From positions 1-50,991 of the IMG/VR virus record IMGVR_UViG_3300017971_000079: DNA of 50,991 nt. One strand, written 5' to 3'. Each line of letters begins with the position of its first letter. Positions within the stretch are counted from its first letter, which is position 1. Positions 1 to 50,991 of this stretch are shown piece after piece. Both the position numbers and the translations under genes were made by a program. The notes under the pieces are model-generated. The model was not told the origin of the DNA. It ran no database searches and was given only the letters and a program-made list of their open reading frames with translations. The stretch is from a virus. Its lineage: Duplodnaviria; Caudoviricetes.

Positions 1-123
1 AGCCAGCGCTGCCTTTTTTTCTTGAGCTCGCTTATGACATCAGCGAGGTCGCGGCTCTCGGCCCACGGCGTCTGGTCTTCCGGCTTATCTATCAGCCACC
101 TACGCCGCCCGCCGACAGGGGCG
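1..123. repeat. Terminal direct repeat, copy 1 (identical to 50869-50991); circular assembly overlap
   Basis: 123 nt identical at both ends; an ORF reads in frame through the junction. Confidence 0.97.
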
Positions 124-3100
124 AACATGATTAAGTATCTACCCTTTAATTTAGCGCCGTCAAGAAAAATTTCTACCGCGTGCCTTCTCGCAACGCCCAT
201 CTTGTACGTACCTTTGTCAAGGGCGAAAAATTTCGAGAACTTGTTCGCGGTCGACCCCGCTTCGCCCGGCGGCGACACGTACGGCTTGCCAACGCCTACC
301 TCGAGCCACTCCTTCGGTTGCTCCAGCTTCGGCGCGAGCTCGATATTGTCGCCCTCCTTCCAATCGATGAGCTTGTCCAGGTGCTCGAGCCTGCGGTTGT
401 CCTGCGTCCTCCCGAGGAACACCGCCCAACCCCAAAGCCCTTGGCCGTCGCTCAACCGAATGTCTCCGTGTACCGAGTGCCCGGTGTCCTTCATGAGCTG
501 CTCATCGCTGAGCTTCACCTCGTCTTCGTTGAGCCCGCGCCAGTGGTGTTGATACACGAACTCGCCCTCGCCGTCCTTCGGGAACGCCTTTATCCAATCC
601 TTCTCCCAGTGCTCGTAAGCCGCCGCCGCGCGCGTGCCACCTTCCTCACGAGGTTTCAACAACGGCTTCGGCGCCTGCTTTCGAATCTCCTGCCGGAACT
701 GCCGAAGCTTGCGCTGTACCTCACCCGAATCCCCAAAGCGACGCACCGCGCTCGGATGCGGCAACACAAGGTCGACCGTGCCCACTTCCGCAAGCGCACT
801 CTCCGCGGTACGCCCAAGCGCCACGACCTTCTCGGGCTTGTACTTCTCGAGCTCGCCCTTCAACCATTCGCGCCACTCCTTCATCTCCTCGACCGTCGGC
901 TCGCGCGTTCTGCCCTTTTCGTCTTCGAGCAACACCGGTACGACGTTGGTCAATAGCACTTCGGACCTGCGGATACCGAGCGGTTTCAAATACTTTTCGT
1001 TAAACACCTCGCCCCCGGGCCCCGCCATGGGCTCGCGTCGCGCCGCTTCTATCCTGCCGGGACTCGCTCCGATGAACGCCACCTTCGCGCCCTTCGGCCC
1101 CGCCGTCGGTACCTCGGGACGCAACGCCTTGATGACGTTCGCGGGCAAGTACTCGACCTCGCCTTTGTCGTCGACTTCCTTGACCCGCAACACGAGGTTC
1201 TTCGCCGCGCGCTTGACCACGGCGTCCACCGTGTCCGGCTCGCCCTCGTACTCCCCGAGTACCCGTGGAACCCACGCCGTCAAACGCACTCCCTCCGGCC
1301 CGATGATTTTGTTCACGGTCTCCGCTTCGATAAGCACGTTGTCCCCAGGCGTAAATTTCCTCCCCGTCGCGAACGTGTCTCCAACCGTGAGCAGCTCGCC
1401 GTTGTGCTTCACGCCGTACGTGTAAACCCAAACGCCGCCCTTCGTCCGCTTGCCCTTGATCACCTGCCCTCGAACTGTCGTCGCGTTGTGGAACTTCACC
1501 CACTCGTCTCCGGTCGCAAAGTCAAGGCGGTACGGCGAATCGATTTGCTTCGCGACCATACCCTCGGACCCAGGCTCTTTACGTAACTTCTCGGTGATGC
1601 GCTCGATGTCGTCGGGCGTCTTCGCCGACACCCCTTCGACTACCTTAAGCACGTCTCCGTCTTTGATTTGCTTGAGCACTTCGAGCCGCGTCCGGAGCGA
1701 CTTGCCGTGAATGTCCCCCTTCCAGTAAACCACATCGAAGGCGTTCGCTCTCAAGTGCGAATCGTCTGGCTCGGATTTGCTGGCCAAGTACCCGGCAACC
1801 GCCTCACGCGGCAAGTGCTTCTTTCCCTCCCACGCTTCTATCTCGACATCGAGCACCGCCTTGTTCGCTGCAATTTTTTTGATGTCCTCTACCAGAGTCG
1901 GAAATCGGTCGGTGTTGTCGTCGCCGTCCTCGGAAAAAATACGAACGGTCGACCCCACCTTGTGGATTTGATGCCTGGCTCCGTCGAACTTACGTTGAAC
2001 AATTGCCGGCAACCACTTGTCCGAGCGCTCGGTGTAGAACTCGACGAGGCGCTCGATGGTCTGCGGCTCTTCGGCGAACGCCGGCCGGGTCGGTTTCGGT
2101 TGGTAGAAAAACTCACCCGGCGTCAGCACGCCGTTTTTCTTCGCGCGCTCCGCTTGCGCGCGTTGCTCCGCGCTCGCGGCCCGGGCCTGCTTCTCGATGT
2201 CGAGGCTGTCCGCCCACTCTTGCCCAGGGTCTCCACCCCACAGCAGCCACGCTATCCACTGCGCGCTCGGGTTCTTCTCGTTCTCCCAGCCCTCGTCTCT
2301 CCGGTCGACCTGCGCGCCGTGCCTCGCGAAGAACGACCGCATGCGCCCGACCGTCTCCGCACTCAAGTCGCGACGGTTGCTCAAGTCACGAGCGCGCGCA
2401 ACGCCTACCTCCGTCCCGCCGCGATTGAACTTGTCGCGAAGCCGAAGGCCACGGCTCGCCACAAGCGCCGCCGACACCGGAGGTTTGAAGCCCTCGGCTT
2501 TGACCACCCGCTCTCTGTCCTCGTACTCGGGAGGACACGTCTCTACCTTGACCACATGAGGCTCGCGTCGTCGCGCAACCAAATCAAACATCGGTATGTA
2601 ATCGGTGAAGCTCCCCTGCGGTGCGTCCAACAATTGCACCTGCGGCCCGCGCTTGTTCGGCGAGAGGAACCTCCTCAACGCAACCCCGAGGCTCCGGCCG
2701 TCCACGCCGTACGTTCCTCTCCCCGCGTCGTACTCCGACCGAATTACCACGTCCACGTCCCCGGGTTTCTCTGCTACCGCCGCACTTCCCGCCACACTTA
2801 CCCAGTCCCGGCACAGCAGAATCTCGTCGGGTATCTTCTCAAGCCGTGCGCCGATGAACTTCGGCAACTCCCCCTTGACCCCCTTGACCGAATCTTTCCT
2901 CGCCTTGTGCGTCGCTTCGAGCTTCTCCACTTCCTTCACAAGCTCGGTGCGCTCTACCTTCCTACCGCGTCGCTCGCGCTCCTGCTTCGTCCACAACGCC
3001 GCGTTCACGATGTTCTCGACAGGCTGCCGTCTTCGCTTCGCGTTGCTAAACCATTGATGCAGCCTCAACCAGACCGCATCGAGGTCTTCGTTGCCGAGGT

Positions 3101-3287
3101 TCTTCAACGCCGCGGGTTTTATCTCGGCGAGCGCGAGCTTCTCGATGACGCTTGGCTCGTCAATACGATGCGCCGCACGCCCTCCCGCTCGCGCCCTCGC
3201 CCGCTGCATCAAGGTCGCGTAGAGCCAACCGGGAATGTCCTGCTTGAACTCGTTCAACATTTCTTCGAGATATTCTCTGCTCGCCAT
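1..3287 (-). CDS. N-terminal ~1095 aa of a 1277-aa origin-spanning head-module protein (NTase-like, head-associated domain, ATP-dependent DNA ligase, UDG-like, LigD phosphoesterase-like); continues at 50868-50322
   Basis: ATG at 3287 overlaps the upstream TAA. Manual translation gives GSAAVAEKPGDVDVV (~2800-2745), RGGTEVGVARAR..WLLWGGD (~2430-2230), QRKFDGARH (~1997-1971), EGMVAK (~1565-1548), WVKF (~1503), IGASPG..TNVV..HPS (~1075-750), FVYQHH..HGDIRL..LDKGTY..KLKGRYL..WLIDK (~560-85). The track lists no terminated ORF in this frame, consistent with it being open to the edge. Confidence 0.88.
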   Translation of the reverse strand, partial: MASREYLEEMLNEFKQDIPGWLYATLMQRARARAGGRAAHRIDEPSVIEKLALAEIKPAALKNLGNEDLDAVWLRLHQWFSNAKRRRQPVENIVNAALWTKQERERRGRKVERTELVKEVEKLEATHKARKDSVKGVKGELPKFIGARLEKIPDEILLCRDWVSVAGSAAVAEKPGDVDVVIRSEYDAGRGTYGVDGRSLGVALRRFLSPNKRGPQVQLLDAPQGSFTDYIPMFDLVARRREPHVVKVETCPPEYEDRERVVKAEGFKPPVSAALVASRGLRLRDKFNRGGTEVGVARARDLSNRRDLSAETVGRMRSFFARHGAQVDRRDEGWENEKNPSAQWIAWLLWGGDPGQEWADSLDIEKQARAASAEQRAQAERAKKNGVLTPGEFFYQPKPTRPAFAEEPQTIERLVEFYTERSDKWLPAIVQRKFDGARHQIHKVGSTVRIFSEDGDDNTDRFPTLVEDIKKIAANKAVLDVEIEAWEGKKHLPREAVAGYLASKSEPDDSHLRANAFDVVYWKGDIHGKSLRTRLEVLKQIKDGDVLKVVEGVSAKTPDDIERITEKLRKEPGSEGMVAKQIDSPYRLDFATGDEWVKFHNATTVRGQVIKGKRTKGGVWVYTYGVKHNGELLTVGDTFATGRKFTPGDNVLIEAETVNKIIGPEGVRLTAWVPRVLGEYEGEPDTVDAVVKRAAKNLVLRVKEVDDKGEVEYLPANVIKALRPEVPTAGPKGAKVAFIGASPGRIEAARREPMAGPGGEVFNEKYLKPLGIRRSEVLLTNVVPVLLEDEKGRTREPTVEEMKEWREWLKGELEKYKPEKVVALGRTAESALAEVGTVDLVLPHPSAVRRFGDSGEVQRKLRQFRQEIRKQAPKPLLKPREEGGTRAAAAYEHWEKDWIKAFPKDGEGEFVYQHHWRGLNEDEVKLSDEQLMKDTGHSVHGDIRLSDGQGLWGWAVFLGRTQDNRRLEHLDKLIDWKEGDNIELAPKLEQPKEWLEVGVGKPYVSPPGEAGSTANKFSKFFALDKGTYKMGVARRHAVEIFLDGAKLKGRYLIMFAPVGGRRRWLIDKPEDQTPWAESRDLADVISELKKKRQRW

Positions 3288-4342
3288 TACTCGACCCTTT
3301 CAAGCGTCTCTGTACAACCGCAATGCGGATGCGCTGACTCCCCCGGCATGTCTACGGCACCTATGTACGCGCTCTCGTACGGCTCGCCCAACTTCGCCGT
3401 CTTGCCGTCCAGCTCCAAACAAATCTCGCAAGGGTTGTCCGGGTTCCCCGTCGGCCCCGCCGTCAACCATCGCCTCCGTACCTCGGGCAGTTTTCCCGAA
3501 TCCTGCGCTATCTTCCACGCATCATTGCGCCCCTGCGCCTGCGCCGTTATCGTCTCGGTCCTCGCTATCATCTGCGCACGCTTGCCGAGCAGCTCCTCGC
3601 GATACGCATCCCCCTGCCGCCGCACCTCGTCCTCGTCGACGCCCGCCGCGCGCAACATCTCTTTTCTGTTCTGTACCGCTTTGCTCCACCTCGGAGTCAA
3701 CCCAACGTTCGCTTTTATCTCTCCGAAAATTTCCTCAGCTCGCAACCCCCGGGAGAACCCGTCGCTCAGAACGTCGGTCACAACCTCGCGTTGACTCCAC
3801 GTCAGCCCCTCCTCTATCAAGTGCGTCGCACGTTCCTCCATCCACTTTTTCGAGTAAGGGTTGATAGGTACCATCATCTCCTCGTCCGCTGCCCTTAAGC
3901 CTTCGCTAACTGCTTTCTCTATCGTCTCCTCGCCTCCACGGTCTTCGGCAGTCTCCAAACCAAATCGCATCCTCGTCTTGAACTTCGCGTTCATACGCTC
4001 CGTTGCGTCGTCGCCCGCCTCCTGCATCACTTGCGCGTACGCGCGCATGATACGCTCGCGGAACTTCTCCCAGACCTCCGACTCCGCCTCCTGCGCCACC
4101 GGTACCGCTTCGAGTACCTTGACCGCCGACCGCTCTCTAATCGCGCGCTTCACGTCACGCTCGGCCTTCGGCGTCCACATCGTTTTCAGCGCTTCCAAGA
4201 ACGCCCTCACGAACTGTCCCTCGTTCTTCCGAGCTATCTTGTACGCCTCCCTCCCCTCGGGCGTTCCAGGGTCGCGACGGTACCACGCCTTGCGCCGGCG
4301 CTTCTGTACGCGCACTAAATGGTACTGGTCAACAAACGACAA
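3287..4342 (-). CDS. Head morphogenesis / minor capsid protein (Mu gpF / SPP1 gp7-like)
   Basis: RAQMIARTE, C-x2-C and C-terminal HPHCGC motifs; directly after the portal. Confidence 0.85.
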   Translation of the reverse strand: MSFVDQYHLVRVQKRRRKAWYRRDPGTPEGREAYKIARKNEGQFVRAFLEALKTMWTPKAERDVKRAIRERSAVKVLEAVPVAQEAESEVWEKFRERIMRAYAQVMQEAGDDATERMNAKFKTRMRFGLETAEDRGGEETIEKAVSEGLRAADEEMMVPINPYSKKWMEERATHLIEEGLTWSQREVVTDVLSDGFSRGLRAEEIFGEIKANVGLTPRWSKAVQNRKEMLRAAGVDEDEVRRQGDAYREELLGKRAQMIARTETITAQAQGRNDAWKIAQDSGKLPEVRRRWLTAGPTGNPDNPCEICLELDGKTAKLGEPYESAYIGAVDMPGESAHPHCGCTETLERVE

Positions 4343-4345
4343 CGG

Positions 4346-5779
4346 TCACGCGCTCCGCGGCAGAACGTTCCCGCAGCTCGGGCACTTCCTCGGGTTGCCT
4401 ACGTATCCTTCACCACACGTCGGACAATACCGAACCGGCGGCCGTCTTCCAGGCACCGCCCCCGGTATCACCTTCGCTATCTTCCCCTTCTGCACCTCGC
4501 CCTGCCCATCGTCTTCGGGCATCGGCAACCCCGCTACCTCGAGCAACTTGCGCCTCAGCGCCTCGTCACCCTCGGGCAGCATGTTGGTCACCGATAGCGC
4601 TTGCAGGTACTGCGCAAGCTCCGCCAAAGGCAAGCTTTCGATGTCGCCGTGTACCATCTTCGGCCAGAGCTCCCGCTTCACTCCGTTCGCCTCCATCAAT
4701 CGATGGATGCCGAACCGCGTGAACGTCGAAGCGATGTTCTTGAGGTATGCCCCAAGTGCTACACTGAACGTCTCGGTCTGAGAACTCGCAAGCGCCCAAC
4801 TCCCTACGCTCGCCATGCCGAGCTGCAGGAACTGCGCAAGCACGCTTTGAAAGATGGAGCTCTTGTAGTAGGTCTTGATTTTATCGGTGTCGAACTGCCG
4901 GTTCCCTCCACTGGTCATCAGCTTGAACTTGAACTGCGTCGGCTTACCCTCTTCATCGAGCTCGCTCGGAACAATCGCGTACTCGCGTTCATCGCGCTTC
5001 ACTTGCGCAAGCATCTTTTGTAGGTCGGAGAGCAACGCTTTGTCCTCGGAACTCGCATCCTCGCTCAACATCCGTACCGGTACTTCCATCACCGGCAACC
5101 CCGTCAGGTCGCGCTCCACGCCTATCGCCTCTATCTCCGAAATTCTCTTGAGATAGAACCAATCGATGACCGCGTTCCGGTACAGGCTCCGTCCCTGCGG
5201 GTTGCCCTTCGTCGTCGTGGTCCGAAACAGAATCGCTTTCTCTATCGGAATGTACGCGGTCTGCGCGCTCGATGGGTGCTGCTGATGCATCCCCCTCAAC
5301 CCCCCGTCGTCGTCGAACTCCCAGCGGTCTAGCGTGTTCTGCGCACGCAACGCGAACTTGCGCCAACCTACCTTTCCATCGTTGTACGCCGAGCGCTGCG
5401 CCGGGTCCTTGCCATCCATTCCTCGCCGCATCTTGTACACGACCTCGAACAGAGACCACCCGTAGGGAAACATACTCAAGACCTCGGAGATGAAATCCTC
5501 GAACGTGTGGCTCATGTCGATGACACACGAGCTCACGAACTCCGCTTGCTCTTTCGCCACCTCCCCGGGCTCGCTCGGCTCCACCCTCCATTCGACTTGT
5601 TGTACTAACGCCTCGAAGAGATACTGTATCGCGCCGATGGTCGAGCTGTTGTCCTTCATCTCTCGATAGACCTTCGGGCCGAAGTCGCCCCGCAACTTCG
5701 CGTGGAACTCCTCGTCTATCAGACCACCAAACTGCTTGAGACCCGAAAACCCCAGCGTCTTGAAATCCAGCTTCGCCAT
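4346..5779 (-). CDS. Portal protein (Mu gp29/DUF935-like) with C-terminal double-CxxC extension
   Basis: 477 aa after terL; GWSLFEVVY, GNPQGRSLYR, GSWALAS motifs. Confidence 0.85.
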   Translation of the reverse strand: MAKLDFKTLGFSGLKQFGGLIDEEFHAKLRGDFGPKVYREMKDNSSTIGAIQYLFEALVQQVEWRVEPSEPGEVAKEQAEFVSSCVIDMSHTFEDFISEVLSMFPYGWSLFEVVYKMRRGMDGKDPAQRSAYNDGKVGWRKFALRAQNTLDRWEFDDDGGLRGMHQQHPSSAQTAYIPIEKAILFRTTTTKGNPQGRSLYRNAVIDWFYLKRISEIEAIGVERDLTGLPVMEVPVRMLSEDASSEDKALLSDLQKMLAQVKRDEREYAIVPSELDEEGKPTQFKFKLMTSGGNRQFDTDKIKTYYKSSIFQSVLAQFLQLGMASVGSWALASSQTETFSVALGAYLKNIASTFTRFGIHRLMEANGVKRELWPKMVHGDIESLPLAELAQYLQALSVTNMLPEGDEALRRKLLEVAGLPMPEDDGQGEVQKGKIAKVIPGAVPGRRPPVRYCPTCGEGYVGNPRKCPSCGNVLPRSA

Positions 5780-5793
5780 GATGAATAACCCTT

Positions 5794-7200
5794 CTACGCG
5801 CTCGCCCGCGCAAAGTCAGTGGGCCGCGTCCTCGACCCCGTGAGAGGAATTACTATGTTAGAGATTGACCGTCGCGACAATCGAGAAAGCGCTTGTGTCA
5901 TCGCGTCACATTGATCGTCGTTTTTCGCGTTTGGAAAGCTTACCACCTCTTCGACGAACTCCCTCACCCAAGGCTTGCCCTCGGGTAGATACACGTTGCC
6001 AGCTTCGAGCAGCCCCGACACGGCGAGCAGACGCGCCTCCTTGCTTCCTACCGGTCGCACACCTACCACACCGTCGAGCTCGTGCTTGAGCGTCGCGAGC
6101 ACCGCCTCGCCGTTGGCCGCGCGCTCCACCACCTTGTCACGCGCAAGAGGATGCTTCGAGCTCATCGCGCGAATCGCATCGAGCGTCCCCGGGAAATCGA
6201 CCTTCGCACGGAACTGGTCGACGAGGTAGAAGTTCGGTTTGGCGTATCCCCATACCTGCCCGACCACGTAGGACGTGCCCACGGTGAACGTGAGGTCCCA
6301 CGATTGAATGAGTTGAGAACAGCGCGGGAGCTCGCGATACCAACGGAACCACGCGCGCTTGATTGCCCCGCCCTCAGGCGGCGACGGGTGCTGTTGGTAC
6401 AGACCGTTGAAGAGCTGCGTACCTAGCCCCTCCCCGGGTGCGAGCTTGATGCGCTGTAGGTCGTCGGCGTCAAAACGCTCGGGACAAAGCGCCTCGCCTG
6501 GAGCGCGACCGAGCGGGTCGTTGTCTTCGGCGACGGCCGGCAACGCGACATGCTGCCAGTCATCCGCATGCTCGTCCACGAGGTATCCCGTGAGGTCCTC
6601 TTCATGCCAGCGCGTCATGACCACCACGATGGAGCCACCGGGCTCTAGACGGGTGTACAAGTCCGCGTTGAACCGCTCGATAATTTTTCGACGCACCGTC
6701 GGAGAGTTCGCTTCCTCCCAGTCCTTTACCGGGTCGTCGATGATGATGAGCGAAGCCCCGCGACCGGTAACGCCGCCTTGCGCGCCAGCGGTCTTCATCC
6801 CCCCTCCGTCCACCGTCTCCCAATCACTGGTCTCGCGCTTCGCGTCGCTCACGCGGGTGGAGAGTAGCTCGTTGCGCTGGAGCTCGTCACGCACCTTGCG
6901 TCCCCAATGCGCGGCGAACGTGTCCGAGTACGACGTGAGAATCACCCGCTGTTCGGGGAACCATTCGAGGAACCACGTCGGGAGCCAGTGAGAGAACGCC
7001 TCGCTCTTGCCGTGCCGCGGTGGAGCATTGATGATGATGCGCGCGCCGCCGCGCACGATGGCTGGCTGAATCACCGACAGCAACAAATCGAGCCAACGAA
7101 ACGGACGCCACTGTCCGCGGGAGGCGGTCTGCGCAAACGTGCTTATATTGAGGCGCCAGCGCTCCTCAACCATCGCTTGCGCGTCGAGCGCGGTGTTCAA
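5794..7200 (-). CDS. terL: Terminase large subunit
   Basis: Walker A PPRHGKS, Walker B IIIDDP, MTRWH, YQQHP, nuclease SWD...DDQCDA. Confidence 0.96.
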   Translation of the reverse strand: MNTALDAQAMVEERWRLNISTFAQTASRGQWRPFRWLDLLLSVIQPAIVRGGARIIINAPPRHGKSEAFSHWLPTWFLEWFPEQRVILTSYSDTFAAHWGRKVRDELQRNELLSTRVSDAKRETSDWETVDGGGMKTAGAQGGVTGRGASLIIIDDPVKDWEEANSPTVRRKIIERFNADLYTRLEPGGSIVVVMTRWHEEDLTGYLVDEHADDWQHVALPAVAEDNDPLGRAPGEALCPERFDADDLQRIKLAPGEGLGTQLFNGLYQQHPSPPEGGAIKRAWFRWYRELPRCSQLIQSWDLTFTVGTSYVVGQVWGYAKPNFYLVDQFRAKVDFPGTLDAIRAMSSKHPLARDKVVERAANGEAVLATLKHELDGVVGVRPVGSKEARLLAVSGLLEAGNVYLPEGKPWVREFVEEVVSFPNAKNDDQCDAMTQALSRLSRRSISNIVIPLTGSRTRPTDFARASA

Positions 7201-7700
7201 TTGGGTTTCTCCGCGTTGAGTGCGTTCGCGCGGTCGACCAACTGCCGCGCGGCCTGGAGCGCTTCCTCGTCTCCAAGCAGAGCACGCAACGCCTCGCGCC
7301 GGTCGGCGAACGTCACCTCGGTACGTCCCTCGACAATGCGCCGCTCGGTGAAGCTACCGTCGAGCCGACACATGAGCTCGATAGCCTTGAGCCGCTCGAG
7401 CTTCTTCGCGCCGGGGTCGGTAGCGATTTCGAACAGGATTTTTTCGCGTGCCCGGATGCCCATGCGGTACGGCGCACCGAGCCTTTCGCGTTCGTTTTCG
7501 ATGGCCTGTATCAATCGGGGGTGGCGGAGATTTTTCGAGGCGACGGACGAAAGCGCTCTATTGTCGCCGGAGTAGCCCGCGATTTTTGCAGATTTAGTGC
7601 CATCGCCGTTGGCCTCGCCGACGAAGGCCTTGACGAATTTGAATTGCCGTTCGGTGAGCCCGGTTTCGTTGGCCGGGGCGCTGCCTGACCCAGTGTTCAT
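7197..7700 (-). CDS. terS: Terminase small subunit
   Basis: LTERQFKF..SAKIAGYS HTH typical of TerS; overlaps terL start; ATG 7700 chosen from promoter spacing. Confidence 0.85.
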   Translation of the reverse strand: MNTGSGSAPANETGLTERQFKFVKAFVGEANGDGTKSAKIAGYSGDNRALSSVASKNLRHPRLIQAIENERERLGAPYRMGIRAREKILFEIATDPGAKKLERLKAIELMCRLDGSFTERRIVEGRTEVTFADRREALRALLGDEEALQAARQLVDRANALNAEKPN

Positions 7701-7706
7701 AATTCC

Positions 7707-7736
7707 ACGGTAGGTGTGCGAGCACGAAAAAGTCAA
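7707..7736 (-). promoter_or_regulatory. Putative sigma70 promoter for a leaderless terS/virion operon transcript
   Basis: TTGACT-N18-TACCGT, then 6 nt to the ATG at 7700. Confidence 0.5.
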
Positions 7737-7804
7737 GTATGAACACAACGATATAATATATGACAAAAGACAAAGCGTAGCATTTTGATACGTACAATAG
7801 ACGG

Positions 7805-8077
7805 GTGTAACAGCGTAACAAGAGCCTGTTACATCTCTCGTTACACTCCCGAGGCAATAGTGGCGGGGCGAAAAGGGCGTTCGTAACGCCGTAACAGGCT
7901 CTTATTATCCCCCCGGACATGTGCGCCTACGCGGGCGCACGTCTTCTTTAGACGTTAGACCGCGCACGTCCATCAATCAGATATACTTACAGTCGAGACG
8001 ACGTGTCGTTATGGGACCTGCGACCGCGGCAACCCCTAGTAAAAAATATACGAAGTATAAAAAGCGTTACGTGTTAC
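7805..8077. repeat. Putative replication origin: GTAAC/GTTAC iteron cluster with 13-bp inverted repeat
   Basis: GTAAC at 7807, 7815, 7883, 7891; GTTAC at 7828, 7840, 8066, 8073; AAGAGCCTGTTAC (7820-7832) is the reverse complement of 7891-7903; lies between the divergent arms beside the primase gene. Confidence 0.55.
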
Positions 8078-8146
8078 GCCTGCGGAGCTTTTTTTGGGGG
8101 GGCAAGAGCTTGACAGCTACCCGAGGAGGTGTTACTGCTTTTTTTC

Positions 8147-8260
8147 AATGGCGCGGAGAACACAGCAGCTCGATTTTTGACGGACACCCTGCGGCGGGGA
8201 GTCGCCGACCTCTCCGGTCAGCCGTGCCATTCTCCCCGCCGCAGGGGCCGGCTTTTTTTT
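8147..8260 (+). ncRNA. Structured leader RNA / attenuator (P4 CI- or P1 C4-like architecture) before the primase-helicase
   Basis: 8147-8156 pairs with 8222-8231; 8187-8201 is perfectly complementary to 8232-8246; T8 run at 8253-8260; TTGACA at 8110-8115. Confidence 0.5.
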
Positions 8261-8275
8261 GCGGGAGGCTCTTGA

Positions 8276-10780
8276 GTGAGAAGCTTGGGCTTCACCTACT
8301 ACGTCACCGTGCATACCAATGAAGGCGAGTTGGTTACTCGTTCATGGTCGACTTGGATTGAAGTTTTAATCAAACATCAAATACGAAAAGACAAGGACGG
8401 TCCCGCGCTTGTTTTTGGTTTCATACCCTCTCATCTACCCAGGTCTAAGCGCAACACCCGGCACGCGAACGCTCTTGTACTTGACCTCGACAATGTTTCC
8501 GAGGAGATGCTAGGCGAAGTGCTCGAGCGCTTGGCTCCTTATGAGTTCGTGGCTCACTCGACACACTCGCACTTCGAGGCGGTTCAAAAAGGGCTTTGGA
8601 AACTTCGCATCATTGCCCCGCTGGCGGAGCCCGTCGCGCAAACGGACTTCCCGAAGGTCTGGAAGGCGTGGAACGAATTCACGTTACATTCGACCGACCC
8701 GGCGACTAAAGATATTTCCCGCCTCTACTACCTCCCTTCTTCTCCCGACCCTTCCGCCGTCGTCTACCTCCACAACAAAGGCGAATGGTTGCATGCGGAG
8801 AAGCATCTGCCTCTCGAAGCCACTATCCATTCTCTCGCCGATTCCGCGATGTCGGACCTGGAAGGTATTCGACGCGCGCTCAAACGCGCCGAGGGCGTCG
8901 AAGAAAAAGACCGTGAGACACTTCGAGCTCTTGCGGAAGGCCGGCCCTTCGCCGAACCCGACAGCGGAGAACGTCACGTCAATATGCGTACGTTGACATG
9001 GTGGCTCGCACGCCGCGACTCGATGCTGTCCCGCTTGGACGTAGAGGGGCTCTTCCGCGCGTCCTTGACGGCGATGCAAGAACAGTCGCCGGATGCGCCC
9101 ACGATGGACGCCACCTGGTCCGCCTACGAAACCGCCGTCGAAAAGCTCGCCGAAACCAGACACCAAAAAGCACTCAAGGCTCAACGAGAAAATACCGAAG
9201 GCCCCTACTCCCACGAAGATATGCTCCGCATCGCGGAGAAGCAGTGCTGGAAACCCGAGGAGCTCGCGAGGCGCTGGGTGGTACAAAAAGACGGTGCCGC
9301 GTGGTTCCTCGACCACAACGGAGAATACCAAGGTCCGTTCGGACGCGACGACCACCTCATGGCGTGCCTACGGTTTCTCCCACGCACCGAGGCGAGGCTG
9401 GTCGAGATAACAAAAAACGGAGTTCGCAACCGACCGCCGGCGACCGTGATAGCGGAAGTCGGAAGCCTCGCTCAAAAAACGGTCTGTGACTTGTCCGCGC
9501 AGTTTACGCGCTACGACCCGGAGACGAGCACCTTGTACGAGGCCGTGTCCCCGATACGGCGAGACCTCGTACCGACGTATCACGACACAGTGGACGATTG
9601 GCTACGCGCGATAGGCGGAAAGCACTACGAGAAATTGTGCGACTGGCTCGCGGTAGCTCCCGACCTCGACCAGATGCTTTGCGCGATTTACTTCGACGGG
9701 CCAAAGGGTGCGGGCAAATCGATGTTTGCTCACGGTGTTGCGGCGCTTTGGTCGGAGACGGCGACTCCCGGTGACATCGAGCTCTTTCTCGGTGCGTTCA
9801 ACGATACGGTTGCGATGTGCCCCCTTGTGTTCGCTGATGAGGACATGCCGAAGCATCAGACCAGGGACGTAACCGCGAAGTTGAGAGAGGAGCTCGCGAC
9901 GACCTCGAGAATTCTCAAGAGAAAATTTTTGAAACCGTCGGAGATGCGGGGCGCGATTCGGCTCTGTCTTGCGGCGAACAATGAGCTCTTGATTGCCGTG
10001 AAGAAAGCGATGACTCCCAACGACCTTGACGCCTTCGCAGAACGGTTTTTGTACATCCGCATTCCCGACAGCGCTCAGGATTATTTTTCGGAGACGGGAA
10101 GGGAGGACATCCGCAACATGCTCACTCGGGGGATAGCTGAGCATGCCCTACACCTACAAGCGACTCGCAAGATACAGAACTCCGGGAGCCGGTTCGCCGT
10201 CGGCGGCGACGTGCAAGAAATTCACCAGTTGTTTCTGACGAGCGGGCACTGGAACGGTTTGGTTTGCGAGTGGTTGGTCAAGTACCTCATGAACCCGTTG
10301 GCATACAATAACGAGAGCAACAATGCGGGTCTCGTGAGGTGTCTCTCTGACGAGGGAATGTTACTTGCGAACCCGCAAGGGCTCTCCGACAACTGGACCG
10401 CGTACATCAAAAGCGGTGTCCCGCCGTCAACTCCCGAGATTGCGACGGCGCTTCGGTCGCTGTCGGTGCCCGTGCGCGCGCAAGACGGCAGCGAGAAGCA
10501 GCAGGTGCAAAGACGCTGGCAAGGGCGCCATCACCGATACTCGGTGGTCAATATCAATGCGCTGCTCGCGTGGAGCCGTCGCAGTAATATCGGCGACCCG
10601 GCGAGCATGCTGTTCGCGCTCGGTGTCGAGGCGACGGAAGCGCAGCTCGGTCTCGGTGATGGCGACGTGCATGAGGACGGAGATGCGCCCGACAACGTGA
10701 CATTGATGCGGAGGCGCGCGCCCTCGCGCGTGCGCGAAGACGGCGGGTTAGACTACGGAGACAAGGAGGAAGAGAGATGA
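8276..10780 (+). CDS. Primase-helicase (AEP/PrimPol-type N-terminus, SF3-type NTPase)
   Basis: LDLD, HSTHSH, KLRIIAPL, DISRLYYLP primase motifs; Walker A GPKGAGKS, VFADE, AANN. Confidence 0.88.
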   Translation: MRSLGFTYYVTVHTNEGELVTRSWSTWIEVLIKHQIRKDKDGPALVFGFIPSHLPRSKRNTRHANALVLDLDNVSEEMLGEVLERLAPYEFVAHSTHSHFEAVQKGLWKLRIIAPLAEPVAQTDFPKVWKAWNEFTLHSTDPATKDISRLYYLPSSPDPSAVVYLHNKGEWLHAEKHLPLEATIHSLADSAMSDLEGIRRALKRAEGVEEKDRETLRALAEGRPFAEPDSGERHVNMRTLTWWLARRDSMLSRLDVEGLFRASLTAMQEQSPDAPTMDATWSAYETAVEKLAETRHQKALKAQRENTEGPYSHEDMLRIAEKQCWKPEELARRWVVQKDGAAWFLDHNGEYQGPFGRDDHLMACLRFLPRTEARLVEITKNGVRNRPPATVIAEVGSLAQKTVCDLSAQFTRYDPETSTLYEAVSPIRRDLVPTYHDTVDDWLRAIGGKHYEKLCDWLAVAPDLDQMLCAIYFDGPKGAGKSMFAHGVAALWSETATPGDIELFLGAFNDTVAMCPLVFADEDMPKHQTRDVTAKLREELATTSRILKRKFLKPSEMRGAIRLCLAANNELLIAVKKAMTPNDLDAFAERFLYIRIPDSAQDYFSETGREDIRNMLTRGIAEHALHLQATRKIQNSGSRFAVGGDVQEIHQLFLTSGHWNGLVCEWLVKYLMNPLAYNNESNNAGLVRCLSDEGMLLANPQGLSDNWTAYIKSGVPPSTPEIATALRSLSVPVRAQDGSEKQQVQRRWQGRHHRYSVVNINALLAWSRRSNIGDPASMLFALGVEATEAQLGLGDGDVHEDGDAPDNVTLMRRRAPSRVREDGGLDYGDKEEER

Positions 10781-11529
10781 GCTCATTTTCTCAGGCAGTT
10801 TGGAAGAGCGCGGGCTGTCCCACAGCTCCCGGCCGCGAACCGACTTCTGCCGCTGGAGCATGTGCGGTTTGCGGGGAAACGTGTGACGGAGGCTTGGTCC
10901 CCCGCAAGATCGCGCTGCCCGCGAGCTTCGCCAACTACGACATGTTGCGAGGGCCTTCGTCGGCGGGGGTCTGTGTCGCCTGCGCGTGGGCGATGGCGGG
11001 ACGTCCGCCCGACGGCTTGCGCATGTGGACGGTTGTAGCAGGCAAGGGGGCCGGAGAATGGAGCCGCGAGTACGTTGTCGGCCCGCAGCTCGGGCAAGAC
11101 GCCGTCGCTATTCACGGCAGCGACCACTCCCAGGTATTGCGGATGTTGCTCGACCCACCCGACGCTGAGTGGGGAGTTGCGCTTGCAGACAGCGGCAAGC
11201 TCCATGTCGTTCCGTGGGGTCGGTTGAACGCGACACAAGCACAGTGGACGGTTCGGCTCGAAGCGCTGGATGTCGTGGCGGAGGCCGGAAGATTTCGAGA
11301 GGTAGTGAGAGCCGCGGCGAAGTTACTGGCTGCGGGTTTTCTGCGGTCGCACATTGCGGAGTGCGATACCAGCCCTGCGTTGCTCAATAAGTGTGGGGCC
11401 GCGGTGTGGCGAGAGAACATCGAGACAATGAAAAAGTACGGCCGGGGGGGAGCAGGAAGACTGGCGTTGTTCTTACTCGGTCAATCGGCAAGGAAAAAAA
11501 CAAAGGAGGTCTGGAATGAGTGGTGTTGA
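10777..11529 (+). CDS. csf1: Type IV CRISPR-associated large subunit, Csf1 (Cas8-like)
   Basis: CAVCG...CVACAW zinc motifs, LLDPP, SGKLH; first gene of a coupled csf cluster. Confidence 0.72.
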   Translation: MSSFSQAVWKSAGCPTAPGREPTSAAGACAVCGETCDGGLVPRKIALPASFANYDMLRGPSSAGVCVACAWAMAGRPPDGLRMWTVVAGKGAGEWSREYVVGPQLGQDAVAIHGSDHSQVLRMLLDPPDAEWGVALADSGKLHVVPWGRLNATQAQWTVRLEALDVVAEAGRFREVVRAAAKLLAAGFLRSHIAECDTSPALLNKCGAAVWRENIETMKKYGRGGAGRLALFLLGQSARKKTKEVWNEWC

Positions 11530-11887
11530 GAACGACGCTGCTATCACCGACGTTGCGGTGGAATTCGCGGCGGAAATCATGGGAGCGGTCAACAAGGACG
11601 TGGTGAAGCCGCGGGACTGGTGGTCGAGATGCCGAGCTGCGCTCGAAGCGGCGGCGTCGGCGTCCGAGACGTGGGCGCAGTTCGTTTCGAGGTTCGGACA
11701 GAAGATGCAGATAGAGAGCATTCCCTCCGAGATCGCGACAGACGTGGCATTGCTCGAAGCGCATCTGATAGAAAACAAATGGTGGCCGCGGTTCCGCTAT
11801 CTCGTGCAACGAGATGCGTTGTACATCTCCGCGATGGCCCAAGTCCGGCGCAAAGAGCGCTTCGGGAAAAAAGCGAAGGGAGAGTGA
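11516..11887 (+). CDS. cas11: Small helical subunit (Cas11-like) of type IV-B
   Basis: 123-aa helical-looking protein between csf1 and csf2, the usual IV-B position. Confidence 0.6.
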   Translation: MSGVENDAAITDVAVEFAAEIMGAVNKDVVKPRDWWSRCRAALEAAASASETWAQFVSRFGQKMQIESIPSEIATDVALLEAHLIENKWWPRFRYLVQRDALYISAMAQVRRKERFGKKAKGE

Positions 11888-11888
11888 C

Positions 11889-12746
11889 ATGGAATTTTCA
11901 ACGATAGAAGTACGAGCTAAAGCTCTCGACCCGATTCATCATGGCGCGGGCACGGCCGGGAACACGTCGCTTCTCAGGGTGCAAGAGGTGTTGTTGCCGG
12001 ATGGTGAAATGGCGAGGGTTCCGTTTGTCAGCGGAAACTCAATCAAGCATCGGCTACGAGAGGCGATGGTCCACCACGCTGTCAACGTGCTGGATGTGCC
12101 GGATCACTCGATTTCGACAGCAGTAGTCAACCTGCTCTATTCGGGTGGCGCGTTGACGGCGACAGGGGCGAACGTAGATCTGGCGCTCCATCGGGAATTT
12201 CAGCGGCTTTGGCCCGCTCTCGGGTTGTGCGGCTACGCGGCTGGCAACACGATGGTCCAGAGCAAGCTTGCGGTGTCGCACTGGCATCTGGTCTGCTCCG
12301 AGAACTTCTGGCGTCTGCCGACCGACCTTGCGGCGCACAAGATGTCCGAGATGAGCGCGGCGGCGTTGAGGAGCAGCGATTTCGGTACGCGAATGTCTGC
12401 GGCGACGCGTGCGGGAGTGCGAGGGAAGATCGTCGAAGGTGAAGAGCCTGGGGAGTCGGGACAGATGATTTACGACTTCGAAACCATCTCGGCGGGGGCG
12501 CTGCTCTACGGGTCGATTCGCATCACGAACGCGACCGAGATGGAGCGCGCGGCGCTGGCGGCGGGTATCGCGACGTTGCAGGCGAAAGAAAAACACGTCT
12601 GGCAGATAGCGGCAAAGACGAGTGTAGGGTTCGGGCGCTGTCGTGTGAAGCTGCGAGGGTTGCCGGTCGCGGACGTGGAAAATTACGAAGAGCATTTGCG
12701 GGCGAATCGGGACGCGGCGTTGGCAATTCTCGACAAGGTGATGTGA
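11889..12746 (+). CDS. csf2: Type IV backbone subunit Csf2 (Cas7 family)
   Basis: PIHHG, VPFVSGNSIKHRLR, LLYSGG, QMIYDFETISAGA, C-terminal G-loop AKTSVGFGR. Confidence 0.85.
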   Translation: MEFSTIEVRAKALDPIHHGAGTAGNTSLLRVQEVLLPDGEMARVPFVSGNSIKHRLREAMVHHAVNVLDVPDHSISTAVVNLLYSGGALTATGANVDLALHREFQRLWPALGLCGYAAGNTMVQSKLAVSHWHLVCSENFWRLPTDLAAHKMSEMSAAALRSSDFGTRMSAATRAGVRGKIVEGEEPGESGQMIYDFETISAGALLYGSIRITNATEMERAALAAGIATLQAKEKHVWQIAAKTSVGFGRCRVKLRGLPVADVENYEEHLRANRDAALAILDKVM

Positions 12747-13414
12747 TGGATGTCTTCGAGGTTGTCGCGACGATGGAGGAGCCCGTGTGTGTCGTCAATC
12801 CGGTAGTGCATCTCGATGGCGTGCTGGCGTTCGGGGCGTACTTGCAACTGGACGAGGAACGCAGGAGGGCGCTGCCTCCGATATCGTCGGAGTGGGCGGA
12901 AGATTTCGAGCTGCCGTTGGCGCGGTGGGAGCAGGAGGCGCGCGTACCGGAGCCGTTCGACGAGCGGTTATGTTCGCGGCCGGGGGTGGTGTGGGGGTGG
13001 AAGTGCTCGGCGGCGCGATTCGAGCAGGCGCTAGAGGGCGTCCACGAGGTGCGGAAGAAACCGGCACAAGCGGAGATGCTCAGGTATGCGGATGCAAAAA
13101 AGCTGAAGACCGGTGCGGGACCGGTGCGAGCGAGAGACCGGAAGTTCCCGACGGTGTTTGCAAGGGAGATTCGGTGGTGTGTCGAGGGAGACGCAGAGCG
13201 GGTGTTGGCGCTGGCTCGGGGTGTACCTGGTATCGGAAAACTCGTCGGTCATGGGATGGGACGCGTGGCGAGTTGGCGTGCGGAGGAAGCGAGAGAAGAT
13301 TGGAGCATGTGGAGGACGTTGCCGGATGCGGAGTCGCCGTTGTTGTACGGAATCAGGGCACCGTATCATCATCCGTCGCGGCAAGTGTTCGCGAAAGAGC
13401 CTGAGGGGCTTTGA
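12746..13414 (+). CDS. csf3: Type IV Csf3 (Cas5 family)
   Basis: HLDGVLA, LPL, WKCS, G-loop IGKLVGHGMGRV..W, RAPYHH. Confidence 0.82.
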   Translation: MDVFEVVATMEEPVCVVNPVVHLDGVLAFGAYLQLDEERRRALPPISSEWAEDFELPLARWEQEARVPEPFDERLCSRPGVVWGWKCSAARFEQALEGVHEVRKKPAQAEMLRYADAKKLKTGAGPVRARDRKFPTVFAREIRWCVEGDAERVLALARGVPGIGKLVGHGMGRVASWRAEEAREDWSMWRTLPDAESPLLYGIRAPYHHPSRQVFAKEPEGL

Positions 13415-14643
13415 TGCGTGCATGCTTCGTTGAGGCGTGTGACGATAAAGATGCCGGATCTATCGGCGCGTATTACGTAGCGACGCATGCGAGGCGCGCT
13501 GGGCACCAGATCGATTTCAGCCGTACAACACAAAACGGGTACGATGTCGAATTGATTTCCGTGCATCATTGTATGGACTTTCTGCGATTAGCGCACCTGC
13601 CGAAGCGAGCGCCTTTGCGGATAGTGGGAGGCCACGCGATGCTGTCAAACCCGCGCCCGGTAATTCCGTTTGCCGATATCGTTTTTCGTGGCGAAGCTGA
13701 AAGCTGGATAGGCGGTGCGCTTGATGCCCTGGACGGTGAAAAAGATGCTGCGTGTTTGCAGGGGGTGCCGGGGGTTATCGTGACTAAAAATTGGATTAAG
13801 GGGGCTCATCTGCCGGACGTTGTTTTTGAAAGACCGTTGCCTTCAAATCCGCCCTATCTGAATTGGGCGGGGACGAAATCGGCGGCATGGTACTTGGAAA
13901 TAGCGAGGGGGTGCCCCTTTCGTTGTGCGTTTTGTGAGCTAGGCAACAGCACCCCCTTTCGCATTTATCCCAAAGAACACGTTTTCGAAGCGCTTAAAGG
14001 ATTAGACACAACCCTTGCACGTAAGATCAACTTGTTCGCGCCGGACGAAACTAGTCACCCTGCTTACACGGAGATATACGAGCACCTGGAACGAAAAGGG
14101 TATAGTGCCGCGTTTTCGTCGATGCGTATCGAATCCGTCATGAAGCGCCATCCGAAGCTCAAACCTAATGTACTAATTCGCGTGGGCATCGATGGGCTTT
14201 CAGAACGTGTGCGCACGGAAGTCAACAAGCCCATTACGGATGATCAGATAGTAGAGTACTTCAAAGAGTGGACCGAGAGAGGCCATGTCAATTTCAAAAC
14301 TTTTTTTATCTTTAGTTATCCTGGGGAAACCGAAGCTGATTTCCGAGGCTTCGAGATTTTGATGCGGAGAGTTTTCCAAATCCGATTGCGGAAAAACTGT
14401 TCGTTGCGGATCAAATGGACTCCATTTATCCCGCAACCATGCACGCCCCTTGGCTCCAGCCTGCCGCGCTACAATCGAGACATTGCCGCGCGTATCCGCA
14501 GGTGGCATGCGTTGCACAAGGAGCCCGTGCGCACCCCGGGATGGTGGGTGACATGTGACGGGATGATGTCTGAGAAAGCGCACGCGCTTCAGTGCCGATT
14601 GACGCATGGCGATGAGGAGACGCTGATAGATGCGCGTCCATAA
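13414..14643 (+). CDS. Radical SAM protein with probable cobalamin-binding-like N-terminal domain
   Basis: EIARGCPFRCAFC (CxxxCxxC), IVGGH, GEAE, FIPQPCTP; TGATG-coupled to csf3. Confidence 0.85.
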   Translation: MRACFVEACDDKDAGSIGAYYVATHARRAGHQIDFSRTTQNGYDVELISVHHCMDFLRLAHLPKRAPLRIVGGHAMLSNPRPVIPFADIVFRGEAESWIGGALDALDGEKDAACLQGVPGVIVTKNWIKGAHLPDVVFERPLPSNPPYLNWAGTKSAAWYLEIARGCPFRCAFCELGNSTPFRIYPKEHVFEALKGLDTTLARKINLFAPDETSHPAYTEIYEHLERKGYSAAFSSMRIESVMKRHPKLKPNVLIRVGIDGLSERVRTEVNKPITDDQIVEYFKEWTERGHVNFKTFFIFSYPGETEADFRGFEILMRRVFQIRLRKNCSLRIKWTPFIPQPCTPLGSSLPRYNRDIAARIRRWHALHKEPVRTPGWWVTCDGMMSEKAHALQCRLTHGDEETLIDARP

Positions 14644-14783
14644 CTATCCGCAGGAGGCGCTGACGACTGCCGCGCTCAGCGATTGCCTGGCGGTGCGACG
14701 TCTACGCTGGCTCGTGCGTGTGATGCACACCGAGGACCGACGCGTACTGTTTCTCGGAGCGGCGTCGCGGTTGCGGAGGAGAG

Positions 14784-15047
14784 ATGAACTACGGAGATAC
14801 CACGACATCTGCGGAGAGTTACGGGCGGTCATCGATAGAGCGAGCACTCCGAGCGGCGTGGCGGCTGGTCGAGGCGCGGAGGCCGCTGCTGCTCCACGGC
14901 GAGCTGCTGCCGGGGGTGCCACGTCGGACGGTGGACAGGACGGTGGGTCGGCTGCTCCGGGCGGGGTGGCCGGTGGAGGTGAGCTACGACGACGAGGGCA
15001 GAGCGTGGGTATCGCTGGGCCGTGGTTTGTGGCGCCGCATGCGGTGA
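14784..15047 (+). CDS. Hypothetical protein, possible winged HTH
   Basis: Strong GGAGG RBS; VPRRTVDRTVGRLLRAGWPV resembles a wHTH. Confidence 0.45.
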   Translation: MNYGDTTTSAESYGRSSIERALRAAWRLVEARRPLLLHGELLPGVPRRTVDRTVGRLLRAGWPVEVSYDDEGRAWVSLGRGLWRRMR

Positions 15048-15277
15048 GGCAATACCAGGTGAGAGCGAGGAGACGGTACGGCTACGAGCGGGCATTAGGC
15101 GAGCTCGTGGCGATTGCACGGAGGGCGAGGAGGGTGAAGCCCCTGCCCACAGGTGCCGTGCTGTATCGGACGGGACGGCCGGATAGGTGGAGACTCGTAG
15201 TCAGGGAGGACGGTCCCGGCCTGCCTCAGCTCGTCACCGTACTCAGAGGACACGACAGCGCAAAATCTGCGGGGTAG
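15005..15277 (+). CDS. Hypothetical protein (C-terminal part of the 14630-15277 frame), possible RelE-like fold
   Basis: FVAPHAVRQY...RLVV...LVTVL pattern; start uncertain. Confidence 0.4.
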   Translation: MGIAGPWFVAPHAVRQYQVRARRRYGYERALGELVAIARRARRVKPLPTGAVLYRTGRPDRWRLVVREDGPGLPQLVTVLRGHDSAKSAG

Positions 15278-15278
15278 T

Positions 15279-15294
15279 ATGACATTGGTGTCAT
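15279..15294. promoter_or_regulatory. Palindrome ATGACA-N4-TGTCAT, candidate enhancer-binding-protein site
   Basis: Perfect 6-bp inverted repeat ~145 bp upstream of the sigma54-type motif, with an AT-rich spacer. Confidence 0.45.
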
Positions 15295-15437
15295 GTTGCT
15301 ACAAAAGTACGATATTGTTATTGTTTCCGAGGCGTGCTAGTAGATAGCTAGTGATTCTAGGGATTTGCTATGAAATTTTTACGGGGCAGGGTTCGGAAGG
15401 TGCCGCGAAATCATTGAGAATTCCGGTCGTAGCAGGC

Positions 15438-15453
15438 TGGCACGGACGTTGCA
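15438..15453 (+). promoter_or_regulatory. Sigma54 (-24/-12) promoter
   Basis: TGGCACG-GACG-TTGCA matches TGGCACG-N4-TTGCW; intergenic; predicted +1 near the ATG at 15466. Confidence 0.75.
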
Positions 15454-15465
15454 TTGTTATAGGGC

Positions 15466-15876
15466 ATGGCACGCGGACAAAAAGAGAAGGACTGGCAAGG
15501 AATGAATTGGATTCGCCAGTCCTCCCGCCTGGCCGTCTATCTCCGCGACGGCCTGGCGTGCGCCTATTGCGGCGCCGCGGTCGAGGACGGGGCTACCCTG
15601 AGCCTCGACCACCTTGTTCCCCGGTCCCGCGGGGGGAACCATCGGGTCACCAATCTGGTGACCTGCTGCAAGCGATGCAACAGCTCACGCGGCAATCGCA
15701 GCGTGAGGGCGTTTTGCCGCGCCGTGGCCGAGTACCTCGGCCACGGAATCGTGGCGGGGGAAATAGAGCGCCACGTACGCGCATGTGCGCGGCGCTCGAT
15801 GACGGCACCGCGCCGCGAGGCGCGGGAACTGATTGCCCGCCGGGGCTCGGTGGCCCGGGTACTGGCGGCGATGTAA
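15466..15876 (+). CDS. HNH endonuclease
   Basis: CAYCG..LDHLVPRSRGG..NLVTCCKRCN. Confidence 0.92.
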   Translation: MARGQKEKDWQGMNWIRQSSRLAVYLRDGLACAYCGAAVEDGATLSLDHLVPRSRGGNHRVTNLVTCCKRCNSSRGNRSVRAFCRAVAEYLGHGIVAGEIERHVRACARRSMTAPRREARELIARRGSVARVLAAM

Positions 15877-15907
15877 CAACGGGGCGGCCGACCCCGACCC
15901 CGACCAC

Positions 15908-15969
15908 TGGCCGAAACGGGGCTCCAGCCCCGTCGCCGCAGGGTGCCGCCTGCGGCCTGATGAGGCAGG
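15908..15969 (+). ncRNA. Hammerhead ribozyme (type II permutation)
   Basis: GAAA 15913-16; stem III ACGGGGC/GCCCCGT; GTC 15932-34; stem I GCCGCAGG/CCTGCGGC; CTGATGA 15957-63; open stem II GCC/GGC. Confidence 0.85.
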
Positions 15970-15987
15970 CAAAAAAAGGAGGACAAA

Positions 15988-16203
15988 ATGAAGGCACACG
16001 ACGTGGGAATCATTTGGGACGGAACAAACGAGGGGTGGTATCTGAGATACTCCACGGACGAGCAGAATGCTCTAGACTCCTCGATGCACATGCCTGACGA
16101 CGCACACCTGAGCGATGGCGAGCTGTACGCGGCCGCGCTCACGGAGGCGTGCTACTGCGGCATTGAGTTGCCGACCATCGAGGACATCAGCATCGAGCGA
16201 TAA
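15988..16203 (+). CDS. Hypothetical acidic protein
   Basis: AGGAGG RBS, 71 aa. Confidence 0.7.
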   Translation: MKAHDVGIIWDGTNEGWYLRYSTDEQNALDSSMHMPDDAHLSDGELYAAALTEACYCGIELPTIEDISIER

Positions 16204-16246
16204 CCCCGACCGGTTTGCGCGGGTTCGACTCCCGCGCGGGGTCCCA
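16203..16246 (+). ncRNA. tRNA-like minihelix (acceptor stem, T-arm, CCA)
   Basis: ACCCCG/CGGGGT stacked on CGCGGG-TTCGACT-CCCGCG, then C-CCA; intergenic. Confidence 0.65.
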
Positions 16247-16267
16247 AGGCAAACAACGGAGGCAAAA

Positions 16268-16867
16268 ATGTGCAACCCAGCAACATTCCTGATTACGCGG
16301 TCCCGTGTGTTGTGGTCTGTTGACCACGACTCGCACGAAGAACTCATTCGAGAGGCCGGGCTCAGCGACGGCCTGCGCGGCGGAGATTTCGTGCGGGCCG
16401 AGATTTCCCCGCCCGACAACGACTACTCGCTACCGCTGGGGCAGTGGGTGTATCGCACAGACCAGGACACCGTGCCCGACTGGTACGACGAGCGCGAGGC
16501 CGAGATCGCGGCCTGCGCCGAGCTGCCCGCATGGGCAGAGCACCATCTCGTCCGCGATGGCCAGGTCGAGGTGCGCGACGGGCAGAGCCGCGTGCTGCTC
16601 GGTGATGCGCGCGCCGAAGTTCACGGCGGCGTGGTGCGGTGCCACGGCGAGTCCCGCGCCGAGGTGCACGGCGGCTGGGTGGGCTGCTTCGGCCAATCCC
16701 GCGCCGAGGTGCACGGCGGCGAGGTGCGGTGCCACGGCGAGTCCCGCGCCGAGGTGCACGGCGGCGTGGTGGAGTGCTACGGCGAGTCCCACGCCGAGGT
16801 GCACGGCGGCGTGGTGCGGTGCGACGATCAGGCGACAATGGATGACAGGAGGCCCCCCAATGTGTAA
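16268..16867 (+). CDS. Hypothetical protein with C-terminal 15-aa tandem repeats (beta-helix-like)
   Basis: GGAGG RBS before ATG 16268; five AEVHGGxVxC-containing units. Confidence 0.75.
   Translation: MCNPATFLITRSRVLWSVDHDSHEELIREAGLSDGLRGGDFVRAEISPPDNDYSLPLGQWVYRTDQDTVPDWYDEREAEIAACAELPAWAEHHLVRDGQVEVRDGQSRVLLGDARAEVHGGVVRCHGESRAEVHGGWVGCFGQSRAEVHGGEVRCHGESRAEVHGGVVECYGESHAEVHGGVVRCDDQATMDDRRPPNV
16610..16825 (+). repeat. 45-nt coding tandem repeat, about 5 copies
   Basis: Recurrent gccgaggtgcacggcggc at 45-nt spacing. Confidence 0.9.
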
Positions 16868-17063
16868 CGAGGAATTCAACGCGGATTTGCGGGCCTGGAT
16901 GGCCCGCTACAAGGTGCCCGCGCAGGAGCTCGCGAGGCACCTCGGCATGAGCAGGTACACGCTGCACCGGCGGATGACCGGGGCGAGCGAGTGGCGCGAA
17001 CTGGAGCGCCGCGAGATTGCGCGCCTGCGGGCGGCGACGGAAACGTGTCGGAGAGTGCCGTGA
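16860..17063 (+). CDS. Small Cro/XRE-like HTH protein
   Basis: QELARHLGMSRYTLHRRMTG; AGGAGG RBS. Confidence 0.75.
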   Translation: MCNEEFNADLRAWMARYKVPAQELARHLGMSRYTLHRRMTGASEWRELERREIARLRAATETCRRVP

Positions 17064-17812
17064 ATATCTCTCCGACGCAGCTCGTCAAGTACCGGCAGTG
17101 CGCCCGGAAAATCGGCTACGAGTACGTCGAGGGGATCAAGGCGCCCTCGACGCCGAAGCAGGAGTTCGGCCGCGAGGTACACAAGCACCTCGAGCGCTGG
17201 CTGCGTGACGGCGTGCTCCCCGACAAGTCGCCGGCGGGGCTCGTCGCGAAGCAGGGCATCGGACGCTGGTTGCCTCCTCCGGGACCGGAGCTGCTCGTCG
17301 AGCACACGTGGTCGATACCGCTCGAGTGCGGCGTCGTGCTCTCCGGGATCGCTGATTGCGTCCAGCCCCCCCGCGGTGGCGAGCTGCCGCTCGTCATCGA
17401 CCACAAATCGACCTCGGGTCTCAAATGGGCGCTGACTCCCGAACAGCTCAAGACCGACGTACAGTCGCTTTTGTACGCGACGTGGGCGGGGCTCGAGTTC
17501 GGCGCGCGCGTGGTAGAGGTGCGCTGGATATACTACTCCGCCAGCAACCCGCGCAACGGAGGCCCGCGCAAGCCCACGGGCGTGAAGCCGGTGGGCGCGT
17601 CCATCGTGTTGCCCGACGCTGTGGCGCTCATGAGAGGCGTCCTACGTGACGTGAGGGAGATAGTGAGGATACGTGCCGAGCAGTACAGCGGAGCGCAGCT
17701 CCCCCCTTCCCCGGCGTCCTGCGACCTATACGAAGGATGCCAACATAGAGCACGCTGCGGCGACCTCGGGCAGTGGGCGCGAATCGCCGCCAAGATGGAC
17801 AAAAAATACTGA
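17060..17812 (+). CDS. PD-(D/E)XK exonuclease (Cas4/RecB-like)
   Basis: SPTQL..C, FGREVH, GIAD, VIDHKS, QSLLY, three C-terminal Cys. Confidence 0.85.
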   Translation: MNISPTQLVKYRQCARKIGYEYVEGIKAPSTPKQEFGREVHKHLERWLRDGVLPDKSPAGLVAKQGIGRWLPPPGPELLVEHTWSIPLECGVVLSGIADCVQPPRGGELPLVIDHKSTSGLKWALTPEQLKTDVQSLLYATWAGLEFGARVVEVRWIYYSASNPRNGGPRKPTGVKPVGASIVLPDAVALMRGVLRDVREIVRIRAEQYSGAQLPPSPASCDLYEGCQHRARCGDLGQWARIAAKMDKKY

Positions 17813-17827
17813 AAGGAGAGTTGACAA

Positions 17828-18628
17828 ATGGATTTGCTCGAACACCTGAAAGCGAAAGCGGCCGAGACCGCGGAGAAAAAACCAGAACCGACCGAAGAGC
17901 TCGGCGGCGACCTGCTCGCGAAGATGGAGAACCCCGAGGCGAAACCCAAGGGCGGCTTCAGCTCCGAGGGCATCGCCGCGCGGATGGAGGGGGGCGACGG
18001 CGCGCCTCAATGCGACTGCGGGGCGCACATTGCGGGCGAGTGCCCCGAGTGCGACGGGTCGACGCCGCACAAACTCGGCCCGATGCCCGAGCCTCCGCCC
18101 GGAGACGGGGACAGACCGCAACAAAAGTCTCAGGACGGTACGAGAGAGGTTTGTCCGACGTGCGGAAAAGCGTTCAAGCACCTGGCGAAACACAAGTGCA
18201 AGGGTGCGGCACCGCAGGAGAAGCGCGAGACGCCCGCTCTGAACCCGCCGCCGGCGGTAGAGGTGTCAAGAGAGCCGGAGAAAAAGGAGGCGTCTGAGGA
18301 GCCTCCTGCGGAGCCGGAAGGAGCGAAGGGTTACGTGCTTCTCATCGATGCTCTATACGAGGCGGTCGAGGAGGATGTTGACATCGTGTACCTCGGGGAG
18401 CTGGTCGCGCCGTTGTGCTTGGAAGTCGCTCAGGAAAACCGCGTTGCCCACTGGCAGCTCGTCGAGTACGCCCGCGGCCCGGGGTTCTTGTCGGTGAAGC
18501 TGGAGCGGTACCTGGTCGAGACCGGGGTCGACGGCGCGGTGTACCTGGACTCGATGACCCCCGAGGGGAAGGCGTGCAAGGAGACATTGCGCCGGCACGC
18601 GCGCGCCGTGATTCAGGGAGTGCGGTGA
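17828..18628 (+). CDS. Hypothetical protein with zinc-binding motifs
   Basis: CDCG..CPEC and CPTCGKAFKHLAKHKC; AAGGAG RBS. Confidence 0.75.
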   Translation: MDLLEHLKAKAAETAEKKPEPTEELGGDLLAKMENPEAKPKGGFSSEGIAARMEGGDGAPQCDCGAHIAGECPECDGSTPHKLGPMPEPPPGDGDRPQQKSQDGTREVCPTCGKAFKHLAKHKCKGAAPQEKRETPALNPPPAVEVSREPEKKEASEEPPAEPEGAKGYVLLIDALYEAVEEDVDIVYLGELVAPLCLEVAQENRVAHWQLVEYARGPGFLSVKLERYLVETGVDGAVYLDSMTPEGKACKETLRRHARAVIQGVR

Positions 18629-18912
18629 TGGGTCCCGAAGAAGTCATGACCATCAACCCTCTAGGAAACAAAGGGGTAATAACCGCCGACGACCTGCAAG
18701 TCAGTCTTGATGAGTGGTTCGAGAAAAAGATACGCGAACACCTGCCACTCGGCGTTATCATGCAACTCTCTGTAGTCACAACGAGTCCCGGTTGCGGAAA
18801 GGCGCTCGTGTACGTGGAAGAGTTAAGTGGCTGGAGACGCAAGGTCGCGGTCGGTTTGCTTCAGTGGTTGGAGCTGTTGAAGAAAGACTACAAGCGGCAG
18901 TACGGACGATGA
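18628..18912 (+). CDS. Hypothetical protein
   Basis: TGATG-coupled start. Confidence 0.6.
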   Translation: MGPEEVMTINPLGNKGVITADDLQVSLDEWFEKKIREHLPLGVIMQLSVVTTSPGCGKALVYVEELSGWRRKVAVGLLQWLELLKKDYKRQYGR

Positions 18913-19031
18913 AACACCCGCTCGAAGAAAGGCGCGACCGTGAGGACACTTGCGCGACGGTCCTGATATGTGCGGTATGGTTCGTGATGCTTGTGGTCTG
19001 CGTCGTCGTCACTCGATGCATGGGAGGATGA
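18909..19031 (+). CDS. Small putative membrane protein
   Basis: ATGA overlap; hydrophobic stretch VLICAVWFVMLVVCVVV. Confidence 0.5.
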   Translation: MKHPLEERRDREDTCATVLICAVWFVMLVVCVVVTRCMGG

Positions 19032-19090
19032 AAAATGGAGCAGGAAAACGAGCGGCTGAAAGAACGAGAGCGACTCGTCGGTAAGGTATC

Positions 19091-19150
19091 GCGCAATCCT
19101 AGCCGAGACCCCCGAGCGCGGGCACTGGACGCGGGAGCCACCAAAGGAGG
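19091..19150 (+). repeat. Dispersed direct repeat, copy 1 (copy 2 at 21691-21750)
   Basis: 32-nt identical core cccgagcgcgggcactggacgcgggagccacc at 19111-19142 and 21711-21742. Confidence 0.9.
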
Positions 19151-19156
19151 GAGACG

Positions 19157-19354
19157 ATGAGTAGAAATCTACGTTGTGAGATTTGCAACCGGTGCCGCCT
19201 GCCGCTCAAATTTGGGGTAGATGGCGTCTGCCCGGATTGTGGCACGGCGTTGTGCTGGGATTGTTGGCAAGAACACAAGACAAGATGTGCGTCCCAACTC
19301 GAGCGACTACCCGAGCCGCCGAAGGAAAAACCCCGATGCCCGACAACGGACTGA
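19157..19354 (+). CDS. Small Cys-rich zinc-binding protein
   Basis: Three CxxC pairs plus H/C; AAGGAGG RBS. Confidence 0.65.
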   Translation: MSRNLRCEICNRCRLPLKFGVDGVCPDCGTALCWDCWQEHKTRCASQLERLPEPPKEKPRCPTTD

Positions 19355-19593
19355 AAGCGATGCTAGCGCAGCTCGAACGCCAGCTTGCCGAAACCGCCGC
19401 CGAACGCGACGGATTGCGGGAGGACCTTGTACGTCTCGTTGAAGAGCGCGAGCAAGCGTGCCGGCGCGCGGACTTGCTGCAAGCCGAAGCCGCTCGCCTC
19501 GAAGACCAGGCCGAGAAAATGCGCGAGATACTCGACCTCGAACGCGACGAGCTCGAAGCTCGCTTGGAAAAACTACAAGCCGCTAGAAAATGA
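19336..19593 (+). CDS. Coiled-coil hypothetical protein
   Basis: Heptad-like E/L/R pattern; ATGA overlap with the helicase. Confidence 0.6.
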   Translation: MPDNGLKAMLAQLERQLAETAAERDGLREDLVRLVEEREQACRRADLLQAEAARLEDQAEKMREILDLERDELEARLEKLQAARK

Positions 19594-21254
19594 GCCTTCT
19601 CGAATCACTCATGAACCGCGTCGGAGATACTAAGGTCCCGAGGTACGCCCGCGAAACCGTCGGCTACCGGTCGCTTGTACAACGCACCTCGGAGCTCGCG
19701 CGCATCGAAGCGCTACCGCGCCGCGAATGGAGAGACACCGACTACACGACGATAATCAACGACGCGCTCGCCGTAGGCTCTCTTCGCCTATGGCCGATTC
19801 AGTGCGCGGCGCTTGCCGAGATTGCGCTTCATCGAGGCGCGTTCCTTCCTATCGGCGTCGGGCAGGGCAAGGCGTTCATCTCGTTACTTGCGCCCGTGGT
19901 TCTCGAAGCCGAGCGGCCGGTGCTGTTTGTCCCGGCCGCGCTCCGAGACCAGACCCGCGCGCACGTTCTTCCGCTCGCTCGAAAGCACTTCAAGCTTCAC
20001 CCGCGCTTGCGGGTTATCGGATACTCCGAGCTCTCGCTTGCCAAGAACGCCGAGATGCTCGAACGGTTGCAGCCCGATGTCATCGTGTTGGACGAGTGCC
20101 ATGAAGTAAAGGCAAAGACGGCCGGACGCACTAGGCGTCTCGTGAGGTACTTTCGCGAGCATCCGGAGACGGTCTGCGTTGCGATGAGCGGCACGGTGTC
20201 GAACCGTTCGCTCAAAGACTTTGCTCACATCTTGCAGTGGTGTCTCGAGGACCGGACTCCGTTGCCGAGGTCGTGGCGAGAGCTGAGCGTTTGGGCCGAC
20301 GCGATAGACGAGGGCGTGGAAGACGACGCCCGCGCGGCACCGGGGGCCTTGTCGGTGTTCTGCCGCGACGGAGAGAACGTGCGGCAAGGATTCCGCCGAC
20401 GGTTGGTCGAGACCCCGGCCGTGGTTGCGTCCAGGGAAGACGACCTCGGGGTGTCGCTGAGAATCCAAAGATATGAAATGTACGTGCCCGAGAACGTTCG
20501 CGCGGCGCTGTCGAAGTTGAGGGACACGTGGGAGACCCCGAACGGCGACATCGTGACCGAAGCGGTAGACCTCTGGCGGCACGCGCGCGAGCTGGCGCTT
20601 GGATTTTGGTATCGGTGGGAGCCTCCTGCGCCTCGGGAATGGATGGACGCGCGGCGCGAGTGGAAGCGGTACGTGCGTGAGACGTTGAAGAACAATCGAC
20701 GCGGGCTCGATACCGAACTCCAGGTGTGGAATGAGTGCGCGCGAGAAGGTACGTCGAAGGTCTGGAAAGATTGGCGCGACATCAAAGACGCCTTCAAGCC
20801 GAAGTCGATTGCCGAGTGGGTCAGCTACTTCGCGTTGAAATACTGCTCCGACTGGTTGCGAGAGGGAGGGATCGTCTGGACCGAGCATGTCGCGTTCGGC
20901 GAAGAGCTGGCGAAGCGTACTCCGTACACGTACTTTGGCGCGGGAGATTCGCGGATACTCGACACGACCGACCGCGCAATTATCGCCTCGATGTCGGCGC
21001 ACGGGCAAGGCAAGAACTTGCAGAGGTGGAATCGGAACCTGATTACCGCGCCGCCGTCGTCGGGCAAGGTCTGGGAGCAGTTGATTGGGCGCACACATCG
21101 ACAGGGACAGGAGGCGGACGAGGTGCCGGTGGACGTGATGCTCCACGCTCCGGAGCTCGAAGCGGCGTTTGCTCAAGCGCGGGCCGATGCGGTGTACCTG
21201 GAAGACGCGCTTGGTAATAGACAGAAACTCAACTACGCGGATGTCGTAGTGTAA
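19590..21254 (+). CDS. SF2 (SNF2-like) helicase
   Basis: GVGQGKA, VLDECHE, MSGT, GQGKNLQ, EQLIGRTHRQGQ. Confidence 0.88.
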   Translation: MSLLESLMNRVGDTKVPRYARETVGYRSLVQRTSELARIEALPRREWRDTDYTTIINDALAVGSLRLWPIQCAALAEIALHRGAFLPIGVGQGKAFISLLAPVVLEAERPVLFVPAALRDQTRAHVLPLARKHFKLHPRLRVIGYSELSLAKNAEMLERLQPDVIVLDECHEVKAKTAGRTRRLVRYFREHPETVCVAMSGTVSNRSLKDFAHILQWCLEDRTPLPRSWRELSVWADAIDEGVEDDARAAPGALSVFCRDGENVRQGFRRRLVETPAVVASREDDLGVSLRIQRYEMYVPENVRAALSKLRDTWETPNGDIVTEAVDLWRHARELALGFWYRWEPPAPREWMDARREWKRYVRETLKNNRRGLDTELQVWNECAREGTSKVWKDWRDIKDAFKPKSIAEWVSYFALKYCSDWLREGGIVWTEHVAFGEELAKRTPYTYFGAGDSRILDTTDRAIIASMSAHGQGKNLQRWNRNLITAPPSSGKVWEQLIGRTHRQGQEADEVPVDVMLHAPELEAAFAQARADAVYLEDALGNRQKLNYADVVV

Positions 21255-21266
21255 AGGAGGAAGAAG

Positions 21267-21767
21267 ATGCATGAGACTAGCGCATCGGGGTTGGTACACA
21301 AGAAAATGTTTGATCAAGTAAAAGCCGAGCGCGATTCCCTACTCGACGAGGTAGAGCGGCTAACTGCAAGCATAGAACGTCAGGATGTAGTGTGGGAAGA
21401 GAGATTGCGCGTTGCCACACAAACAGCAAACGCCCGTGCGCTTGCCTTTGGGGAGCAGGCCCACAAGATAGCCGAAAAAGCAGCGGCCGGAATTCCTGCG
21501 CCTGTCATCAATCTGCATGGCGAGGATGCTGTCAACGCTGCGAAAACTCTGAGCGCCCGCGCGGAGTCGTACAAAGCGAAGCTTGATCGGGTGCGGAGCA
21601 TCATCGAGAAGCGCGCAATACCGGTCAAAGGGTTGTATCCCGGCTGTGTTGGTTGTGATCAATTGGATTTTTGCAACGGCGAAGCAATCCGCGCCATCCT
21701 AGCCGACGCACCCGAGCGCGGGCACTGGACGCGGGAGCCACCGGAGGAGAACGGCGGCGGCCGATGA
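21267..21767 (+). CDS. Hypothetical coiled-coil protein
   Basis: AAGGAGG RBS; 166 aa. Confidence 0.65.
   Translation: MHETSASGLVHKKMFDQVKAERDSLLDEVERLTASIERQDVVWEERLRVATQTANARALAFGEQAHKIAEKAAAGIPAPVINLHGEDAVNAAKTLSARAESYKAKLDRVRSIIEKRAIPVKGLYPGCVGCDQLDFCNGEAIRAILADAPERGHWTREPPEENGGGR
21691..21750 (+). repeat. Dispersed direct repeat, copy 2
   Basis: Matches 19091-19150 at an offset of exactly 2600 nt. Confidence 0.9.
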
Positions 21768-22198
21768 CCGACCTTGAGCTCATACGTCTCTGGCATTCGT
21801 TCCCGCACTCACCCCGGCAGTGCCGGAGCTACCACATACCGACCGATACCCGGTGCGAAATCTATCCGACCCGCAGTACCTCCGAGGGCGTGTACTGCTA
21901 TTACCACTGGACGCGGTTGCCGAAGTGCGAGGAGTGCGGCCGGCCCGCTTCGGCGCGTCTGAGAAAAAAACGTATGTGCCGGCGCTGCATTGTTGGCGAG
22001 GACACGCCGGAAGTTTTCGAAGTGCAGCATCAATCAGCGTTGGGCTGGATTCAGCCCGGAAGGAGAAACCGTCATGACTCCCGTTCAACTCGCGATAGAA
22101 GCCGTCGCGGGAATGATCCGCGCGCTGGCGGAGTGGAGAAGAAGAAAACGCGAAGCCCGCTTCAAACGAAAGCGGGAGAAGGCGATGAAAGAGATTGA
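21764..22198 (+). CDS. Cys-rich hypothetical protein
   Basis: ATGA coupling; CEECG..CRRC; 3' end overlaps the next ORF. Confidence 0.5.
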   Translation: MTDLELIRLWHSFPHSPRQCRSYHIPTDTRCEIYPTRSTSEGVYCYYHWTRLPKCEECGRPASARLRKKRMCRRCIVGEDTPEVFEVQHQSALGWIQPGRRNRHDSRSTRDRSRRGNDPRAGGVEKKKTRSPLQTKAGEGDERD

Positions 22199-22340
22199 GG
22201 TCGCGCTCAAGCGACGCGAAGCGAAACTGCGAGAGCTGAGAAACGAGCGACGGCGCGCCGAAAACCTCGAACGGTTGCGCGAGCGCGTAGGCCCCGCGCG
22301 TCCGCTTGACGGCAATCCCTACGACGGAGACCCGTCATGA
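22074..22340 (+). CDS. Basic hypothetical protein
   Basis: AAGGAG RBS; ATGA coupling downstream. Confidence 0.55.
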   Translation: MTPVQLAIEAVAGMIRALAEWRRRKREARFKRKREKAMKEIEVALKRREAKLRELRNERRRAENLERLRERVGPARPLDGNPYDGDPS

Positions 22341-22528
22341 AATGGATGGTAGCGATGCTCCAAGACGACAGCGGATTGCTCGACCGGAAGCGCGTTCAGG
22401 AGCTCGTGGTCTGGGACGATACCGAAGTCATCAAGGTCAAGAGCAAGCAAGGCGAAGTTTTGATAAAGCTCGTGAGGTCGGATTTGTTCTTGACAGATTT
22501 TGCCAAATCAGATAAACAGGGCAGATAA
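22337..22528 (+). CDS. Hypothetical protein
   Basis: ATGA coupling. Confidence 0.5.
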   Translation: MKWMVAMLQDDSGLLDRKRVQELVVWDDTEVIKVKSKQGEVLIKLVRSDLFLTDFAKSDKQGR

Positions 22529-22583
22529 ACCAAGCGCGCTTTCGAGCGCCAAGCGCCGCACGGCGGCGGAGAGGGAAACGAAA

Positions 22584-23171
22584 ATGAACAAACCAAACTG
22601 GCCATTCCCAAATCAAAGTGAAGACCCCCACGTGAGCATGCCGCAAGGGCAGGCACCCTACCCCGCGCAACCTTCGCAGGGAGGCGGCCGCGACCCCTTC
22701 CAGCGCACCGCCGAAGCCGACCCCAACCAGAGGAGCGTATACCCGGTGCCGGGGGTGTACCCCGCACTCATGGCCGACTCGCTCAAAATGATTCAGAGCC
22801 GCAAGGGCGAAGACCTGTTCGTCGCGGAGCTGGAGATACTCGACTCGCAGGTCGACGACCGCCCCGCCGGAACTCGGATGTCGTGGATTGTGAACTACAA
22901 GCACGACTCAGCACCCGGCAACGTCAAGGCGTTTTTCTGCGCGCTGATGAGCACGACCGAGGACCAGGTGACGGCCGATGCGCTTCGGTATGCCTGCGGA
23001 GTTCAGAACCCCTGTCAAGGGCGTCTTGTGAGACTCGAAGCGAGCAACACCAAGACGAGAGCGGGAGGGGACTTCACGCTTTGCAACTGGCAGGTGATAC
23101 CCGAGAACATGCAGGCGCAGGCGGGCGAGCTGCGCAAGCGCGCCGGGTTCGGCGCGGACATTCCGTTCTAG
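22584..23171 (+). CDS. Probable single-stranded DNA-binding protein
   Basis: C-terminal DIPF tail, beta-rich core, replication module context. Confidence 0.6.
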   Translation: MNKPNWPFPNQSEDPHVSMPQGQAPYPAQPSQGGGRDPFQRTAEADPNQRSVYPVPGVYPALMADSLKMIQSRKGEDLFVAELEILDSQVDDRPAGTRMSWIVNYKHDSAPGNVKAFFCALMSTTEDQVTADALRYACGVQNPCQGRLVRLEASNTKTRAGGDFTLCNWQVIPENMQAQAGELRKRAGFGADIPF

Positions 23172-23180
23172 GAGGTACAA

Positions 23181-23804
23181 ATGAAAATCAGAGGAACATT
23201 CAAGTGCGAAGTGCTCGGGACGGCAAGCGTCGACCCCGAGCTTCACGAGAAATTCATCGCAAGCAAGACCGCCGACAAAGAGAAGGTCAAAGAGGAACTG
23301 TCCGCGCTGCCGACCGAAGAAGCCATCGAGAACGCCGTGACCTGTTTTCCGCGTGGAGAAGAGGGTACGGACGGGCCGATTATGTTCGACTACCAGTTCA
23401 AGGGGTTTCTCAAAGAGGCCCTCGGTGTGCTGGTCGAGACGCAGAAGCGCGAGCTGAAGGGGCAGGGTGGAGGCAAGCTGTTGGTCAGTAAGTACACCCA
23501 CAAAAAAGTCGTCGACAACTACGTGTTCGTGTTTCCGCGAGAGATTCCCTTGGTGCTGCCCGAGGGCAAGGGAATCACGAAATGCACGCGGCCGTTGCGC
23601 GCGCAAACCATGCGGGGTGAGCGCGTGGCCCTGGCCACGTCCGAGCAGCTCCCGAGGGGCACGACGTTCGAACTGGAAATCAGACTCTTGCAAGAGTGCC
23701 TGGCTCCGTTGGTTGTTGAGTGTCTGAACTACGGCGCGCTCAAGGGGCTCGGCCAGTGGCGGAACAGTGGTAAGGGTAGGTTTGAATGGGAAGAGATTTT
23801 GTAG
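23181..23804 (+). CDS. Stand-alone RAMP/Cas7-like protein
   Basis: N-terminal strand with LG, P..FDYQFKGFLKEA helix, RPLRA..SE, C-terminal G-rich loop YGALKGLGQWRNSGKGRF; AGGAGG RBS. Confidence 0.72.
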   Translation: MKIRGTFKCEVLGTASVDPELHEKFIASKTADKEKVKEELSALPTEEAIENAVTCFPRGEEGTDGPIMFDYQFKGFLKEALGVLVETQKRELKGQGGGKLLVSKYTHKKVVDNYVFVFPREIPLVLPEGKGITKCTRPLRAQTMRGERVALATSEQLPRGTTFELEIRLLQECLAPLVVECLNYGALKGLGQWRNSGKGRFEWEEIL

Positions 23805-23807
23805 ACG

Positions 23808-24010
23808 CGCGAAGGCTGGGCTTCGCAAGGCGACGTGTCGTTTCGCAAGGGCGAAGGCGGCGCTCTGCAGGGCGACGCGCTGTTTCGCACGGGCGAAGGT
23901 CTGCGCGGCAGAGGCGGCGCTACGTGTCGAATCGCACGGCCCAGCAACGGCGACGAGGGGCGAGGTGGAGTCCGGCTATGCTTCGCAAAGACCTCGGAGT
24001 AATCCGAGGT
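23808..24010 (+). ncRNA. Candidate guide-RNA array: four ~41-42-nt units of nGY-NN pentamers plus a 3' GNRA hairpin
   Basis: 29 of 29 pentamers have G at position 2 and 27 of 29 have Y at position 3; each unit ends in (c/a)gca(a/c); hairpin ACCTCGGA-GTAA-TCCGAGGT at 23991-24010. Confidence 0.72.
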
Positions 24011-24082
24011 GCTGAGTTCTAAAACGAAAGGAGGGTCTTTCGCGGGTAACAGTTCCAAGGCCGGGGACCGGTCCCGGCCGAT

Positions 24083-24171
24083 GGGCGCGGCCGTCACGGC
24101 ATGGAGCGGTCAGAAATTTTCTAAATTGTCGAAGAGCTGACCGCCAGGGTTCGAATCCCGACGCGCCCCCA
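24083..24171 (+). ncRNA. Degenerate tRNA-like element
   Basis: GGGCGCG/CGCGCCC acceptor then CCA; GGG-TTCGAAT-CCC T-loop; extra 8-bp stem GCGGTCAG/CTGACCGC; no canonical D or anticodon arm. Confidence 0.55.
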
Positions 24172-24183
24172 AGGAGGAGTCGC

Positions 24184-26133
24184 TTGAAGCCCGTTCTCGT
24201 CATCGACACCGAGACGCACTTGTTCTCCCCTGGGAACATGGCGCCCAAAATCGTCTGCGCGTCGTACGCGTTCGGCGACCAGTCCGGTCTCCTGGTGACA
24301 CCCGGACAAATCGAAAACCTGTTCCGCGATGCTCTCACCGAAGCGAAGAACGGGACGCTTCTCATTGTGGGACATTACGTCGCTTATGACATGGCGTGCG
24401 TCTGCGCCAACTTCCCTGCGCTGCTCCCTCTCGTGTTCGAGGCATACGATGCGGACGGTATCACCGACACGGCGAACCGTGAGCGACTACTCGACATCGC
24501 CGAAGGGACGTTTCGGATTGCCGTCTCCGCCGATGGCGACACAACAAAAACAGAGTACTCACTTGCCGACTGCGTCAAGTACAAATTCGGCGAGCATCTG
24601 GAAAAGGAAAATACGTGGAGGCTACGATACGCCGAGCTCGACGGCGTGCCTCTCGACCAATGGCCCGAGGAGGCCAAGAGCTACGCCATCAAAGACGCGA
24701 CCTCGTGCTACCGGCTCTACCTCGCACAAGAGGAGAACAAGCGACGGCTGAACTACTACACTCCGACCGAGTTCGAAGAGTCGCGCGCGGACTTCGCGCT
24801 CAAGCTCATGACAAACCACGGCATCATCACCGACCAACCGCGCGTGCTTTCGTTTTGGAACGAAACGGTCGAGAGGATGGACGTACTCGCCGACCAACTT
24901 GTCGGATGCGGACTCGCTCGGCTGAACAAGAAAGGCAAGCAAACCACCTTGTTCAAAATCGACACGGTCGAGACCGACCGCGCGGAGCTGCCGGAAATCT
25001 CTCAAGACCTGAAACGCACCCGCCAGCTCGTGAAGGACACGTTCCCCGGCGACCCTCCGTTGACTCCGAAAGGTTCTATCTCGACCGCCGCCGAAGTGCT
25101 GAACCGGTGTCGGTCGAAAGACCTCCGCGCTTTGGTCGAGTACAAGGGTCACGAGAAAAACACCTCGACGTTTTTGTCAAAGCTCTTCCGCCCTCTCGTC
25201 CATGCCGACTTCCGAGGCATCGGCGCGGCGTCTGACCGGACGTCATGCTCGAAGCCAAATTTGCAGCAGCTCCCACGTGCGCCGGGGTTTCGCGAGTGTT
25301 TTGTGCCTCGACCGGGGAACGTGTTCTGCGCGTGCGACTTCGATACTCAAGAGATGCGGACGCTCGCGCAGTCGTGTCTCGACATCTGCGGTCGGTCGAA
25401 GTTGGCGGAGCGCTATCAAGCGGACGCATGGTTCGACCCTCACCTAGAATTCGCGGCGGGGCTTCTGGGGCTCGACGTTGCCGCCGCGAAGGCGCGCAAG
25501 GAAGTGGGGGACAAAGAGGTCAAGAACATGCGGCAGGCGGCTAAGGCCGCGAACTTCGGCTATCCCGGAGGGCTCGGACCGAACGGGTTCGTGAAGTACG
25601 CTTGCAACTCTTGGGGCCTCAAGATGTCAGAGCTTCGGGCAAAGGAACTGAAGGACGCATGGATGCATCAATGGCCCGAGATGTTCACGTACTTCGAGCA
25701 TGTGAGGAACATTGTCGGGTGGAAGCGGGAGTCGCTCGGAACGATTCAGATTCCTCAGTCCGGTTTCGTGCGGGGAGCGGTCAAGTACACCGACGCGTGC
25801 AACTCGTATTTTCAGACGTTGGCCGCGCACTGCTCGAAGCGGGCGTTGTGGGAAGTGACGAAGCGCTGTTTCGTGGAGGAGACTTCGGCACTGTACGGGT
25901 CGAGACCCGTGTGGTTTGTGCATGACGAAGTGGGGCTCGAAGTACCGGAAGAGCGGGGGTGGTTAGCGGCGATTGAAATGCCGGTGATTATGGTTGAAGC
26001 GATGAATGTGTACACGCCGCAGGTACCTAGCAACGCAAGCGCGGTGCTGATGGAGAGATGGTCAAAAGCGGCGGAAGCCGTGAAAGACGAGAAAGGGAGG
26101 TTGGTACCGTGGAGAGAAAAAACGAACTGCTAG
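24184..26133 (+). CDS. polA: Family A DNA polymerase with 3'-5' exonuclease
   Basis: IDTET, YD, YAIKDA exonuclease motifs; PNLQQLPR, CDFDTQEMR, RQAAKAANFG, VHDEV. Confidence 0.95.
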   Translation: MKPVLVIDTETHLFSPGNMAPKIVCASYAFGDQSGLLVTPGQIENLFRDALTEAKNGTLLIVGHYVAYDMACVCANFPALLPLVFEAYDADGITDTANRERLLDIAEGTFRIAVSADGDTTKTEYSLADCVKYKFGEHLEKENTWRLRYAELDGVPLDQWPEEAKSYAIKDATSCYRLYLAQEENKRRLNYYTPTEFEESRADFALKLMTNHGIITDQPRVLSFWNETVERMDVLADQLVGCGLARLNKKGKQTTLFKIDTVETDRAELPEISQDLKRTRQLVKDTFPGDPPLTPKGSISTAAEVLNRCRSKDLRALVEYKGHEKNTSTFLSKLFRPLVHADFRGIGAASDRTSCSKPNLQQLPRAPGFRECFVPRPGNVFCACDFDTQEMRTLAQSCLDICGRSKLAERYQADAWFDPHLEFAAGLLGLDVAAAKARKEVGDKEVKNMRQAAKAANFGYPGGLGPNGFVKYACNSWGLKMSELRAKELKDAWMHQWPEMFTYFEHVRNIVGWKRESLGTIQIPQSGFVRGAVKYTDACNSYFQTLAAHCSKRALWEVTKRCFVEETSALYGSRPVWFVHDEVGLEVPEERGWLAAIEMPVIMVEAMNVYTPQVPSNASAVLMERWSKAAEAVKDEKGRLVPWREKTNC

Positions 26134-26138
26134 AAGCC

Positions 26139-26399
26139 GTGGCATGCCATCGTTGCGGCGAGAGAATCGAAGAGGTCGAAATGCCCTACACGAAGGAACG
26201 CCTCTGCAAACCCTGCTTCCGTAGAGGGCTTTACTGGCGGCCGGGCGCGCCTCCTTTGGGAAACTTTGTGCAATATCCGGGATTCTTTCGTCTCGAATGC
26301 GGCACCAAAGCAGTTGCCCCCAGTCTCTCAAAGACATGGTGGCAAGCAGGTTGTGACCCCTATCGCGATGGAGAACCTACGTATGGAAGGAGTGGTTAA
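26139..26399 (+). CDS. Small Cys-containing hypothetical protein
   Basis: CHRC..CKPC; start uncertain. Confidence 0.4.
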   Translation: MACHRCGERIEEVEMPYTKERLCKPCFRRGLYWRPGAPPLGNFVQYPGFFRLECGTKAVAPSLSKTWWQAGCDPYRDGEPTYGRSG

Positions 26400-26892
26400 C
26401 GTGAACAAGGAGAACATATTTCAGGAATTGCTAAGACATATCGAAGGACATCAATGTGACCACAAAACACCGCTCAGAGCTCACTTGGCATGGGAGTCTC
26501 TGTGTGCTGGATATGGACAAAATCCTGATGACTTTTTTGAGACAATGCCAGCGGAGGGAAATCAGACTATAGAAATTTCGGATCTCACTTTCTGCTCGAT
26601 CTGTGAACACCATCTTCTCCCCTTCTGGGGTATAGCATCGATTTCCTACAAACCACAGAAATTGATTCTGGGGTTGAGCAAGGCTGGCAGAGTTCTTGAA
26701 GTATTTGCGCGACGCATCCAGATACAGGAGCGAATCAACCAGCAAGTAGCTGAATATCTCTTTGAAAAGTTATCTCCGAAATGGGTCGAAGTTGTGACTG
26801 AGGCATTCCATCTATGCATGAGCTCCCGCGGAGTAATGCAAGTGTCGGCAAAAACAAAAGTGATTCAAAGAATAGCAAGAATAGCAAAATGA
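26382..26892 (+). CDS. folE: GTP cyclohydrolase I
   Basis: SICEHHLLPF, GLSK, RRIQIQER, HLCMSSRG; start is 26382 or GTG 26401. Confidence 0.9.
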
Positions 26893-27509
26893 TAGCTTAC
26901 GCTTCTCGCACGGGAACAAAACGCAATTTGGCTGCATTGAAAGCGGCTGGATGGCGGTTGCTTGTGTCTGCCGCTGGCGTTTTGAGGACGGAAGGATTTA
27001 GATATGCATTAGACAATGGGGCATGGTCCGCATATACGCAGGGCCGTCCATTCGATGAACGACTGTTTGTTACAGCTCTACGGAGACTTGGGTCCGGAAG
27101 TGACTGGACCGTTTTGCCAGATATTGTCGCGGGAGGTCTTGCTTCGCTAGAGATGTCGTTGCGATGGATGCGGCAAGTACTGGACGAATCCGAACGAGCA
27201 TTATTGGCTGTTCAAGATGGCATGACACCAGAAGACATCAGGCCTTTTATTGGCCCACGTGTCGGGATATTCGTTGGTGGTTCTACTGAGTGGAAATTGG
27301 GCACCTTGTCGGATTGGTGTGCTTTGGGACGCGAGAAAGAATGCTGGGTTCATGTGGGGCGCGTGAATACAGTCAGACGTATTTTCTGCTGTTCAATGTA
27401 TGGTGTTACAAGTTTTGACGGAACGAGCGCGTCGCGGTACGCACTAACTCTTCCGAAACTAGACGCCGCAAATAGGCAGCTCCCATTAGTTTTTGAGGGA
27501 TTGAAATGA
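26889..27509 (+). CDS. TGT-fold, DpdA-like deazaguanine DNA transglycosylase candidate
   Basis: ALDNGAW, PDIVAG, AVQDG, FVGGSTEWK, HVGRVN, SFDGT; ATGA-coupled to folE. Confidence 0.65.
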   Translation: MIAYASRTGTKRNLAALKAAGWRLLVSAAGVLRTEGFRYALDNGAWSAYTQGRPFDERLFVTALRRLGSGSDWTVLPDIVAGGLASLEMSLRWMRQVLDESERALLAVQDGMTPEDIRPFIGPRVGIFVGGSTEWKLGTLSDWCALGREKECWVHVGRVNTVRRIFCCSMYGVTSFDGTSASRYALTLPKLDAANRQLPLVFEGLK

Positions 27510-27527
27510 AAACGGGAGGTTGGTACC

Positions 27528-27992
27528 GTGGAAGGAATCCTGATAGCCGTCGACCCCGGCCGCGTGCTCGGCGTCGCCGTGTTCCGCAACTCGATATTGT
27601 TAGACGTGGGGCTGTTGTCCGCGCCGACAATTCGCGAGCTTCACTACGGTCTGTTTCAGTTGCTCGAAGCCCACAAGCCGAACCAAGGTATCGTGGAGGT
27701 TCCGCAGGTGTATCAGCAACGACGCTGGAAGGGCGACCCGAACGACCTTATCGATGTGGCCGTTATCGCGGGTGTCGCGGGCGCCGCGCTCGCTCCGTTC
27801 TGCGAGACGTTGTTCATCAAGCCCCACGTCTGGAAAGGGTCACGACCGAAGGCGGTTGACAACGAGTACACGCTATCGAAGCTCACCGAGATGGAGCGCG
27901 AGATAGTGGACGGCGCGGGGCTGACGAAGACCAAAAGCCACAACGCCATCGACGCCATCGGTATCGGGCTATGGGCGTTGGAGAGGAGATAG
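27528..27992 (+). CDS. RuvC-like Holliday junction resolvase
   Basis: IAVDPG, IVEVP, WKG, HNAIDAIGIG. Confidence 0.8.
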   Translation: MEGILIAVDPGRVLGVAVFRNSILLDVGLLSAPTIRELHYGLFQLLEAHKPNQGIVEVPQVYQQRRWKGDPNDLIDVAVIAGVAGAALAPFCETLFIKPHVWKGSRPKAVDNEYTLSKLTEMEREIVDGAGLTKTKSHNAIDAIGIGLWALERR

Positions 27993-27994
27993 AG

Positions 27995-28183
27995 ATGTTG
28001 AGAGAAGAAGACCTCGACAAGCTCGTGAAGTATCTGGACCGGCCCCGGTCGGTCGAAGAAGTCATGGAAGAGTTTGAAATCTCCGAGAGGTCGGCGTACC
28101 GATACTTCAAGGTGCTCGAAGACCTAGGTAACCGCGTCGCAAGGTTCGGCACCTGCCCGACCCGATACCAGGTGATCCAGTGA
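27995..28183 (+). CDS. Winged-HTH protein
   Basis: SVEEVMEEFEISERSAYRYFKVLEDLG. Confidence 0.75.
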   Translation: MLREEDLDKLVKYLDRPRSVEEVMEEFEISERSAYRYFKVLEDLGNRVARFGTCPTRYQVIQ

Positions 28184-28824
28184 TTGAACCCTACTATGCC
28201 GAAAAGGACATCGTCATTTTTCACGGTGATTGTCGCGATGTGTTGCCGGAACTTGAGCCGGTTGACTGTGTGATCACGGACCCGCCTTATGGAATGAACT
28301 GCGACACAGATAATAGCCGGTTTACAAACAGAAAAGGCAGCCAAGATTCCCCCGGCGTTGGCGCGGGCGTACCGATAGTTGGCGATGACAGACCCTTTGA
28401 CCCGTCGCCTTGGCTCGAATATCCGCGCGTGGTGCTCTTTGGCTGCAATCACTTCGCGGCACGTCTGCCCGTTGGGTCTACACTCGTATGGATAAAGCGG
28501 TTTGATCCCGCGTTCGGCTCGTTCCTGTCGGACGCGGAATTAGCATGGATGAAAGGCGGGCACGGTGTCTACTGTTTCCGCGACTTGTCCATGAATGGCG
28601 AGGCCAGGCACCGCAAACACCCGACACAAAAGCCGCTGCCCTTGATGCTATGGTGCATTGAAAAGGCGGGCGGCGACGGAACAATCCTCGATCCATTCAT
28701 GGGCAGCGGCACCACGCTAGTCGCTGCGAAGGAATTAGGCCGCCGCGCTATTGGGATCGAGATCGAAGAGAAATACTGCGAGATCGCAGTCAAGCGTTTG
28801 GCGCAGGAGGTGTTGCCGCTATGA
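28180..28824 (+). CDS. DNA amino-methyltransferase (N4-C/N6-A, beta class)
   Basis: TDPPY precedes HPTQKP and LDPFMGSGTT. Confidence 0.93.
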   Translation: MIEPYYAEKDIVIFHGDCRDVLPELEPVDCVITDPPYGMNCDTDNSRFTNRKGSQDSPGVGAGVPIVGDDRPFDPSPWLEYPRVVLFGCNHFAARLPVGSTLVWIKRFDPAFGSFLSDAELAWMKGGHGVYCFRDLSMNGEARHRKHPTQKPLPLMLWCIEKAGGDGTILDPFMGSGTTLVAAKELGRRAIGIEIEEKYCEIAVKRLAQEVLPL

Positions 28825-29069
28825 ACCTCGGTCTACTGCTCATCTCGAAGCGGGTACTCATGCGGATGTACGCTTCAGAAAAATTCGCGTGCGAGGTAGG
28901 CCGCGCGCTACGGCAGCACGGACTTGACCAGGCTCCCCGAGCGGCGGCGCTGAAACACGGGGTTCGGCTTGTATCTCAGTTCGCGGAGTTCGGGGTGGTG
29001 ACACTTCACGACAAGAACGGCAACCCGAGAACGTCCGTCGTGCTCGATGACGAAGGATGCTTTTCGTGA
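28821..29069 (+). CDS. Hypothetical protein
   Basis: ATGA coupling. Confidence 0.5.
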   Translation: MNLGLLLISKRVLMRMYASEKFACEVGRALRQHGLDQAPRAAALKHGVRLVSQFAEFGVVTLHDKNGNPRTSVVLDDEGCFS

Positions 29070-29090
29070 TCAAAAAAAGGAGAACCTAAA

Positions 29091-29723
29091 ATGAACATGC
29101 CCAAAGACATCGACGTTCAAGCGGCCGCGCAGCCCGCCGCCGAAGAGGCGTCGCAGGTCTCGAGCGAGTGCCTCAAGTTCGAGGTCAACTCGAACAAGGC
29201 GCTCGAAACCGCCGTGGTCTGGATTGCGATGATAAAGAACCACTCGAAGGTACTCGAAGAAAAACGCAAGAGCTTCACCGCTCCGCTTCGCGAAGCCCTC
29301 GACCGTATCAACGCTTTCTTCAAACCAGCTTCCGAAGCACTCGCTCTTGCCGAGATGACGCTCAAGAACAAGGTCTCGAAGTACTCCATCGACGCGGCGG
29401 TCGAACGCGACAAGGTGCTCGCCGCTGTCGACCCGAACGACGGTATCGACGCGAAGCAAGCCGCGCTCGTCAAGGCCGACTCGCTACAGGTGCCGAAGTT
29501 CCCGGGGTTCTCACTGCGCGAAACCTGGCAGGGCAAGGTCACTGACAACCGAGCCCTCGTCAAGTGGGCGGTCGAGAACGGCCGTCTCGACCTGCTTGTC
29601 GCCGAACACAAGCCTCTCATCGCGCAAGCCAAGAAAGACGACCGGGACCCTGGCGTTCCCGGGTTCAAAGCGTCGAAAGTCAGAACGGTTGTCATCACCC
29701 CTCAGAAAGTGGTATTGTCCTGA
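29091..29723 (+). CDS. Phage coiled-coil hypothetical protein
   Basis: AAGGAG RBS; 210 aa. Confidence 0.7.
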   Translation: MNMPKDIDVQAAAQPAAEEASQVSSECLKFEVNSNKALETAVVWIAMIKNHSKVLEEKRKSFTAPLREALDRINAFFKPASEALALAEMTLKNKVSKYSIDAAVERDKVLAAVDPNDGIDAKQAALVKADSLQVPKFPGFSLRETWQGKVTDNRALVKWAVENGRLDLLVAEHKPLIAQAKKDDRDPGVPGFKASKVRTVVITPQKVVLS

Positions 29724-29803
29724 AAACCTTCTCTCTTCTTCCTCCCTCCGCCCGCGAGGAGATCCCCTCTGTTCTTCTCGCGGGCGGCGCTCCCCCCTCA
29801 AAC

Positions 29804-29832
29804 TTGCGGCGCTCGCTTTGGTCGAGTACAAT
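29804..29832 (+). promoter_or_regulatory. Putative sigma70 promoter of the SLT gene
   Basis: TTGCGG-N17-TACAAT, preceded by a GC-rich hairpin (ccgcccgcgag/ctcgcgggcgg, ~29748-29787). Confidence 0.55.
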
Positions 29833-29889
29833 CGGAGCAGCTACACAAGCCCGTATCAGGGCAACCAATCCAAACAAAGGAGGACCGTT

Positions 29890-30537
29890 TTGCGAAACAA
29901 CTACAAGATTTATTGGGAGACCATCTTGACGCTGATGGCGTTCGTGTTCGCAACCATGTTGCTCTACTACTCTTGCTCGGAATCCCGAGCCGAAGCGAGC
30001 GAAACGCCGAACCCGGTAGAGCGCGCTATACTTCACGTCGTGACGGTTGGCTTGCCGAAGCACAAAATCAGCCCGTGTCCCGCGCACCCTATCGCCCACA
30101 ACAAATACACCCGCCTCGAACTAGTCGCCGCCATTGAAGACGCCAGCTCAGCTTACCGAATCGACCCTTACTTTCTCGTGGCGATAGGCTTTCGCGAGAA
30201 TCGCTTCTTGCCCGAAGAGGAAGGCGCGCTTGGCGAGCGCGGAGTTTTCCAGATGATTCCCGCAGTAGCGAAGCGCGTTCGAACCGAAATGGATAATCGC
30301 TGCACACTGGACACCGTAAGAGGGTCGGCCTTTTGTACTGCCGCTTGGCTTGACCACTGGCGCTCGAAGTGTAACGGATGCTTGAAGGGCGCATTCGTTG
30401 TCTATGCCTCCGGTCAACGAGTCTGCAAGCCTTACTCAAAAAAGTTACGATGGATGGTTCAAGACCGGTTCGGAATCGCGAAAAGACTCAGGCAGGTGAC
30501 AGCTCCGTCCACGGAAGTCCTGCAAGCTCGGCTTTGA
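29890..30537 (+). CDS. Lytic transglycosylase (SLT) with N-terminal membrane anchor
   Basis: IDPYFLVAIGFREN (catalytic E), GERGVFQM; N-terminal hydrophobic helix; AAGGAGG before TTG 29890. Confidence 0.75.
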   Translation: MRNNYKIYWETILTLMAFVFATMLLYYSCSESRAEASETPNPVERAILHVVTVGLPKHKISPCPAHPIAHNKYTRLELVAAIEDASSAYRIDPYFLVAIGFRENRFLPEEEGALGERGVFQMIPAVAKRVRTEMDNRCTLDTVRGSAFCTAAWLDHWRSKCNGCLKGAFVVYASGQRVCKPYSKKLRWMVQDRFGIAKRLRQVTAPSTEVLQARL

Positions 30538-31199
30538 TTTGAAGCTCGGACATGAGCGGAAACCGATACCGAAGGTGATTCTTCACCGCGCGCCCTCGCA
30601 TCTTCTTTATCCACTTCGGCCAAAGCTCCGAACCCGGGGCAACGAGCCAATACCCTCCCATCGTTCCCGCTTCGCCCCGGAACCTCACAACGTAGGGATT
30701 CCAAGCAGCATGGCCGGCCGTCTTGTGCGCGTCGACCTGGCAACGGTTCTTTCCCCAGCTCGCGAGGTCGTCGCGTAGCAGGTCCGCGAAACCGCCGTCC
30801 GTCCCCGGCCCGACGTTCGCGTGGTCGCGGTCTCGTACGTCATTCTCCGCCGCGAGACAGGCGTACAGAATCACGCGCACGTCTTCCGCGCAACTCACCG
30901 CCAGTCTCGCCGCCAGTTCGTACAGGTCCGACCGACGAAACCCGAACTGAATACCGTCCGGCCAACCGTGACCGAACATTGAGACAGTCCAGAGGCTCGT
31001 TGCGGTTCGCCGTGTAGATGTGTTCGAGCGTTCGCTTGCGCCTGACCAACCGTGGCACGCCGGCGAGAGTCATCCCGACACACCGCTCCGCCGGGACGTT
31101 GTGAGTTCGAGCGAACGCGCGGGCCTCGGGGATGAACGCCCCGGTCGCGTCCGATTTGCCAGGAGAGTTTTTTTCGCTGTAGAGAACGAGGGTGTTCAT
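30488..31199 (-). pseudogene. Frameshifted gene, possible caspase/CHAT-like (HG...LYAC) fold
   Basis: MNTLVLY..NEPLDCL (from 31199) joins MFGHGWPDGIQ..ILYAC only with a 1-nt shift near 30980. Confidence 0.5.
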
Positions 31200-31606
31200 T
31201 TCTTTTTTTTCTTCTTGGACTTCGCCTCGTCCAACTCCGACACCTCGGACTCGACCGGCGGGTCGAGTATCTCCCAGACCTTCATCACGAGCACCGTGTT
31301 TGTGTAGCCGTCTCCGACCATCTCTTTGAGCTTGCTCACTTCGTCGGCGTCCAATCCCACCTCGTCGTTCTCGTAAATGCGCTCCGCGAGCTTGCCAAAC
31401 TTCATCTTCTGCTTCGGCGTGAAGTTCTTTTCCACGTCCACATTCGCGAGCGTGTTGATGAGGATGTCTCGCAGGGTCTGGAGCTGTCCGCGCTCGTCCT
31501 TGAACGGTGTCCCACTGAGAGAGAGCGGGCTTTGAGTGACGTCTATCTTGACCATCGGCTTGTTCCTCCTGTGCTGTCTTTTGAGTTTTCGGGAGTACCT
31601 TCCCAT
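31196..31606 (-). CDS. Hypothetical protein
   Basis: ORF in the late operon; alternative start at 31555. Confidence 0.6.
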   Translation of the reverse strand: MGRYSRKLKRQHRRNKPMVKIDVTQSPLSLSGTPFKDERGQLQTLRDILINTLANVDVEKNFTPKQKMKFGKLAERIYENDEVGLDADEVSKLKEMVGDGYTNTVLVMKVWEILDPPVESEVSELDEAKSKKKKKK

Positions 31607-31643
31607 GATTCGGAAAGGTAGCGCAACTGGCGAACAGTGTCAA

Positions 31644-31907
31644 CTAGATAGGACCGGCAATTTTTTCCGTCTCGGCTTTGAGCGCCAGAGCTTCGGCTTT
31701 TTCGATGTCGGCTTGCAAGGCCAGTTGGTCGAAGTATCCGGCACTGACTACCACGTCGACCGCCTTGATACAGCGCACGACCACTCGCCCGCCCGCGAGC
31801 TTGTGGAGAGACACCTGTCCGTAGGGAACCATCGTCCCGGTCTCGGGCTCGTCGACGTGCCCGTCCGAAGTGTGAGGAATGATTCTCATGTTTTTGTCGA
31901 GTGACAT
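31644..31907 (-). CDS. Hypothetical protein
   Basis: GAGGAG RBS, after the tail fibre gene. Confidence 0.6.
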   Translation of the reverse strand: MSLDKNMRIIPHTSDGHVDEPETGTMVPYGQVSLHKLAGGRVVVRCIKAVDVVVSAGYFDQLALQADIEKAEALALKAETEKIAGPI

Positions 31908-31919
31908 TTGGTTCTCCTC

Positions 31920-34292
31920 TTAGGTCAATGCGGCGTAGTGCCAGCCGCTATTCGTATAGTAGTACGCGCGGTACGTGTTGTCGTTTGTGTTGTGCGCGAC
32001 GAAGTGCCCACCGTTCTGCAAGCTGGCGGGCGACGGCGCCGGAGGGCTCGCCCATGCAACCCCGTAGTCGGCCGAGTAGTGCGGGATGAGAAACACGGGC
32101 TCGCGGTACGACCCCGCGCCGTCGGTCTCCGCGATGAGACCGGCGAGCAACGTCGAGTCGATTTGCATCTGCCAGTCGAGCGCCGCCCCGGCCGCGCCGC
32201 CCGCGGTAACCGGGATGTCAAAATGAACCGCGCGCGCCACACCTGCGGCGCTCCCTGTCATGATGGTTGTGGTACCTGTGGTTATGCCGCCGCCCAAGGT
32301 GAAATCACCGGCGTTGTCGATGCGCAATCTTTCGACCGGCGTGGTAGCCCCGGCAGGCGCAGTCTCGAGAGTAAACCGCGTCGGGCAGTCCCCCGCAGCC
32401 CACAAGCCATCCGCTTGACATCGGAAAACCCCCGTGAGTCTATTCGCCGCGCCATCATGTCCATAGAATGAAAATGTCCCAAGGTTATCATTGTTTTGGA
32501 TCAAACCGCCGGCGCGATTTTTTTGTAAGTTGAAACTGGCGCCTATGCCATTGTTTTCATTTTGCGTGTAGTAGAGTCCGTCTTCGGGCCAAACCCGCAA
32601 GCAGTTGGTGCTGCCAGGGCCGTACGAATGAATGACTAATGCCGACTTGTCGTCACTGATCAACCGCAAACACCCGCCGCCGCTCCAGTTCGAGCCGTCG
32701 CATTCGATGGTCTGGATGTAGTTGGTGGTCGCGCCGCTTGGCGACTGCTTCAGGCTGACCAGCGAGGCCGTCTCATTCGTCGCCGACTCATGAACAATCC
32801 GCGCATCGCCGTTCAACGAAATCCCGACAACCGAGTTCAATGTTTTGTTGGTCAGCGTCTGCGAATCCGAGGTACCAACCACCGAACCCGTGACCCCGTG
32901 AGCGCTGGACGCTCCAATATGTGTATCAATTTGCGCGTGAGTATTCGAGCCTATCGAGCTCAAGCTCGTGTGGTCAACCGTTCCTCCGCCCGCCGCGTTC
33001 GAGTGGTCGTGGTTCGCGTTTGTGAAATCAGAAATTGACGGCGACACCGCGAACGTCGCCGCGCCGTCGAAGTACGCATGGTCATCGAACTCGCTCTTGC
33101 CGTTGACATAGAAGATAGGTGCATGGTCGGGCGTACCCCCCACTCCGATTTTGACTTCACCTACGTCGTTGATTCGCGCGCGTTCGGTATCCGATGTCTT
33201 GAAGATGATGTCCTTACCAAACAAGTTCAAGTCATTTACGGAATTCAGCTCAAGAAACAAATTGCCGATAATCTGCATGTCTTCGAGCTGAGACGTGACC
33301 GTGATTTTGTTGGAGTCACTTCGAGTCAGTCGGAAGTAATCGGTGCCATTGTTGATGAAGAACCCGTCCGCCGAACCCGTGCACGAGGCTAGGTCGACGA
33401 TGAAAGAGTTAGTACCTGAGAGTCCCCACTCCGCATCACCTGCGTCAACGGTCACGGTCTGCCCGCCCTCGTACGCTTGGTTGAGTGTGACCCCGTGGGG
33501 ATTTGCGTTGTCCCCGATATGGGTATCGATTTGTGCGTGAGTGTTCGAGCCTATCGAGCTCAAGCTCGTGTGGTCAACCGTTCCTCCTCCCGCCGCGTTC
33601 GAGTGGTCGTGGTTCGCGTTCGTGAAATCGCCAATCGTTGGAACGTTCAAGGTCTTGCTCGCAAGCGTTTGAGTCGCCGAAGCAAACACGAACTCGTCGT
33701 CTCCGCCGGGGTCATTGATGTTCAATGCACGCGCGCCCGCAGGATTCGCCCACGTCAAAATGTAATCGGCGGTCGACTGGTCGAGAGTGAGCTGCGTCTG
33801 CAAAATCGGAGAGACCAACGTCTTGCTCGATAACGATTGCGTCCCGCCCGTTCCGACGATATTTCCCGTGACCCCGTGGGCGCTCGAAGCCCCGATATGG
33901 GAATCGATTTGCGCGTGAGTGTTCGTCCCGGCGCCGCTCAGGTTTTGGTGAGCGATAACGTCGGACCCGCCCGATTCGTGTGATGCCGCATGTGCGTCCG
34001 GCGTCGCCACCATCCACGCGAGCTTCACCCCGGCGTCGCCATCGGTAACGGCTTGAAGCCGCTTGCCGATGTCGCCAACGGCCGCAGACGGAGGCGTGAA
34101 CGTCGCCCACGTCGGAGTCGTGTCAACGAGTCGCCAGAACGAACCGTCGTCGGTCTGTTTCGCGAGCTTGTCGACGTGCCTCGCTTCGAGGCTCGTGTCG
34201 GCTTTGCGCGCCGCTTGGTTCGCGTACACGATGTCGTGCGCGATATGAATCGAGCCGACGGTTTCGGTATCGTGGTATTGAGTTGTCGTCAT
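31920..34292 (-). CDS. Tail fibre / receptor-binding protein
   Basis: 790 aa, G/S/T-rich; [18 protein letters not shown] and His-rich repeats. Confidence 0.8.
32914..33629 (-). repeat. Internal ~116-nt duplication in the tail fibre gene (32914-33029 and 33514-33629)
   Basis: Both copies encode [39 protein letters not shown]. Confidence 0.9.
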
Positions 34293-34483
34293 TAGTCAAA
34301 GCTCCTCGACAGCAGATACGCGCCCGTTGCGCGGTCTACTAACAAGAGGTTTGTGTTTCTGCTCATCAAGTACTCGTTCTCCGGTCGATACGGTTTCACG
34401 CCTCCGTCGATGAGCACCTCCTCGAACGCTTCGAGTCCGTCGATGACCAGCTCCTCGTAAGGAGGCGTGACGCGCTTGACCAT
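34292..34483 (-). CDS. Hypothetical protein
   Basis: Coupled ORF in the tail module. Confidence 0.55.
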
Positions 34484-34792
34484 CTATCCAAGCTCCGCTC
34501 GAACGTTGAGAGTCACCGAGTAGCGACGGGGGAGCGTCATCCCGTCCAGCTCGAACTCCGCCTCGTGCTCTCCGACCTTGAGGTCGCTACCGGTAAACGT
34601 GACGTGCCCGAGCTCCGGGTCGCCGCCCGCGTCCGGCACTACCGTTTTCGTCGCCGTGGTTCCGTCCGAGTACTTGATGTGCATCTCTCGCGTCGTGTAG
34701 TCGGCAAGGTCCAAACCCTCGAATCGAATCGGAAGCGGCGGCGCGATATCGTTCTGAACCAAGTCGACGATAACTTTTCTCGGCACGGCCAT
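34484..34792 (-). CDS. BppU-like / Ig-like baseplate-associated protein
   Basis: QND..P....GEHEAEFE....TLP pattern. Confidence 0.5.
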   Translation of the reverse strand: MAVPRKVIVDLVQNDIAPPLPIRFEGLDLADYTTREMHIKYSDGTTATKTVVPDAGGDPELGHVTFTGSDLKVGEHEAEFELDGMTLPRRYSVTLNVRAELG

Positions 34793-34797
34793 CGGAG

Positions 34798-35091
34798 CTA
34801 CCCTGTCCTAAGCTCGCGAAGCACCTCGACCACCTTGTCGATTTGCTCGCGCTCGGCTACGACCTGCTCGGCGAAAAAATCGCGGTGCTCGTTCAGCGTC
34901 TCTCGAAAGTCCGAGCGCTCTTCCGCAAGTGTCGTTTTGAAATCGGCGCGAGTCTGCGCCAGAGCTTCCTTGAAATCCTTCGCGAGACGCGGAATCGTAC
35001 GGGTGAACGTGTGGTACACGAGCCAAGTCACAACCCCAAACGTTCCGAGTCCACCTACCAGATTGAGAACTATCTCAGTGTTCCCGTCCAC
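34798..35091 (-). CDS. Holin-like membrane protein
   Basis: One N-terminal TM segment plus coiled coil; AGGAG RBS. Confidence 0.5.
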   Translation of the reverse strand: MDGNTEIVLNLVGGLGTFGVVTWLVYHTFTRTIPRLAKDFKEALAQTRADFKTTLAEERSDFRETLNEHRDFFAEQVVAEREQIDKVVEVLRELRTG

Positions 35092-35371
35092 CGTCTCCTC
35101 CTTTCCGAATCACTCGCACCTTCGAGTCGCGGGGGTTCAGCCCCAGCTCGTATTTTTCCTCCGGTACTCCAAGCCGTTCTCGGATGTCCGCCACTACCTC
35201 GCCCATCTGCATCTCAAGGCTTTTGATTTGGTCCATCAGCCGCTCTTGCTTCAACGACAGGTTCTCGATTTTCAGAGCCTCGATTTCTTCGAGGTCGAAG
35301 GTACCAACTTTCGCGTCGACTTCTTGCGTGGCTTTCAGACGCGCAACGCTTTGTTCTGGGGATTCACTCAC
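35075..35371 (-). CDS. Hypothetical coiled-coil protein
   Basis: Coupled ORF. Confidence 0.55.
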   Translation of the reverse strand: MSESPEQSVARLKATQEVDAKVGTFDLEEIEALKIENLSLKQERLMDQIKSLEMQMGEVVADIRERLGVPEEKYELGLNPRDSKVRVIRKGGDGGREH

Positions 35372-35372
35372 C

Positions 35373-36182
35373 TTACACCTCCTCGTCTACTAGATGGAAT
35401 GAACAGACGGAATCTGTCGTCACAGTACTAGGGTTTGCCGGTGCTGCCGCAGATCGAGCCATGATTTCCCAGTAGTCGCCTGGCAACGACAGCCCCAACC
35501 AGCAGCCTGTAACAGTGAATGTCTGGGTCGCCGACGCCATGTAATGATACCAGGTCTGTACGACGGTCGACCCGTTCTTTCTCAGGTCGATAATCACGGT
35601 GTCAGGGCCGGGAGTTCTGCAAGTGACAACCAAAGAAAAGTTGAACTGGTACTTACCCTTCGTCGACAACGTGACTTGCTTACTAGTTTCGGTCGCGTTG
35701 TATGCGACCTTGTTCGCGTCGGGAGTCACGGCGACCGGGCCTGTATTGTCGATGGTCACCGCGCCCGAAGACAAGTCAGCCGCGTAGTAGCAGTTTTTGA
35801 GATGCTTGAGCGTATCGGTGTACACCTTCCCCCACTGCAAACCAGAGACTCCACAATCAGATTGCGTCGCAACTTTCGGAACGAGGTCATATCCGCTCGC
35901 CATCGCTACCCGCGCAGTACTCGACAGAATTTCGAACGCCGTCGCCGCATTCCCAGGATCGCGAAACGCTACGTCGTCTTTCGTCGCACCGTCGTAAAAC
36001 CTCTCGTCTATCCACTTGAGCCACTGCCCAACGAGGTTCGAGCGCCAGTTTTCGTAACTGCTCGGGGGGGTAACGTCGACCGCCCATCCGACATCCTTAT
36101 ACCCTTCTGCGGGCTCGGTGTTGTTCGTGAGGTCATCGTTCCATCGCGGAACCTTGGCCGGTTTCGTGTACGTCGCTGCCAT
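35373..36182 (-). CDS. Short tail fibre / baseplate-attached protein
   Basis: N-terminal P....GW....PP....NW motif of myovirus fibre anchors; C1q-like C-terminus. Confidence 0.6.
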   Translation of the reverse strand: MAATYTKPAKVPRWNDDLTNNTEPAEGYKDVGWAVDVTPPSSYENWRSNLVGQWLKWIDERFYDGATKDDVAFRDPGNAATAFEILSSTARVAMASGYDLVPKVATQSDCGVSGLQWGKVYTDTLKHLKNCYYAADLSSGAVTIDNTGPVAVTPDANKVAYNATETSKQVTLSTKGKYQFNFSLVVTCRTPGPDTVIIDLRKNGSTVVQTWYHYMASATQTFTVTGCWLGLSLPGDYWEIMARSAAAPANPSTVTTDSVCSFHLVDEEV

Positions 36183-36743
36183 CTAAATCGCTCCTGACCA
36201 TTTACCTTGGTCGTATCCGGGGCCGGAGTCGTACTGAAAGAGTTCGTCCTCTGGCGACAGTCCATATTGAAAGTGCGCTTTCACTCCCGCGGCCTTCCCC
36301 TCTTGCAACAGGTTTGCGAGGCGCTGCGCTTCGTCTTCGCTCGGAAGCTCGCTTCGAGACCGCGCAACCATCGCCGCAGGGAAGTACTCCGTCAGCTCCA
36401 CACCACCGTTGCAGTTCGAGCAGTTGAGCAAGCAAATCAAAGCCTCGGGTTGACCGCTCGAAAGGTTCAACAGAATCCGGCTCTCGATACCCACGCGATA
36501 ATCGGTGTCGCTTCGACCGTTGCGCGGCTCGCCTACGATGCCTCCAAGCCCATCGAGCTGCACGCCCTCCGCCGCGTCCGCCGGAAGCCTGTCCCCCAAG
36601 AGCTGGAAGTATGCGTCTTCCAAATCCTGAATCTGATTGATGTACGAAGTTATCAGCGCTTCGAATTTCGGTTTGCCCTTGAACTGCTCCAACAAATATT
36701 CAAGAGCTTCGGAAACATGGTCTATCGTTTTTGTCAACGTCAT
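36183..36743 (-). CDS. Baseplate wedge protein (DUF2612-like)
   Basis: AEGVQLDGLGGIVGEPR..D..YR; follows baseplate J. Confidence 0.75.
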   Translation of the reverse strand: MTLTKTIDHVSEALEYLLEQFKGKPKFEALITSYINQIQDLEDAYFQLLGDRLPADAAEGVQLDGLGGIVGEPRNGRSDTDYRVGIESRILLNLSSGQPEALICLLNCSNCNGGVELTEYFPAAMVARSRSELPSEDEAQRLANLLQEGKAAGVKAHFQYGLSPEDELFQYDSGPGYDQGKWSGAI

Positions 36744-38221
36744 GGCGTCACCGTCACGTCGATGTCGGCCGTATCAAACGTCGCTATCTCGTCACTGTCG
36801 ATAGTGATATTCGTCGTTCCTACCGGCGGGTCCACGTCGTCAATCTTGAACACCGTCACATCGATTACCCCCGCTATCTCTAGCGGGATGCATTTGAACG
36901 CCAATGCAATAACGTCCTCGGCAACTTCGAGTAACGCTCCATACGCCACAATCGCCGCTTTGATTTGCGCCGCACCGTCCGCCGGGAACTCCGCCGGGTC
37001 GGTCAATACCGTCAAGTCGATGTAAATCGGAACAGGGGTCGGACGCGAGAACTTGATAGTATGCGTGTACCCTTGGCTATCGGTAACCGTCTTCGAGATG
37101 GCCCCGTAGGTTTCGATGCCCGCGGGCTTCACGTCCCAAATCTTGTCGGCGATGTCCTGCTCGGCACCTCCAAGAACAATGACGTGAAACGACTTCGGAG
37201 GCAGCCCGGTCGCGGGGTCGGTGATAATGTCGACGTTCTCGAACGCCGACACGTGCGTCACGTCGGTCACCTCCCGTACTCCCGAAATAATCGCCTCCAA
37301 CGTCGCCGCGCCGGTGATTCGTAGGAGCTGCTCGCGCCGAAGTCGAAACGCCTCGTCGGTCTCGATGTTCGTCCCGGGTGTCGCGTCGCTTGCGTTGAAT
37401 CCCTTCACCTCGCTTGTCGAAAATCCTATCGCTCCGTTGGCCGTGCCTCCGGTTACCTGTACCGCCGACCCCGTGCCTTCGGTGTCGCTCTTGATTCGCA
37501 CCGACCCGTTCTGGTCGGAAGCCGAAAGCCCGGTGATGTCTGCGGCGATAACCGCCGCGACTTCGGCCGCAGTTGCGTTATTGATGTCGACAAAATCTCC
37601 AGTGTTGAACGTCGCGGTCTGCGCCGAACCCTGGTCGACCTTGATGGTCAACGTCCAGCCGTCCGTGAGATTGTAGGTCTCCGCGTTCCCGCTCGTGAGC
37701 TGCGCCGCCGCGCTCCATCCTGACACCGGGGTCTGAATCGTGCCGATAGTTTTTGCAAGACCGACTATCGGCCCGTCGTCTTCGGACTCCGCCGCAACCG
37801 AAAATGTCGAGTTGTAGCCAAGCGAGTTCGTCACGGCCGCGGTAGTCACGAACCGCGCGCCCTCGCTGCCAACCGATACAACCGACCCGGCCGGAACGGT
37901 CACACCGCTGTCGAGAAAGAGCTGGTCGAGAGTCACTTCCGAGGGCGTCGCCGCAAGCCGAATCGCTCCGGTTATCGAGCCGACATTGTCCAGCGCGTCG
38001 TCGCTTGCCGAGTCAGGGTACATCGCACGGTAGACCGCTTCGGCAATGTCCCATTGCTCGCGCAACTTGTCCGAGAAGATGCCGTTGAACTGGCCGATGA
38101 CCGACTCGGCAAGCTGATTCAAAGTCGGAGAAATCGTGTCGAGCTGGTCTTGCTTGATTTCGTTCTCGATAACGGTCTGCGTTTTCTTGACAAACCCTGT
38201 GCTGTCTACGCCGTAGCTCAT
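36740..38221 (-). CDS. Baseplate J-like protein with inserted domain
   Basis: YPDSA..LD, ETDEAFRLR, VKPAGIETYG. Confidence 0.85.
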   Translation of the reverse strand: MSYGVDSTGFVKKTQTVIENEIKQDQLDTISPTLNQLAESVIGQFNGIFSDKLREQWDIAEAVYRAMYPDSASDDALDNVGSITGAIRLAATPSEVTLDQLFLDSGVTVPAGSVVSVGSEGARFVTTAAVTNSLGYNSTFSVAAESEDDGPIVGLAKTIGTIQTPVSGWSAAAQLTSGNAETYNLTDGWTLTIKVDQGSAQTATFNTGDFVDINNATAAEVAAVIAADITGLSASDQNGSVRIKSDTEGTGSAVQVTGGTANGAIGFSTSEVKGFNASDATPGTNIETDEAFRLRREQLLRITGAATLEAIISGVREVTDVTHVSAFENVDIITDPATGLPPKSFHVIVLGGAEQDIADKIWDVKPAGIETYGAISKTVTDSQGYTHTIKFSRPTPVPIYIDLTVLTDPAEFPADGAAQIKAAIVAYGALLEVAEDVIALAFKCIPLEIAGVIDVTVFKIDDVDPPVGTTNITIDSDEIATFDTADIDVTVTP

Positions 38222-38574
38222 ATGACGAACTCCTCTGAGTAGTCTATCGGGCCGTCTGTTGTCTGTCCACGAAAGTCTACCGACAACTCTCTAGTAGCGC
38301 CATCGAAATCAATGTTCAGGTCGGTGATGCTGAGCATCCCCGGGACTTTGAGAATCGCTTCGCGGTAGAGCTGCTCGAGCTCGCTCAGTCGCGGCTTCTG
38401 CCCGAGCACTCGCTCGAAGTAGGGGAACCCTACACGAGTGTCGAGAAACCACTCGCCTTGAAACGTCTTGAGAGAAATGGTCACGCTTTGCGCCACGGCG
38501 TCCACTCCGTCGATAAGAACGAGGTCATCGTTCTCAATCGCTATGTCGCCGTTACTGTCGAGCTTCAAATCCAT
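38218..38574 (-). CDS. Baseplate wedge / sheath initiator (gp25-like)
   Basis: QGEWFLDTRVGFPY motif. Confidence 0.75.
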   Translation of the reverse strand: MDLKLDSNGDIAIENDDLVLIDGVDAVAQSVTISLKTFQGEWFLDTRVGFPYFERVLGQKPRLSELEQLYREAILKVPGMLSITDLNIDFDGATRELSVDFRGQTTDGPIDYSEEFVI

Positions 38575-38575
38575 C

Positions 38576-39253
38576 TCAGTCCGCTTTCAGATTGGTAGAA
38601 GCTATCATCGGCGCGGTCCACGGCACAGTCGGAGGGCTTGGCGTCCCCGTTCCCGCAGTGAGATGCGTGTGCGCGTTGAACGCCGTAACCAACAAATCGA
38701 CCACTGCCACAAACGTTCTTGCGGAAACCGCGCCTCCTGTCGTCACTTCTACCGCAGTGTTTCCCATCCTCACCTGCGCGCCCTTCTCCTTGCCCATCGC
38801 CGCGCCGCTGCCTAGCACCTCCTTCAACGCACCCGTCACCGTCGCAAGTCCCGGTATTGCAACCGCGTCGCTCAGATCGTGCTTTCTCAAGTCCTTCGGG
38901 TCGACCGCTACTTTTCCCGAACTGAAATTCCATTCGTCAATCGAGCGCTGACAGACGAGCAACAGAACCGGGTCTCCCGCCGCAAGCGGTAGATGGATAA
39001 AAAACTTTCCCGCCCGAGGCCAAACCACAGGCACCTCGGGAATAACCGGCAACACGTCGAGTCCTTCGCTCCCATCGCTGTTGACGTAAGGTATCTTGAC
39101 GGCCGGCTTCACGTCAGCGCGCTGCGTGCCCGAGTTGTATTTGACCACGGTACCCGGTAGAGCGACGTGGGTCTGAGCGAGACCTTGCGAGACTGCCGCT
39201 TTGATGAGTTCGGCAAGCGACGGACTCCGTGTCTGTCCTAAACGCTCGCTCAT
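38576..39253 (-). CDS. Baseplate spike (Gp138/gpV-like)
   Basis: HDLSDAVAIPG; C-terminal HTH (His-x-His) metal-binding tip. Confidence 0.8.
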   Translation of the reverse strand: MSERLGQTRSPSLAELIKAAVSQGLAQTHVALPGTVVKYNSGTQRADVKPAVKIPYVNSDGSEGLDVLPVIPEVPVVWPRAGKFFIHLPLAAGDPVLLLVCQRSIDEWNFSSGKVAVDPKDLRKHDLSDAVAIPGLATVTGALKEVLGSGAAMGKEKGAQVRMGNTAVEVTTGGAVSARTFVAVVDLLVTAFNAHTHLTAGTGTPSPPTVPWTAPMIASTNLKAD

Positions 39254-40113
39254 ACGGTTGCCGCCTTCCCTTCAAACTCGGTGTACCAGTCGCTTCCCCA
39301 AGTGTCCCCGACGTACTGAACGCGGCTTGTTTTGAAGATGCCACTTTTGTCCACCGACTTCGAAAAAATGTTTACTCTCCGCCCTGGCCGAATCGCGCCC
39401 GTCAACAACGCCCTCGCTGTAATGGTTCCGTCTTCTGCTTTTTCAGGTGCGCCAATAAGGCCAGTCGAGTCCGTCAAGTTCACCATCTCTTCTACCAGAG
39501 TTTCATCAGGGCTGAGCACTTGTAACTGCCCGTCTTGAATAGACCAGGTGTAGCCTGCGGCAGCAACGTACGAATCCAACATGTCGCTGACCCGGCCGTT
39601 CAGAACCAACCCCGTCTTGAACGCAGTCAATCCGCGACGGGGCGCGGCAAACTTGACCGCGCTGTTTCCCAGACCGAGCCCGGACTCCTGCGCGAGCTTC
39701 AGCAACACCGCTTGCAGCGTTGCGCCTGGACCGAACGCCAAGTTCACACGCTTCGAACCGAATTCAAAAGCTCCGTCTTGAACCTCAATGGTCGTCACCC
39801 AATCGCCACCGTCGCGATTGCTGTCCGCGTATTGGAGCTTGCCGAAAAACAGTCTGTCTTTTCGCGCAACGTATCCCGCGTCTACGGAAACAGGCATACC
39901 CTTTATCTGTACCGCGTTTCTCTTCTTCTGAGACAAGTTGTAGATTTCGAGGGTCCCCTTGTTCGGGGCGCTGTCCTCGGTCTTCTCAATCGAAAACACA
40001 ACCCGCAAAGAGGACGTGGCGCCCGCTGCCGCTGCTGATGGAGATACTCGGATAGGAATCACTACACCTCCTATCCGTATATCGCAGTCCCTATCGTAGA
40101 GCGGCCATCTCAT
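39250..40113 (-). CDS. Baseplate hub protein
   Basis: IYNLS, DAGY, WSIQDG, TGLIGAP, GDTWGSDWY. Confidence 0.75.
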   Translation of the reverse strand: MRWPLYDRDCDIRIGGVVIPIRVSPSAAAAGATSSLRVVFSIEKTEDSAPNKGTLEIYNLSQKKRNAVQIKGMPVSVDAGYVARKDRLFFGKLQYADSNRDGGDWVTTIEVQDGAFEFGSKRVNLAFGPGATLQAVLLKLAQESGLGLGNSAVKFAAPRRGLTAFKTGLVLNGRVSDMLDSYVAAAGYTWSIQDGQLQVLSPDETLVEEMVNLTDSTGLIGAPEKAEDGTITARALLTGAIRPGRRVNIFSKSVDKSGIFKTSRVQYVGDTWGSDWYTEFEGKAATV

Positions 40114-40457
40114 TGGAAATTCCCTTCGGCATCTTCAGACGGAATATATACCATCCCGACTCTCTCGCCCAAATCCTCAAGCCCCGGATCGGCGGGCACT
40201 TCCCCTGCGTCCACAAAAACAATTTCTCCCGGAGGTCTGTTGCCGGTTCGGTCCAAGCGTATCAACGGCCAGTTGGCCACTACCTTCAACCCGGTACGGA
40301 TTGGGTTCCCGTCCAAGTCGAACAACGACATATACCAAAACCCCTCTCGCGAATTCCAACGAAAAGAACATTGGTAGTCGGTACCGTCTAGCTCTACCAA
40401 AAAGTAGAACGCCACCTTGTCCGCCGCATCCGAAATCGGTATTTCTTCCAAAGCCAC
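40110..40457 (-). CDS. Baseplate-associated protein
   Basis: RWNSREGFWYMSL motif; position in the module. Confidence 0.6.
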   Translation of the reverse strand: MALEEIPISDAADKVAFYFLVELDGTDYQCSFRWNSREGFWYMSLFDLDGNPIRTGLKVVANWPLIRLDRTGNRPPGEIVFVDAGEVPADPGLEDLGERVGMVYIPSEDAEGNFQ

Positions 40458-40463
40458 CTGTTT

Positions 40464-41102
40464 TTAGCCTCCGGTTAGAGCATTCCATCTATCTATGATA
40501 ACGCTCGTTTTTCTTTTTTTCTTATTCGAAGGCTCCTTCTTTTGTTTTTTTCCTTCATTGGTTTCTTCCGACGCATGCTTCTCGGGTTCCTTCGGAATCG
40601 GCACGTCTTGACTCAAAGCGAACGCGAGCAGTACCTCTCTAAACGTAACCACGATGTCGAGTATGTTTCCCGAAATCGCTTCTCGACGAGCAACAAGCGA
40701 CTCGATAGCCATGTTCGAATAAGTCCGTAGCGATGTCTCGACACGAGTCAGCGCACCCGCTTCCATTATCTCTCGAAGCTTTTCGTATGCCGCCGTTACG
40801 CGGTCGCTGGACGGCGTAGCCGCTCCGATGACCGGAGAGTTTTTCGGAGACAGCGCTTGCAAACTTGCCGCAAAAATAATCGGAGTGTTCGTCACGACTC
40901 CGCTGATTTCCAACGTTCGAGGCAACCGCCGGATGTGGTCCGAAACGTCGATGCCGGTCTCGACCGGGTGGCTCACTATCTCGGCCTGGTCATTGTGACC
41001 TTCGGATACGCTCGCGTCGAACTGCACTCCGCCCGGTACGGCTGGAAGCTGCGTAGTAATCTTGACCAGCTTCTTTCGAAACATGAGTTCGGTCAAGCCC
41101 AT
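40464..41102 (-). CDS. Dit-like / tail tube initiator
   Basis: HPVETGIDVSDH, YSNMAI; follows the tape measure gene. Confidence 0.7.
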   Translation of the reverse strand: MGLTELMFRKKLVKITTQLPAVPGGVQFDASVSEGHNDQAEIVSHPVETGIDVSDHIRRLPRTLEISGVVTNTPIIFAASLQALSPKNSPVIGAATPSSDRVTAAYEKLREIMEAGALTRVETSLRTYSNMAIESLVARREAISGNILDIVVTFREVLLAFALSQDVPIPKEPEKHASEETNEGKKQKKEPSNKKKRKTSVIIDRWNALTGG

Positions 41103-41106
41103 CGCC

Positions 41107-42783
41107 CTACACTCCTGGTACCGGCGTTGCCGCTTGTGGGACGAACGCTCCCATTGCGTCTCGGTTCGCGCGGTCCATCTGTTTTTTAACTTGCCGTCCG
41201 ACTTCGACCGCAAGTTGGCCCTCGTTCATTCCCGGAGAAGCGTTCACGTTCACGTCTATCTTGGTGTTCTGCGAAAGCGCTTGACTTCCCCCTCGTCCAG
41301 CCGGAGGCGAAGCTACTCGCGGAGGCGCAGCCGCTTCGGGACCTCCTCCTCCGAAGAACCCTGCTACCTTTCCGCCTAAATCTCCGAGCCATCCTGTGAC
41401 GTCTTTCACTCCCCCTATGATGTCGTCCCAAAGACCTTTGAACGCATTCGCTATCGGCGCGATGATGCTCTCCTCAAACCAAGTTACTATCCCCTCCCAC
41501 TGCGACTTGAGCCATTCCAACTCTTCCAGAATCGGCTCGCGGAACTTCTCCCACCATTCCCCCCAGATGCTCTTCATCATTTCGATGAACTGTAACCAAG
41601 CGGCCTCGGGATCGGACCAGACGTTAATCAAAAAATCGGCAACCGCCGTCACGGTCTCGACTATCGCGGCAAGCGTGTCGCTGAACGATATCCATATTTT
41701 CTCAACCCACGCCACAATGTCGATGTCTAACCACTCGTTGAGCTTTTCGATTATTCTCCCTATCGCCGAGTCCCCGCCCTCGCGCCAGACAATGAAGTCA
41801 TCAATGAGCAGTCCGATTATTGAAGCGAGCAGCAAGAACTTTCCGATAGGTCCCGCGCTTAACAGAACCCCTATCGCCACAATAGCTCCCTGGAGTCCGA
41901 GCATCCCTTTTTCTGTTTTCGACAATGACTCCCAAAAATCGACGACTCTTTTCACTACACCAGCTACAGCTTTGCCGAAGCTAGATACTATCGAACCTAC
42001 ACTTTTGAAAACCTCGCCTATGTCTTGTTTAATCCAATCTCCGTTTGCCTCCCACCACCTAGTGACACTCTCGGCGGCTTCGTTCATGAACGGAAGGAGC
42101 TCTTTCGCAATCGCCATTTTCGCCGAGCGTATCACCACATCCATCCGACGTTGGTTGTCAATCCAATCCGCACTCGCCTGAATAAGGTCTTCGTCCATTA
42201 CCGCATGGAGTTTGGACATCTCCTCGACCATCTCGCGGACTTTGTCTCCTCCCTCTTTAAACATCGGGATCAAGCGAGCACCCCCTCGACCCAGAAGCTT
42301 GGTAGCTGCTGCCGTCCTCTCCGTGTCACTACCCAAGTTCTTCATCCCGTCAGCGATTTCGTACATGAGCTGCGTTGTATCTTTAAAATCCCCGCTCGCG
42401 TCTTTGATGTCGACACCTAGACGGTCAAACTCTCGAGTGTACGTCTTCAACCCGAAACCCGCGTCTGCTTGTGCAGCCTGTAATCTTCGCAAGCCAGCTT
42501 CTACATCCCCAAGAGAAGCGCCAGAGAGTTCCGCCGCATGCTCCCATCCTTGTAGTTCCTTGGTTGCGATGCCTGTGCGCTTCGAGAGCTTGTCGAAGCG
42601 ATCCCCAACTTCCGCTATCTCTTGGGCAACTTGTTTTGCCCACTTCACCGCAGCTATGGCAGCTACCGCTACAGCCACGGCTTGGGCAGCAAGCTTGATT
42701 TTATCTAACCCGCCTTCAGCTTTATTCATGCTGGCGGTGTCGGACTTGACTCCGAGCAGGGCTACTAGTTCACGAACGACCAC
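41107..42783 (-). CDS. Tape measure protein
   Basis: 558 aa, helical with periodic Trp; follows the chaperones. Confidence 0.85.
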   Translation of the reverse strand: MVVRELVALLGVKSDTASMNKAEGGLDKIKLAAQAVAVAVAAIAAVKWAKQVAQEIAEVGDRFDKLSKRTGIATKELQGWEHAAELSGASLGDVEAGLRRLQAAQADAGFGLKTYTREFDRLGVDIKDASGDFKDTTQLMYEIADGMKNLGSDTERTAAATKLLGRGGARLIPMFKEGGDKVREMVEEMSKLHAVMDEDLIQASADWIDNQRRMDVVIRSAKMAIAKELLPFMNEAAESVTRWWEANGDWIKQDIGEVFKSVGSIVSSFGKAVAGVVKRVVDFWESLSKTEKGMLGLQGAIVAIGVLLSAGPIGKFLLLASIIGLLIDDFIVWREGGDSAIGRIIEKLNEWLDIDIVAWVEKIWISFSDTLAAIVETVTAVADFLINVWSDPEAAWLQFIEMMKSIWGEWWEKFREPILEELEWLKSQWEGIVTWFEESIIAPIANAFKGLWDDIIGGVKDVTGWLGDLGGKVAGFFGGGGPEAAAPPRVASPPAGRGGSQALSQNTKIDVNVNASPGMNEGQLAVEVGRQVKKQMDRANRDAMGAFVPQAATPVPGV

Positions 42784-43015
42784 TTGACTCCATCGCCTTT
42801 CGTTCCGCTTCGTCTTTCAGGTCGAGCGCTTCGTTCGCGTCGAAGACATCTATCAAATCATAGTAGGTCTCTACCTCATGCAACGTCGCGACCCGCTCGA
42901 CTACAAGCCGCCAAACTATCCAGTCTAGGTGCTCGGGGACGGGGACTCCAGCCCTGCCATCGCTCCGGCGCCTCGCTCTATTGCTCCTCTGAACAAGGCG
43001 CCTACCGATTTTCCC
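42770..43015 (-). CDS. Tail assembly chaperone extension (probable -1 frameshift product)
   Basis: -1 frame open from the slippery G-GGA-AAA (43015-43009) to 42770. Confidence 0.6.
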   Translation of the reverse strand, partial: GKIGRRLVQRSNRARRRSDGRAGVPVPEHLDWIVWRLVVERVATLHEVETYYDLIDVFDANEALDLKDEAERKAMESSGRS

Positions 43016-43410
43016 CACTGCACCTTCATGCCCCACGCAAGCCACTGGTACATCTCTTCGAGCTTGCCGAGAAAGTGCGCGTCAAATTGACCCCGGTCGA
43101 GCTTGCCTCGTCCCTCGACAACGGTCACTTCCTTGAACGCGGAGATAACCTCGTCGATGACTTTCTCATCGAGCTCTCCGAACAACGCGCCCGCGGCTTT
43201 GGTGAAAAACTCGCTCGGTACTTCCTGCTCCATCGCCTTCCCGCCTTGCGATTTCGCCGCGCTGAAGAACGTGTCGAAGACCGGACCGAGCGACGGCCCG
43301 ACCATCTTTATCACGCGCAAGAAAAGCCGGTGGCTCTGCATCGGAGGGAGCATGTGCATCGTGTACTCGAACTCGCCTATCTTGGTTTGGTGTGGCTCTG
43401 CCTGTGACAC
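42925..43410 (-). CDS. Tail assembly chaperone
   Basis: Between tube and tape measure genes. Confidence 0.75.
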   Translation of the reverse strand: MSQAEPHQTKIGEFEYTMHMLPPMQSHRLFLRVIKMVGPSLGPVFDTFFSAAKSQGGKAMEQEVPSEFFTKAAGALFGELDEKVIDEVISAFKEVTVVEGRGKLDRGQFDAHFLGKLEEMYQWLAWGMKVQWGKSVGALFRGAIERGAGAMAGLESPSPST

Positions 43411-43853
43411 TAGTTACCTCCGATAAACGGGATTGCGTGATTCGTCTCGATGACCCACTCACGATTGGCGTCCGGCGCGCGGTTGTACCCGGTCGACGGA
43501 GGCTTGACTATCCACGACTTCTCCGCCGCGTGAATCGTCCTGCCGTTGTTGTCCTTGATGAGCAATGGGTTGATACCGTCGCCGTTTGGTGTCGCAATGT
43601 CTAGCGCCAAGATTGCCGAGAGCAGATCGTTCGTTGCACTGGTCTGCATGAGCATCGCCGTCATTCGCGCCGAGTTGTTATTGCTCTTGCCTCGCGCCGC
43701 TTCGCCGTCGACGCCCATGATGAGGTTGAAGAAGTCCTCGTTGTACTCGAAGTTCACGAACGTCCCGTCGGCAAAGCCTCCGAAGATTACCGGCCCGAAG
43801 ACAACGATAACCTCCTCAGGAGAGTATGTGTACAGTCTGTTGTTTACCGTCAT
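43410..43853 (-). CDS. Tail tube protein (DUF3277-like)
   Basis: GFADG, GVDGE, LMQTS..N, REW. Confidence 0.8.
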   Translation of the reverse strand: MTVNNRLYTYSPEEVIVVFGPVIFGGFADGTFVNFEYNEDFFNLIMGVDGEAARGKSNNNSARMTAMLMQTSATNDLLSAILALDIATPNGDGINPLLIKDNNGRTIHAAEKSWIVKPPSTGYNRAPDANREWVIETNHAIPFIGGN

Positions 43854-43865
43854 CGTCTTTCCTCC

Positions 43866-45179
43866 TTAGACCGAGATCACCCCGGAAATGGCCGCGGTAT
43901 GAATTGCTCCCGCAAGCGTCGCCGTGAATTCGACATCGGGCAAGAGACGGTCCGCCTTGTCCGCCGCGCTCACGTCCGCAACCTTCGGTACCGTCACCGT
44001 GGGCTCGGGGTCCGCCGCGTACAAGTCGTTGCCCACGCCTTCGAGCAACACCGCCTTGACGGTGGCCTGTATCACCCCCGCGCCCTTGTCGGTAAACGGA
44101 ATCTTTTTCGCGTTCGCCAGTGCGCCGAACACGTTCTCTTGCACTCGCACCTTCGTCCAGTCGATACCCCGCACCACGTCAATCCACTCGTCGTCGCTGA
44201 CCTTGCCGTCCTGCGTGATGCTGATACCGGCGAGACGGTTGTAGAAGTTGCAGACCTTCGCGCGCAGGTAGCCTATCTGCGTCGAGTTCAGCTCGGAGTA
44301 CGTGACGCCCGCTAGCGTCTTGTACTTCCAGGTGATGGACCCCGGGTCCTGCGGAAGTCCGACACCTGCCCACGCCGCACCAGCGAACTGGTCGTTCCTC
44401 GGATGCCACATGAGCGCCGTCCGTCCGTAGCTCGCCGCGCTCAATACGCTCGCAATGTCACTCGACCCGGTCACGAGAACGTCCTGGTCGGGTGTCGTCG
44501 CGAAGTAGATTTTCGTCTGCGCTTCCGCCCAAGCCGCCGCCGCCGTGATGACCGCCTTGCCCTGGTTCGTGGTGACGAGTCCGTACCAGTCATCATTCTC
44601 TATCTGGATGGCGGCGAGGTCGTTTGCGATACCCGGCGAACCGTCCGGCGTGATGTCGTTCAACCCGAGGTAGTTGAAGAACTGCGCGTAGAGCGTGAAC
44701 TGGTCGGCGACGGAATCCGCCTCGACATCGAGGTCGGTGCTGTTGTCCGTGGTCGTCACGTTCTCCCCGAGCGCATCAATAGCCGTCTTCAACCCCGCCG
44801 TAATTTCCGCAACCGTCGGCGTCGCGTCGCTTGTGTACTTCGCTTCGAGCCCGTTCAGGTACACGATGTAATCGGTGAGCGCAAGCGGCGACGCGTGCGG
44901 CGTGATTTTCATCTTCATCTTTTCGGTGTTCGCGCATCGACCGACGTAGATTTTCGTCGGGCTCGGGTTCTGCGAGAACGTCTTGTTTGCAGCCTTGTAG
45001 ACGAGGTCCGTGGTCGCGAACCCGTCGGAGACCATCGCCGCAAGCGACGTGTACGACCGCACGCGCTCCGGGAACACATCGGTGTACCCGGCAATCAACG
45101 GAAACCCGAACCCCGCTCGCGTCGGCGTCTTCGTCCCCGTCGTGATGACAACAGTTGCTACATCGTCTAAAACCGACAT
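43866..45179 (-). CDS. Tail sheath protein (DUF3383-like)
   Basis: FSQNPSP, TWKYKTLAGV, WIDVVRGIDW, KIPFTDKG, LAGAIH. Confidence 0.88.
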   Translation of the reverse strand: MSVLDDVATVVITTGTKTPTRAGFGFPLIAGYTDVFPERVRSYTSLAAMVSDGFATTDLVYKAANKTFSQNPSPTKIYVGRCANTEKMKMKITPHASPLALTDYIVYLNGLEAKYTSDATPTVAEITAGLKTAIDALGENVTTTDNSTDLDVEADSVADQFTLYAQFFNYLGLNDITPDGSPGIANDLAAIQIENDDWYGLVTTNQGKAVITAAAAWAEAQTKIYFATTPDQDVLVTGSSDIASVLSAASYGRTALMWHPRNDQFAGAAWAGVGLPQDPGSITWKYKTLAGVTYSELNSTQIGYLRAKVCNFYNRLAGISITQDGKVSDDEWIDVVRGIDWTKVRVQENVFGALANAKKIPFTDKGAGVIQATVKAVLLEGVGNDLYAADPEPTVTVPKVADVSAADKADRLLPDVEFTATLAGAIHTAAISGVISV

Positions 45180-45191
45180 GGGCTTTTCCTC

Positions 45192-45767
45192 CTATACGTC
45201 ACCGACTATCTCGTCGATGCCAAGCGCGGCCGACTCGACCGCGACCTTTTTGATGTATCCCGCGAACTCACTCAAGTTCATGACACAGTTGAACTCGACA
45301 TCCATTCCCGCTCGCGAAACGAACCTTTCGTTCGTCAACGCCGAAATGTCCGTGACCGGGTTCGACCTGATAACGGAAATCTCGGCGGCGCCGAACAATG
45401 CAGCCTGCGACGGCAAGAACAAAGCCGCTCGCGCTTTGTTCAACAGAGCCCTCGCATTCAAGTCAGGCACGCTCGCGTCTTTTCCTTCGACATATGCTTG
45501 ACACGAAACCGAAAACGAACACGGCGCGCATACCGTCATCTCGACTTCATAGTTTTTTGGACGGTTGACATCCGAATCGTCGCGGAGCTCAAACGCTTCC
45601 GACAACGGGTTCGGCCCCGACATAATCAAAAGCGACCCGAACGGGTACTCGGGTTGCGGCGCGCTCTGATGTCTCCACACCGTTTCGAGCCCCGTCGACT
45701 CCGCGAACCAATTATGTACCACGTTCTCCACGGTCTCCATATCTATCGGTGCTTCAACCGCCGTCAT
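45192..45767 (-). CDS. Tail terminator / neck protein
   Basis: Immediately before the sheath gene; QSAPQPEYPF. Confidence 0.6.
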   Translation of the reverse strand: MTAVEAPIDMETVENVVHNWFAESTGLETVWRHQSAPQPEYPFGSLLIMSGPNPLSEAFELRDDSDVNRPKNYEVEMTVCAPCSFSVSCQAYVEGKDASVPDLNARALLNKARAALFLPSQAALFGAAEISVIRSNPVTDISALTNERFVSRAGMDVEFNCVMNLSEFAGYIKKVAVESAALGIDEIVGDV

Positions 45768-46150
45768 TGTCCTACCTTCGACGCTATCGCTTTGTAGTAG
45801 CCGCCTACGTCGCCCCAGTTGGTGACCGAGTGCACCTCGTAATCAACATCCTCGAACTCGACAACATCCGGTTGCCAGCGCCCGTCTACGTCCGCCGTCC
45901 GTAGCTCGGTCTGCGTGAACAGCTTGATGTTCTCTCGCGTGCGGCGCCCCTCTTCCACGTCCTCCAAGTCCTTCGCCGTCGCGGGCTGAACCGAAGCGGT
46001 TATTGTCAACTCGTCTTTCCGCTGCTCTTGCCAACGGCCGTGTGCGTCGTACGTCCCCGCGCGCGAACGCCTGAGAGTAATCGCCGTCATGGTTCCGTCT
46101 TGTGGCAGACATGCAAACGCCCGCGCGATACAGTGGTCGAGTACCGTCAT
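45764..46150 (-). CDS. Head-tail adaptor / head closure protein
   Basis: ASVQP..EG.R..IKLFT..YEV..W..YYKA; start is 46150 or 46090. Confidence 0.65.
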   Translation of the reverse strand: MTVLDHCIARAFACLPQDGTMTAITLRRSRAGTYDAHGRWQEQRKDELTITASVQPATAKDLEDVEEGRRTRENIKLFTQTELRTADVDGRWQPDVVEFEDVDYEVHSVTNWGDVGGYYKAIASKVGQ

Positions 46151-46650
46151 CTCTCGACCTCGCTGGCGTTCACTACCTGAACACTGAACGAATTCCAAAG
46201 CTGACCGGTCACCTTCAACGGAGTGTCGCCGTAATCCTCGCGAGGCAGACCCGTGCTCGCCTTGCCTGCCAAAGTACTCTCGGCAAGTCCAGGGCCGACA
46301 CCTGCTTTGATTTTTCGGAGTATGTCCGCACGATAGCTCTCTCCGAGTAGCAGGAGTTCGCCGTCAGTGTCCGCCTCGCCTCCGAGAATCGCCTTCGCGC
46401 TTTTGGCCGATTGCCTTTCGTACTTCTGCAAGTTCTCGTCGAACGTCGAACGCATCGAAGGTCGCTCGGGTATCCTGCCATCTATCGTACCGAACTCATG
46501 CACCGCCGCGTTCTCCACGTTCGTCCAAGTCCCTTCGTAAGACGCTTCCGCTTCGTCGCCCTGAACACCGACTTTCGCAACTCTGCCTTTGCCCGTCCGC
46601 TTCAGTTCGGCTTTGATTTTCTCCCAGCCCTTATCAACCCACTTCGGCAA
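46147..46650 (-). CDS. Neck / tail completion protein
   Basis: AAVHEFGT, IPERP, PLKVTGQL. Confidence 0.75.
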   Translation of the reverse strand: MPKWVDKGWEKIKAELKRTGKGRVAKVGVQGDEAEASYEGTWTNVENAAVHEFGTIDGRIPERPSMRSTFDENLQKYERQSAKSAKAILGGEADTDGELLLLGESYRADILRKIKAGVGPGLAESTLAGKASTGLPREDYGDTPLKVTGQLWNSFSVQVVNASEVER

Positions 46651-46657
46651 GGCCCTC

Positions 46658-47125
46658 TCACCCCGTCCAATCCTCTTCGTCAGTGAACGTCACCACACCG
46701 TCGCTAGGTCCTCCGGAAATGTCGTTCATCCCACGAGAAAAGCTCGGCTGCACGGCGTCCGAATCCTCGCTCAAGGTCTCCTTCTCCGAGATGCTCAATC
46801 CCCCGAACCTCGGCAACACAATCGCTGCACCTTTGGTCAGACCGTTCGGGTCGAGCTCCTTCGCTCGTGCCGCGTACGCTTTCGACACGGCCGCGGCGTT
46901 GCTTGTCGACACGTCGCCCACTCTCACGCTCACCGCGCACTTCGCGTACTTCGCCGCGAGTGCTCGACAAACAAGCGCCGCCGCATGTCGGGTGTTTGAA
47001 AACTCCGTCAACGACCAAGCGATTTCCTCGTCGGTGGTCTGCGGGTCCGCAGAGTTTGTGTCACCGACGAGGTATCGCACGGCGTCCTTGTCAGAAGCCG
47101 AAGGGTCTGTGTAGCTCCACGTCAC
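46658..47125 (-). CDS. Head-tail connector protein
   Basis: DAVRYLVGDT..DEEI motif. Confidence 0.7.
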   Translation of the reverse strand: MTWSYTDPSASDKDAVRYLVGDTNSADPQTTDEEIAWSLTEFSNTRHAAALVCRALAAKYAKCAVSVRVGDVSTSNAAAVSKAYAARAKELDPNGLTKGAAIVLPRFGGLSISEKETLSEDSDAVQPSFSRGMNDISGGPSDGVVTFTDEEDWTG

Positions 47126-47415
47126 TACTTGGCCTTCGTTTTCCTCTTCCTGGGAGCCTTCCGGGTTTTGGGTTTCGGCCGAGGTTTCGAATCATCAAGC
47201 GCCGGTTCAGGCTTGGCGACGACCACAGGCTCCTCAACCGGCCGAATGTTTTCGACCTTTGAACCCGGGTCGTCGTCTTTCCAGTAGACGAACTCTTCCG
47301 TCCGCGTCCACATGTCCTCCCATGTGTCCGCCTCGGGAACGTGCCCGTCTTTCTCAACCCAGACGTTCTTCCCGTTTCTCGAAACCGTCTGCCGTTTACT
47401 CGCGTACCACGGCAT
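47125..47415 (-). CDS. Hypothetical protein
   Basis: Between the capsid and connector genes. Confidence 0.6.
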   Translation of the reverse strand: MPWYASKRQTVSRNGKNVWVEKDGHVPEADTWEDMWTRTEEFVYWKDDDPGSKVENIRPVEEPVVVAKPEPALDDSKPRPKPKTRKAPRKRKTKAK

Positions 47416-47418
47416 GGC

Positions 47419-48381
47419 TTACGACATCACGTTGTTGAAAAACACACCGAGGTCGCTTGCCACGAGCTTCAAATCGTAGGCCATCGTGCCCTCGATTCTG
47501 TCGCTCTCCAACTCCTCCATCCGGAACCGCTTGATGCGCGTGCCTTCCGCCGTCGCTCCGAGGTAGCCCTGCCACGAGAACGTGTACCCGGCGCTCGGCT
47601 GCATGATGGACGGCCTCGGCGCCGCGTAGCAAAGGAACGCGTCCTTCGAGTACAAGAACGACATCACCGGAGTCGCGCCCTCGGCCGCAGTGTTCTCCAC
47701 CGCGCTCGCAATCAGCACCCGGTCGAGCTCCAGAGCCGCCGCCACGAGGTCCAGCGTCACGATGCCCTTCTCGGTGTACTTGATGCGGTCGAGCAGCTCG
47801 GAGTGGTCCTGCAAGACCGTCCACACGTCTCTCGACAGAACCAACGTGTTTGGGCGATACCCCGTCTTTTTGTACACGGAATCAATTTGCGCACGGATGT
47901 TTTTGAACGGGTACGAGCTGCCCGCGTCCCACAACGGAGACGGGGTGATGTCGGTCCCGGTAGTGCTCCCCGTCCACTTGCCCGTGGTGAAGTACTCCGC
48001 CGCCCAGTCCTTCTCACGCCGGAGCGCGAGCTGGCGGGTGACGAACTCCGTCGCCTCGGAATCTAAGTTGATGGGAGCGTCCGCGTTGCTGCGAATCTGG
48101 TCGTCGACGTCCTTGTGCAAAGCCTTCGCCTTGCACGCGTAGTCGGCGGTCGTCAGTGTGTACCCGGACCCCGCGGACTCGGTACCCGGCGCGCGGTCTT
48201 GCGCGTCCGTCCGGAACCACTGCCCCTTCTCGTACACGAAGTACTGGTCGGATTTCTTCATGACGGGGATGTTCGGAAACACCTTCGTCGCGATGAAATC
48301 CTTCTGGTCCTGAAGGTACGCGATTGAGATATTGGTGAGCGGTCTGTTTACGTGGACCGCACTTGCTGTCGGTTGTGGCAT
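47419..48381 (-). CDS. Major capsid protein
   Basis: LTNISIAY, RAPGT, RPNTLVL; AAGGAGG RBS; position. Confidence 0.88.
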   Translation of the reverse strand: MPQPTASAVHVNRPLTNISIAYLQDQKDFIATKVFPNIPVMKKSDQYFVYEKGQWFRTDAQDRAPGTESAGSGYTLTTADYACKAKALHKDVDDQIRSNADAPINLDSEATEFVTRQLALRREKDWAAEYFTTGKWTGSTTGTDITPSPLWDAGSSYPFKNIRAQIDSVYKKTGYRPNTLVLSRDVWTVLQDHSELLDRIKYTEKGIVTLDLVAAALELDRVLIASAVENTAAEGATPVMSFLYSKDAFLCYAAPRPSIMQPSAGYTFSWQGYLGATAEGTRIKRFRMEELESDRIEGTMAYDLKLVASDLGVFFNNVMS

Positions 48382-48393
48382 CGTTCTCCTCCT

Positions 48394-49392
48394 TTAACCG
48401 TTCAGCGTCGGTCCATCGAGAACCGCCGAAAAGATGTCCCCGCTGGTCGCGCTCTGAATCGCGCGCCCTCGCGAGTACGTGCCCGGATTGCTGCCCGTGA
48501 TGGTTTCGACCGAGAGCCCTGTCTTGGCGAGCGCGTTGCCCGAGATGAAATCGAGCTCGCTCGTGGTCCCCGTGGTCGGCGACGTAATCGTGAACGACCC
48601 GTCCGCGTTGACCGCGACTTCCGCCGTAGTGTCCGCTTCGATGACCGTCTCGATTTCCGCGGCCGTCACTTCGTCGATGTTCCCGACGTCACCCGTACCT
48701 GCGGTCGAGCTGCCCCACGTGAGGTTACCAGTACCCGCGCCGGTCGCAATGTCGAAGTCGGTGCCCTGTCCATCGGTCGTCAGAACCACCTGACCTCCGA
48801 CAACATTCGCCGACACACCTTTCGCCTGCGCGTTGATTCCCGCGGCCACATGCAAGGCCGTGGTCGTCGCGCCGGAGAACGTGACCGTCTGCACCTCACC
48901 GTCGTAGATGCCGCCGGTGATAGTGATGGTCATGGTCTTGGTGTCCTGGTCGGCCACCGGGTAGGAGGTCGTGTCGGTGATGGTCGCGCCCGCCGCGTCC
49001 CACGTCGCCGTCGCGTTGCCGACGTTGTCGACATCAATGACCATCGTGTCCCCGGCCGACAGGTTGAACGGACCGGCCGAACTGGTCTTGGTCGCTGCGG
49101 TCGGCGCGGCCGCGGCCGTCTTGGCCGTGCCTGTCGCCGTGGTCATGATGCGGTCGCCTGCGGTAATCGCTCCACCGGCGACGAGCTTGGTCACTCCTCC
49201 ATTAGCAAGAATGACCGCTTTGTCCGCGGCGTCGGGGTCGTTCTGAATCACGCCGTCGACGTACTCGCCTTCGGCCGTCGCCTGGACCACCTTGCCGCTA
49301 GTGTTGATTTTCCCGAACCGGAACTGAGCAGAACTGAGGTCGGCTCCTGCTACGAGTCCCGGCACGGTGCTCAACTTGCCTTCGTATGCCAT
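48394..49392 (-). CDS. Capsid cement/decoration protein with large inserted domains
   Basis: Cement-like N-terminus (AGGAITAGD) and C-terminus (GRAIQSA..GDIFSAVL) flank a ~210-aa insert. Confidence 0.65.
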   Translation of the reverse strand: MAYEGKLSTVPGLVAGADLSSAQFRFGKINTSGKVVQATAEGEYVDGVIQNDPDAADKAVILANGGVTKLVAGGAITAGDRIMTTATGTAKTAAAAPTAATKTSSAGPFNLSAGDTMVIDVDNVGNATATWDAAGATITDTTSYPVADQDTKTMTITITGGIYDGEVQTVTFSGATTTALHVAAGINAQAKGVSANVVGGQVVLTTDGQGTDFDIATGAGTGNLTWGSSTAGTGDVGNIDEVTAAEIETVIEADTTAEVAVNADGSFTITSPTTGTTSELDFISGNALAKTGLSVETITGSNPGTYSRGRAIQSATSGDIFSAVLDGPTLNG

Positions 49393-49407
49393 CGTTCGTT
49401 CTCCTTC

Positions 49408-50325
49408 CTAGTTCTGTTCCGGATGCTCGTCGAGGTACTCCTGATAGAGCTTCGCACCCTCGGCGGTTTTGATGACCCGCGCGAACGCCTGCTCGGACGA
49501 AAGCTCCTCGGTCGATTTCTGCACGAGACCCGCGGCCATCTTCTCGAGCTTGGCCATCGCGCTGCCTTCGCTGCCTTCGCCGAATCGCGCGCCCGCCTCG
49601 GCGAACATCGCGCTCTTCTGCATGGCTTCCGAAGTCGCCTTCATCTGCGCGAACTGCGTCTCCGCCAACTTCGGGTCGACCTTCTCGAGCTTGAGCAGCA
49701 AGGCCGCCTGCTCCTCGGCCGTCGAGCCGGGACAGTACGCGAGCTCGTCCTTCGCCTTCGAGATGAGCTCCTGACGCCGGCGCTCTTCGCGCTCGGTGTC
49801 GAGGCTCTTGCGAATCTCCTCGTTCTGTTTCGTGAGGTTCGCGACCTGCTCGTCATAGGCCTTCCGGATTTCCTCGAACCTCTTCTCGACCTCGGTCAAC
49901 TCCGTCGGAGAGCCTTCGCCCTCATCCTTCTTGACCGGGGCTTTCGCCTTCTGTGGCTCGGGATACTTGTCCTTCATGTCCTCGTCCTCCTCTTTGGCTT
50001 TTGCCTTCGGCGCCGGGTACCCGATTGCCGAAGCCAGCTTGTCGAGGGCGTCCTTGGGAATCTCGTCCTTGAAGCCCGACATCAAGCGCAGCGCGCCCTT
50101 GACCGCAGCTTGAGCCTTGTCGCTCAGCTTGGCCTTGTCGAACCATTCGACGAGTTTGTCCTCTTCATCGATCTCGGTTTCGAGAACGGCTTTGAGAATT
50201 TCCTCGTGGTCCATGTCATTCTCCTGTTTGAAAATTGGGAACGGTTTCTTCTTGTTCGCGCCCTTGTCTACGAGAGACACTTCTTCGGGCGTGAGGTTGC
50301 TTAGTTCGGTCAGCGGCTTGCTCAT
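49408..50325 (-). CDS. Scaffolding-type protein
   Basis: EVSLVDKGAN N-terminus, charged coiled coil, upstream of the capsid genes. Confidence 0.7.
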   Translation of the reverse strand: MSKPLTELSNLTPEEVSLVDKGANKKKPFPIFKQENDMDHEEILKAVLETEIDEEDKLVEWFDKAKLSDKAQAAVKGALRLMSGFKDEIPKDALDKLASAIGYPAPKAKAKEEDEDMKDKYPEPQKAKAPVKKDEGEGSPTELTEVEKRFEEIRKAYDEQVANLTKQNEEIRKSLDTEREERRRQELISKAKDELAYCPGSTAEEQAALLLKLEKVDPKLAETQFAQMKATSEAMQKSAMFAEAGARFGEGSEGSAMAKLEKMAAGLVQKSTEELSSEQAFARVIKTAEGAKLYQEYLDEHPEQN

Positions 50326-50868
50326 GCCGACGCCCTTTCAACGAGGTCGACAAAGGTCACGGAAGGCATCTCTTGACGAGACATACGGCGCCGCATCCCG
50401 AATCCTCCGGGGCTGAACGCCGTGATTTTTCCCGCCTTGTACAACTTCCACAAACCCTCGTCGAGCTTCACTCCGAGCAACCATGCCCCGGAATGAACTA
50501 CTTCGCTTCCAAACTTGCGCCGGTAAACGCGATGCGGCTCGCCTCGGCAAGCCTTCAAGTAGTCCTCTCTACTCGGATACTGCTCAACCGAGTTCTCGAC
50601 TACTTGCGCGTTCGTCTTGGCCTTGTGTTGAAGTCCGATAGTCCGAGAGTTCGTCATGAACCAATGCGCCGCGTTCTCCACTTCGTCCGGGGGGGTCCAG
50701 TCCTTGTGAGCGTCCGGCTCCGCGCCGTTCGCTCCATACGGGTCCATGACCACTCCGTACACAATCCTCTTAACGGGATCTGACTTGGCGATTGGAACTG
50801 ACTTACTGACGACTTTCCCCGACCGCACGTCAAACACTTGCGGCCGCTCTCCGGGCTTCGACCAATAA
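50322..50868 (-). CDS. C-terminal XkdF-like prohead protease domain of the 1277-aa origin-spanning protein
   Basis: RIVYGVV..P..DAH.D..AAHWF..GLQH..GAWLLGVK..W..G.ITAFSPGG; in frame with the 3287-1 segment (..RQRWL|YWSKPGERPQVFDV..). Confidence 0.88.
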
Positions 50869-50991
50869 AGCCAGCGCTGCCTTTTTTTCTTGAGCTCGCT
50901 TATGACATCAGCGAGGTCGCGGCTCTCGGCCCACGGCGTCTGGTCTTCCGGCTTATCTATCAGCCACCTACGCCGCCCGCCGACAGGGGCG
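50869..50991. repeat. Terminal direct repeat, copy 2
   Basis: Identical to 1-123. Confidence 0.97.

What the first reader, a model, noticed from the sequence alone, without database searches (positions are those of the whole stretch)
1..3287. Hidden 1277-aa protein fusing DNA-repair-type enzymes to the prohead protease
Seen: one minus-strand frame runs 3287 to 1 and on through 50868 to 50322 (3834 nt). Domain order by motif: Pol-beta-type NTase (GS-x8-DVDVV), a head-associated WGGD domain, ATP-dependent ligase (KFDG, EGMVAK, WVK), UDG-like, LigD 3'-phosphoesterase-like, XkdF-like protease. It lies between the MuF-like and scaffold genes. Established: head-module proteins of some phages carry fused enzymatic domains. 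Inference: the protease domain targets and releases an end-healing/ligation kit packaged in the virion, for genome repair, circularisation or counter-defence on entry.
Basis: partly seen in the sequence, partly recalled or inferred. Interest (0 to 1): 0.85.

Follow-up and report, generated by a model that had tools for sequence, protein, structure and literature searches.

The report
Head protease carrying DNA-repair enzymes
An uncultured marine phage makes its only capsid-maturation protease as the last domain of a 1277-residue protein that also carries a DNA ligase, a uracil-glycosylase-like domain and a DNA-end-cleaning enzyme, probably so that these enzymes are built into the virus head, a design that is common in metagenomes and has never been tested at the bench.

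Summary
The window has an exact 123-nt terminal repeat. One minus-strand frame runs 3287→1 and 50868→50322 (3834 nt, 1277 aa, a single stop at its end), and it equals a protein already held in a public collection.

Confirmed domains:
- ATP-dependent DNA ligase (Pfam E 6.5e-25)
- UDG-superfamily domain (E 3.3e-19; motif A reads GASPG, and the domain has no cysteines)
- LigD-type 3'-phosphoesterase, by fold only (the 7 best PDB matches are all LigD PE)
- C-terminal XkdF protease (E 1.6e-15)

The "WGGD" domain recurs in head proteins. The Pol-beta NTase call rests on a conserved GS…DxD motif only.

The gene sits at TerL–portal–MuF–THIS–scaffold-like p305–scaffold–capsid, and it carries the genome's only recognisable prohead protease and only ATP-dependent ligase. 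In 62 IMG/VR relatives, 60 keep all detected modules in one frame, and the head-gene order is kept in 39 of 46 loci upstream and 39 of 41 downstream.

A complex model (0.71; best control 0.00) places the N-terminal motif of p305 in the protease cleft.

Packaging, cleavage and delivery remain inferred. Polyvalent proteins ending in an assemblin-like peptidase were described in 2017, but I did not find this repair cargo in print. This scan noted the same kind before on other DNA. I rate it a new variant of a known kind.

The parts
1..123 (.). Terminal repeat, identical to 50869-50991. It marks the circular or concatemer junction that the ORF crosses.
   Evidence: exact 123-nt repeat. (IMG/VR class 'direct terminal repeats', 100% complete). 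(contigs run on past base 50991).
2883..3287 (-). Residues 1-135: conserved helical leader of unknown function. The ATG at 3287-3285 overlaps the MuF stop (TAATG).
   Evidence: pLDDT 80-92, all helical. (0 of 31 PDB matches at E<=0.001). (kept even in the short UDG-XkdF forms). (no atlas lead). (start context).
2502..2870 (-). Residues 140-262: small NTase-like domain with GS-x8-DxD. Family membership is not shown.
   Evidence: G167, S168, D177, D179 in 25 of 26 sequences; G/D/D invariant in 63 sequences. (no Pfam or PDB match). (weak hints to NTP_transf_2, Polbeta and DUF6932).
2208..2498 (-). Residues 264-360: 'WGGD' domain, an optional insert that recurs in head proteins.
   Evidence: phrog_2859, E 1.1e-12. 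(rows P0044-P0122, many fused to portal, MuF or S78 protease-capsid proteins). (absent from most family members). (N-terminus of the 974-aa capsid protein of Roseobacter phage CRP-821).
1128..2195 (-). Residues 365-720: ATP-dependent DNA ligase (adenylation domain plus an OB-like region).
   Evidence: PF01068, E 6.5e-25, residues 428-599. (3gde 8e-14; 2cfm aligned over 428-669). (K433, G436, E575, K580, K598 in 26 of 26). (the only PF01068 match in the genome).
678..1118 (-). Residues 724-870: UDG-superfamily domain, nearest to family 4/UdgX but with GASPG in motif A and no cysteines.
   Evidence: PF03167, E 3.3e-19. (UdgX and family-4 models, all below their cut-offs). (1l9g, 1vk2, 6ail). (A741, S742, H844 in 26 of 26; 0 Cys in the window's copy).
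18..650 (-). Residues 880-1090: LigD-type 3'-phosphoesterase fold.
   Evidence: model pLDDT 88.7. (the 7 matches at E<=0.001 are all LigD PE structures; the next match has E 0.034). (5dmp, E 0.01, aligning HxDxR). (H914, H915, H940, D942, R944 in 26 of 26). (Pfam LigD_N below its cut-off).
50322..50858 (-). Residues 1100-1277: XkdF-type prohead protease with a conserved C-terminal tail (MPxVxF[VI][DE]L). The stop codon TGA at 50322-50324 overlaps the next gene's ATG (ATGA).
   Evidence: PF14550, 57 bits; the only match in the genome. (motifs shared with the proteases of three cultured phages). (H1177, E1187, S1248 in 26 of 26; N1188 where 25 of 26 have S).
49408..50325 (-). p305: scaffold-like protein whose N-terminal motif (…EEVSLVDKGANKKK…) is the motif that canonical XkdF proteases carry in cis. 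It is the predicted docking partner of the protease domain.
   Evidence: N-terminus matches phrog_3017 positions 4-53. (motif conserved in 28 relatives). (motif in cis in Lactococcus 56701 and Bacillus B83; in 0 of 40 polyproteins). (complex score 0.71; best of 3 controls 0.00).
3287..4342 (-). MuF-like head morphogenesis gene directly upstream.
   Evidence: phrog_3517, E 6.7e-23. (Phage_Mu_F, E 7.9e-8).
4346..7200 (-). Mu-type portal (4346-5779) and large terminase (5794-7200).
47419..49392 (-). Scaffold (48394-49392, phrog_673) and major capsid protein (47419-48381, phrog_1005).

Best explanation
This is the phage's prohead-protease gene, extended at its N-terminus by a train of DNA-repair-type domains. 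It is a 'polyvalent' head protein.

Domain order: helical leader, small GS…DxD NTase-like domain, head-associated WGGD domain, ATP-dependent DNA ligase, UDG-superfamily domain, LigD-type 3'-phosphoesterase, XkdF (assemblin-like) protease.

Proposed mechanism:
1. The C-terminal domain is the only recognisable head protease, so it must enter the procapsid with the scaffold. The model suggests that it does so by taking the N-terminal motif of the next gene's scaffold-like product (p305) into its cleft.
2. The fused enzymes are carried in with it.
3. After assembly the protease removes the scaffold and possibly cuts the train.
4. The folded enzymes stay in the head and leave with the DNA at the next infection.
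5. There they act on the incoming genome: they clean blocked 3' ends, perhaps add a nucleotide, seal nicks or breaks, and deal with uracil. This is a base-excision and break-repair kit, used either against damage gathered outside the cell or against damage inflicted by host defences.

Shown here: the ORF, four domain identities, the gene's position, its conservation, and the absence of any other recognisable protease or ATP-dependent ligase in the genome.

Inferred: incorporation of the cargo into the head, cleavage, ejection, every enzymatic activity, and the substrate.
For: ORF and domains
- The ORF and its junction are real.
- Ligase, UDG and XkdF pass Pfam's cut-offs.
- The PE fold is supported: all 7 PDB matches at E<=0.001 are LigD PE structures, on a model with pLDDT 88.7. 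H914/H915, H940, D942 and R944 are invariant in 26 of 26 sequences.
- Ligase motifs I, IV and V are invariant in 26 of 26.

Role in the head module
- This is the sole protease found. PF14550 matches once. S78, ClpP and S49 match nowhere, while their control genomes do match.
- This is the sole ATP-dependent ligase, and it is encoded in the late head operon, start/stop-coupled on both sides (TAATG and ATGA).
- Cultured phages have the same gene order with a plain XkdF protease in this slot.

Conservation in 62 IMG/VR relatives
- 60 keep all detected modules in one frame.
- 39 of 46 loci with at least 1.5 kb upstream have TerL, portal or MuF upstream on the same strand.
- 39 of 41 loci with at least 1.5 kb downstream and an XkdF domain have p305, scaffold or capsid genes downstream.

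Cargo is modular and centred on DNA
- By my hand count of the 120 XkdF fusions listed, 86 carry UDG, 36 carry a ligase, 12 carry class-I methyltransferases and 8 carry 2H/LigT domains.
- Of 63 proteins that share the NTase-like domain, 34 have a ligase and 28 have XkdF.
- Relatives add metallo-beta-lactamase-fold domains, a canonical LigD_N domain (56.9 bits) and a weak pyrimidine-dimer glycosylase match.

Complex model
- Score 0.71; best of 3 controls 0.00. That mark was reached by 58 of 80 solved complexes and by 2 of 110 mismatched pairs. The runs agree in at least 81% of contacts, and the partner's pLDDT is at least 60.
- p305 residues 3-22 lie on XkdF residues 1147-1185 and 1242-1262, next to the invariant H1177 and S1248.
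- No solved XkdF structure was found by sequence.

In print
Against: - No result here shows that any part of the protein is in a virion.
- No cut-site-like copy of the p305 motif was found in the train. The best PSSM score was 1.9, against a shuffle mean of 2.1 with sd 3.7.
- The window's protease has N1188 where 25 of 26 relatives and 3 of 3 cultured XkdF proteases have Ser. If that Ser is catalytic, this copy could be inactive.
- UDG motif A lacks the acidic residue that I recall for family 4 (GASPG; A741 and S742 are in 26 of 26, and the flanking G/P positions vary in a few rows). The domain also has no Fe-S cysteines.
- Only 4 of the 6 essential PE residues named in PMC3082917 can be placed. 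The second His and the Tyr cannot.
- The NTase call is unverified.
- The complex model has two weaknesses. My chain 1 started at residue 1096 and so left out a degenerate copy of the motif that lies in cis just upstream. Canonical XkdF proteins carry the motif in cis, so the pass may echo packing within one chain.
- Many copies of a 140-kDa passenger would take up capsid volume beside a 50.9-kb genome. This last point is my own reasoning and was not computed.
Confidence: 0.5

Rival explanations
1. Late cytoplasmic repair, not cargo. The polyprotein is only a way to co-express the enzymes with the head genes. It is cut in the cytoplasm, or it works at the portal during packaging, removing uracil and sealing nicks in replicated DNA so that intact genomes are packaged. 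The enzymes are not carried to the next cell.
For: - The ligase is the phage's only ATP-dependent ligase and is expressed with late genes.
- No cargo-retention or cut-site signal was found.
- I recall that nicked DNA hampers packaging in some phages. This was not checked here.
Against: - A covalent link to the one protease that must be inside the procapsid is kept in 60 of 62 relatives and across many kinds of cargo. Mere co-expression would not require that.
- The same kinds of cargo are also fused to portal proteins (P0217). The WGGD domain is fused to portal, MuF and capsid proteins.
Confidence: 0.2
2. Genome circularisation kit. The ligase, phosphoesterase and NTase join the two ends of the injected linear genome in an NHEJ-like reaction.
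For: - The domain set resembles LigD (PE plus LIG, plus a nucleotide-adding domain).
- Relatives add metallo-beta-lactamase-fold domains, which may process DNA ends.
Against: - The phage has no Ku (0 matches, while the control genomes match).
- UDG is the commonest partner of this protease (86 of 120) and has no role in end joining.
- The short forms have UDG and PE but no ligase.
- The Mu-type portal, MuF and this terminase type suggest headful packaging to me. With headful packaging, circularisation uses terminal redundancy. This is recalled and was not tested.
Confidence: 0.1
3. Mostly non-catalytic passengers. The UDG-like, PE-like and NTase-like domains are DNA-binding modules that serve as internal head proteins, for example to organise or escort the DNA, and are not enzymes.
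For: - UDG motif A lacks the acidic residue, and the domain has no cysteines.
- PE lacks an identifiable second His and Tyr.
- The NTase-like domain matches no curated family.
Against: - The ligase catalytic lysine and motifs IV and V are invariant in 26 of 26.
- The PE metal ligands H, H, D and the phosphate-binding R are invariant in 26 of 26.
- GS…DxD is invariant in 63 sequences.
- Conservation of this kind is what one expects of active sites.
Confidence: 0.1
4. Assembly or gene-calling artefact. The long frame would arise from a false junction or from fused neighbouring genes.
For: The frame crosses the ends of the record.
Against: - The terminal repeat is exact.
- The same 1277-aa protein is on record elsewhere.
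- 60 of 62 relatives have the modules in one frame, inside their contigs.
- Contigs from two runs continue past the window's end.
Confidence: 0.01

Closest known systems
Polyvalent proteins of phages and conjugative elements, the rare subset ending in an assemblin-like peptidase (Iyer, Burroughs, Anand, de Souza, Aravind 2017, PMC5512222; passages seen)
   Same: - Many enzymatic domains in one polypeptide.
- Encoded among late virion genes.
- The peptidase is at the C-terminus.
- Predicted to be loaded into the head and delivered with the DNA.
- The cargo is shuffled between relatives.
   Different: - In the paper's main text, 'DNA ligase' occurs 0 times, 'uracil' occurs only in a reference, and 'phosphoesterase' refers to 2H domains. 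The ligase, UDG and LigD-PE cargo is therefore not described there. The paper's supplementary architecture lists could not be seen and may hold it.
- Here the peptidase is the phage's own and only prohead protease, in the protease slot. It is not an extra domain.
Bacterial LigD (NHEJ enzyme with POL, PE and LIG domains, working with Ku; PE structures 3N9B, 3P43, 3P4H, 5DMP; PMC3082917, passages seen)
   Same: - An ATP-dependent ligase and a PE-fold 3'-end-healing domain sit in one polypeptide.
- The H…HxDxR metal and phosphate site is kept.
- A nucleotide-adding domain may be present.
   Different: - There is no AEP-type POL domain. The candidate nucleotide-adding domain is a roughly 120-residue GS…DxD domain of unproven fold.
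- The phage has no Ku.
- The PE domain has a ~19-residue longer spacer between the two metal-binding histidines (24 residues here against 5 in CkoPE/MbaPE), and the second His and the Tyr cannot be identified.
- Pfam LigD_N is not reached (16.8 vs 31.1 bits).
- The domain order differs, and the protein is fused to UDG and a capsid protease.
Canonical XkdF-type prohead protease-scaffold proteins of cultured phages (Bacillus phage vB_BtS_B83 gp09, Lactococcus phage 56701 gp35, Arthrobacter phage Mufasa8 gp4)
   Same: - The same Pfam family, and shared motifs (D..D, E..AAH, QH, VES, G.W, FS.GG).
- The same slot: TerL-portal-MuF-protease-capsid.
   Different: - The cultured proteins are 126-398 aa with no enzymatic cargo.
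- The B83 and 56701 proteins carry the N-terminal VSYVDKAANKK motif in cis and continue into a scaffold region. Here that motif and the scaffold-like region sit on the next gene (p305), and the protease is at the end of the cargo train.
Capsid-packaged, DNA-co-injected phage proteins (T4 Alt and IPI, P1 DarA/DarB, N4 virion RNA polymerase), named as exemplars in PMC5512222
   Same: The concept is the same: proteins built into the head and delivered with the genome to act first in the new cell. Relatives of this protein carry DNA methyltransferase domains (PF02086, PF00145), and I recall that DarB does too.
   Different: I recall that those proteins are targeted by short peptides or partner proteins, not by covalent fusion to the protease. 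None of them is a ligase, PE or UDG set. For this family, packaging is not shown.
Base-excision repair set of African swine fever virus (minimal Pol X, ligase, AP endonuclease).
   Same: A virus-encoded minimal Pol-beta-type enzyme and a ligase devoted to repairing the virus's own genome.
   Different: It is a eukaryotic virus with separate genes, no fusion to a capsid protease, and an AP endonuclease, which I did not find here.

Membership tests
ATP-dependent DNA ligase (PF01068, nucleotidyltransferase domain) | Profile match above the curated cut-off | tested here: met
   88.4 bits against a cut-off of 26.2, covering profile positions 22-203 of 204; archaeal and human ligase structures at E 8e-14 to 1e-10.
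ATP-dependent DNA ligase (PF01068, nucleotidyltransferase domain) | Motif I KxDG with the adenylated lysine, motif IV EGxxxK and motif V WxK (motif definitions recalled) | tested here: met
   KFDG at 433, SEGMVAK at 574, WVKFH at 596. K433, G436, E575, K580 and K598 are present in 26 of 26 sequences.
ATP-dependent DNA ligase (PF01068, nucleotidyltransferase domain) | C-terminal OB domain with motif VI | tested here: inconclusive
   the alignment to 2cfm runs to residue 669, into the OB region. I could not recognise a motif VI in the block shown.
Uracil-DNA glycosylase superfamily, family 4 / UdgX | Superfamily profile above its cut-off, and motif B (HPS) | tested here: met
   PF03167, 69.8 bits against 24.3. 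HPSAV at 844, with H844 in 26 of 26.
Uracil-DNA glycosylase superfamily, family 4 / UdgX | Motif A GE[AG]PG with the acidic residue (definition recalled) | tested here: not met
   the motif reads GASPG. A741 and S742 are present in 26 of 26 sequences.
Uracil-DNA glycosylase superfamily, family 4 / UdgX | Four cysteines of the 4Fe-4S cluster (definition recalled) | tested here: not met
   0 Cys in residues 720-870 of the window's protein. 21 of 26 family members have none, and none has four.
Uracil-DNA glycosylase superfamily, family 4 / UdgX | NCBIfam family-level cut-offs | tested here: not met
   UdgX 69.2 bits against 189.95; family 4 59.1 against 125.3; archaeal type 4 55 against 250.
LigD 3'-phosphoesterase (PE) superfamily | Eight-stranded barrel PE fold | tested here: met
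   model pLDDT 88.7. The only 7 PDB matches at E<=0.001 are 3p43, 3n9d, 3n9b_A, 3n9b_B, 3p4h, 5dmp and 2lj6 (probability 1.00; TM-score on the target 0.56-0.82). The next match has E 0.034.
LigD 3'-phosphoesterase (PE) superfamily | Metal ligands His, His, Asp and the phosphate-binding Arg (PMC3082917) | tested here: met
   One search aligns HGDIR with the HYDLR of 5dmp. H914/H915, H940, D942 and R944 are present in 26 of 26. Which of H914 and H915 is the first ligand is inferred from its position only.
LigD 3'-phosphoesterase (PE) superfamily | Second phosphate-binding His and the Tyr (H-x3-Y; PMC3082917) | tested here: inconclusive
   the corresponding stretch reads ELAPKLEQPKEW, with K987 invariant and no conserved His or Tyr. 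I could not obtain a residue-level structural superposition.
LigD 3'-phosphoesterase (PE) superfamily | Pfam LigD_N above its cut-off | tested here: not met
   11.4 and 16.8 bits against 31.1. LigD_N hits occur in related proteins: one of 63 proteins sharing the NTase-like domain at E 2e-7, and L058 ORF2 at 56.9 bits. Whether these hits lie on the homologue of this window's PE-like domain was not checked.
XkdF-type prohead protease (PF14550, Peptidase_S78_2) | Profile above its cut-off | tested here: met
   57.7 and 57.4 bits against 24, covering profile positions 5-122 of 126.
XkdF-type prohead protease (PF14550, Peptidase_S78_2) | Gene in the protease slot of the head module | tested here: met
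   (TerL, portal, MuF, this gene, p305, scaffold, capsid). (the same order in cultured phages). (39 of 46 loci upstream and 39 of 41 downstream).
XkdF-type prohead protease (PF14550, Peptidase_S78_2) | Conserved His and Ser candidates for the catalytic pair. The true catalytic residues of this family are not known to me. | tested here: inconclusive
   H1177 and S1248 are present in 26 of 26, but the window has N1188 where 25 of 26 have Ser. One search places the bound peptide next to residues 1172-1177 and 1247-1250.
Pol-beta-type nucleotidyltransferase superfamily | hG[GS]-x9-13-Dh[DE]h signature (recalled) | tested here: met
   AGS-x8-DVDVV. G, D and D are invariant in 63 sequences. G167, S168, D177 and D179 are present in 25 of 26. 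The spacer is one residue shorter than the range I recall.
Pol-beta-type nucleotidyltransferase superfamily | Profile or fold match to a curated NTase family | tested here: inconclusive
   No Pfam match at E<=10 and no PDB match by profile. The fold model has pLDDT below 50 in this region. Hints only: one of 63 relatives hits NTP_transf_2 at E 2.6e-5 (place of the hit not seen); Polbeta at 17 bits against 26.9, on the GS…DxD stretch of P0284; DUF6932 at 25.5 bits against 27, on the same domain in L058; and an atlas cluster scoring 0.88.
Polyvalent proteins (Iyer et al. 2017) | Several unrelated enzymatic domains in one polypeptide of a phage, encoded among virion genes, with an assemblin-like peptidase at the C-terminus | tested here: met
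   That XkdF is assemblin-like rests on its Pfam name (S78_2) and on an overlapping S78 match in relative L042.
Polyvalent proteins (Iyer et al. 2017) | Delivered into the host with the DNA | not testable with these tools
   This needs virion proteomics and infection experiments.
Bacterial LigD / NHEJ system | AEP polymerase domain and a Ku partner | tested here: not met
   No polymerase-domain family appears. Ku (PF02735) has 0 matches in the phage, while the control genomes match. A host Ku cannot be excluded.

The most novel reading that the evidence does not exclude
The phage loads a self-contained repair machine into its capsid by welding it to the maturation protease: a ligase that can be pre-adenylated, a 3'-end cleaner, a minimal nucleotide adder and a uracil-recognising domain. 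In this lineage the protease's own N-terminal docking motif has been moved onto the scaffold protein p305, so that scaffold and cargo-protease recognise each other in trans. On entry the kit mends deaminated bases, nicks and blocked breaks in the virion DNA, or breaks made by host nucleases, before any phage gene is expressed. For the single-turnover ligase step this could happen even inside the ATP-free capsid. That would make virion-borne genome repair a common strategy of environmental phages.
Probability: 0.3. Interest if true: 0.8.

Novelty: new variant of a known kind. Interest (0 to 1): 0.6.

Why it matters
If the cargo really travels in the head, this would be a widespread and untested way for phages to bring DNA-repair or counter-defence enzymes into a cell ahead of gene expression. 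One search found 130 XkdF fusions, one search found 105 clusters sharing the NTase-like domain, and one search found 62 IMG/VR loci.

It would bear on three questions:
- how virions survive damage in the environment;
- how incoming DNA escapes nucleases and deaminases;
- how proteins are targeted into capsids, where fusion to the protease could serve as a natural cargo-loading handle for engineering.

The predicted contact between the protease cleft and the N-terminal motif of the scaffold-like neighbour gives a concrete interface that can be tested by mutation. The UDG-like and PE-like domains are also divergent members of their folds (GASPG and no Fe-S cluster; a missing His/Tyr pair), and their chemistry is worth measuring.

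Tried and rejected
1. Fold of residues 1-400. The model was poor beyond residue 140 (mean pLDDT 55.5), and Foldseek against the PDB gave 0 of 31 matches at E<=0.001. It therefore gives neither support for nor evidence against an NTase fold, and the helical leader stays unassigned. The atlas search of residues 1-135 gave no usable hit.

2. Profile of the leader plus NTase-like unit (A5, 10 sequences) against PDB sequences. Only spurious RNA polymerase beta rows appeared, at E 0.15, and they lay on the XkdF part of two members.

3. Pfam at E<=10 on residues 140-265, 1-140 and 260-386. Nothing useful came back.

4. Idea: the conserved C-terminal tail (…SVTFVDLVE…), or the linkers, repeat the p305 N-motif and mark cut sites. 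A PSSM of the motif core, built from 28 sequences, scored 1.9 at best in the polyprotein (at residue 1266), against a shuffle maximum of 2.1 ± 3.7. I dropped the idea.

5. Idea: PHROG labels such as 'DNA methyltransferase' (phrog_1530) and 'RNA ligase' (phrog_14859) show enzyme-XkdF fusions in cultured phages. In Lactococcus phage 56701 the gene so named is a 349-aa protein with XkdF near its N-terminus, sitting in the protease slot. I treat the label as doubtful and did not use it.

6. No cultured phage has the architecture. For the first 1095 residues, 0 of 32 matching records cover at least 80%. For the C-terminal part, 0 of 46 do.

7. Literature. Searches found no paper on a ligase, UDG or PE cargo fused to a prohead protease. 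For most hits I saw listings only. Papers outside the held library, and the supplements of PMC5512222, were not seen.

8. Read laying used contigs, not raw reads. It cannot show what follows base 50991, only that the contigs go on.

9. I did not determine the packaging strategy from the terminase. The nearest cultured TerL proteins are at most 43% identical.

Full report
**1. The observation**

The window (50,991 nt, 59% G+C) carries an exact 123-nt terminal repeat: bases 1-123 equal 50869-50991. IMG/VR classes the record as a complete virus with direct terminal repeats.

On the minus strand one ORF runs from the ATG at 3287 off the window's start. The same frame comes in from the window's end and stops at 50322. 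Joined across the repeat this gives 3834 nt and 1277 codons, with one stop at the end.

The joined product is letter for letter a protein already held in the public protein collection: P0003, 1277 aa, seen on 2 contigs, the longer 51,011 nt. GC3 is 0.76 against GC2 of 0.43, as in the phage's other genes.

The junction is supported in two ways. In 60 of 62 related IMG/VR loci every detected module lies in a single stop-to-stop frame inside the contig. Logan contigs of 33,940 and 17,363 nt from two runs of two studies cover 49500-50991 without a difference and continue beyond base 50991. Those runs may be the sources of the record, so they are not independent.

The ORF is not 'hidden' from gene callers that see a rotated contig.

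**2. The domains**

- Pfam places a DNA_ligase_A_M domain at residues 428-599 (E 6.5e-25), a UDG domain at 729-852 (E 3.3e-19) and Peptidase_S78_2 (XkdF) at residues 1122-1253 (E 1.6e-15). All three are above their curated cut-offs.
- PDB sequence search agrees for the ligase (3gde 8e-14; 2cfm over 428-669) and for UDG (1l9g, 1vk2, the UdgX structure 6ail).
- NCBIfam finds the same kinds, but every family-level model stays below its cut-off.
- Ligase motifs I, IV and V are invariant in 26 of 26 aligned relatives.

The UDG domain is atypical. Motif A reads GASPG (A741 and S742 in 26 of 26), where I recall GE[AG]PG for family 4. The window's domain also has no cysteine, so it cannot hold the Fe-S cluster of family 4 or UdgX. 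Motif B (HPS, H844) and N781 are kept.

Residues 880-1090 match no Pfam family above its cut-off; LigD_N scores 16.8 bits against 31.1. An AlphaFold2 model built on 35 sequences is confident (pLDDT 88.7). Its only seven PDB matches at E<=0.001 are LigD 3'-phosphoesterase structures (3p43, 3n9d, 3n9b chains A and B, 3p4h, 5dmp, 2lj6), and the eighth match has E 0.034. phmmer aligns HGDIR with the HYDLR of 5dmp.

PMC3082917 names six essential PE residues: two His and an Asp on manganese, an Arg and a His on phosphate, and a Tyr (passages). The first four can be placed (H914/915, H940, D942, R944) and are invariant in 26 of 26. The second His and the Tyr cannot be placed. The stretch reads ELAPKLEQPKEW, with K987 invariant.

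**3. The N-terminal third**

Residues 1-135 form a confidently predicted helical bundle. It has no PDB match and no family assignment. It is kept even in short relatives that go straight from the leader to UDG.

Residues 140-262 carry AGS-x8-DVDVV. A search of 1.84 billion representative proteins found 105 clusters with this domain. In the 63 shortest of these, G, D and D are invariant. Of those 63, 34 also have a ligase, 28 have XkdF, 13 have a methyltransferase and 10 have UDG.

Evidence that this domain is a Pol-beta-type nucleotidyltransferase is thin:
- no Pfam or PDB profile match;
- a poor fold model;
- sub-threshold hints to Polbeta, DUF6932 and NTP_transf_2;
- an atlas neighbour below the level at which such hits mean much.

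I call it NTase-like and leave membership open.

Among P0004-P0019 the blastp alignment runs through it only in P0005 and P0008, and of the IMG/VR loci only L006, L007 and L045 carry it. Elsewhere the domain is fused to portal, MuF and S78-protease-capsid proteins (rows P0044-P0122). It also opens the 974-aa 'major capsid protein' of the cultured Roseobacter phage CRP-821. 'Head-associated' is therefore a fair description, but its function is unknown.

**4. Context**

The gene order on the minus strand is: large terminase, Mu-type portal, MuF, this gene, a 305-aa acidic helical protein (p305), a phrog_673 scaffold and the major capsid protein. The start overlaps the MuF stop (TAATG), and the stop overlaps the p305 start (ATGA).

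PF14550 matches the genome once. S78, ClpP and S49 models match nowhere, although their control genomes do match. This is therefore the only recognisable prohead protease. It is also the only PF01068 ligase, and the phage has no Ku.

Cultured phages with plain XkdF proteases have the same order, TerL-portal-MuF-XkdF-capsid.

Among the 62 IMG/VR relatives, 39 of 46 loci with at least 1.5 kb of upstream flank have TerL, portal or MuF upstream on the same strand. Of the 41 loci with at least 1.5 kb downstream and an XkdF domain, 39 have p305, scaffold or capsid genes downstream. Note that the loci were found with a leader motif and a PE motif, so the prevalence of those two modules in this set is biased.

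**5. The family**

A search with the C-terminal part for longer proteins returned 130 fusions. By my hand count of the 120 listed rows, 86 carry UDG, 36 carry a ligase, 12 carry class-I methyltransferases and 8 carry 2H/LigT phosphoesterases. Relatives also carry Dam- and C5-type DNA methyltransferases, metallo-beta-lactamase-fold domains, a canonical LigD_N domain (56.9 bits), a LAGLIDADG domain and a weak pyrimidine-dimer glycosylase match.

The cargo is thus modular, and nearly all of it is concerned with DNA ends, bases or modification. No cultured phage has the whole architecture (0 of 32 and 0 of 46 records).

**6. A link to head assembly**

p305 and its 27 aligned relatives start with a strongly conserved motif, …L..L…EVSLVD.GANKKK.FPIFK. 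The XkdF proteins of Bacillus phage B83 and Lactococcus phage 56701 carry the same motif in cis at their own N-termini. None of 40 family polyproteins matches the motif pattern. Only a degenerate remnant lies before the protease domain.

A complex prediction of XkdF (residues 1096-1277) with p305 gave a score of 0.71 (runs 0.71, 0.74, 0.70), against a best of 3 controls of 0.00. That mark was reached by 58 of 80 solved complexes and by 2 of 110 mismatched pairs. The runs agree in at least 81% of contacts, and the partner's pLDDT is at least 60.

Only p305 residues 3-22 touch. They lie along residues 1147-1185 and 1242-1262, and p305 residue 16 sits next to 1172-1174 and 1247-1250. That places it beside the invariant H1177 and S1248.

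Three caveats apply:
- My cut at residue 1096 removed the remnant motif that lies in cis.
- The pass may echo the packing within one chain of canonical XkdF proteins.
- The alignments were my own, so the calibration counts hold only roughly.

No solved relative was found by sequence. I read the result as support, not proof, that the protease domain engages the scaffold-like neighbour either as a substrate or as a docking strand.

**7. Mechanism and rivals**

My best reading (confidence 0.5) is that the train is carried into the procapsid by its protease end, and that the enzymes stay in the head and act on the genome at the next infection.

The domain set is what base-excision and break repair need: base recognition, 3'-end cleaning, perhaps gap filling, and sealing. 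This is why I prefer 'repair of the incoming genome' to circularisation.

Against this reading:
- nothing shows packaging;
- no cut-site motif was found in the linkers;
- the window's copy has N1188 where 25 of 26 relatives and three cultured proteases have Ser;
- the UDG and PE active sites are incomplete by the textbook definitions;
- the NTase is unproven.

The rivals are a late cytoplasmic or portal-side repair role (0.2), end joining for circularisation (0.1), mainly non-catalytic DNA-binding passengers (0.1) and an artefact (0.01).

**8. What is known**

Iyer et al. 2017 (PMC5512222; passages seen) defined polyvalent proteins. They state that an assemblin-like peptidase, where present, is always at the C-terminus and probably processes proteins during virion assembly. 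The general design is therefore in print.

Their main text never mentions a DNA ligase, and it mentions uracil only in a reference. Their supplementary lists were not available to me. Five further searches found nothing on this cargo.

This scan has noted the same kind of protein on other genomes several times. Those notes prompted me to look up the 'assemblin' passage, which I then read myself.

My verdict is a new variant of a known kind.

Noticed in passing
window 50592-50594 (residue 1188 of the polyprotein): The window's XkdF domain has Asn where 25 of 26 relatives and 3 of 3 cultured XkdF proteases have Ser (the 'VES' motif). The next residue is Ser. Contigs from two runs show no difference here. 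Whether this Ser is catalytic is unknown.
   Followed up: partly
window 49408-50325 (-), first ~33 residues of p305; L002:3962-5011 and L003:3456-4652: The N-terminal motif that canonical XkdF protease-scaffold proteins carry in cis sits here on the separate downstream gene. It looks as if the ancestral gene order motif-protease-scaffold had been rearranged so that the protease ends the cargo train and the motif heads the scaffold-like protein.
   Followed up: partly
L067:3022-5946 (Roseobacter phage CRP-821): The WGGD domain forms the N-terminus of a 974-aa protein annotated as major capsid protein. The protein is probably a multi-domain fusion, and this is a cultured system in which the domain could be studied.
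   Followed up: no
L002:3962-5011 (Lactococcus phage 56701, DS56701_35): A 349-aa gene in the protease slot, with an XkdF domain near its N-terminus, is annotated 'DNA methyltransferase'. The label of phrog_1530 seems to derive from such records and looks like a misannotation.
   Followed up: partly
L063:5798-10639, L058:983-5966, L052:6998-11608: Relatives combine the NTase-like, ligase and PE set with metallo-beta-lactamase-fold domains. One carries a LAGLIDADG domain (possibly an intein or homing endonuclease) and one has a weak pyrimidine-dimer glycosylase match. L058 has the set split over two frames, with a canonical LigD_N domain (56.9 bits).
   Followed up: partly
protein P0217 (410 aa): The NTase-like domain also occurs fused behind the C-terminal part of a Mu-type portal. 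This is another head-protein anchor for the same cargo domain.
   Followed up: no
window 49500-50991 in runs X1 and X2: Near-identical phage DNA (no differing letter over 1492 nt) is held by a seawater metagenome run of 2021 and a sediment metagenome run of 2018, from two studies. Either run may be the record's source.
   Followed up: no
window 8110-24171: First-stage notes on this genome list a type IV-B-like csf operon with a radical SAM gene, a sigma54-like promoter, a hammerhead-like motif, tRNA-like elements and a pentamer array. I did not examine any of them.
   Followed up: no

What the first reader, a model, noticed from the sequence alone, without database searches (positions are those of the whole stretch)
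10777..14643. Array-less type IV-B effector operon with a radical SAM gene instead of cysH, coupled to the primase
Seen: primase-helicase, csf1, cas11-like, csf2, csf3 and a radical SAM gene joined by overlapping or abutting start/stop codons; no cas1/2, cas6, dinG, cysH or CRISPR array recognised anywhere in the complete genome. The radical SAM gene looks AT-richer than its neighbours. Established: IV-B loci occur on mobile elements, usually lack arrays, usually carry a CysH-like gene, and have unresolved function. Inference: the enzyme slot is exchangeable and the complex may scaffold or direct nucleic-acid modification, or sequester host crRNAs.
Basis: partly seen in the sequence, partly recalled or inferred. 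Interest (0 to 1): 0.8.

Follow-up and report, generated by a model that had tools for sequence, protein, structure and literature searches.

The report
Phage type IV-B with radical-SAM partner
A complete genome of an uncultured tailed phage carries an array-less type IV-B CRISPR-like gene set in which a radical SAM enzyme sits where the usual CysH-like helper enzyme would be, an exchange seen repeatedly among related phages, and this gives a testable clue to what this unexplained CRISPR subtype does.

Summary
Observation confirmed. The window is a complete 50,991-bp virus record. On the + strand, primase-helicase, csf1, cas11, csf2, csf3 and a radical SAM (rSAM) gene are joined by overlapping or abutting start/stop codons. 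No CRISPR array, CysH, DinG/Csf4, Cas1 or Cas6_C was found. The rSAM gene is AT-richer than its neighbours (52.8% against 59-63% GC).

The rSAM belongs to a compact, mostly viral family. In 25 of 26 fetched loci it lies beside csf genes, in at least three gene orders.

A relative with 78%-identical Csf2 (L003) has the same primase-csf operon. It carries a CysH-like gene plus a SpoU-like methylase gene where the window has the rSAM, and DNA homology breaks about 20 nt before the end of csf3.

On a Csf2 tree of 96 cassettes, CysH and rSAM exchange at least 10 times.

The rSAM model resembles B12-type rSAM methylases. The function is not shown. My best guess is modification of a nucleic acid held by the Csf complex.

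My literature searches found no description of this rSAM link. This scan has already reported the same variant on other DNA.

The parts
8276..10780 (+). Primase-helicase gene; its TGA stop overlaps the csf1 ATG (ATGA). The true start codon is uncertain.
   Evidence: PHROG DNA helicase 2.9e-13, DNA primase 3.7e-12 and helicase-primase 7.4e-7. Pfam DUF5906 1.1e-5, 26.5 bits against a cut-off of 27.6. Junction read. Homologue in L003 at 57% identity, directly abutting csf1.
10777..11529 (+). csf1, the type IV large subunit (Cas8-like), with an N-terminal CxxC...CxxC motif.
   Evidence: PADLOC typeIV_Cas8 3.7e-25; TIGR03114 3.6e-8, below its cut-off. Alignment A4. dN/dS against L003 about 0.13.
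11516..11887 (+). cas11-like small subunit.
   Evidence: PADLOC typeIV_Cas11 1.7e-8. 69% identical to the L003 homologue. dN/dS about 0.21.
11889..12746 (+). csf2 (Cas7-like backbone subunit). The ORF opens at 11814, but ATG 11889 follows a GGGAGAG ribosome-binding site and matches the relatives.
   Evidence: PADLOC typeIV_Cas7 1.4e-83, matching residues 27-309 of the long ORF. 78% identical to L003. dN/dS about 0.06.
12743..13414 (+). csf3 (Cas5-like subunit); start at GTG 12743 or ATG 12746.
   Evidence: PADLOC typeIV_Cas5 1e-31; TIGR03116 1.6e-9, below its cut-off. dN/dS about 0.09.
13414..14643 (+). Radical SAM enzyme with an N-terminal Rossmann (B12-binding-like) domain. It occupies the slot that holds CysH in the relatives.
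   Evidence: PF04055 2.4e-12, above its cut-off; PF19864 7.3e-6, below its cut-off. C168/C172/C175 invariant. AF2 model pLDDT 90.7. Foldseek best matches MgmA 8.7e-18, MtaB, TsrM, AprD4, CysS and MiaB. GC 52.8%.
13395..14832 (.). The segment with no DNA homology to the close relative L003. This is the exchanged cassette: rSAM here, CysH plus a SpoU-like ORF in L003 at 6901-8473.
   Evidence: blastn window against L003: 9528-13394 aligns with 3032-6900 at 67.8% identity, and 14833-15258 aligns with 8474-8899 at 71.7%.
14630..15277 (+). Downstream ORF(s) of unknown function, conserved in L003 on the far side of the exchanged segment. The 215-aa frame is probably not one simple gene.
   Evidence: tblastn to L003 at 57% identity over 200 aa. 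No Pfam, PADLOC, NCBIfam or PHROG match. Codon-position counts favour an 87-aa ORF (14784-15047) in another frame for the middle part.

Best explanation
This is a phage-borne, array-less, subtype IV-B-like CRISPR-Cas effector cassette (csf1-cas11-csf2-csf3). It is transcribed with the phage's early replication genes. Its accessory-enzyme slot holds a member of a compact, mostly viral family of radical SAM enzymes that have a B12-binding-like N-terminal domain. The usual CysH-like PP-loop enzyme is absent.

Shown here:
- the gene identities;
- the tight operon structure;
- purifying selection on the csf genes;
- the near-exclusive linkage of this rSAM family to csf genes;
- a clean difference of the enzyme cassette between the window and a close relative, with the direction of the exchange unresolved;
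- many CysH/rSAM exchanges across the Csf2 tree.

Inferred, not shown:
- The four Csf proteins form an RNA-bound, type III-like filament, as in the solved Mycobacterium IV-B complex.
- The enzyme encoded next to csf3 works on or with that complex.
- It chemically modifies a nucleic acid or nucleotide held by the complex. With the rSAM this would be radical chemistry, most likely methylation-type. With CysH it would be ATP-dependent adenylation, sometimes together with a SpoU-like methylase.
- In a phage, the likely use is counter-defence or competition with other mobile elements early in infection.

I give the identity and exchangeability about 0.9, and the nucleic-acid modification mechanism about 0.35.
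For: Typing and operon
- HMM typing of all four Csf proteins and of the rSAM.
- Start/stop overlaps at every junction.
- dN/dS against L003 is 0.06-0.21 for csf1, cas11, csf2 and csf3. dS is saturated, so the ratios are rough.

The rSAM family
- 189 homologues at E<=1e-5, the listed ones 48-60% identical.
- About 35 clusters at 50% identity score above the general B12-rSAM plateau among 1.84 billion representatives.
- The nearest Atlas clusters are 93-100% viral.

Linkage to csf genes
- Of the 26 loci fetched with the rSAM alone (20 viral, 6 from MAGs), 25 hold at least one csf gene. csf3 is in 24, csf2 in 23 and csf1 in 22. The rSAM sits after csf3, or between csf1 and csf3.
- PADLOC models confirm Csf1, Csf2, Csf3 or Cas11 in four of these divergent loci.
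- No other gene family recurs in more than 4 of 24 loci.
- Distant rSAMs, about 23% identical, in Streptomyces phage SF3 and plasmid pSTRVI02 have no annotated csf neighbours. My Csf HMMs also found none there.

Exchange
- L003 has the same primase-csf1-cas11-csf2-csf3 operon, followed by PAPS_reduct 4e-9. DNA homology ends at 13394 and resumes at 14833.
- L032 (a divergent rSAM) and L033 (CysH) share 51%-identical Csf2.
- The Csf2 tree of 96 rows (74 CysH, 22 rSAM) needs 14 label changes. Branches with SH-aLRT >=95 force at least 10 of them. The window and L003 are sisters at 100.

Enzyme class
- AF2 model with pLDDT 90.7. The best Foldseek matches are cobalamin-type rSAM enzymes and methylthiotransferases.
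- L005 carries a second rSAM with a Pfam B12-binding domain between csf3 and the family rSAM.

Hint towards RNA
- A SpoU-like (SPOUT) methylase ORF lies next to cysH in 5 CysH-type loci, L003 among them.

Published work
- The solved IV-B complex is a Csf2/Cas11 filament on heterogeneous RNA (PMC7937560, passages).
- CasCysH lacks the catalytic cysteine and has been proposed to AMPylate nucleic acid bound by the complex (PMC8175902, passages).
Against: - No experiment or computation here shows that the rSAM touches the Csf complex, or what its substrate is.
- The best structural match, MgmA, methylates a protein, so a protein or small-molecule substrate is just as compatible.
- Cobalamin binding is not shown. 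PF02310 does not match the window's protein, and PF19864 is below its cut-off.
- The curated NCBIfam Csf equivalogs are matched far below their cut-offs. The PADLOC models that match best carry a 'CAS-IV-A' label in their descriptions. Assignment to subtype IV-B therefore rests on gene content and on clustering with CysH-linked cassettes. I built no tree with reference IV-A and IV-B sequences.
- One rSAM locus, L022, holds a partial gene and no csf gene.
- The direction of the exchange between the window and L003 is unresolved. Both the rSAM (GC3 57%) and the L003 CysH (GC3 58%) are AT-richer than their neighbours.
- In the Csf2-seeded survey, all 9 rSAM-type loci were the seed contigs themselves, or in one case (L077) a near-duplicate of a seed contig. 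None of the 92 newly found loci (the 9 rSAM-type loci and L034 excluded) had an rSAM. The variant is therefore a minority.
- The CysH labels rest on an HMM built here. Only 3 of the CysH proteins were checked against Pfam.
Confidence: 0.7

Rival explanations
1. The rSAM is linked to the Csf cassette, but it acts on a protein or a small molecule and not on nucleic acid. It might modify a Csf subunit or a host defence protein, or make a modified nucleotide or signal molecule.
For: The best Foldseek match is MgmA, a protein glutamine C-methylase (8.7e-18). Other matches act on small molecules: AprD4, CysS, TokK and OxsB. A 2026 paper says CasCysH is proposed to AMPylate substrates or to make second messengers (PMC13676074, passage). 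Distant rSAM relatives sit among nucleotide and sugar metabolism genes.
Against: The partner is an RNA-binding Cas7/Cas11 filament (PMC7937560). MiaB and MtaB, which modify tRNA, are matched nearly as well. A SpoU-like RNA methylase ORF accompanies CysH in 5 loci. None of this is decisive.
Confidence: 0.2
2. The cassette is a guide-RNA sponge, a form of anti-CRISPR. It captures host crRNAs or other small guide RNAs, and the enzyme is dispensable or only inactivates the captured RNA.
For: This hypothesis has been published for IV-B. It rests on the lack of an array, the non-specific RNA loading and the negative co-occurrence with other CRISPR systems (10.1101/780106 and PMC7937560, passages). 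The window is a phage with no array of its own.
Against: The same papers call this unlikely or incomplete, because it does not explain the nearly invariant enzyme gene. Here the slot is refilled by another enzyme, not lost: of the 92 loci with room to judge, 87 carry CysH or an rSAM.
Confidence: 0.12
3. It is a guide-dependent interference system that borrows crRNAs from a host array or from an array elsewhere, with the enzyme as effector.
For: One rSAM-type relative, L005, has a mini-array of three 37-nt repeats about 7.5 kb downstream. A virus-borne IV-B with a mini-array has been published (PMC10848311, passages). One Csf2 relative, L053, has a Cas6 gene after csf3.
Against: The complete window genome has no array and no Cas6_C match. 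Published RNA sequencing of a IV-B complex found no crRNA enrichment (PMC7937560).
Confidence: 0.1
4. The rSAM is an unrelated phage accessory gene that happens to sit downstream of csf3.
For: Its base composition differs from its neighbours, which suggests separate acquisition.
Against: 25 of 26 family loci carry csf genes in several gene orders, including a position between csf1 and csf3. The start codon overlaps the csf3 stop. The gene occupies exactly the CysH slot of the nearest relative.
Confidence: 0.03

Closest known systems
Subtype IV-B CRISPR-Cas (csf1-cas11-csf2-csf3 plus CasCysH), e.g. the Mycobacterium sp. JS623 Csf complex, and the locus I found in Skermania phage SPI1 (KR011061)
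   Same: The same four effector genes in the same order. No array, adaptation genes, Cas6 or DinG. Carried on a mobile element. An enzyme gene follows csf3 directly.
   Different: The enzyme is a radical SAM protein, not a PP-loop/PAPS-reductase-like CysH. No CysH exists anywhere in the genome. The cassette is translationally coupled to a phage primase-helicase.
Cobalamin-type (class B) radical SAM enzymes: MgmA (9ccb), TsrM (6wte), CysS, TokK, OxsB
   Same: An N-terminal Rossmann domain followed by a radical SAM barrel with CxxxCxxC. These are the best Foldseek matches, E 8.7e-18 to 1e-8, TM about 0.55-0.64. NCBIfam B12-rSAM families match weakly.
   Different: Only 12-18% identical. All curated family scores are far below their cut-offs. 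Cobalamin binding is untested, and the substrate is unknown.
MiaB/MtaB/RimO methylthiotransferases (radical SAM enzymes acting on tRNA or ribosomal protein)
   Same: The overall two-domain fold is matched at E 1e-13 to 1e-8.
   Different: There are no conserved cysteines apart from the CxxxCxxC triad, so there is no auxiliary cluster site. No TRAM domain was detected. That these two features define the family is recalled knowledge.
Virus-borne type IV-B with CysH (Bathyarchaeia 'Fuxiviridae' viruses; PMC10848311)
   Same: A type IV-B effector set inside a virus genome, proposed to act in counter-defence or in conflicts between mobile elements.
   Different: Those viruses keep CysH and carry a mini-array. 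This phage has neither.
Type IV-A with the CasDinG helicase
   Same: A Csf effector complex that lacks its own nuclease and relies on a subtype-specific accessory enzyme (passages).
   Different: IV-A has an array, Cas6/Csf5 and DinG, and lacks Cas11. None of these apply here.

Membership tests
Subtype IV-B CRISPR-Cas | Csf1, Csf2 (Cas7) and Csf3 (Cas5) effector genes | tested here: met
   PADLOC typeIV_Cas8 3.7e-25, typeIV_Cas7 1.4e-83, typeIV_Cas5 1e-31. The NCBIfam equivalogs match only below their cut-offs.
Subtype IV-B CRISPR-Cas | Cas11-like small subunit gene between csf1 and csf2 | tested here: met
   PADLOC typeIV_Cas11 1.7e-8 for 11516-11887.
Subtype IV-B CRISPR-Cas | No DinG/Csf4 helicase, no Cas6/Csf5, no adaptation genes | tested here: met
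   No match to TIGR03117, PF01881 or PF01867 in the whole record. Cas2 and other Cas6 models were not searched.
Subtype IV-B CRISPR-Cas | No associated CRISPR array | tested here: met
   TRF and the direct-repeat search over all 50,991 bases. Rfam at gathering thresholds found no CRISPR repeat family.
Subtype IV-B CRISPR-Cas | Adjacent cysH-like (PAPS reductase family) gene; published passages call it 'typical' and 'nearly invariant' | tested here: not met
   No PF01507 match in the genome. The slot after csf3 holds a radical SAM gene.
Subtype IV-B CRISPR-Cas | Csf2 falls in the IV-B clade | tested here: inconclusive
   Csf2 is sister to a CysH-linked cassette and sits among 74 CysH-linked Csf2 sequences. 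No reference IV-A, IV-C or IV-D sequences were in the tree, and the best PADLOC models carry 'CAS-IV-A' in their descriptions.
Radical SAM superfamily | CxxxCxxC cluster motif and a radical SAM core fold | tested here: met
   PF04055 at 47.8 bits, cut-off 29.5. C168/C172/C175 invariant in 21 sequences. Foldseek matches to many rSAM structures.
Class B (cobalamin-dependent) radical SAM enzymes | N-terminal cobalamin-binding Rossmann domain that binds cobalamin | tested here: inconclusive
   A Rossmann-like N-domain is modelled and superposes on MgmA and TsrM. PF19864 scores 26 bits, below its cut-off of 29, and PF02310 gives no hit on this protein. One family member has PF02310 on record. Binding itself cannot be tested here.
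MiaB/RimO methylthiotransferases | Three N-terminal cysteines for an auxiliary Fe-S cluster, and a C-terminal TRAM domain (recalled definition) | tested here: not met
   No invariant or nearly invariant cysteine outside the CxxxCxxC triad. No TRAM match. TIGR00089 and TIGR01125 score far below their cut-offs.

The most novel reading that the evidence does not exclude
Type IV-B Csf complexes are CRISPR-derived carriers for interchangeable nucleic-acid-modifying enzymes. The enzyme can be an adenylating PP-loop enzyme, sometimes with a SPOUT methylase, or a B12-type radical SAM methylase. Phages use these carriers during early replication to mark or disable RNA or DNA. On this reading the rSAM/CysH exchange reflects different chemistry for one task, perhaps chosen by host physiology, since radical SAM enzymes need anoxic conditions.
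Probability: 0.3. Interest if true: 0.85.

Novelty: new variant of a known kind. Interest (0 to 1): 0.7.

Why it matters
The function of subtype IV-B and of its CysH-like partner is still described as unknown in a 2026 paper (PMC13676074, passage). A second, chemically unrelated enzyme family lives almost only beside csf genes and has exchanged with CysH at least 10 times. This shows that the slot is under selection to hold an enzyme, and that the two enzymes probably serve one task.

That narrows the hypotheses. A pure RNA sponge does not need an enzyme. It also offers natural matched pairs for experiments, such as the window and L003, whose Csf proteins are 58-78% identical. Radical SAM products, for example methylated nucleosides, should be easier to detect by mass spectrometry than a transient AMPylation.

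The variant was found only in metagenomic viral contigs and MAGs. It was absent from GenBank phages and PLSDB plasmids, which may be why surveys of complete genomes missed it.

Tried and rejected
- Megablast of 8276-15277 against GenBank phages: no match.
- tblastn of Csf2 against phages found only Skermania phage SPI1, which turned out to have a canonical csf1-cas11-csf2-csf3-cysH locus annotated as hypothetical proteins.
- tblastn of the rSAM against phages and plasmids gave only distant hits: at most 24% identity over most of the length, and 32% over a short stretch. The two I inspected, SF3 and pSTRVI02, lie among nucleotide and sugar metabolism genes with no annotated csf genes, and my Csf HMMs found none there.
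I used the search for related loci instead.
- The full Csf2 alignment A2 was too divergent for the search for related loci. I used the sub-alignments A3, A6, A7 and A8.
- Complex prediction with Csf1 + Csf3 + rSAM as partner: no verdict, score 0.00 against a mark of 0.32, controls not run. This is neither for nor against binding.
- General primase coupling rejected. The primase HMM hit only the window and L003 among the 29 sequences searched (28 loci plus the window).
By eye in alignment A4, the window's Csf1 ends ...KEVWNEWC with no obvious motif. I did not pursue it.
- Fused Cas11 in the long Csf2 proteins of the csf2-csf1 gene orders. PADLOC Cas7 models cover only residues from about 130 to the end, and no Cas11 model matches the extension, so this stays a guess.
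- Direction of the window/L003 exchange: not resolvable. The rSAM tree leaves the window's rSAM unplaced, with no starred clade holding it. Both enzymes have low GC3.
- Promoter and terminator scan of 7000-17000: counts no higher than in shuffles, so uninformative.
- No tRNA genes were found.
- Literature searches that found no paper linking radical SAM to type IV: plus term look-ups inside papers. The co-mentions that I checked were unrelated. PMC10979853 was seen only in a search listing.

Full report
WHAT THE WINDOW IS. The window is a whole virus record of 50,991 bases with direct terminal repeats, estimated 100% complete. A script found a 123-bp exact terminal repeat. Structural genes lie on the minus strand. 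An early replication block lies on the plus strand: primase-helicase, an exonuclease (16991-17812), a helicase (19590-21254), a DNA polymerase (24184-26133) and a DNA methyltransferase (28180-28824). No near-identical record exists among GenBank phages.

THE OBSERVATION.
- PADLOC models match csf1 (10777-11529, 3.7e-25), cas11 (11516-11887, 1.7e-8), csf2 (1.4e-83) and csf3 (12743-13414, 1e-31).
- The curated NCBIfam Csf equivalogs match only weakly, at 29-38 bits against cut-offs of 130-140. These are divergent Csf proteins.
- The csf2 ORF opens at 11814. The HMM match, the relatives and a ribosome-binding site all point to ATG 11889.
- The sixth gene (13414-14643) is a radical SAM protein: PF04055 at 47.8 bits against a cut-off of 29.5, with a CxxxCxxC triad that is invariant across 21 relatives.
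- Every junction from the primase to the ORF after the rSAM is an overlap or a 1-nt gap.
- The rSAM is indeed AT-richer: GC 52.8% and GC3 57.2%, against 58.9-62.8% and 68-73% for the csf genes.
- No array was found. There is no match to CysH, Csf4/DinG, Cas1 or Cas6_C anywhere in the genome. Cas2 and other Cas6 models were not searched.

THE rSAM FAMILY AND ITS NEIGHBOURS. The rSAM has 189 homologues at E<=1e-5 in the 5.8-billion-protein collection. Apart from the window's own protein (P0001, 100%), the 120 listed ones are 48-60% identical and come almost entirely from metagenomes. A profile search of 1.84 billion cluster representatives shows a compact family. About 35 representatives, some of them fragments, score 138-654 bits. 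Below them lies a plateau of general B12-type rSAM proteins near 130 bits. The nearest Atlas clusters are 93-100% viral (a lead only).

I fetched DNA around relatives using the rSAM alone as query. This gave 20 viral contigs and 6 MAG contigs. The MAG titles name Oscillospiraceae, Peptococcaceae, Armatimonadota, Spirochaetaceae, Anaerolinea and Nitrospinia. Two pairs are near-duplicates: L005/L027 and L006/L007.

HMMs iterated from the window's proteins found csf3 in 24, csf2 in 23 and csf1 in 22 of the 26 loci. At least one csf gene is present in 25. The exception, L022, holds only a partial rSAM. L017, L025 and L028 are short contigs cut at the cassette.

The gene orders differ:
- csf1-cas11-csf2-csf3-rSAM, as in the window;
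- csf2-csf1-rSAM-csf3;
- csf2-csf1-csf3-rSAM;
- a form with a second B12-binding rSAM gene between csf3 and the family rSAM.

Independent PADLOC models confirmed Csf1, Csf2, Csf3 or Cas11 in L005, L009, L011 and L013. No other gene family recurs in more than 4 of 24 loci. Distant rSAMs of about 23% identity in Streptomyces phage SF3 and plasmid pSTRVI02 have no csf neighbours. The link is therefore specific to this family.

THE EXCHANGE WITH CysH. The closest relative, L003, is a 9-kb viral contig whose Csf2 is 78% identical. It has the same primase-csf1-cas11-csf2-csf3 run. After csf3 it carries a PAPS_reduct (CysH-like) gene (4e-9) and then a SpoU-like ORF. DNA homology between the two runs from 9528 to 13394, about 20 nt before the csf3 stop. 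It breaks there and resumes at 14833. The csf genes of the pair are under purifying selection, with dN/dS 0.06-0.21, although dS is saturated.

A second pair behaves the same way. L032 has a divergent 513-aa rSAM, 26% identical to the window's. L033 has CysH, and their Csf2 proteins are 51% identical. Skermania phage SPI1 carries a canonical CysH-type locus.

I then searched viral contigs with three Csf2 sub-alignments and fetched 102 loci. By in-session HMMs, 78 have CysH and 9 have the rSAM. Ten are cut right after the csf genes, and 5 have room but neither enzyme. The 9 rSAM loci are the seed contigs themselves, or in one case (L077) a near-duplicate of a seed contig, so no new rSAM-type locus turned up. 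The rSAM variant is a minority. The CysH labels rest on an HMM seeded with two Pfam-confirmed proteins, and a third was confirmed later.

A Csf2 tree of 96 distinct rows (74 CysH, 22 rSAM) needs 14 changes of enzyme label. Branches with SH-aLRT >=95 force at least 10 of them. Shuffled labels need 20.1 on average, and none of 500 shuffles was as low. I left out rows with no enzyme call, Csf2 fragments under 230 residues, and duplicates. Sampling is biased, because the rSAM rows came from an rSAM-seeded search. The count therefore shows repeated exchange, not its rate. The window and L003 are sisters at 100% support in both trees. In the rSAM tree the csf2-csf1-order group holds together (97/98), which suggests some co-descent. 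The window's rSAM is unplaced, so the direction of the exchange here is open.

WHAT KIND OF ENZYME. The AlphaFold2 model is confident (pLDDT 90.7, pTM 0.87). It has an N-terminal Rossmann-like domain and a radical SAM barrel. The best Foldseek matches are:
- MgmA (8.7e-18);
- MtaB;
- TsrM;
- AprD4;
- CysS;
- MiaB;
- TokK;
- OxsB.

Outside the CxxxCxxC triad there are no conserved cysteines. That argues against a methylthiotransferase-type auxiliary cluster (recalled definition). It leaves a cobalamin-type methylase-like enzyme as the best guess. Cobalamin binding is not shown.

HOW IT MOST LIKELY WORKS. By homology with the solved IV-B complex, a Csf2/Cas11 filament on heterogeneous RNA (PMC7937560, passages), the four Csf proteins should form an RNA-bound filament. 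A published proposal has CasCysH, which lacks the catalytic cysteine, AMPylate nucleic acid bound by the complex (PMC8175902, passages).

The slot is kept filled: 87 of the 92 loci with room to judge carry CysH or an rSAM. It is filled by either of two unrelated enzyme families, and in 5 CysH-type loci a SpoU-like methylase ORF sits next to cysH. SpoU enzymes methylate RNA ribose (recalled). I therefore favour an enzyme that modifies nucleic acid held by the complex. This step is inference. A protein or small-molecule substrate fits the structural matches equally well. A complex prediction gave no verdict and is not used as evidence.

KNOWN OR NEW. Published passages describe IV-B as typically or nearly invariably linked to cysH. 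The main text of the 2025 classification paper contains neither 'radical' nor 'CysH'. Searches pairing radical SAM with type IV terms returned only unrelated co-mentions. Supplements are closed, so tables there may list such loci. Earlier notes of this scan report the same rSAM-for-CysH variant in other phage genomes. I reached the linkage and the exchange before reading them, and my results agree with them.

What this window adds:
- a complete genome;
- a matched CysH-type relative with a mapped breakpoint;
- a direct count of exchanges on a Csf2 tree;
- the primase coupling, which is shared only with L003.

LIMITS. There is no experimental evidence. The host is unknown. Subtype assignment was made without reference sequences.

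Noticed in passing
window 15909-15974 (+): A type II hammerhead ribozyme match (Rfam RF02276, 53.4 bits against a gathering score of 37, E 2.8e-8, full model length). It lies 33 nt after the stop of an HNH endonuclease gene (15466-15876; PF14279 1e-13).
   Followed up: no
window 14630-15277 (+): The 215-aa ORF after the rSAM is probably not one plain gene. Its middle is low-complexity and overlaps an 87-aa ORF (14784-15047) in another frame that looks like a winged-helix protein. Window/L003 mismatches fall mostly on that ORF's third codon positions (29 against 16 and 15). From 15048 on, they follow the 215-aa frame (36 against 18 and 9).
   Followed up: partly
L003 7652-8296; L046 6349-6795; L131 8128-8541; L134 and L135 7555-7977: A small SpoU-like (SPOUT) methylase ORF lies next to cysH in five CysH-type cassettes: PF00588 1.8e-7 in L131, 1.9e-4 in L046 and 7.8e-3 in L003. 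There is none in the rSAM-type loci or in the window. By eye, the L003 copy also has a CX5R-like motif upstream.
   Followed up: partly
L005 8616-10019 (same as L027); a similar gap in L010: A second radical SAM gene with a Pfam B12-binding domain (PF02310 1.7e-8) and its own CxxxCxxC lies between csf3 and the family rSAM. Some cassettes therefore carry two rSAM enzymes.
   Followed up: partly
L005 18793-18973 (same as L027): Three exact copies of a 37-nt repeat ending in GAAAC, spaced 71-73 nt apart, about 7.5 kb downstream of the rSAM. This is a CRISPR-like mini-array on a contig that is both an IMG/VR record and part of a Peptococcaceae MAG contig.
   Followed up: partly
L011, L012, L013, L015, L016, L018, L019, L023, L029 (csf2 genes): In the loci with csf2-csf1 order, Csf2 carries an N-terminal extension of about 125 residues, and no separate cas11 was found. 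PADLOC Cas7 models cover only the rest, and no Cas11 model matches the extension. A fused small subunit is a guess.
   Followed up: partly
L032 8697-10238 (same contig as L035): A divergent 513-aa radical SAM (PF19864 5.1e-15, PF04055 2.7e-7), 26% identical to the window's, sits after csf3 in a cassette whose nearest relatives (L033, SPI1) carry CysH.
   Followed up: partly
L053 7721-9075: One Csf2 relative has neither CysH nor an rSAM. After csf3 come a 237-aa protein of no known family and a Cas6 (PF10040 1.1e-13).
   Followed up: no
window 16599-16826 (+), inside ORF 16115-16867: About 4.8 tandem copies of a 45-nt unit encoding a 15-residue protein repeat (roughly SRAEVHGGVVRCHGE). It is not a CRISPR array.
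   Followed up: no
L002 (Skermania phage SPI1, KR011061, record 32609-36242): A cultured actinophage carries a complete csf1-cas11-csf2-csf3-cysH locus, all annotated as hypothetical proteins.
   Followed up: yes
L022 3741-4571: This is the only rSAM-family locus without csf genes. It holds a partial rSAM (residues 215-405) directly after a glycine-codon-rich repeat region that also occurs 3.5 kb upstream.
   Followed up: no

What the first reader, a model, noticed from the sequence alone, without database searches (positions are those of the whole stretch)
23181..24010. Solo Cas7/RAMP-like gene plus a pentamer-periodic non-coding array: candidate non-CRISPR RNA-guided system
Seen: a 207-aa protein with a RAMP-type C-terminal G-loop (GLGQWRNSGKGRF) sits between the SSB and PolA genes with no cas neighbours. 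Three nt after its stop an array begins: U1 cgcgaa-ggctg-ggctt-cgcaa-ggcga-cgtgt-cgttt-cgcaa-g (23808-49); U2 ggcgaa-ggcgg-cgctc-tgcag-ggcga-cgcgc-tgttt-cgcac-g (23850-91); a 15-nt stub; U3 ggcaga-ggcgg-cgcta-cgtgt-cgaat-cgcac-ggccc-agcaa-c (23907-48); U4 ggcga-cgagg-ggcga-ggtgg-agtcc-ggcta-tgctt-cgcaa (23949-88). All 29 pentamers have G at position 2, 27 have Y at position 3, positions 4-5 vary, and a GNRA hairpin closes the array. Established: Cas7-family proteins polymerise on RNA with a fixed nucleotide step. Inference: one subunit binds each pentamer through nGY and the variable bases form an interrupted guide, giving about 4 guides. From unverified memory this resembles a recently reported phage RAMP system with GGY/NN RNAs ('VIPR'); here position 1 is relaxed (G/C/T/A), so it may be a distinct variant.
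Basis: partly seen in the sequence, partly recalled or inferred. Interest (0 to 1): 0.95.

Follow-up and report, generated by a model that had tools for sequence, protein, structure and literature searches.

The report
Phage VIPR guide-RNA system
A complete 51-kb phage genome carries a lone Cas7-like protein followed directly by four short guide units built of five-letter repeats; this is a genuine example of the VIPR RNA-guided systems first published in 2026, so it is real but of an already described kind.

Summary

The tract is far beyond chance, z 8.7 against all other 181-nt windows of this genome. The protein family is large (3237 clusters). Pentamer runs flank 177 of 240 homologues drawn from three collections, on the gene strand.

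A profile of the family aligns over nearly its full length with the family of the tested SUSP1 Vipr (hhalign 83.5%, E 8e-6).

A 91%-identical relative keeps unit 1 letter for letter. Its other units are replaced or changed at positions 1, 4 and 5.

This is therefore a VIPR system (bioRxiv 10.64898/2026.04.26.720920). It belongs to a divergent clade with YNNNG-type repeats and tail-less units of 5-9 pentamers offset by one base. The preprint names both features: alternative repeat consensi and "staggered" arrays.

- No target was found.
- No RNA data exist.
- The SSB label is unverified.
- A type IV-like csf operon lies 9.7 kb upstream.

This scan has noted VIPR-like loci on other DNA before (743 notes in at least 492 genomes).

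Verdict: new member of a known kind.

The parts
23170..23175 (+). Ribosome-binding site AGGAGG of the vipr-like gene, overlapping the stop codon of the upstream ORF
   Evidence: Read directly. No sigma-70-like promoter lies in 22300-24400, so the gene is probably co-transcribed with the replication module (inference).
23181..23804 (+). vipr-like gene: a 207-aa single-domain RAMP (Cas7-like) protein. G-loop G189-F201 (GLGQWRNSGKGRF); predicted thumb beta-hairpin at residues 133-157.
23808..23813 (+). Leader pentamer cGCga plus one extra base, before unit 1
   Evidence: Parse. Identical in the 91%-identical relative L092.
23814..23849 (+). Guide unit 1: 7 NGYNN pentamers (first GGC.., last CGCAA) plus a 1-nt offset base
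   Evidence: The whole 42-nt stretch 23808-23849 is 100% identical in L092, while the flanking coding DNA differs.
23850..23855 (+). Single pentamer gGCga plus one extra base between units 1 and 2 (a doubled boundary)
   Evidence: Absent from L092, which has a 6-nt gap here.
23856..23891 (+). Guide unit 2: 7 pentamers plus an offset base. A diverged duplicate of unit 1.
   Evidence: TRF reports a 42-nt period with 81% matches. Parse. Differences from unit 1 fall at positions 1, 3 (Y to Y), 4 and 5, never at position 2 (read).
23892..23912 (+). Stub: four pentamers (one degenerate) plus an offset base
   Evidence: It did not pass my unit criterion of at least 5 good pentamers.
23913..23948 (+). 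Guide unit 3: 7 pentamers (one degenerate, cgaat) plus an offset base
   Evidence: Its counterpart in L092 differs at 8 letters, all at positions 1, 4 or 5.
23949..23988 (+). Guide unit 4: 8 pentamers (one degenerate, cgagg), ending CGCAA
23990..24010 (+). Hairpin closing the array: 7-bp stem, GUAA loop, no U-run after it
   Evidence: Not called a terminator by the scan.
24011..24183 (+). Structured spacer before polA: two hairpins and a degenerate tRNA-like element ending ...CCCCCA. A possible RNA-processing signal, but not a conserved part of the system.
   Evidence: Fold. ARAGORN and Rfam find nothing here. In L092 further pentamer units occupy this space.

Best explanation
The locus is a VIPR-type RNA-guided system of a phage.

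The 207-aa protein is a Vipr-like RAMP. The 180-nt tract behind its stop codon is probably transcribed with it. It would give four short tail-less vrRNA units (7, 7, 7 and 8 pentamers) plus a stub.

By analogy with the solved SUSP1 complex, one protomer binds each pentamer. The conserved G2 and Y3 are held by the G-loop (W193, R194) and helix 1. Positions 4-5 are presented for base pairing to double-stranded DNA, with one target base skipped per repeat. Binding represses a competing mobile element.

Each unit starts with GGC and ends with nGCAA, followed by one extra base that shifts the register. The likely effect is that a filament stops there and the next one starts.

Shown here: the fold, the family, the conserved gene-array linkage, the unit architecture and the pattern of variation. 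Inferred: transcription, processing, binding, the pairing rule and the biological target.
For: Fold.
- The AF2 model matches Csm3 and type VII Cas7: Foldseek E 2.2e-5, 19 hits at E<=0.001.
- The family profile hits type VII Cas7 (E 2.2e-5) and Csm4 (E 0.001) in the PDB through the G-loop.

Relation to a tested Vipr.
- hhalign of 55 family members against 32 members of the SUSP1 Vipr family gives Prob 83.5%, E 8.3e-6 over 182 columns.
- The G-loops align as G-x-G-[D/Q]-W-R...G-R-F.

Linkage of gene and array.
- Loci with at least one run of 5 or more perfect NGYNN pentamers within 600 nt of the homologue: 65 of 80 IMG/VR, 60 of 80 metagenome and 52 of 80 genome loci.
- Run density is 0.49-3.2 per kb in the flanks, against 0.009-0.124 per kb elsewhere in the same loci and 0-0.04 inside the gene.
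- Runs are richer on the gene strand in 129 loci, on the opposite strand in 16, and tied in 37, of 241.

Unit architecture (299 units from 73 of 80 IMG/VR loci).
- The first pentamer has G at position 1 in 96% of units; internal pentamers have it in 28%.
- The last pentamer has A at positions 4 and 5 in about 70%.
- One extra base follows each unit. Units hold 5-9 pentamers, most often 6.
- All four window units fit this pattern.

Variation.
- Among 144 alignable locus pairs, mismatch rates at positions 1 to 5 are 12.0, 1.3, 3.9, 10.2 and 14.5%.
- The 91%-identical relative L092 has unit 1 identical, about nine units in all, and a counterpart of unit 3 that differs only at positions 1, 4 and 5.

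Residue logic (inference).
- SUSP1 D177, which reads G1, is Q192 here; Q is found in 212 of the 213 homologues where the motif could be read, out of 241.
- SUSP1 H17 falls in a segment that this family lacks.
- W178 and R179, which hold G2 and Y3, are conserved as W193 and R194.
- This fits a free position 1 with fixed positions 2 and 3.

Context.
- The window is a complete viral genome with terminal repeats.
- No self-target has 1 mismatch or fewer under the one-base-skip rule, as the preprint reports for its own systems.
Against: - There is no direct evidence that the tract is transcribed, processed or bound.
- The family profile does not find SUSP1 Vipr directly, either in the phage record at E<=10 or among the 7 PDB hits at E<=10. 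hhalign against the single SUSP1 sequence gave only Prob 4%. By sequence the family is about as close to CRISPR type VII Cas7 as to the tested Vipr.
- 63 of 240 homologue loci show no perfect 5-pentamer run in their flanks.
- My parser rewards G at position 2 and Y at position 3, so the low mismatch rates at those two positions are partly built in.
- The units are shorter (7-8 pentamers) than the tested type II vrRNAs (9-16) and have no 3' tail.
- No accessory (vap) gene was recognised.
- No natural target was found.
- I could not see the preprint's supplements, so its type assignment for this clade is unknown to me.
Confidence: 0.85

Rival explanations
1. The protein does bind the pentamer RNA, but the RNA is not a DNA-targeting guide. 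The array would be an assembly scaffold, a decoy or sponge for a rival's Vipr, or an autoregulatory 3' UTR element of the vipr mRNA.
For: No target was found for any of the four units. 219 family guides scored no better than shuffled guides on 2.3 Mb of held DNA under any skip rule. Unit 1 is perfectly conserved between two phages whose other units differ, which could equally mark a structural or regulatory role. A 2026 preprint describes vrRNAs used as decoys by satellites (abstract seen).
Against: Positions 4 and 5 vary freely between relatives while the scaffold stays fixed. That is the pattern expected of guides and reported for tested VIPR systems. The target searches were badly under-powered: 14-16 informative bases, exact matches only, host unknown.
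Confidence: 0.07
2. The array serves the type IV-B-like Csf complex encoded 9.7 kb upstream in the same phage (csf1, csf2/Cas7, csf3/Cas5 at 10777-13414, which has no CRISPR array), rather than the 207-aa protein.
For: NCBIfam hits appear in the canonical gene order: Csf1 3.6e-8, Csf2 5.1e-7, Csf3 1.6e-9. No CRISPR-like array appears anywhere in the genome. Recalled, not from a call: type IV-B complexes are known to lack their own arrays.
Against: The pentamer tracts travel with the 207-aa family, immediately beside it, in 177 of 240 loci from three collections. They start 0-11 nt after its stop in most of the 57 loci that have a downstream array. All three csf hits are far below the curated cut-offs. 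Cas7 backbones of class 1 systems use a 6-nt step, not 5 (preprint text). I did not test whether the other loci lack csf genes.
Confidence: 0.03
3. The tract is not an RNA gene. It would be either a DNA-level repeat of the replication module (iterons or an origin between a putative SSB and PolA) or a translated low-complexity ORF.
For: It sits inside the replication module. All three + frames and one - frame are open across it: ORFs 23767-24015, 23786-24022, 23835-24002 and 23729-24097.
Against: A period of 5 with +1 offsets is incompatible with conserved coding. The relative L092 differs by gaps that are not multiples of 3 and by whole-unit replacement. The tracts follow the RAMP gene into unrelated genomic contexts and lie upstream or downstream of it, with a strand bias towards the gene strand. 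Open frames are expected in a stop-poor GC-rich repeat.
Confidence: 0.03

Closest known systems
VIPR systems with non-canonical repeats and 'staggered' vrRNA arrays (types other than II in bioRxiv 10.64898/2026.04.26.720920)
   Same: Shared features: a lone small RAMP gene in a virus, and an adjacent array of pentamers. The consensus here, NGYNN, is YNNNG in the preprint's register, one of the alternative consensi it lists. Successive units are offset by one base. This matches the legend of its fig. [quoted passage not shown]
   Different: I could not see the figures, tables or data files. I therefore cannot say whether this clade is one of the seven types, or which. The preprint states that staggered arrays, unlike ribozyme arrays and single vrRNAs, were not confirmed by small-RNA sequencing. 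No hammerhead lies in or next to this array.
Type II VIPR of Escherichia phage SUSP1 (Vipr, vap1, four vrRNAs; PDB 36pp)
   Same: Both have a protein of about 200 aa with RRM core, thumb and G-loop. The profiles align nearly end to end. W and R of the G-loop are conserved. Both have pentamer repeats on the gene strand flanking the gene and lie in a phage genome.
   Different: SUSP1 repeats are strict GGYNN, with 9-16 per vrRNA and a conserved structured 3' tail. Here position 1 is free except in the first pentamer, units have 7-8 pentamers, there is no tail, and no vap gene was found. D177 is Q192 and the H17 segment is missing. Sequence identity is about 19% in the profile alignment.
CRISPR class 1 backbone proteins: Csm3 (type III-A) and Cas7 of type VII
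   Different: There are no partner cas genes beside it and no CRISPR repeat-spacer array. The RNA step is 5 nt with two or three variable letters, instead of 6 nt with five paired bases.
Type IV-B CRISPR-Cas (array-less Csf complexes)
   Same: It is an array-less RAMP-based module on a mobile element, and a csf-like operon is present in this same phage.
   Different: The 207-aa protein matches no Csf model and is 9.7 kb away from that operon. Its own family carries its own pentamer arrays.

Membership tests
VIPR system (Vipr + vrRNA) | Homology to an experimentally characterised Vipr | tested here: met
   Profile-profile hhalign of A3 against A2 (SUSP1 family): Prob 83.5%, E 8.3e-6, 182 columns. 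Weaker tests failed: the profile against the SUSP1 record gave no hit at E<=10; the profile against the single sequence gave Prob 4%; the profile against the PDB did not list 36pp.
VIPR system (Vipr + vrRNA) | Reachable by the preprint's PSI-BLAST from UniProt X1U2U4 and listed among its 667 systems | not testable with these tools
   No PSI-BLAST on NR is available here, and I did not see the supplements. A family member is in NCBI nr (MCP4544769.1). The SUSP1-family hit from a marine sediment metagenome proved to be X0TDZ5, not X1U2U4.
VIPR system (Vipr + vrRNA) | Tandem pentanucleotide repeats (GGY/NN or a related consensus, at least 4 units) next to vipr | tested here: met
   29 pentamers, 29 with G2 and 27 with Y3. 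Score z 8.7 against this genome. Present beside homologues in 177 of 240 loci.
VIPR system (Vipr + vrRNA) | Scaffold letters conserved, NN letters hypervariable between relatives | tested here: met
   Mismatch rates 12.0, 1.3, 3.9, 10.2 and 14.5% at positions 1-5 over 144 locus pairs (positions 2-3 are partly biased by the parser). The window against L092 shows changes at positions 1, 4 and 5 only in the shared unit, with the other units replaced.
VIPR system (Vipr + vrRNA) | Minimal non-CRISPR locus: no cas genes or CRISPR array beside it | tested here: met
   The neighbours are an unassigned DUF669-like ORF and PolA. No CRISPR-like repeats occur in the genome. Caveat: a csf-like operon lies at 10777-13414.
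VIPR system (Vipr + vrRNA) | Accessory vap gene in an operon with vipr (typical, not universal: six vap families for seven types) | tested here: inconclusive
   No ORF cluster shared between the window's neighbours and the 240 other loci. The upstream ORF has no family assignment.
VIPR system (Vipr + vrRNA) | vrRNAs expressed, co-purify with Vipr, and direct dsDNA binding by the one-base-skip rule | not testable with these tools
   This needs experiments.
Type II VIPR (SUSP1 / P. fulva clades) | Strict GGY scaffold, 9-16 repeats per vrRNA and a conserved structured 3' tail after each repeat tract | tested here: not met
   G at position 1 in only 27% of non-first pentamers. Window units have 7-8 pentamers and abut one another without tails.
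CRISPR-Cas type III / VII effector module | Cas7 encoded with partner effector genes and a repeat-spacer array | tested here: not met
   The adjacent genes are not cas genes. TRF finds no CRISPR-like array in the 50,991-base genome.

The most novel reading that the evidence does not exclude
In this clade the two residues that read G1 in SUSP1 Vipr are lost (D177 becomes Q, and the H17 segment is absent). Position 1 would then have become a third informative letter. Guides would be read as N4-N5-N1' triplets, with no skipped target base: a codon-by-codon contiguous code. They would be carried by tail-less mini-guides of 5n+1 nt, whose one-base offset alone sets the guide boundaries.

Support is weak.
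- For: position 1 varies as much as positions 4 and 5.
- For: stop-codon words are depleted in the N4-N5-N1' frame, 74 observed against 90.2 expected (P 0.002). After collapsing related units this falls to 67 against 77, z -2.0.
- Against: the G+C of position 1 does not track genome G+C more steeply than positions 4 and 5 do (slope 0.52 against 0.78 and 0.61).
Probability: 0.1. Interest if true: 0.65.

Novelty: new member of a known kind. Interest (0 to 1): 0.3.

Why it matters
The result confirms that a reader without tools can spot a VIPR locus from sequence alone. It adds a clean, complete-genome example from a sediment/seawater phage with 59% G+C.

It also describes one very large Vipr clade: 3237 protein clusters, found in viruses and in MAGs of many bacterial phyla and one Asgard archaeon. 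In this clade the guides are short, tail-less and offset by one base.

The preprint states that this array style was not confirmed by small-RNA sequencing. The clade is therefore a good place to ask how vrRNA boundaries are set without tails or ribozymes, and whether a free position 1 changes the recognition code.

As a discovery it is not new: the class, its skip rule and its non-canonical repeat consensi are in print.

Tried and rejected
Target search. In the 80 loci returned, the skipped bases matched position 1 of the guide 0, 1, 2, 3 or 4 times out of 6 in 21, 26, 27, 5 and 1 hits. That is chance level.

The same pattern for unit 4 (16 informative bases) gave 8 stretches.
- Six are one gene, a 201-aa ORF, in related contigs of 33-37% G+C.
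- One is an unrelated 344-aa ORF.
- One is out of frame.

The number is what chance predicts, and the G+C is far from this phage's 59%. I rejected these as targets.

Contiguous N4-N5-N1' words of units 1 and 4 gave 0 hits; this is uninformative. No self-target with 1 mismatch or fewer exists in the genome; the best is 2 of 14 mismatches at 288 on the minus strand.

219 family guides of 7 or more pentamers were tested against 2.3 Mb of held, array-masked DNA. Real and shuffled guides gave the same best-hit distributions under 0, 1, 2 and 3 skipped bases.

Expression. No RNA holder is listed for the stretch. The two holders are DNA runs that may be the source.

Oligomer. Complex prediction with three copies gave no verdict: score 0.29, mark 0.42. 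This counts neither for nor against.

Terminators. My impression that arrays end in intrinsic terminators (seen in L007, L012 and L079) did not generalise. Only 2 of 57 downstream arrays had a hairpin plus T-run by my script.

D-versus-Q test within the family. This was not possible because Q is essentially invariant.

Other checks that led nowhere.
- A hammerhead inside the array: none.
- tRNA or tmRNA: none.
The nearest cellular-bin homologues are Chloroflexota MAGs at 56-63% identity, which is only a hint.

Papers. For 10.64898/2026.04.26.720920 I read the outline, sections 4, 10, 18 and 20, and found passages including supplementary figure legends. For ...720927 I read the outline and section 5. 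For 10.64898/2026.10.15.759431 I read the outline, section 17 and found passages. I made no call for supplements. Type tables (data S4, table S3, figs S16-S18) may already place this clade.
Full report
WHAT IS THERE. The window is a complete viral genome of 50,991 bases with direct terminal repeats and 59% G+C. Gene 23181-23804 (+) encodes 207 aa and has an AGGAGG site overlapping the stop of the upstream ORF. Its stop is TAG at 23802-23804, and three bases later the tract 23808-23988 begins.

27 have C or T at position 3; the exceptions are cgaat and cgagg. Tandem Repeats Finder sees a 42-nt period over 23809-23899, with 2.2 copies and 81% matches.

A dynamic-programming parse rewards NGYNN pentamers and charges for single-base slips. 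It scores the tract 46. The 4066 other 181-nt windows on both strands of this genome average -23.3, sd 8.0. Their maximum of 20 lies in a 45-nt coding repeat near 16.6 kb. 1000 shuffles of the tract reach at most 5. A hairpin with a 7-bp stem and GUAA loop closes the tract at 23990-24010.

THE PROTEIN. It matches no Pfam, NCBIfam or PDB sequence directly, and only a chance-level PHROG. The family is nevertheless large:
- 3237 clusters at E<=0.001 among 3513 candidates in the 90%-identity collection.
- 1479 representatives at 50% identity.
- 177 metagenome stretches.
- 155 stretches in species-representative genomes, spanning Clostridia, Bacteroidota, Coriobacteriia, Chloroflexota, Planctomycetota, Saccharibacteria and one Promethearchaeota MAG.

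WHAT IS KNOWN. The first preprint (10.64898/2026.04.26.720920) describes mostly viral loci with a lone ancestral RAMP, Vipr. Its vrRNAs are made of GGY/NN pentamers, and the NN letters pair with double-stranded DNA while one target base per repeat is skipped.

The preprint reports seven types. It lists alternative repeat consensi NNNGG, YNNNG and NNNNG. Its array styles include 'staggered arrays with overlapping vrRNAs', hammerhead-interspersed arrays and single vrRNAs. NGYNN here is YNNNG in that register.

The structural preprint (…720927, section 5) assigns the contacts as follows:
- G1 to H17 and D177.
- G2 to R138 and W178.
- Y3 to E71, M72, R179 and neighbouring residues.

LINK TO A TESTED VIPR. 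I fetched phage phiSUSP1. Its GGYNN tracts lie at 27.9 and 29.2 kb on the minus strand. Its 195-aa Vipr lies between them and is identical to PDB 36pp.

Direct profile searches do not connect the two families. Profile against profile they align nearly end to end: Prob 83.5%, E 8.3e-6 over 182 columns.

In that alignment W178 and R179 correspond to the conserved W193 and R194. D177 corresponds to Q192. H17 lies in a segment that this family lacks. E71 and M72 correspond to the invariant Y71 and Q72. Q is found in 212 of the 213 homologues where the motif could be read, out of 241. The contacts for the two fixed letters are thus kept and those for the relaxed letter are lost. This is an inference from a 19%-identity alignment.

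LINK BETWEEN GENE AND ARRAY. I counted runs of at least five consecutive perfect NGYNN pentamers within 600 nt of the homologue. They occur in 65 of 80 IMG/VR loci, 60 of 80 metagenome loci and 52 of 80 genome loci. Densities are 0.49-3.2 per kb in the flanks, 0.009-0.124 per kb elsewhere in the loci, and 0-0.04 per kb inside the gene. 63 of the 240 loci show none by this strict count.

The tracts favour the gene strand: 129 loci have more there, 16 have more on the opposite strand, and 37 are tied, of 241. In 57 loci the array begins within 40 nt of the stop, mostly within 0-11 nt.

ARCHITECTURE OF THE CLADE. I took 299 units from 73 of the 80 IMG/VR loci.
- The first pentamer has G at position 1 in 96% of units, against 28% in internal pentamers. 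The parser does not reward this letter.
- The last pentamer reads nGCAA, with A about 70% at both positions 4 and 5.
- One extra base then shifts the register.
- Units hold 5-9 pentamers, most often 6.

The window has four such units at 23814 (7 pentamers), 23856 (7), 23913 (7) and 23949 (8), plus a four-pentamer stub and two single gGCga pentamers at doubled boundaries. There are no tails between units and no ribozyme here. This fits the legend of the preprint's fig. [quoted passage not shown] I could not see the figure. The preprint says only the ribozyme and single-vrRNA styles were confirmed by small-RNA sequencing.

VARIATION. Across 144 alignable locus pairs, which are not independent, mismatch rates at positions 1-5 are 12.0, 1.3, 3.9, 10.2 and 14.5%. 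The low values at positions 2 and 3 are partly imposed by the parser. The near-equality of position 1 with positions 4 and 5 is not.

The most telling comparison is L092, a metagenome contig whose protein is 91% identical and which has the same polA neighbour.
- The first 42 nt of the array are identical letter for letter.
- The window's second unit and stub are absent.
- The counterpart of unit 3 differs at 8 letters, all at positions 1, 4 or 5.
- The array then continues with different units, about nine in all, up to polA. They replace the window's 170-nt structured spacer.

This is the behaviour of a guide array on a conserved scaffold.

MECHANISM. By homology and by the conserved anatomy, the most likely reading runs as follows. 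The tract is transcribed with the gene; no sigma-70-like promoter lies in 22300-24400. Protomers polymerise one per pentamer, holding G2 and Y3. Each one-base offset ends a filament. The exposed letters direct binding to foreign DNA, and the outcome is repression. Each step after 'conserved anatomy' is inferred. I put this reading at 0.85.

WHAT I COULD NOT SHOW. No target emerged. None is expected to be provable with 14-16 informative bases, exact-match scans and an unknown host. No self-target with 1 mismatch or fewer exists. No RNA run is listed. No vap gene is recognisable.

The bolder idea is that position 1 is a third read letter. Its only support is a weak depletion of stop words in the N4-N5-N1' frame: 74 against 90.2, P 0.002. 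After collapsing related units this is 67 against 77, z -2.0. Its composition does not behave like a wobble position.

'SSB' is unverified. There is no family hit, only a DUF669-like feature lead at 0.93 and a ...DIPF end. PolA is confirmed. 'No cas neighbours' is true of the adjacent genes. The phage nevertheless carries a csf1, csf2, csf3-like operon followed by a radical SAM gene at 10777-14643.

VERDICT. This is a real, tidy VIPR system: a new member of a kind published in 2026, from a clade whose array style the preprint names but did not test. Earlier notes of this scan reach the same class on other DNA. 743 notes in at least 492 genomes hold the words, and one follow-up on a related protein gave the same closest-known.

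Noticed in passing
window 10777-14643: An operon with sub-threshold but ordered hits to type IV Csf1 (3.6e-8), Csf2/Cas7 (5.1e-7) and Csf3/Cas5 (1.6e-9). A B12-binding radical SAM gene follows it, and it lies directly behind an 834-aa DUF5906-like (primase-type) gene. No CRISPR array is present in the genome. The phage therefore carries two different RAMP-based modules.
   Followed up: partly
window 15909-15974 (+): Type II hammerhead ribozyme, Rfam RF02276, 53.4 bits against a gathering score of 37, full length. It is 8 kb from the array and not part of it.
   Followed up: partly
window 16610-16826 (+): A 45-nt tandem repeat, 4.8 copies at 84% matches, inside ORF 16115-16867. It encodes 15-aa repeats of the form AEVHGGxVxCxGESR. 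It is the only other place in the genome with a raised pentamer score, but it is coding (period divisible by 3).
   Followed up: partly
window 24011-24183 (+): Two hairpins and a degenerate tRNA-like element (7-bp acceptor-like stem, TTCGAAT loop, ...CCCCCA end) lie between the array and the polA ribosome-binding site. ARAGORN and Rfam do not call it. The 91%-identical relative has more pentamer units here instead.
   Followed up: partly
window 26266-26892 (+): A GTP cyclohydrolase I (FolE) gene, Pfam 1.5e-40, lies just after polA. This hints at a 7-deazaguanine or queuosine-type DNA modification pathway in the phage.
   Followed up: no
window 22500-23171 (+): The upstream ORF ends in ...GADIPF and resembles DUF669 phage proteins by language-model features (0.93). 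It has no Pfam, PHROG or PDB sequence hit. A single-strand DNA-binding role is plausible but unproven.
   Followed up: partly
L311 and L313 (one MAG contig, JAGCAN010000001.1): Two separate homologues of the 207-aa protein lie 48 kb apart on one Oscillospiraceae contig.
   Followed up: no
L315, L295: Family members sit on contigs binned to a Promethearchaeota (Asgard) MAG and a Saccharibacteria MAG. The clade crosses domains or rides on viruses of very different hosts; the binning was not checked.
   Followed up: no
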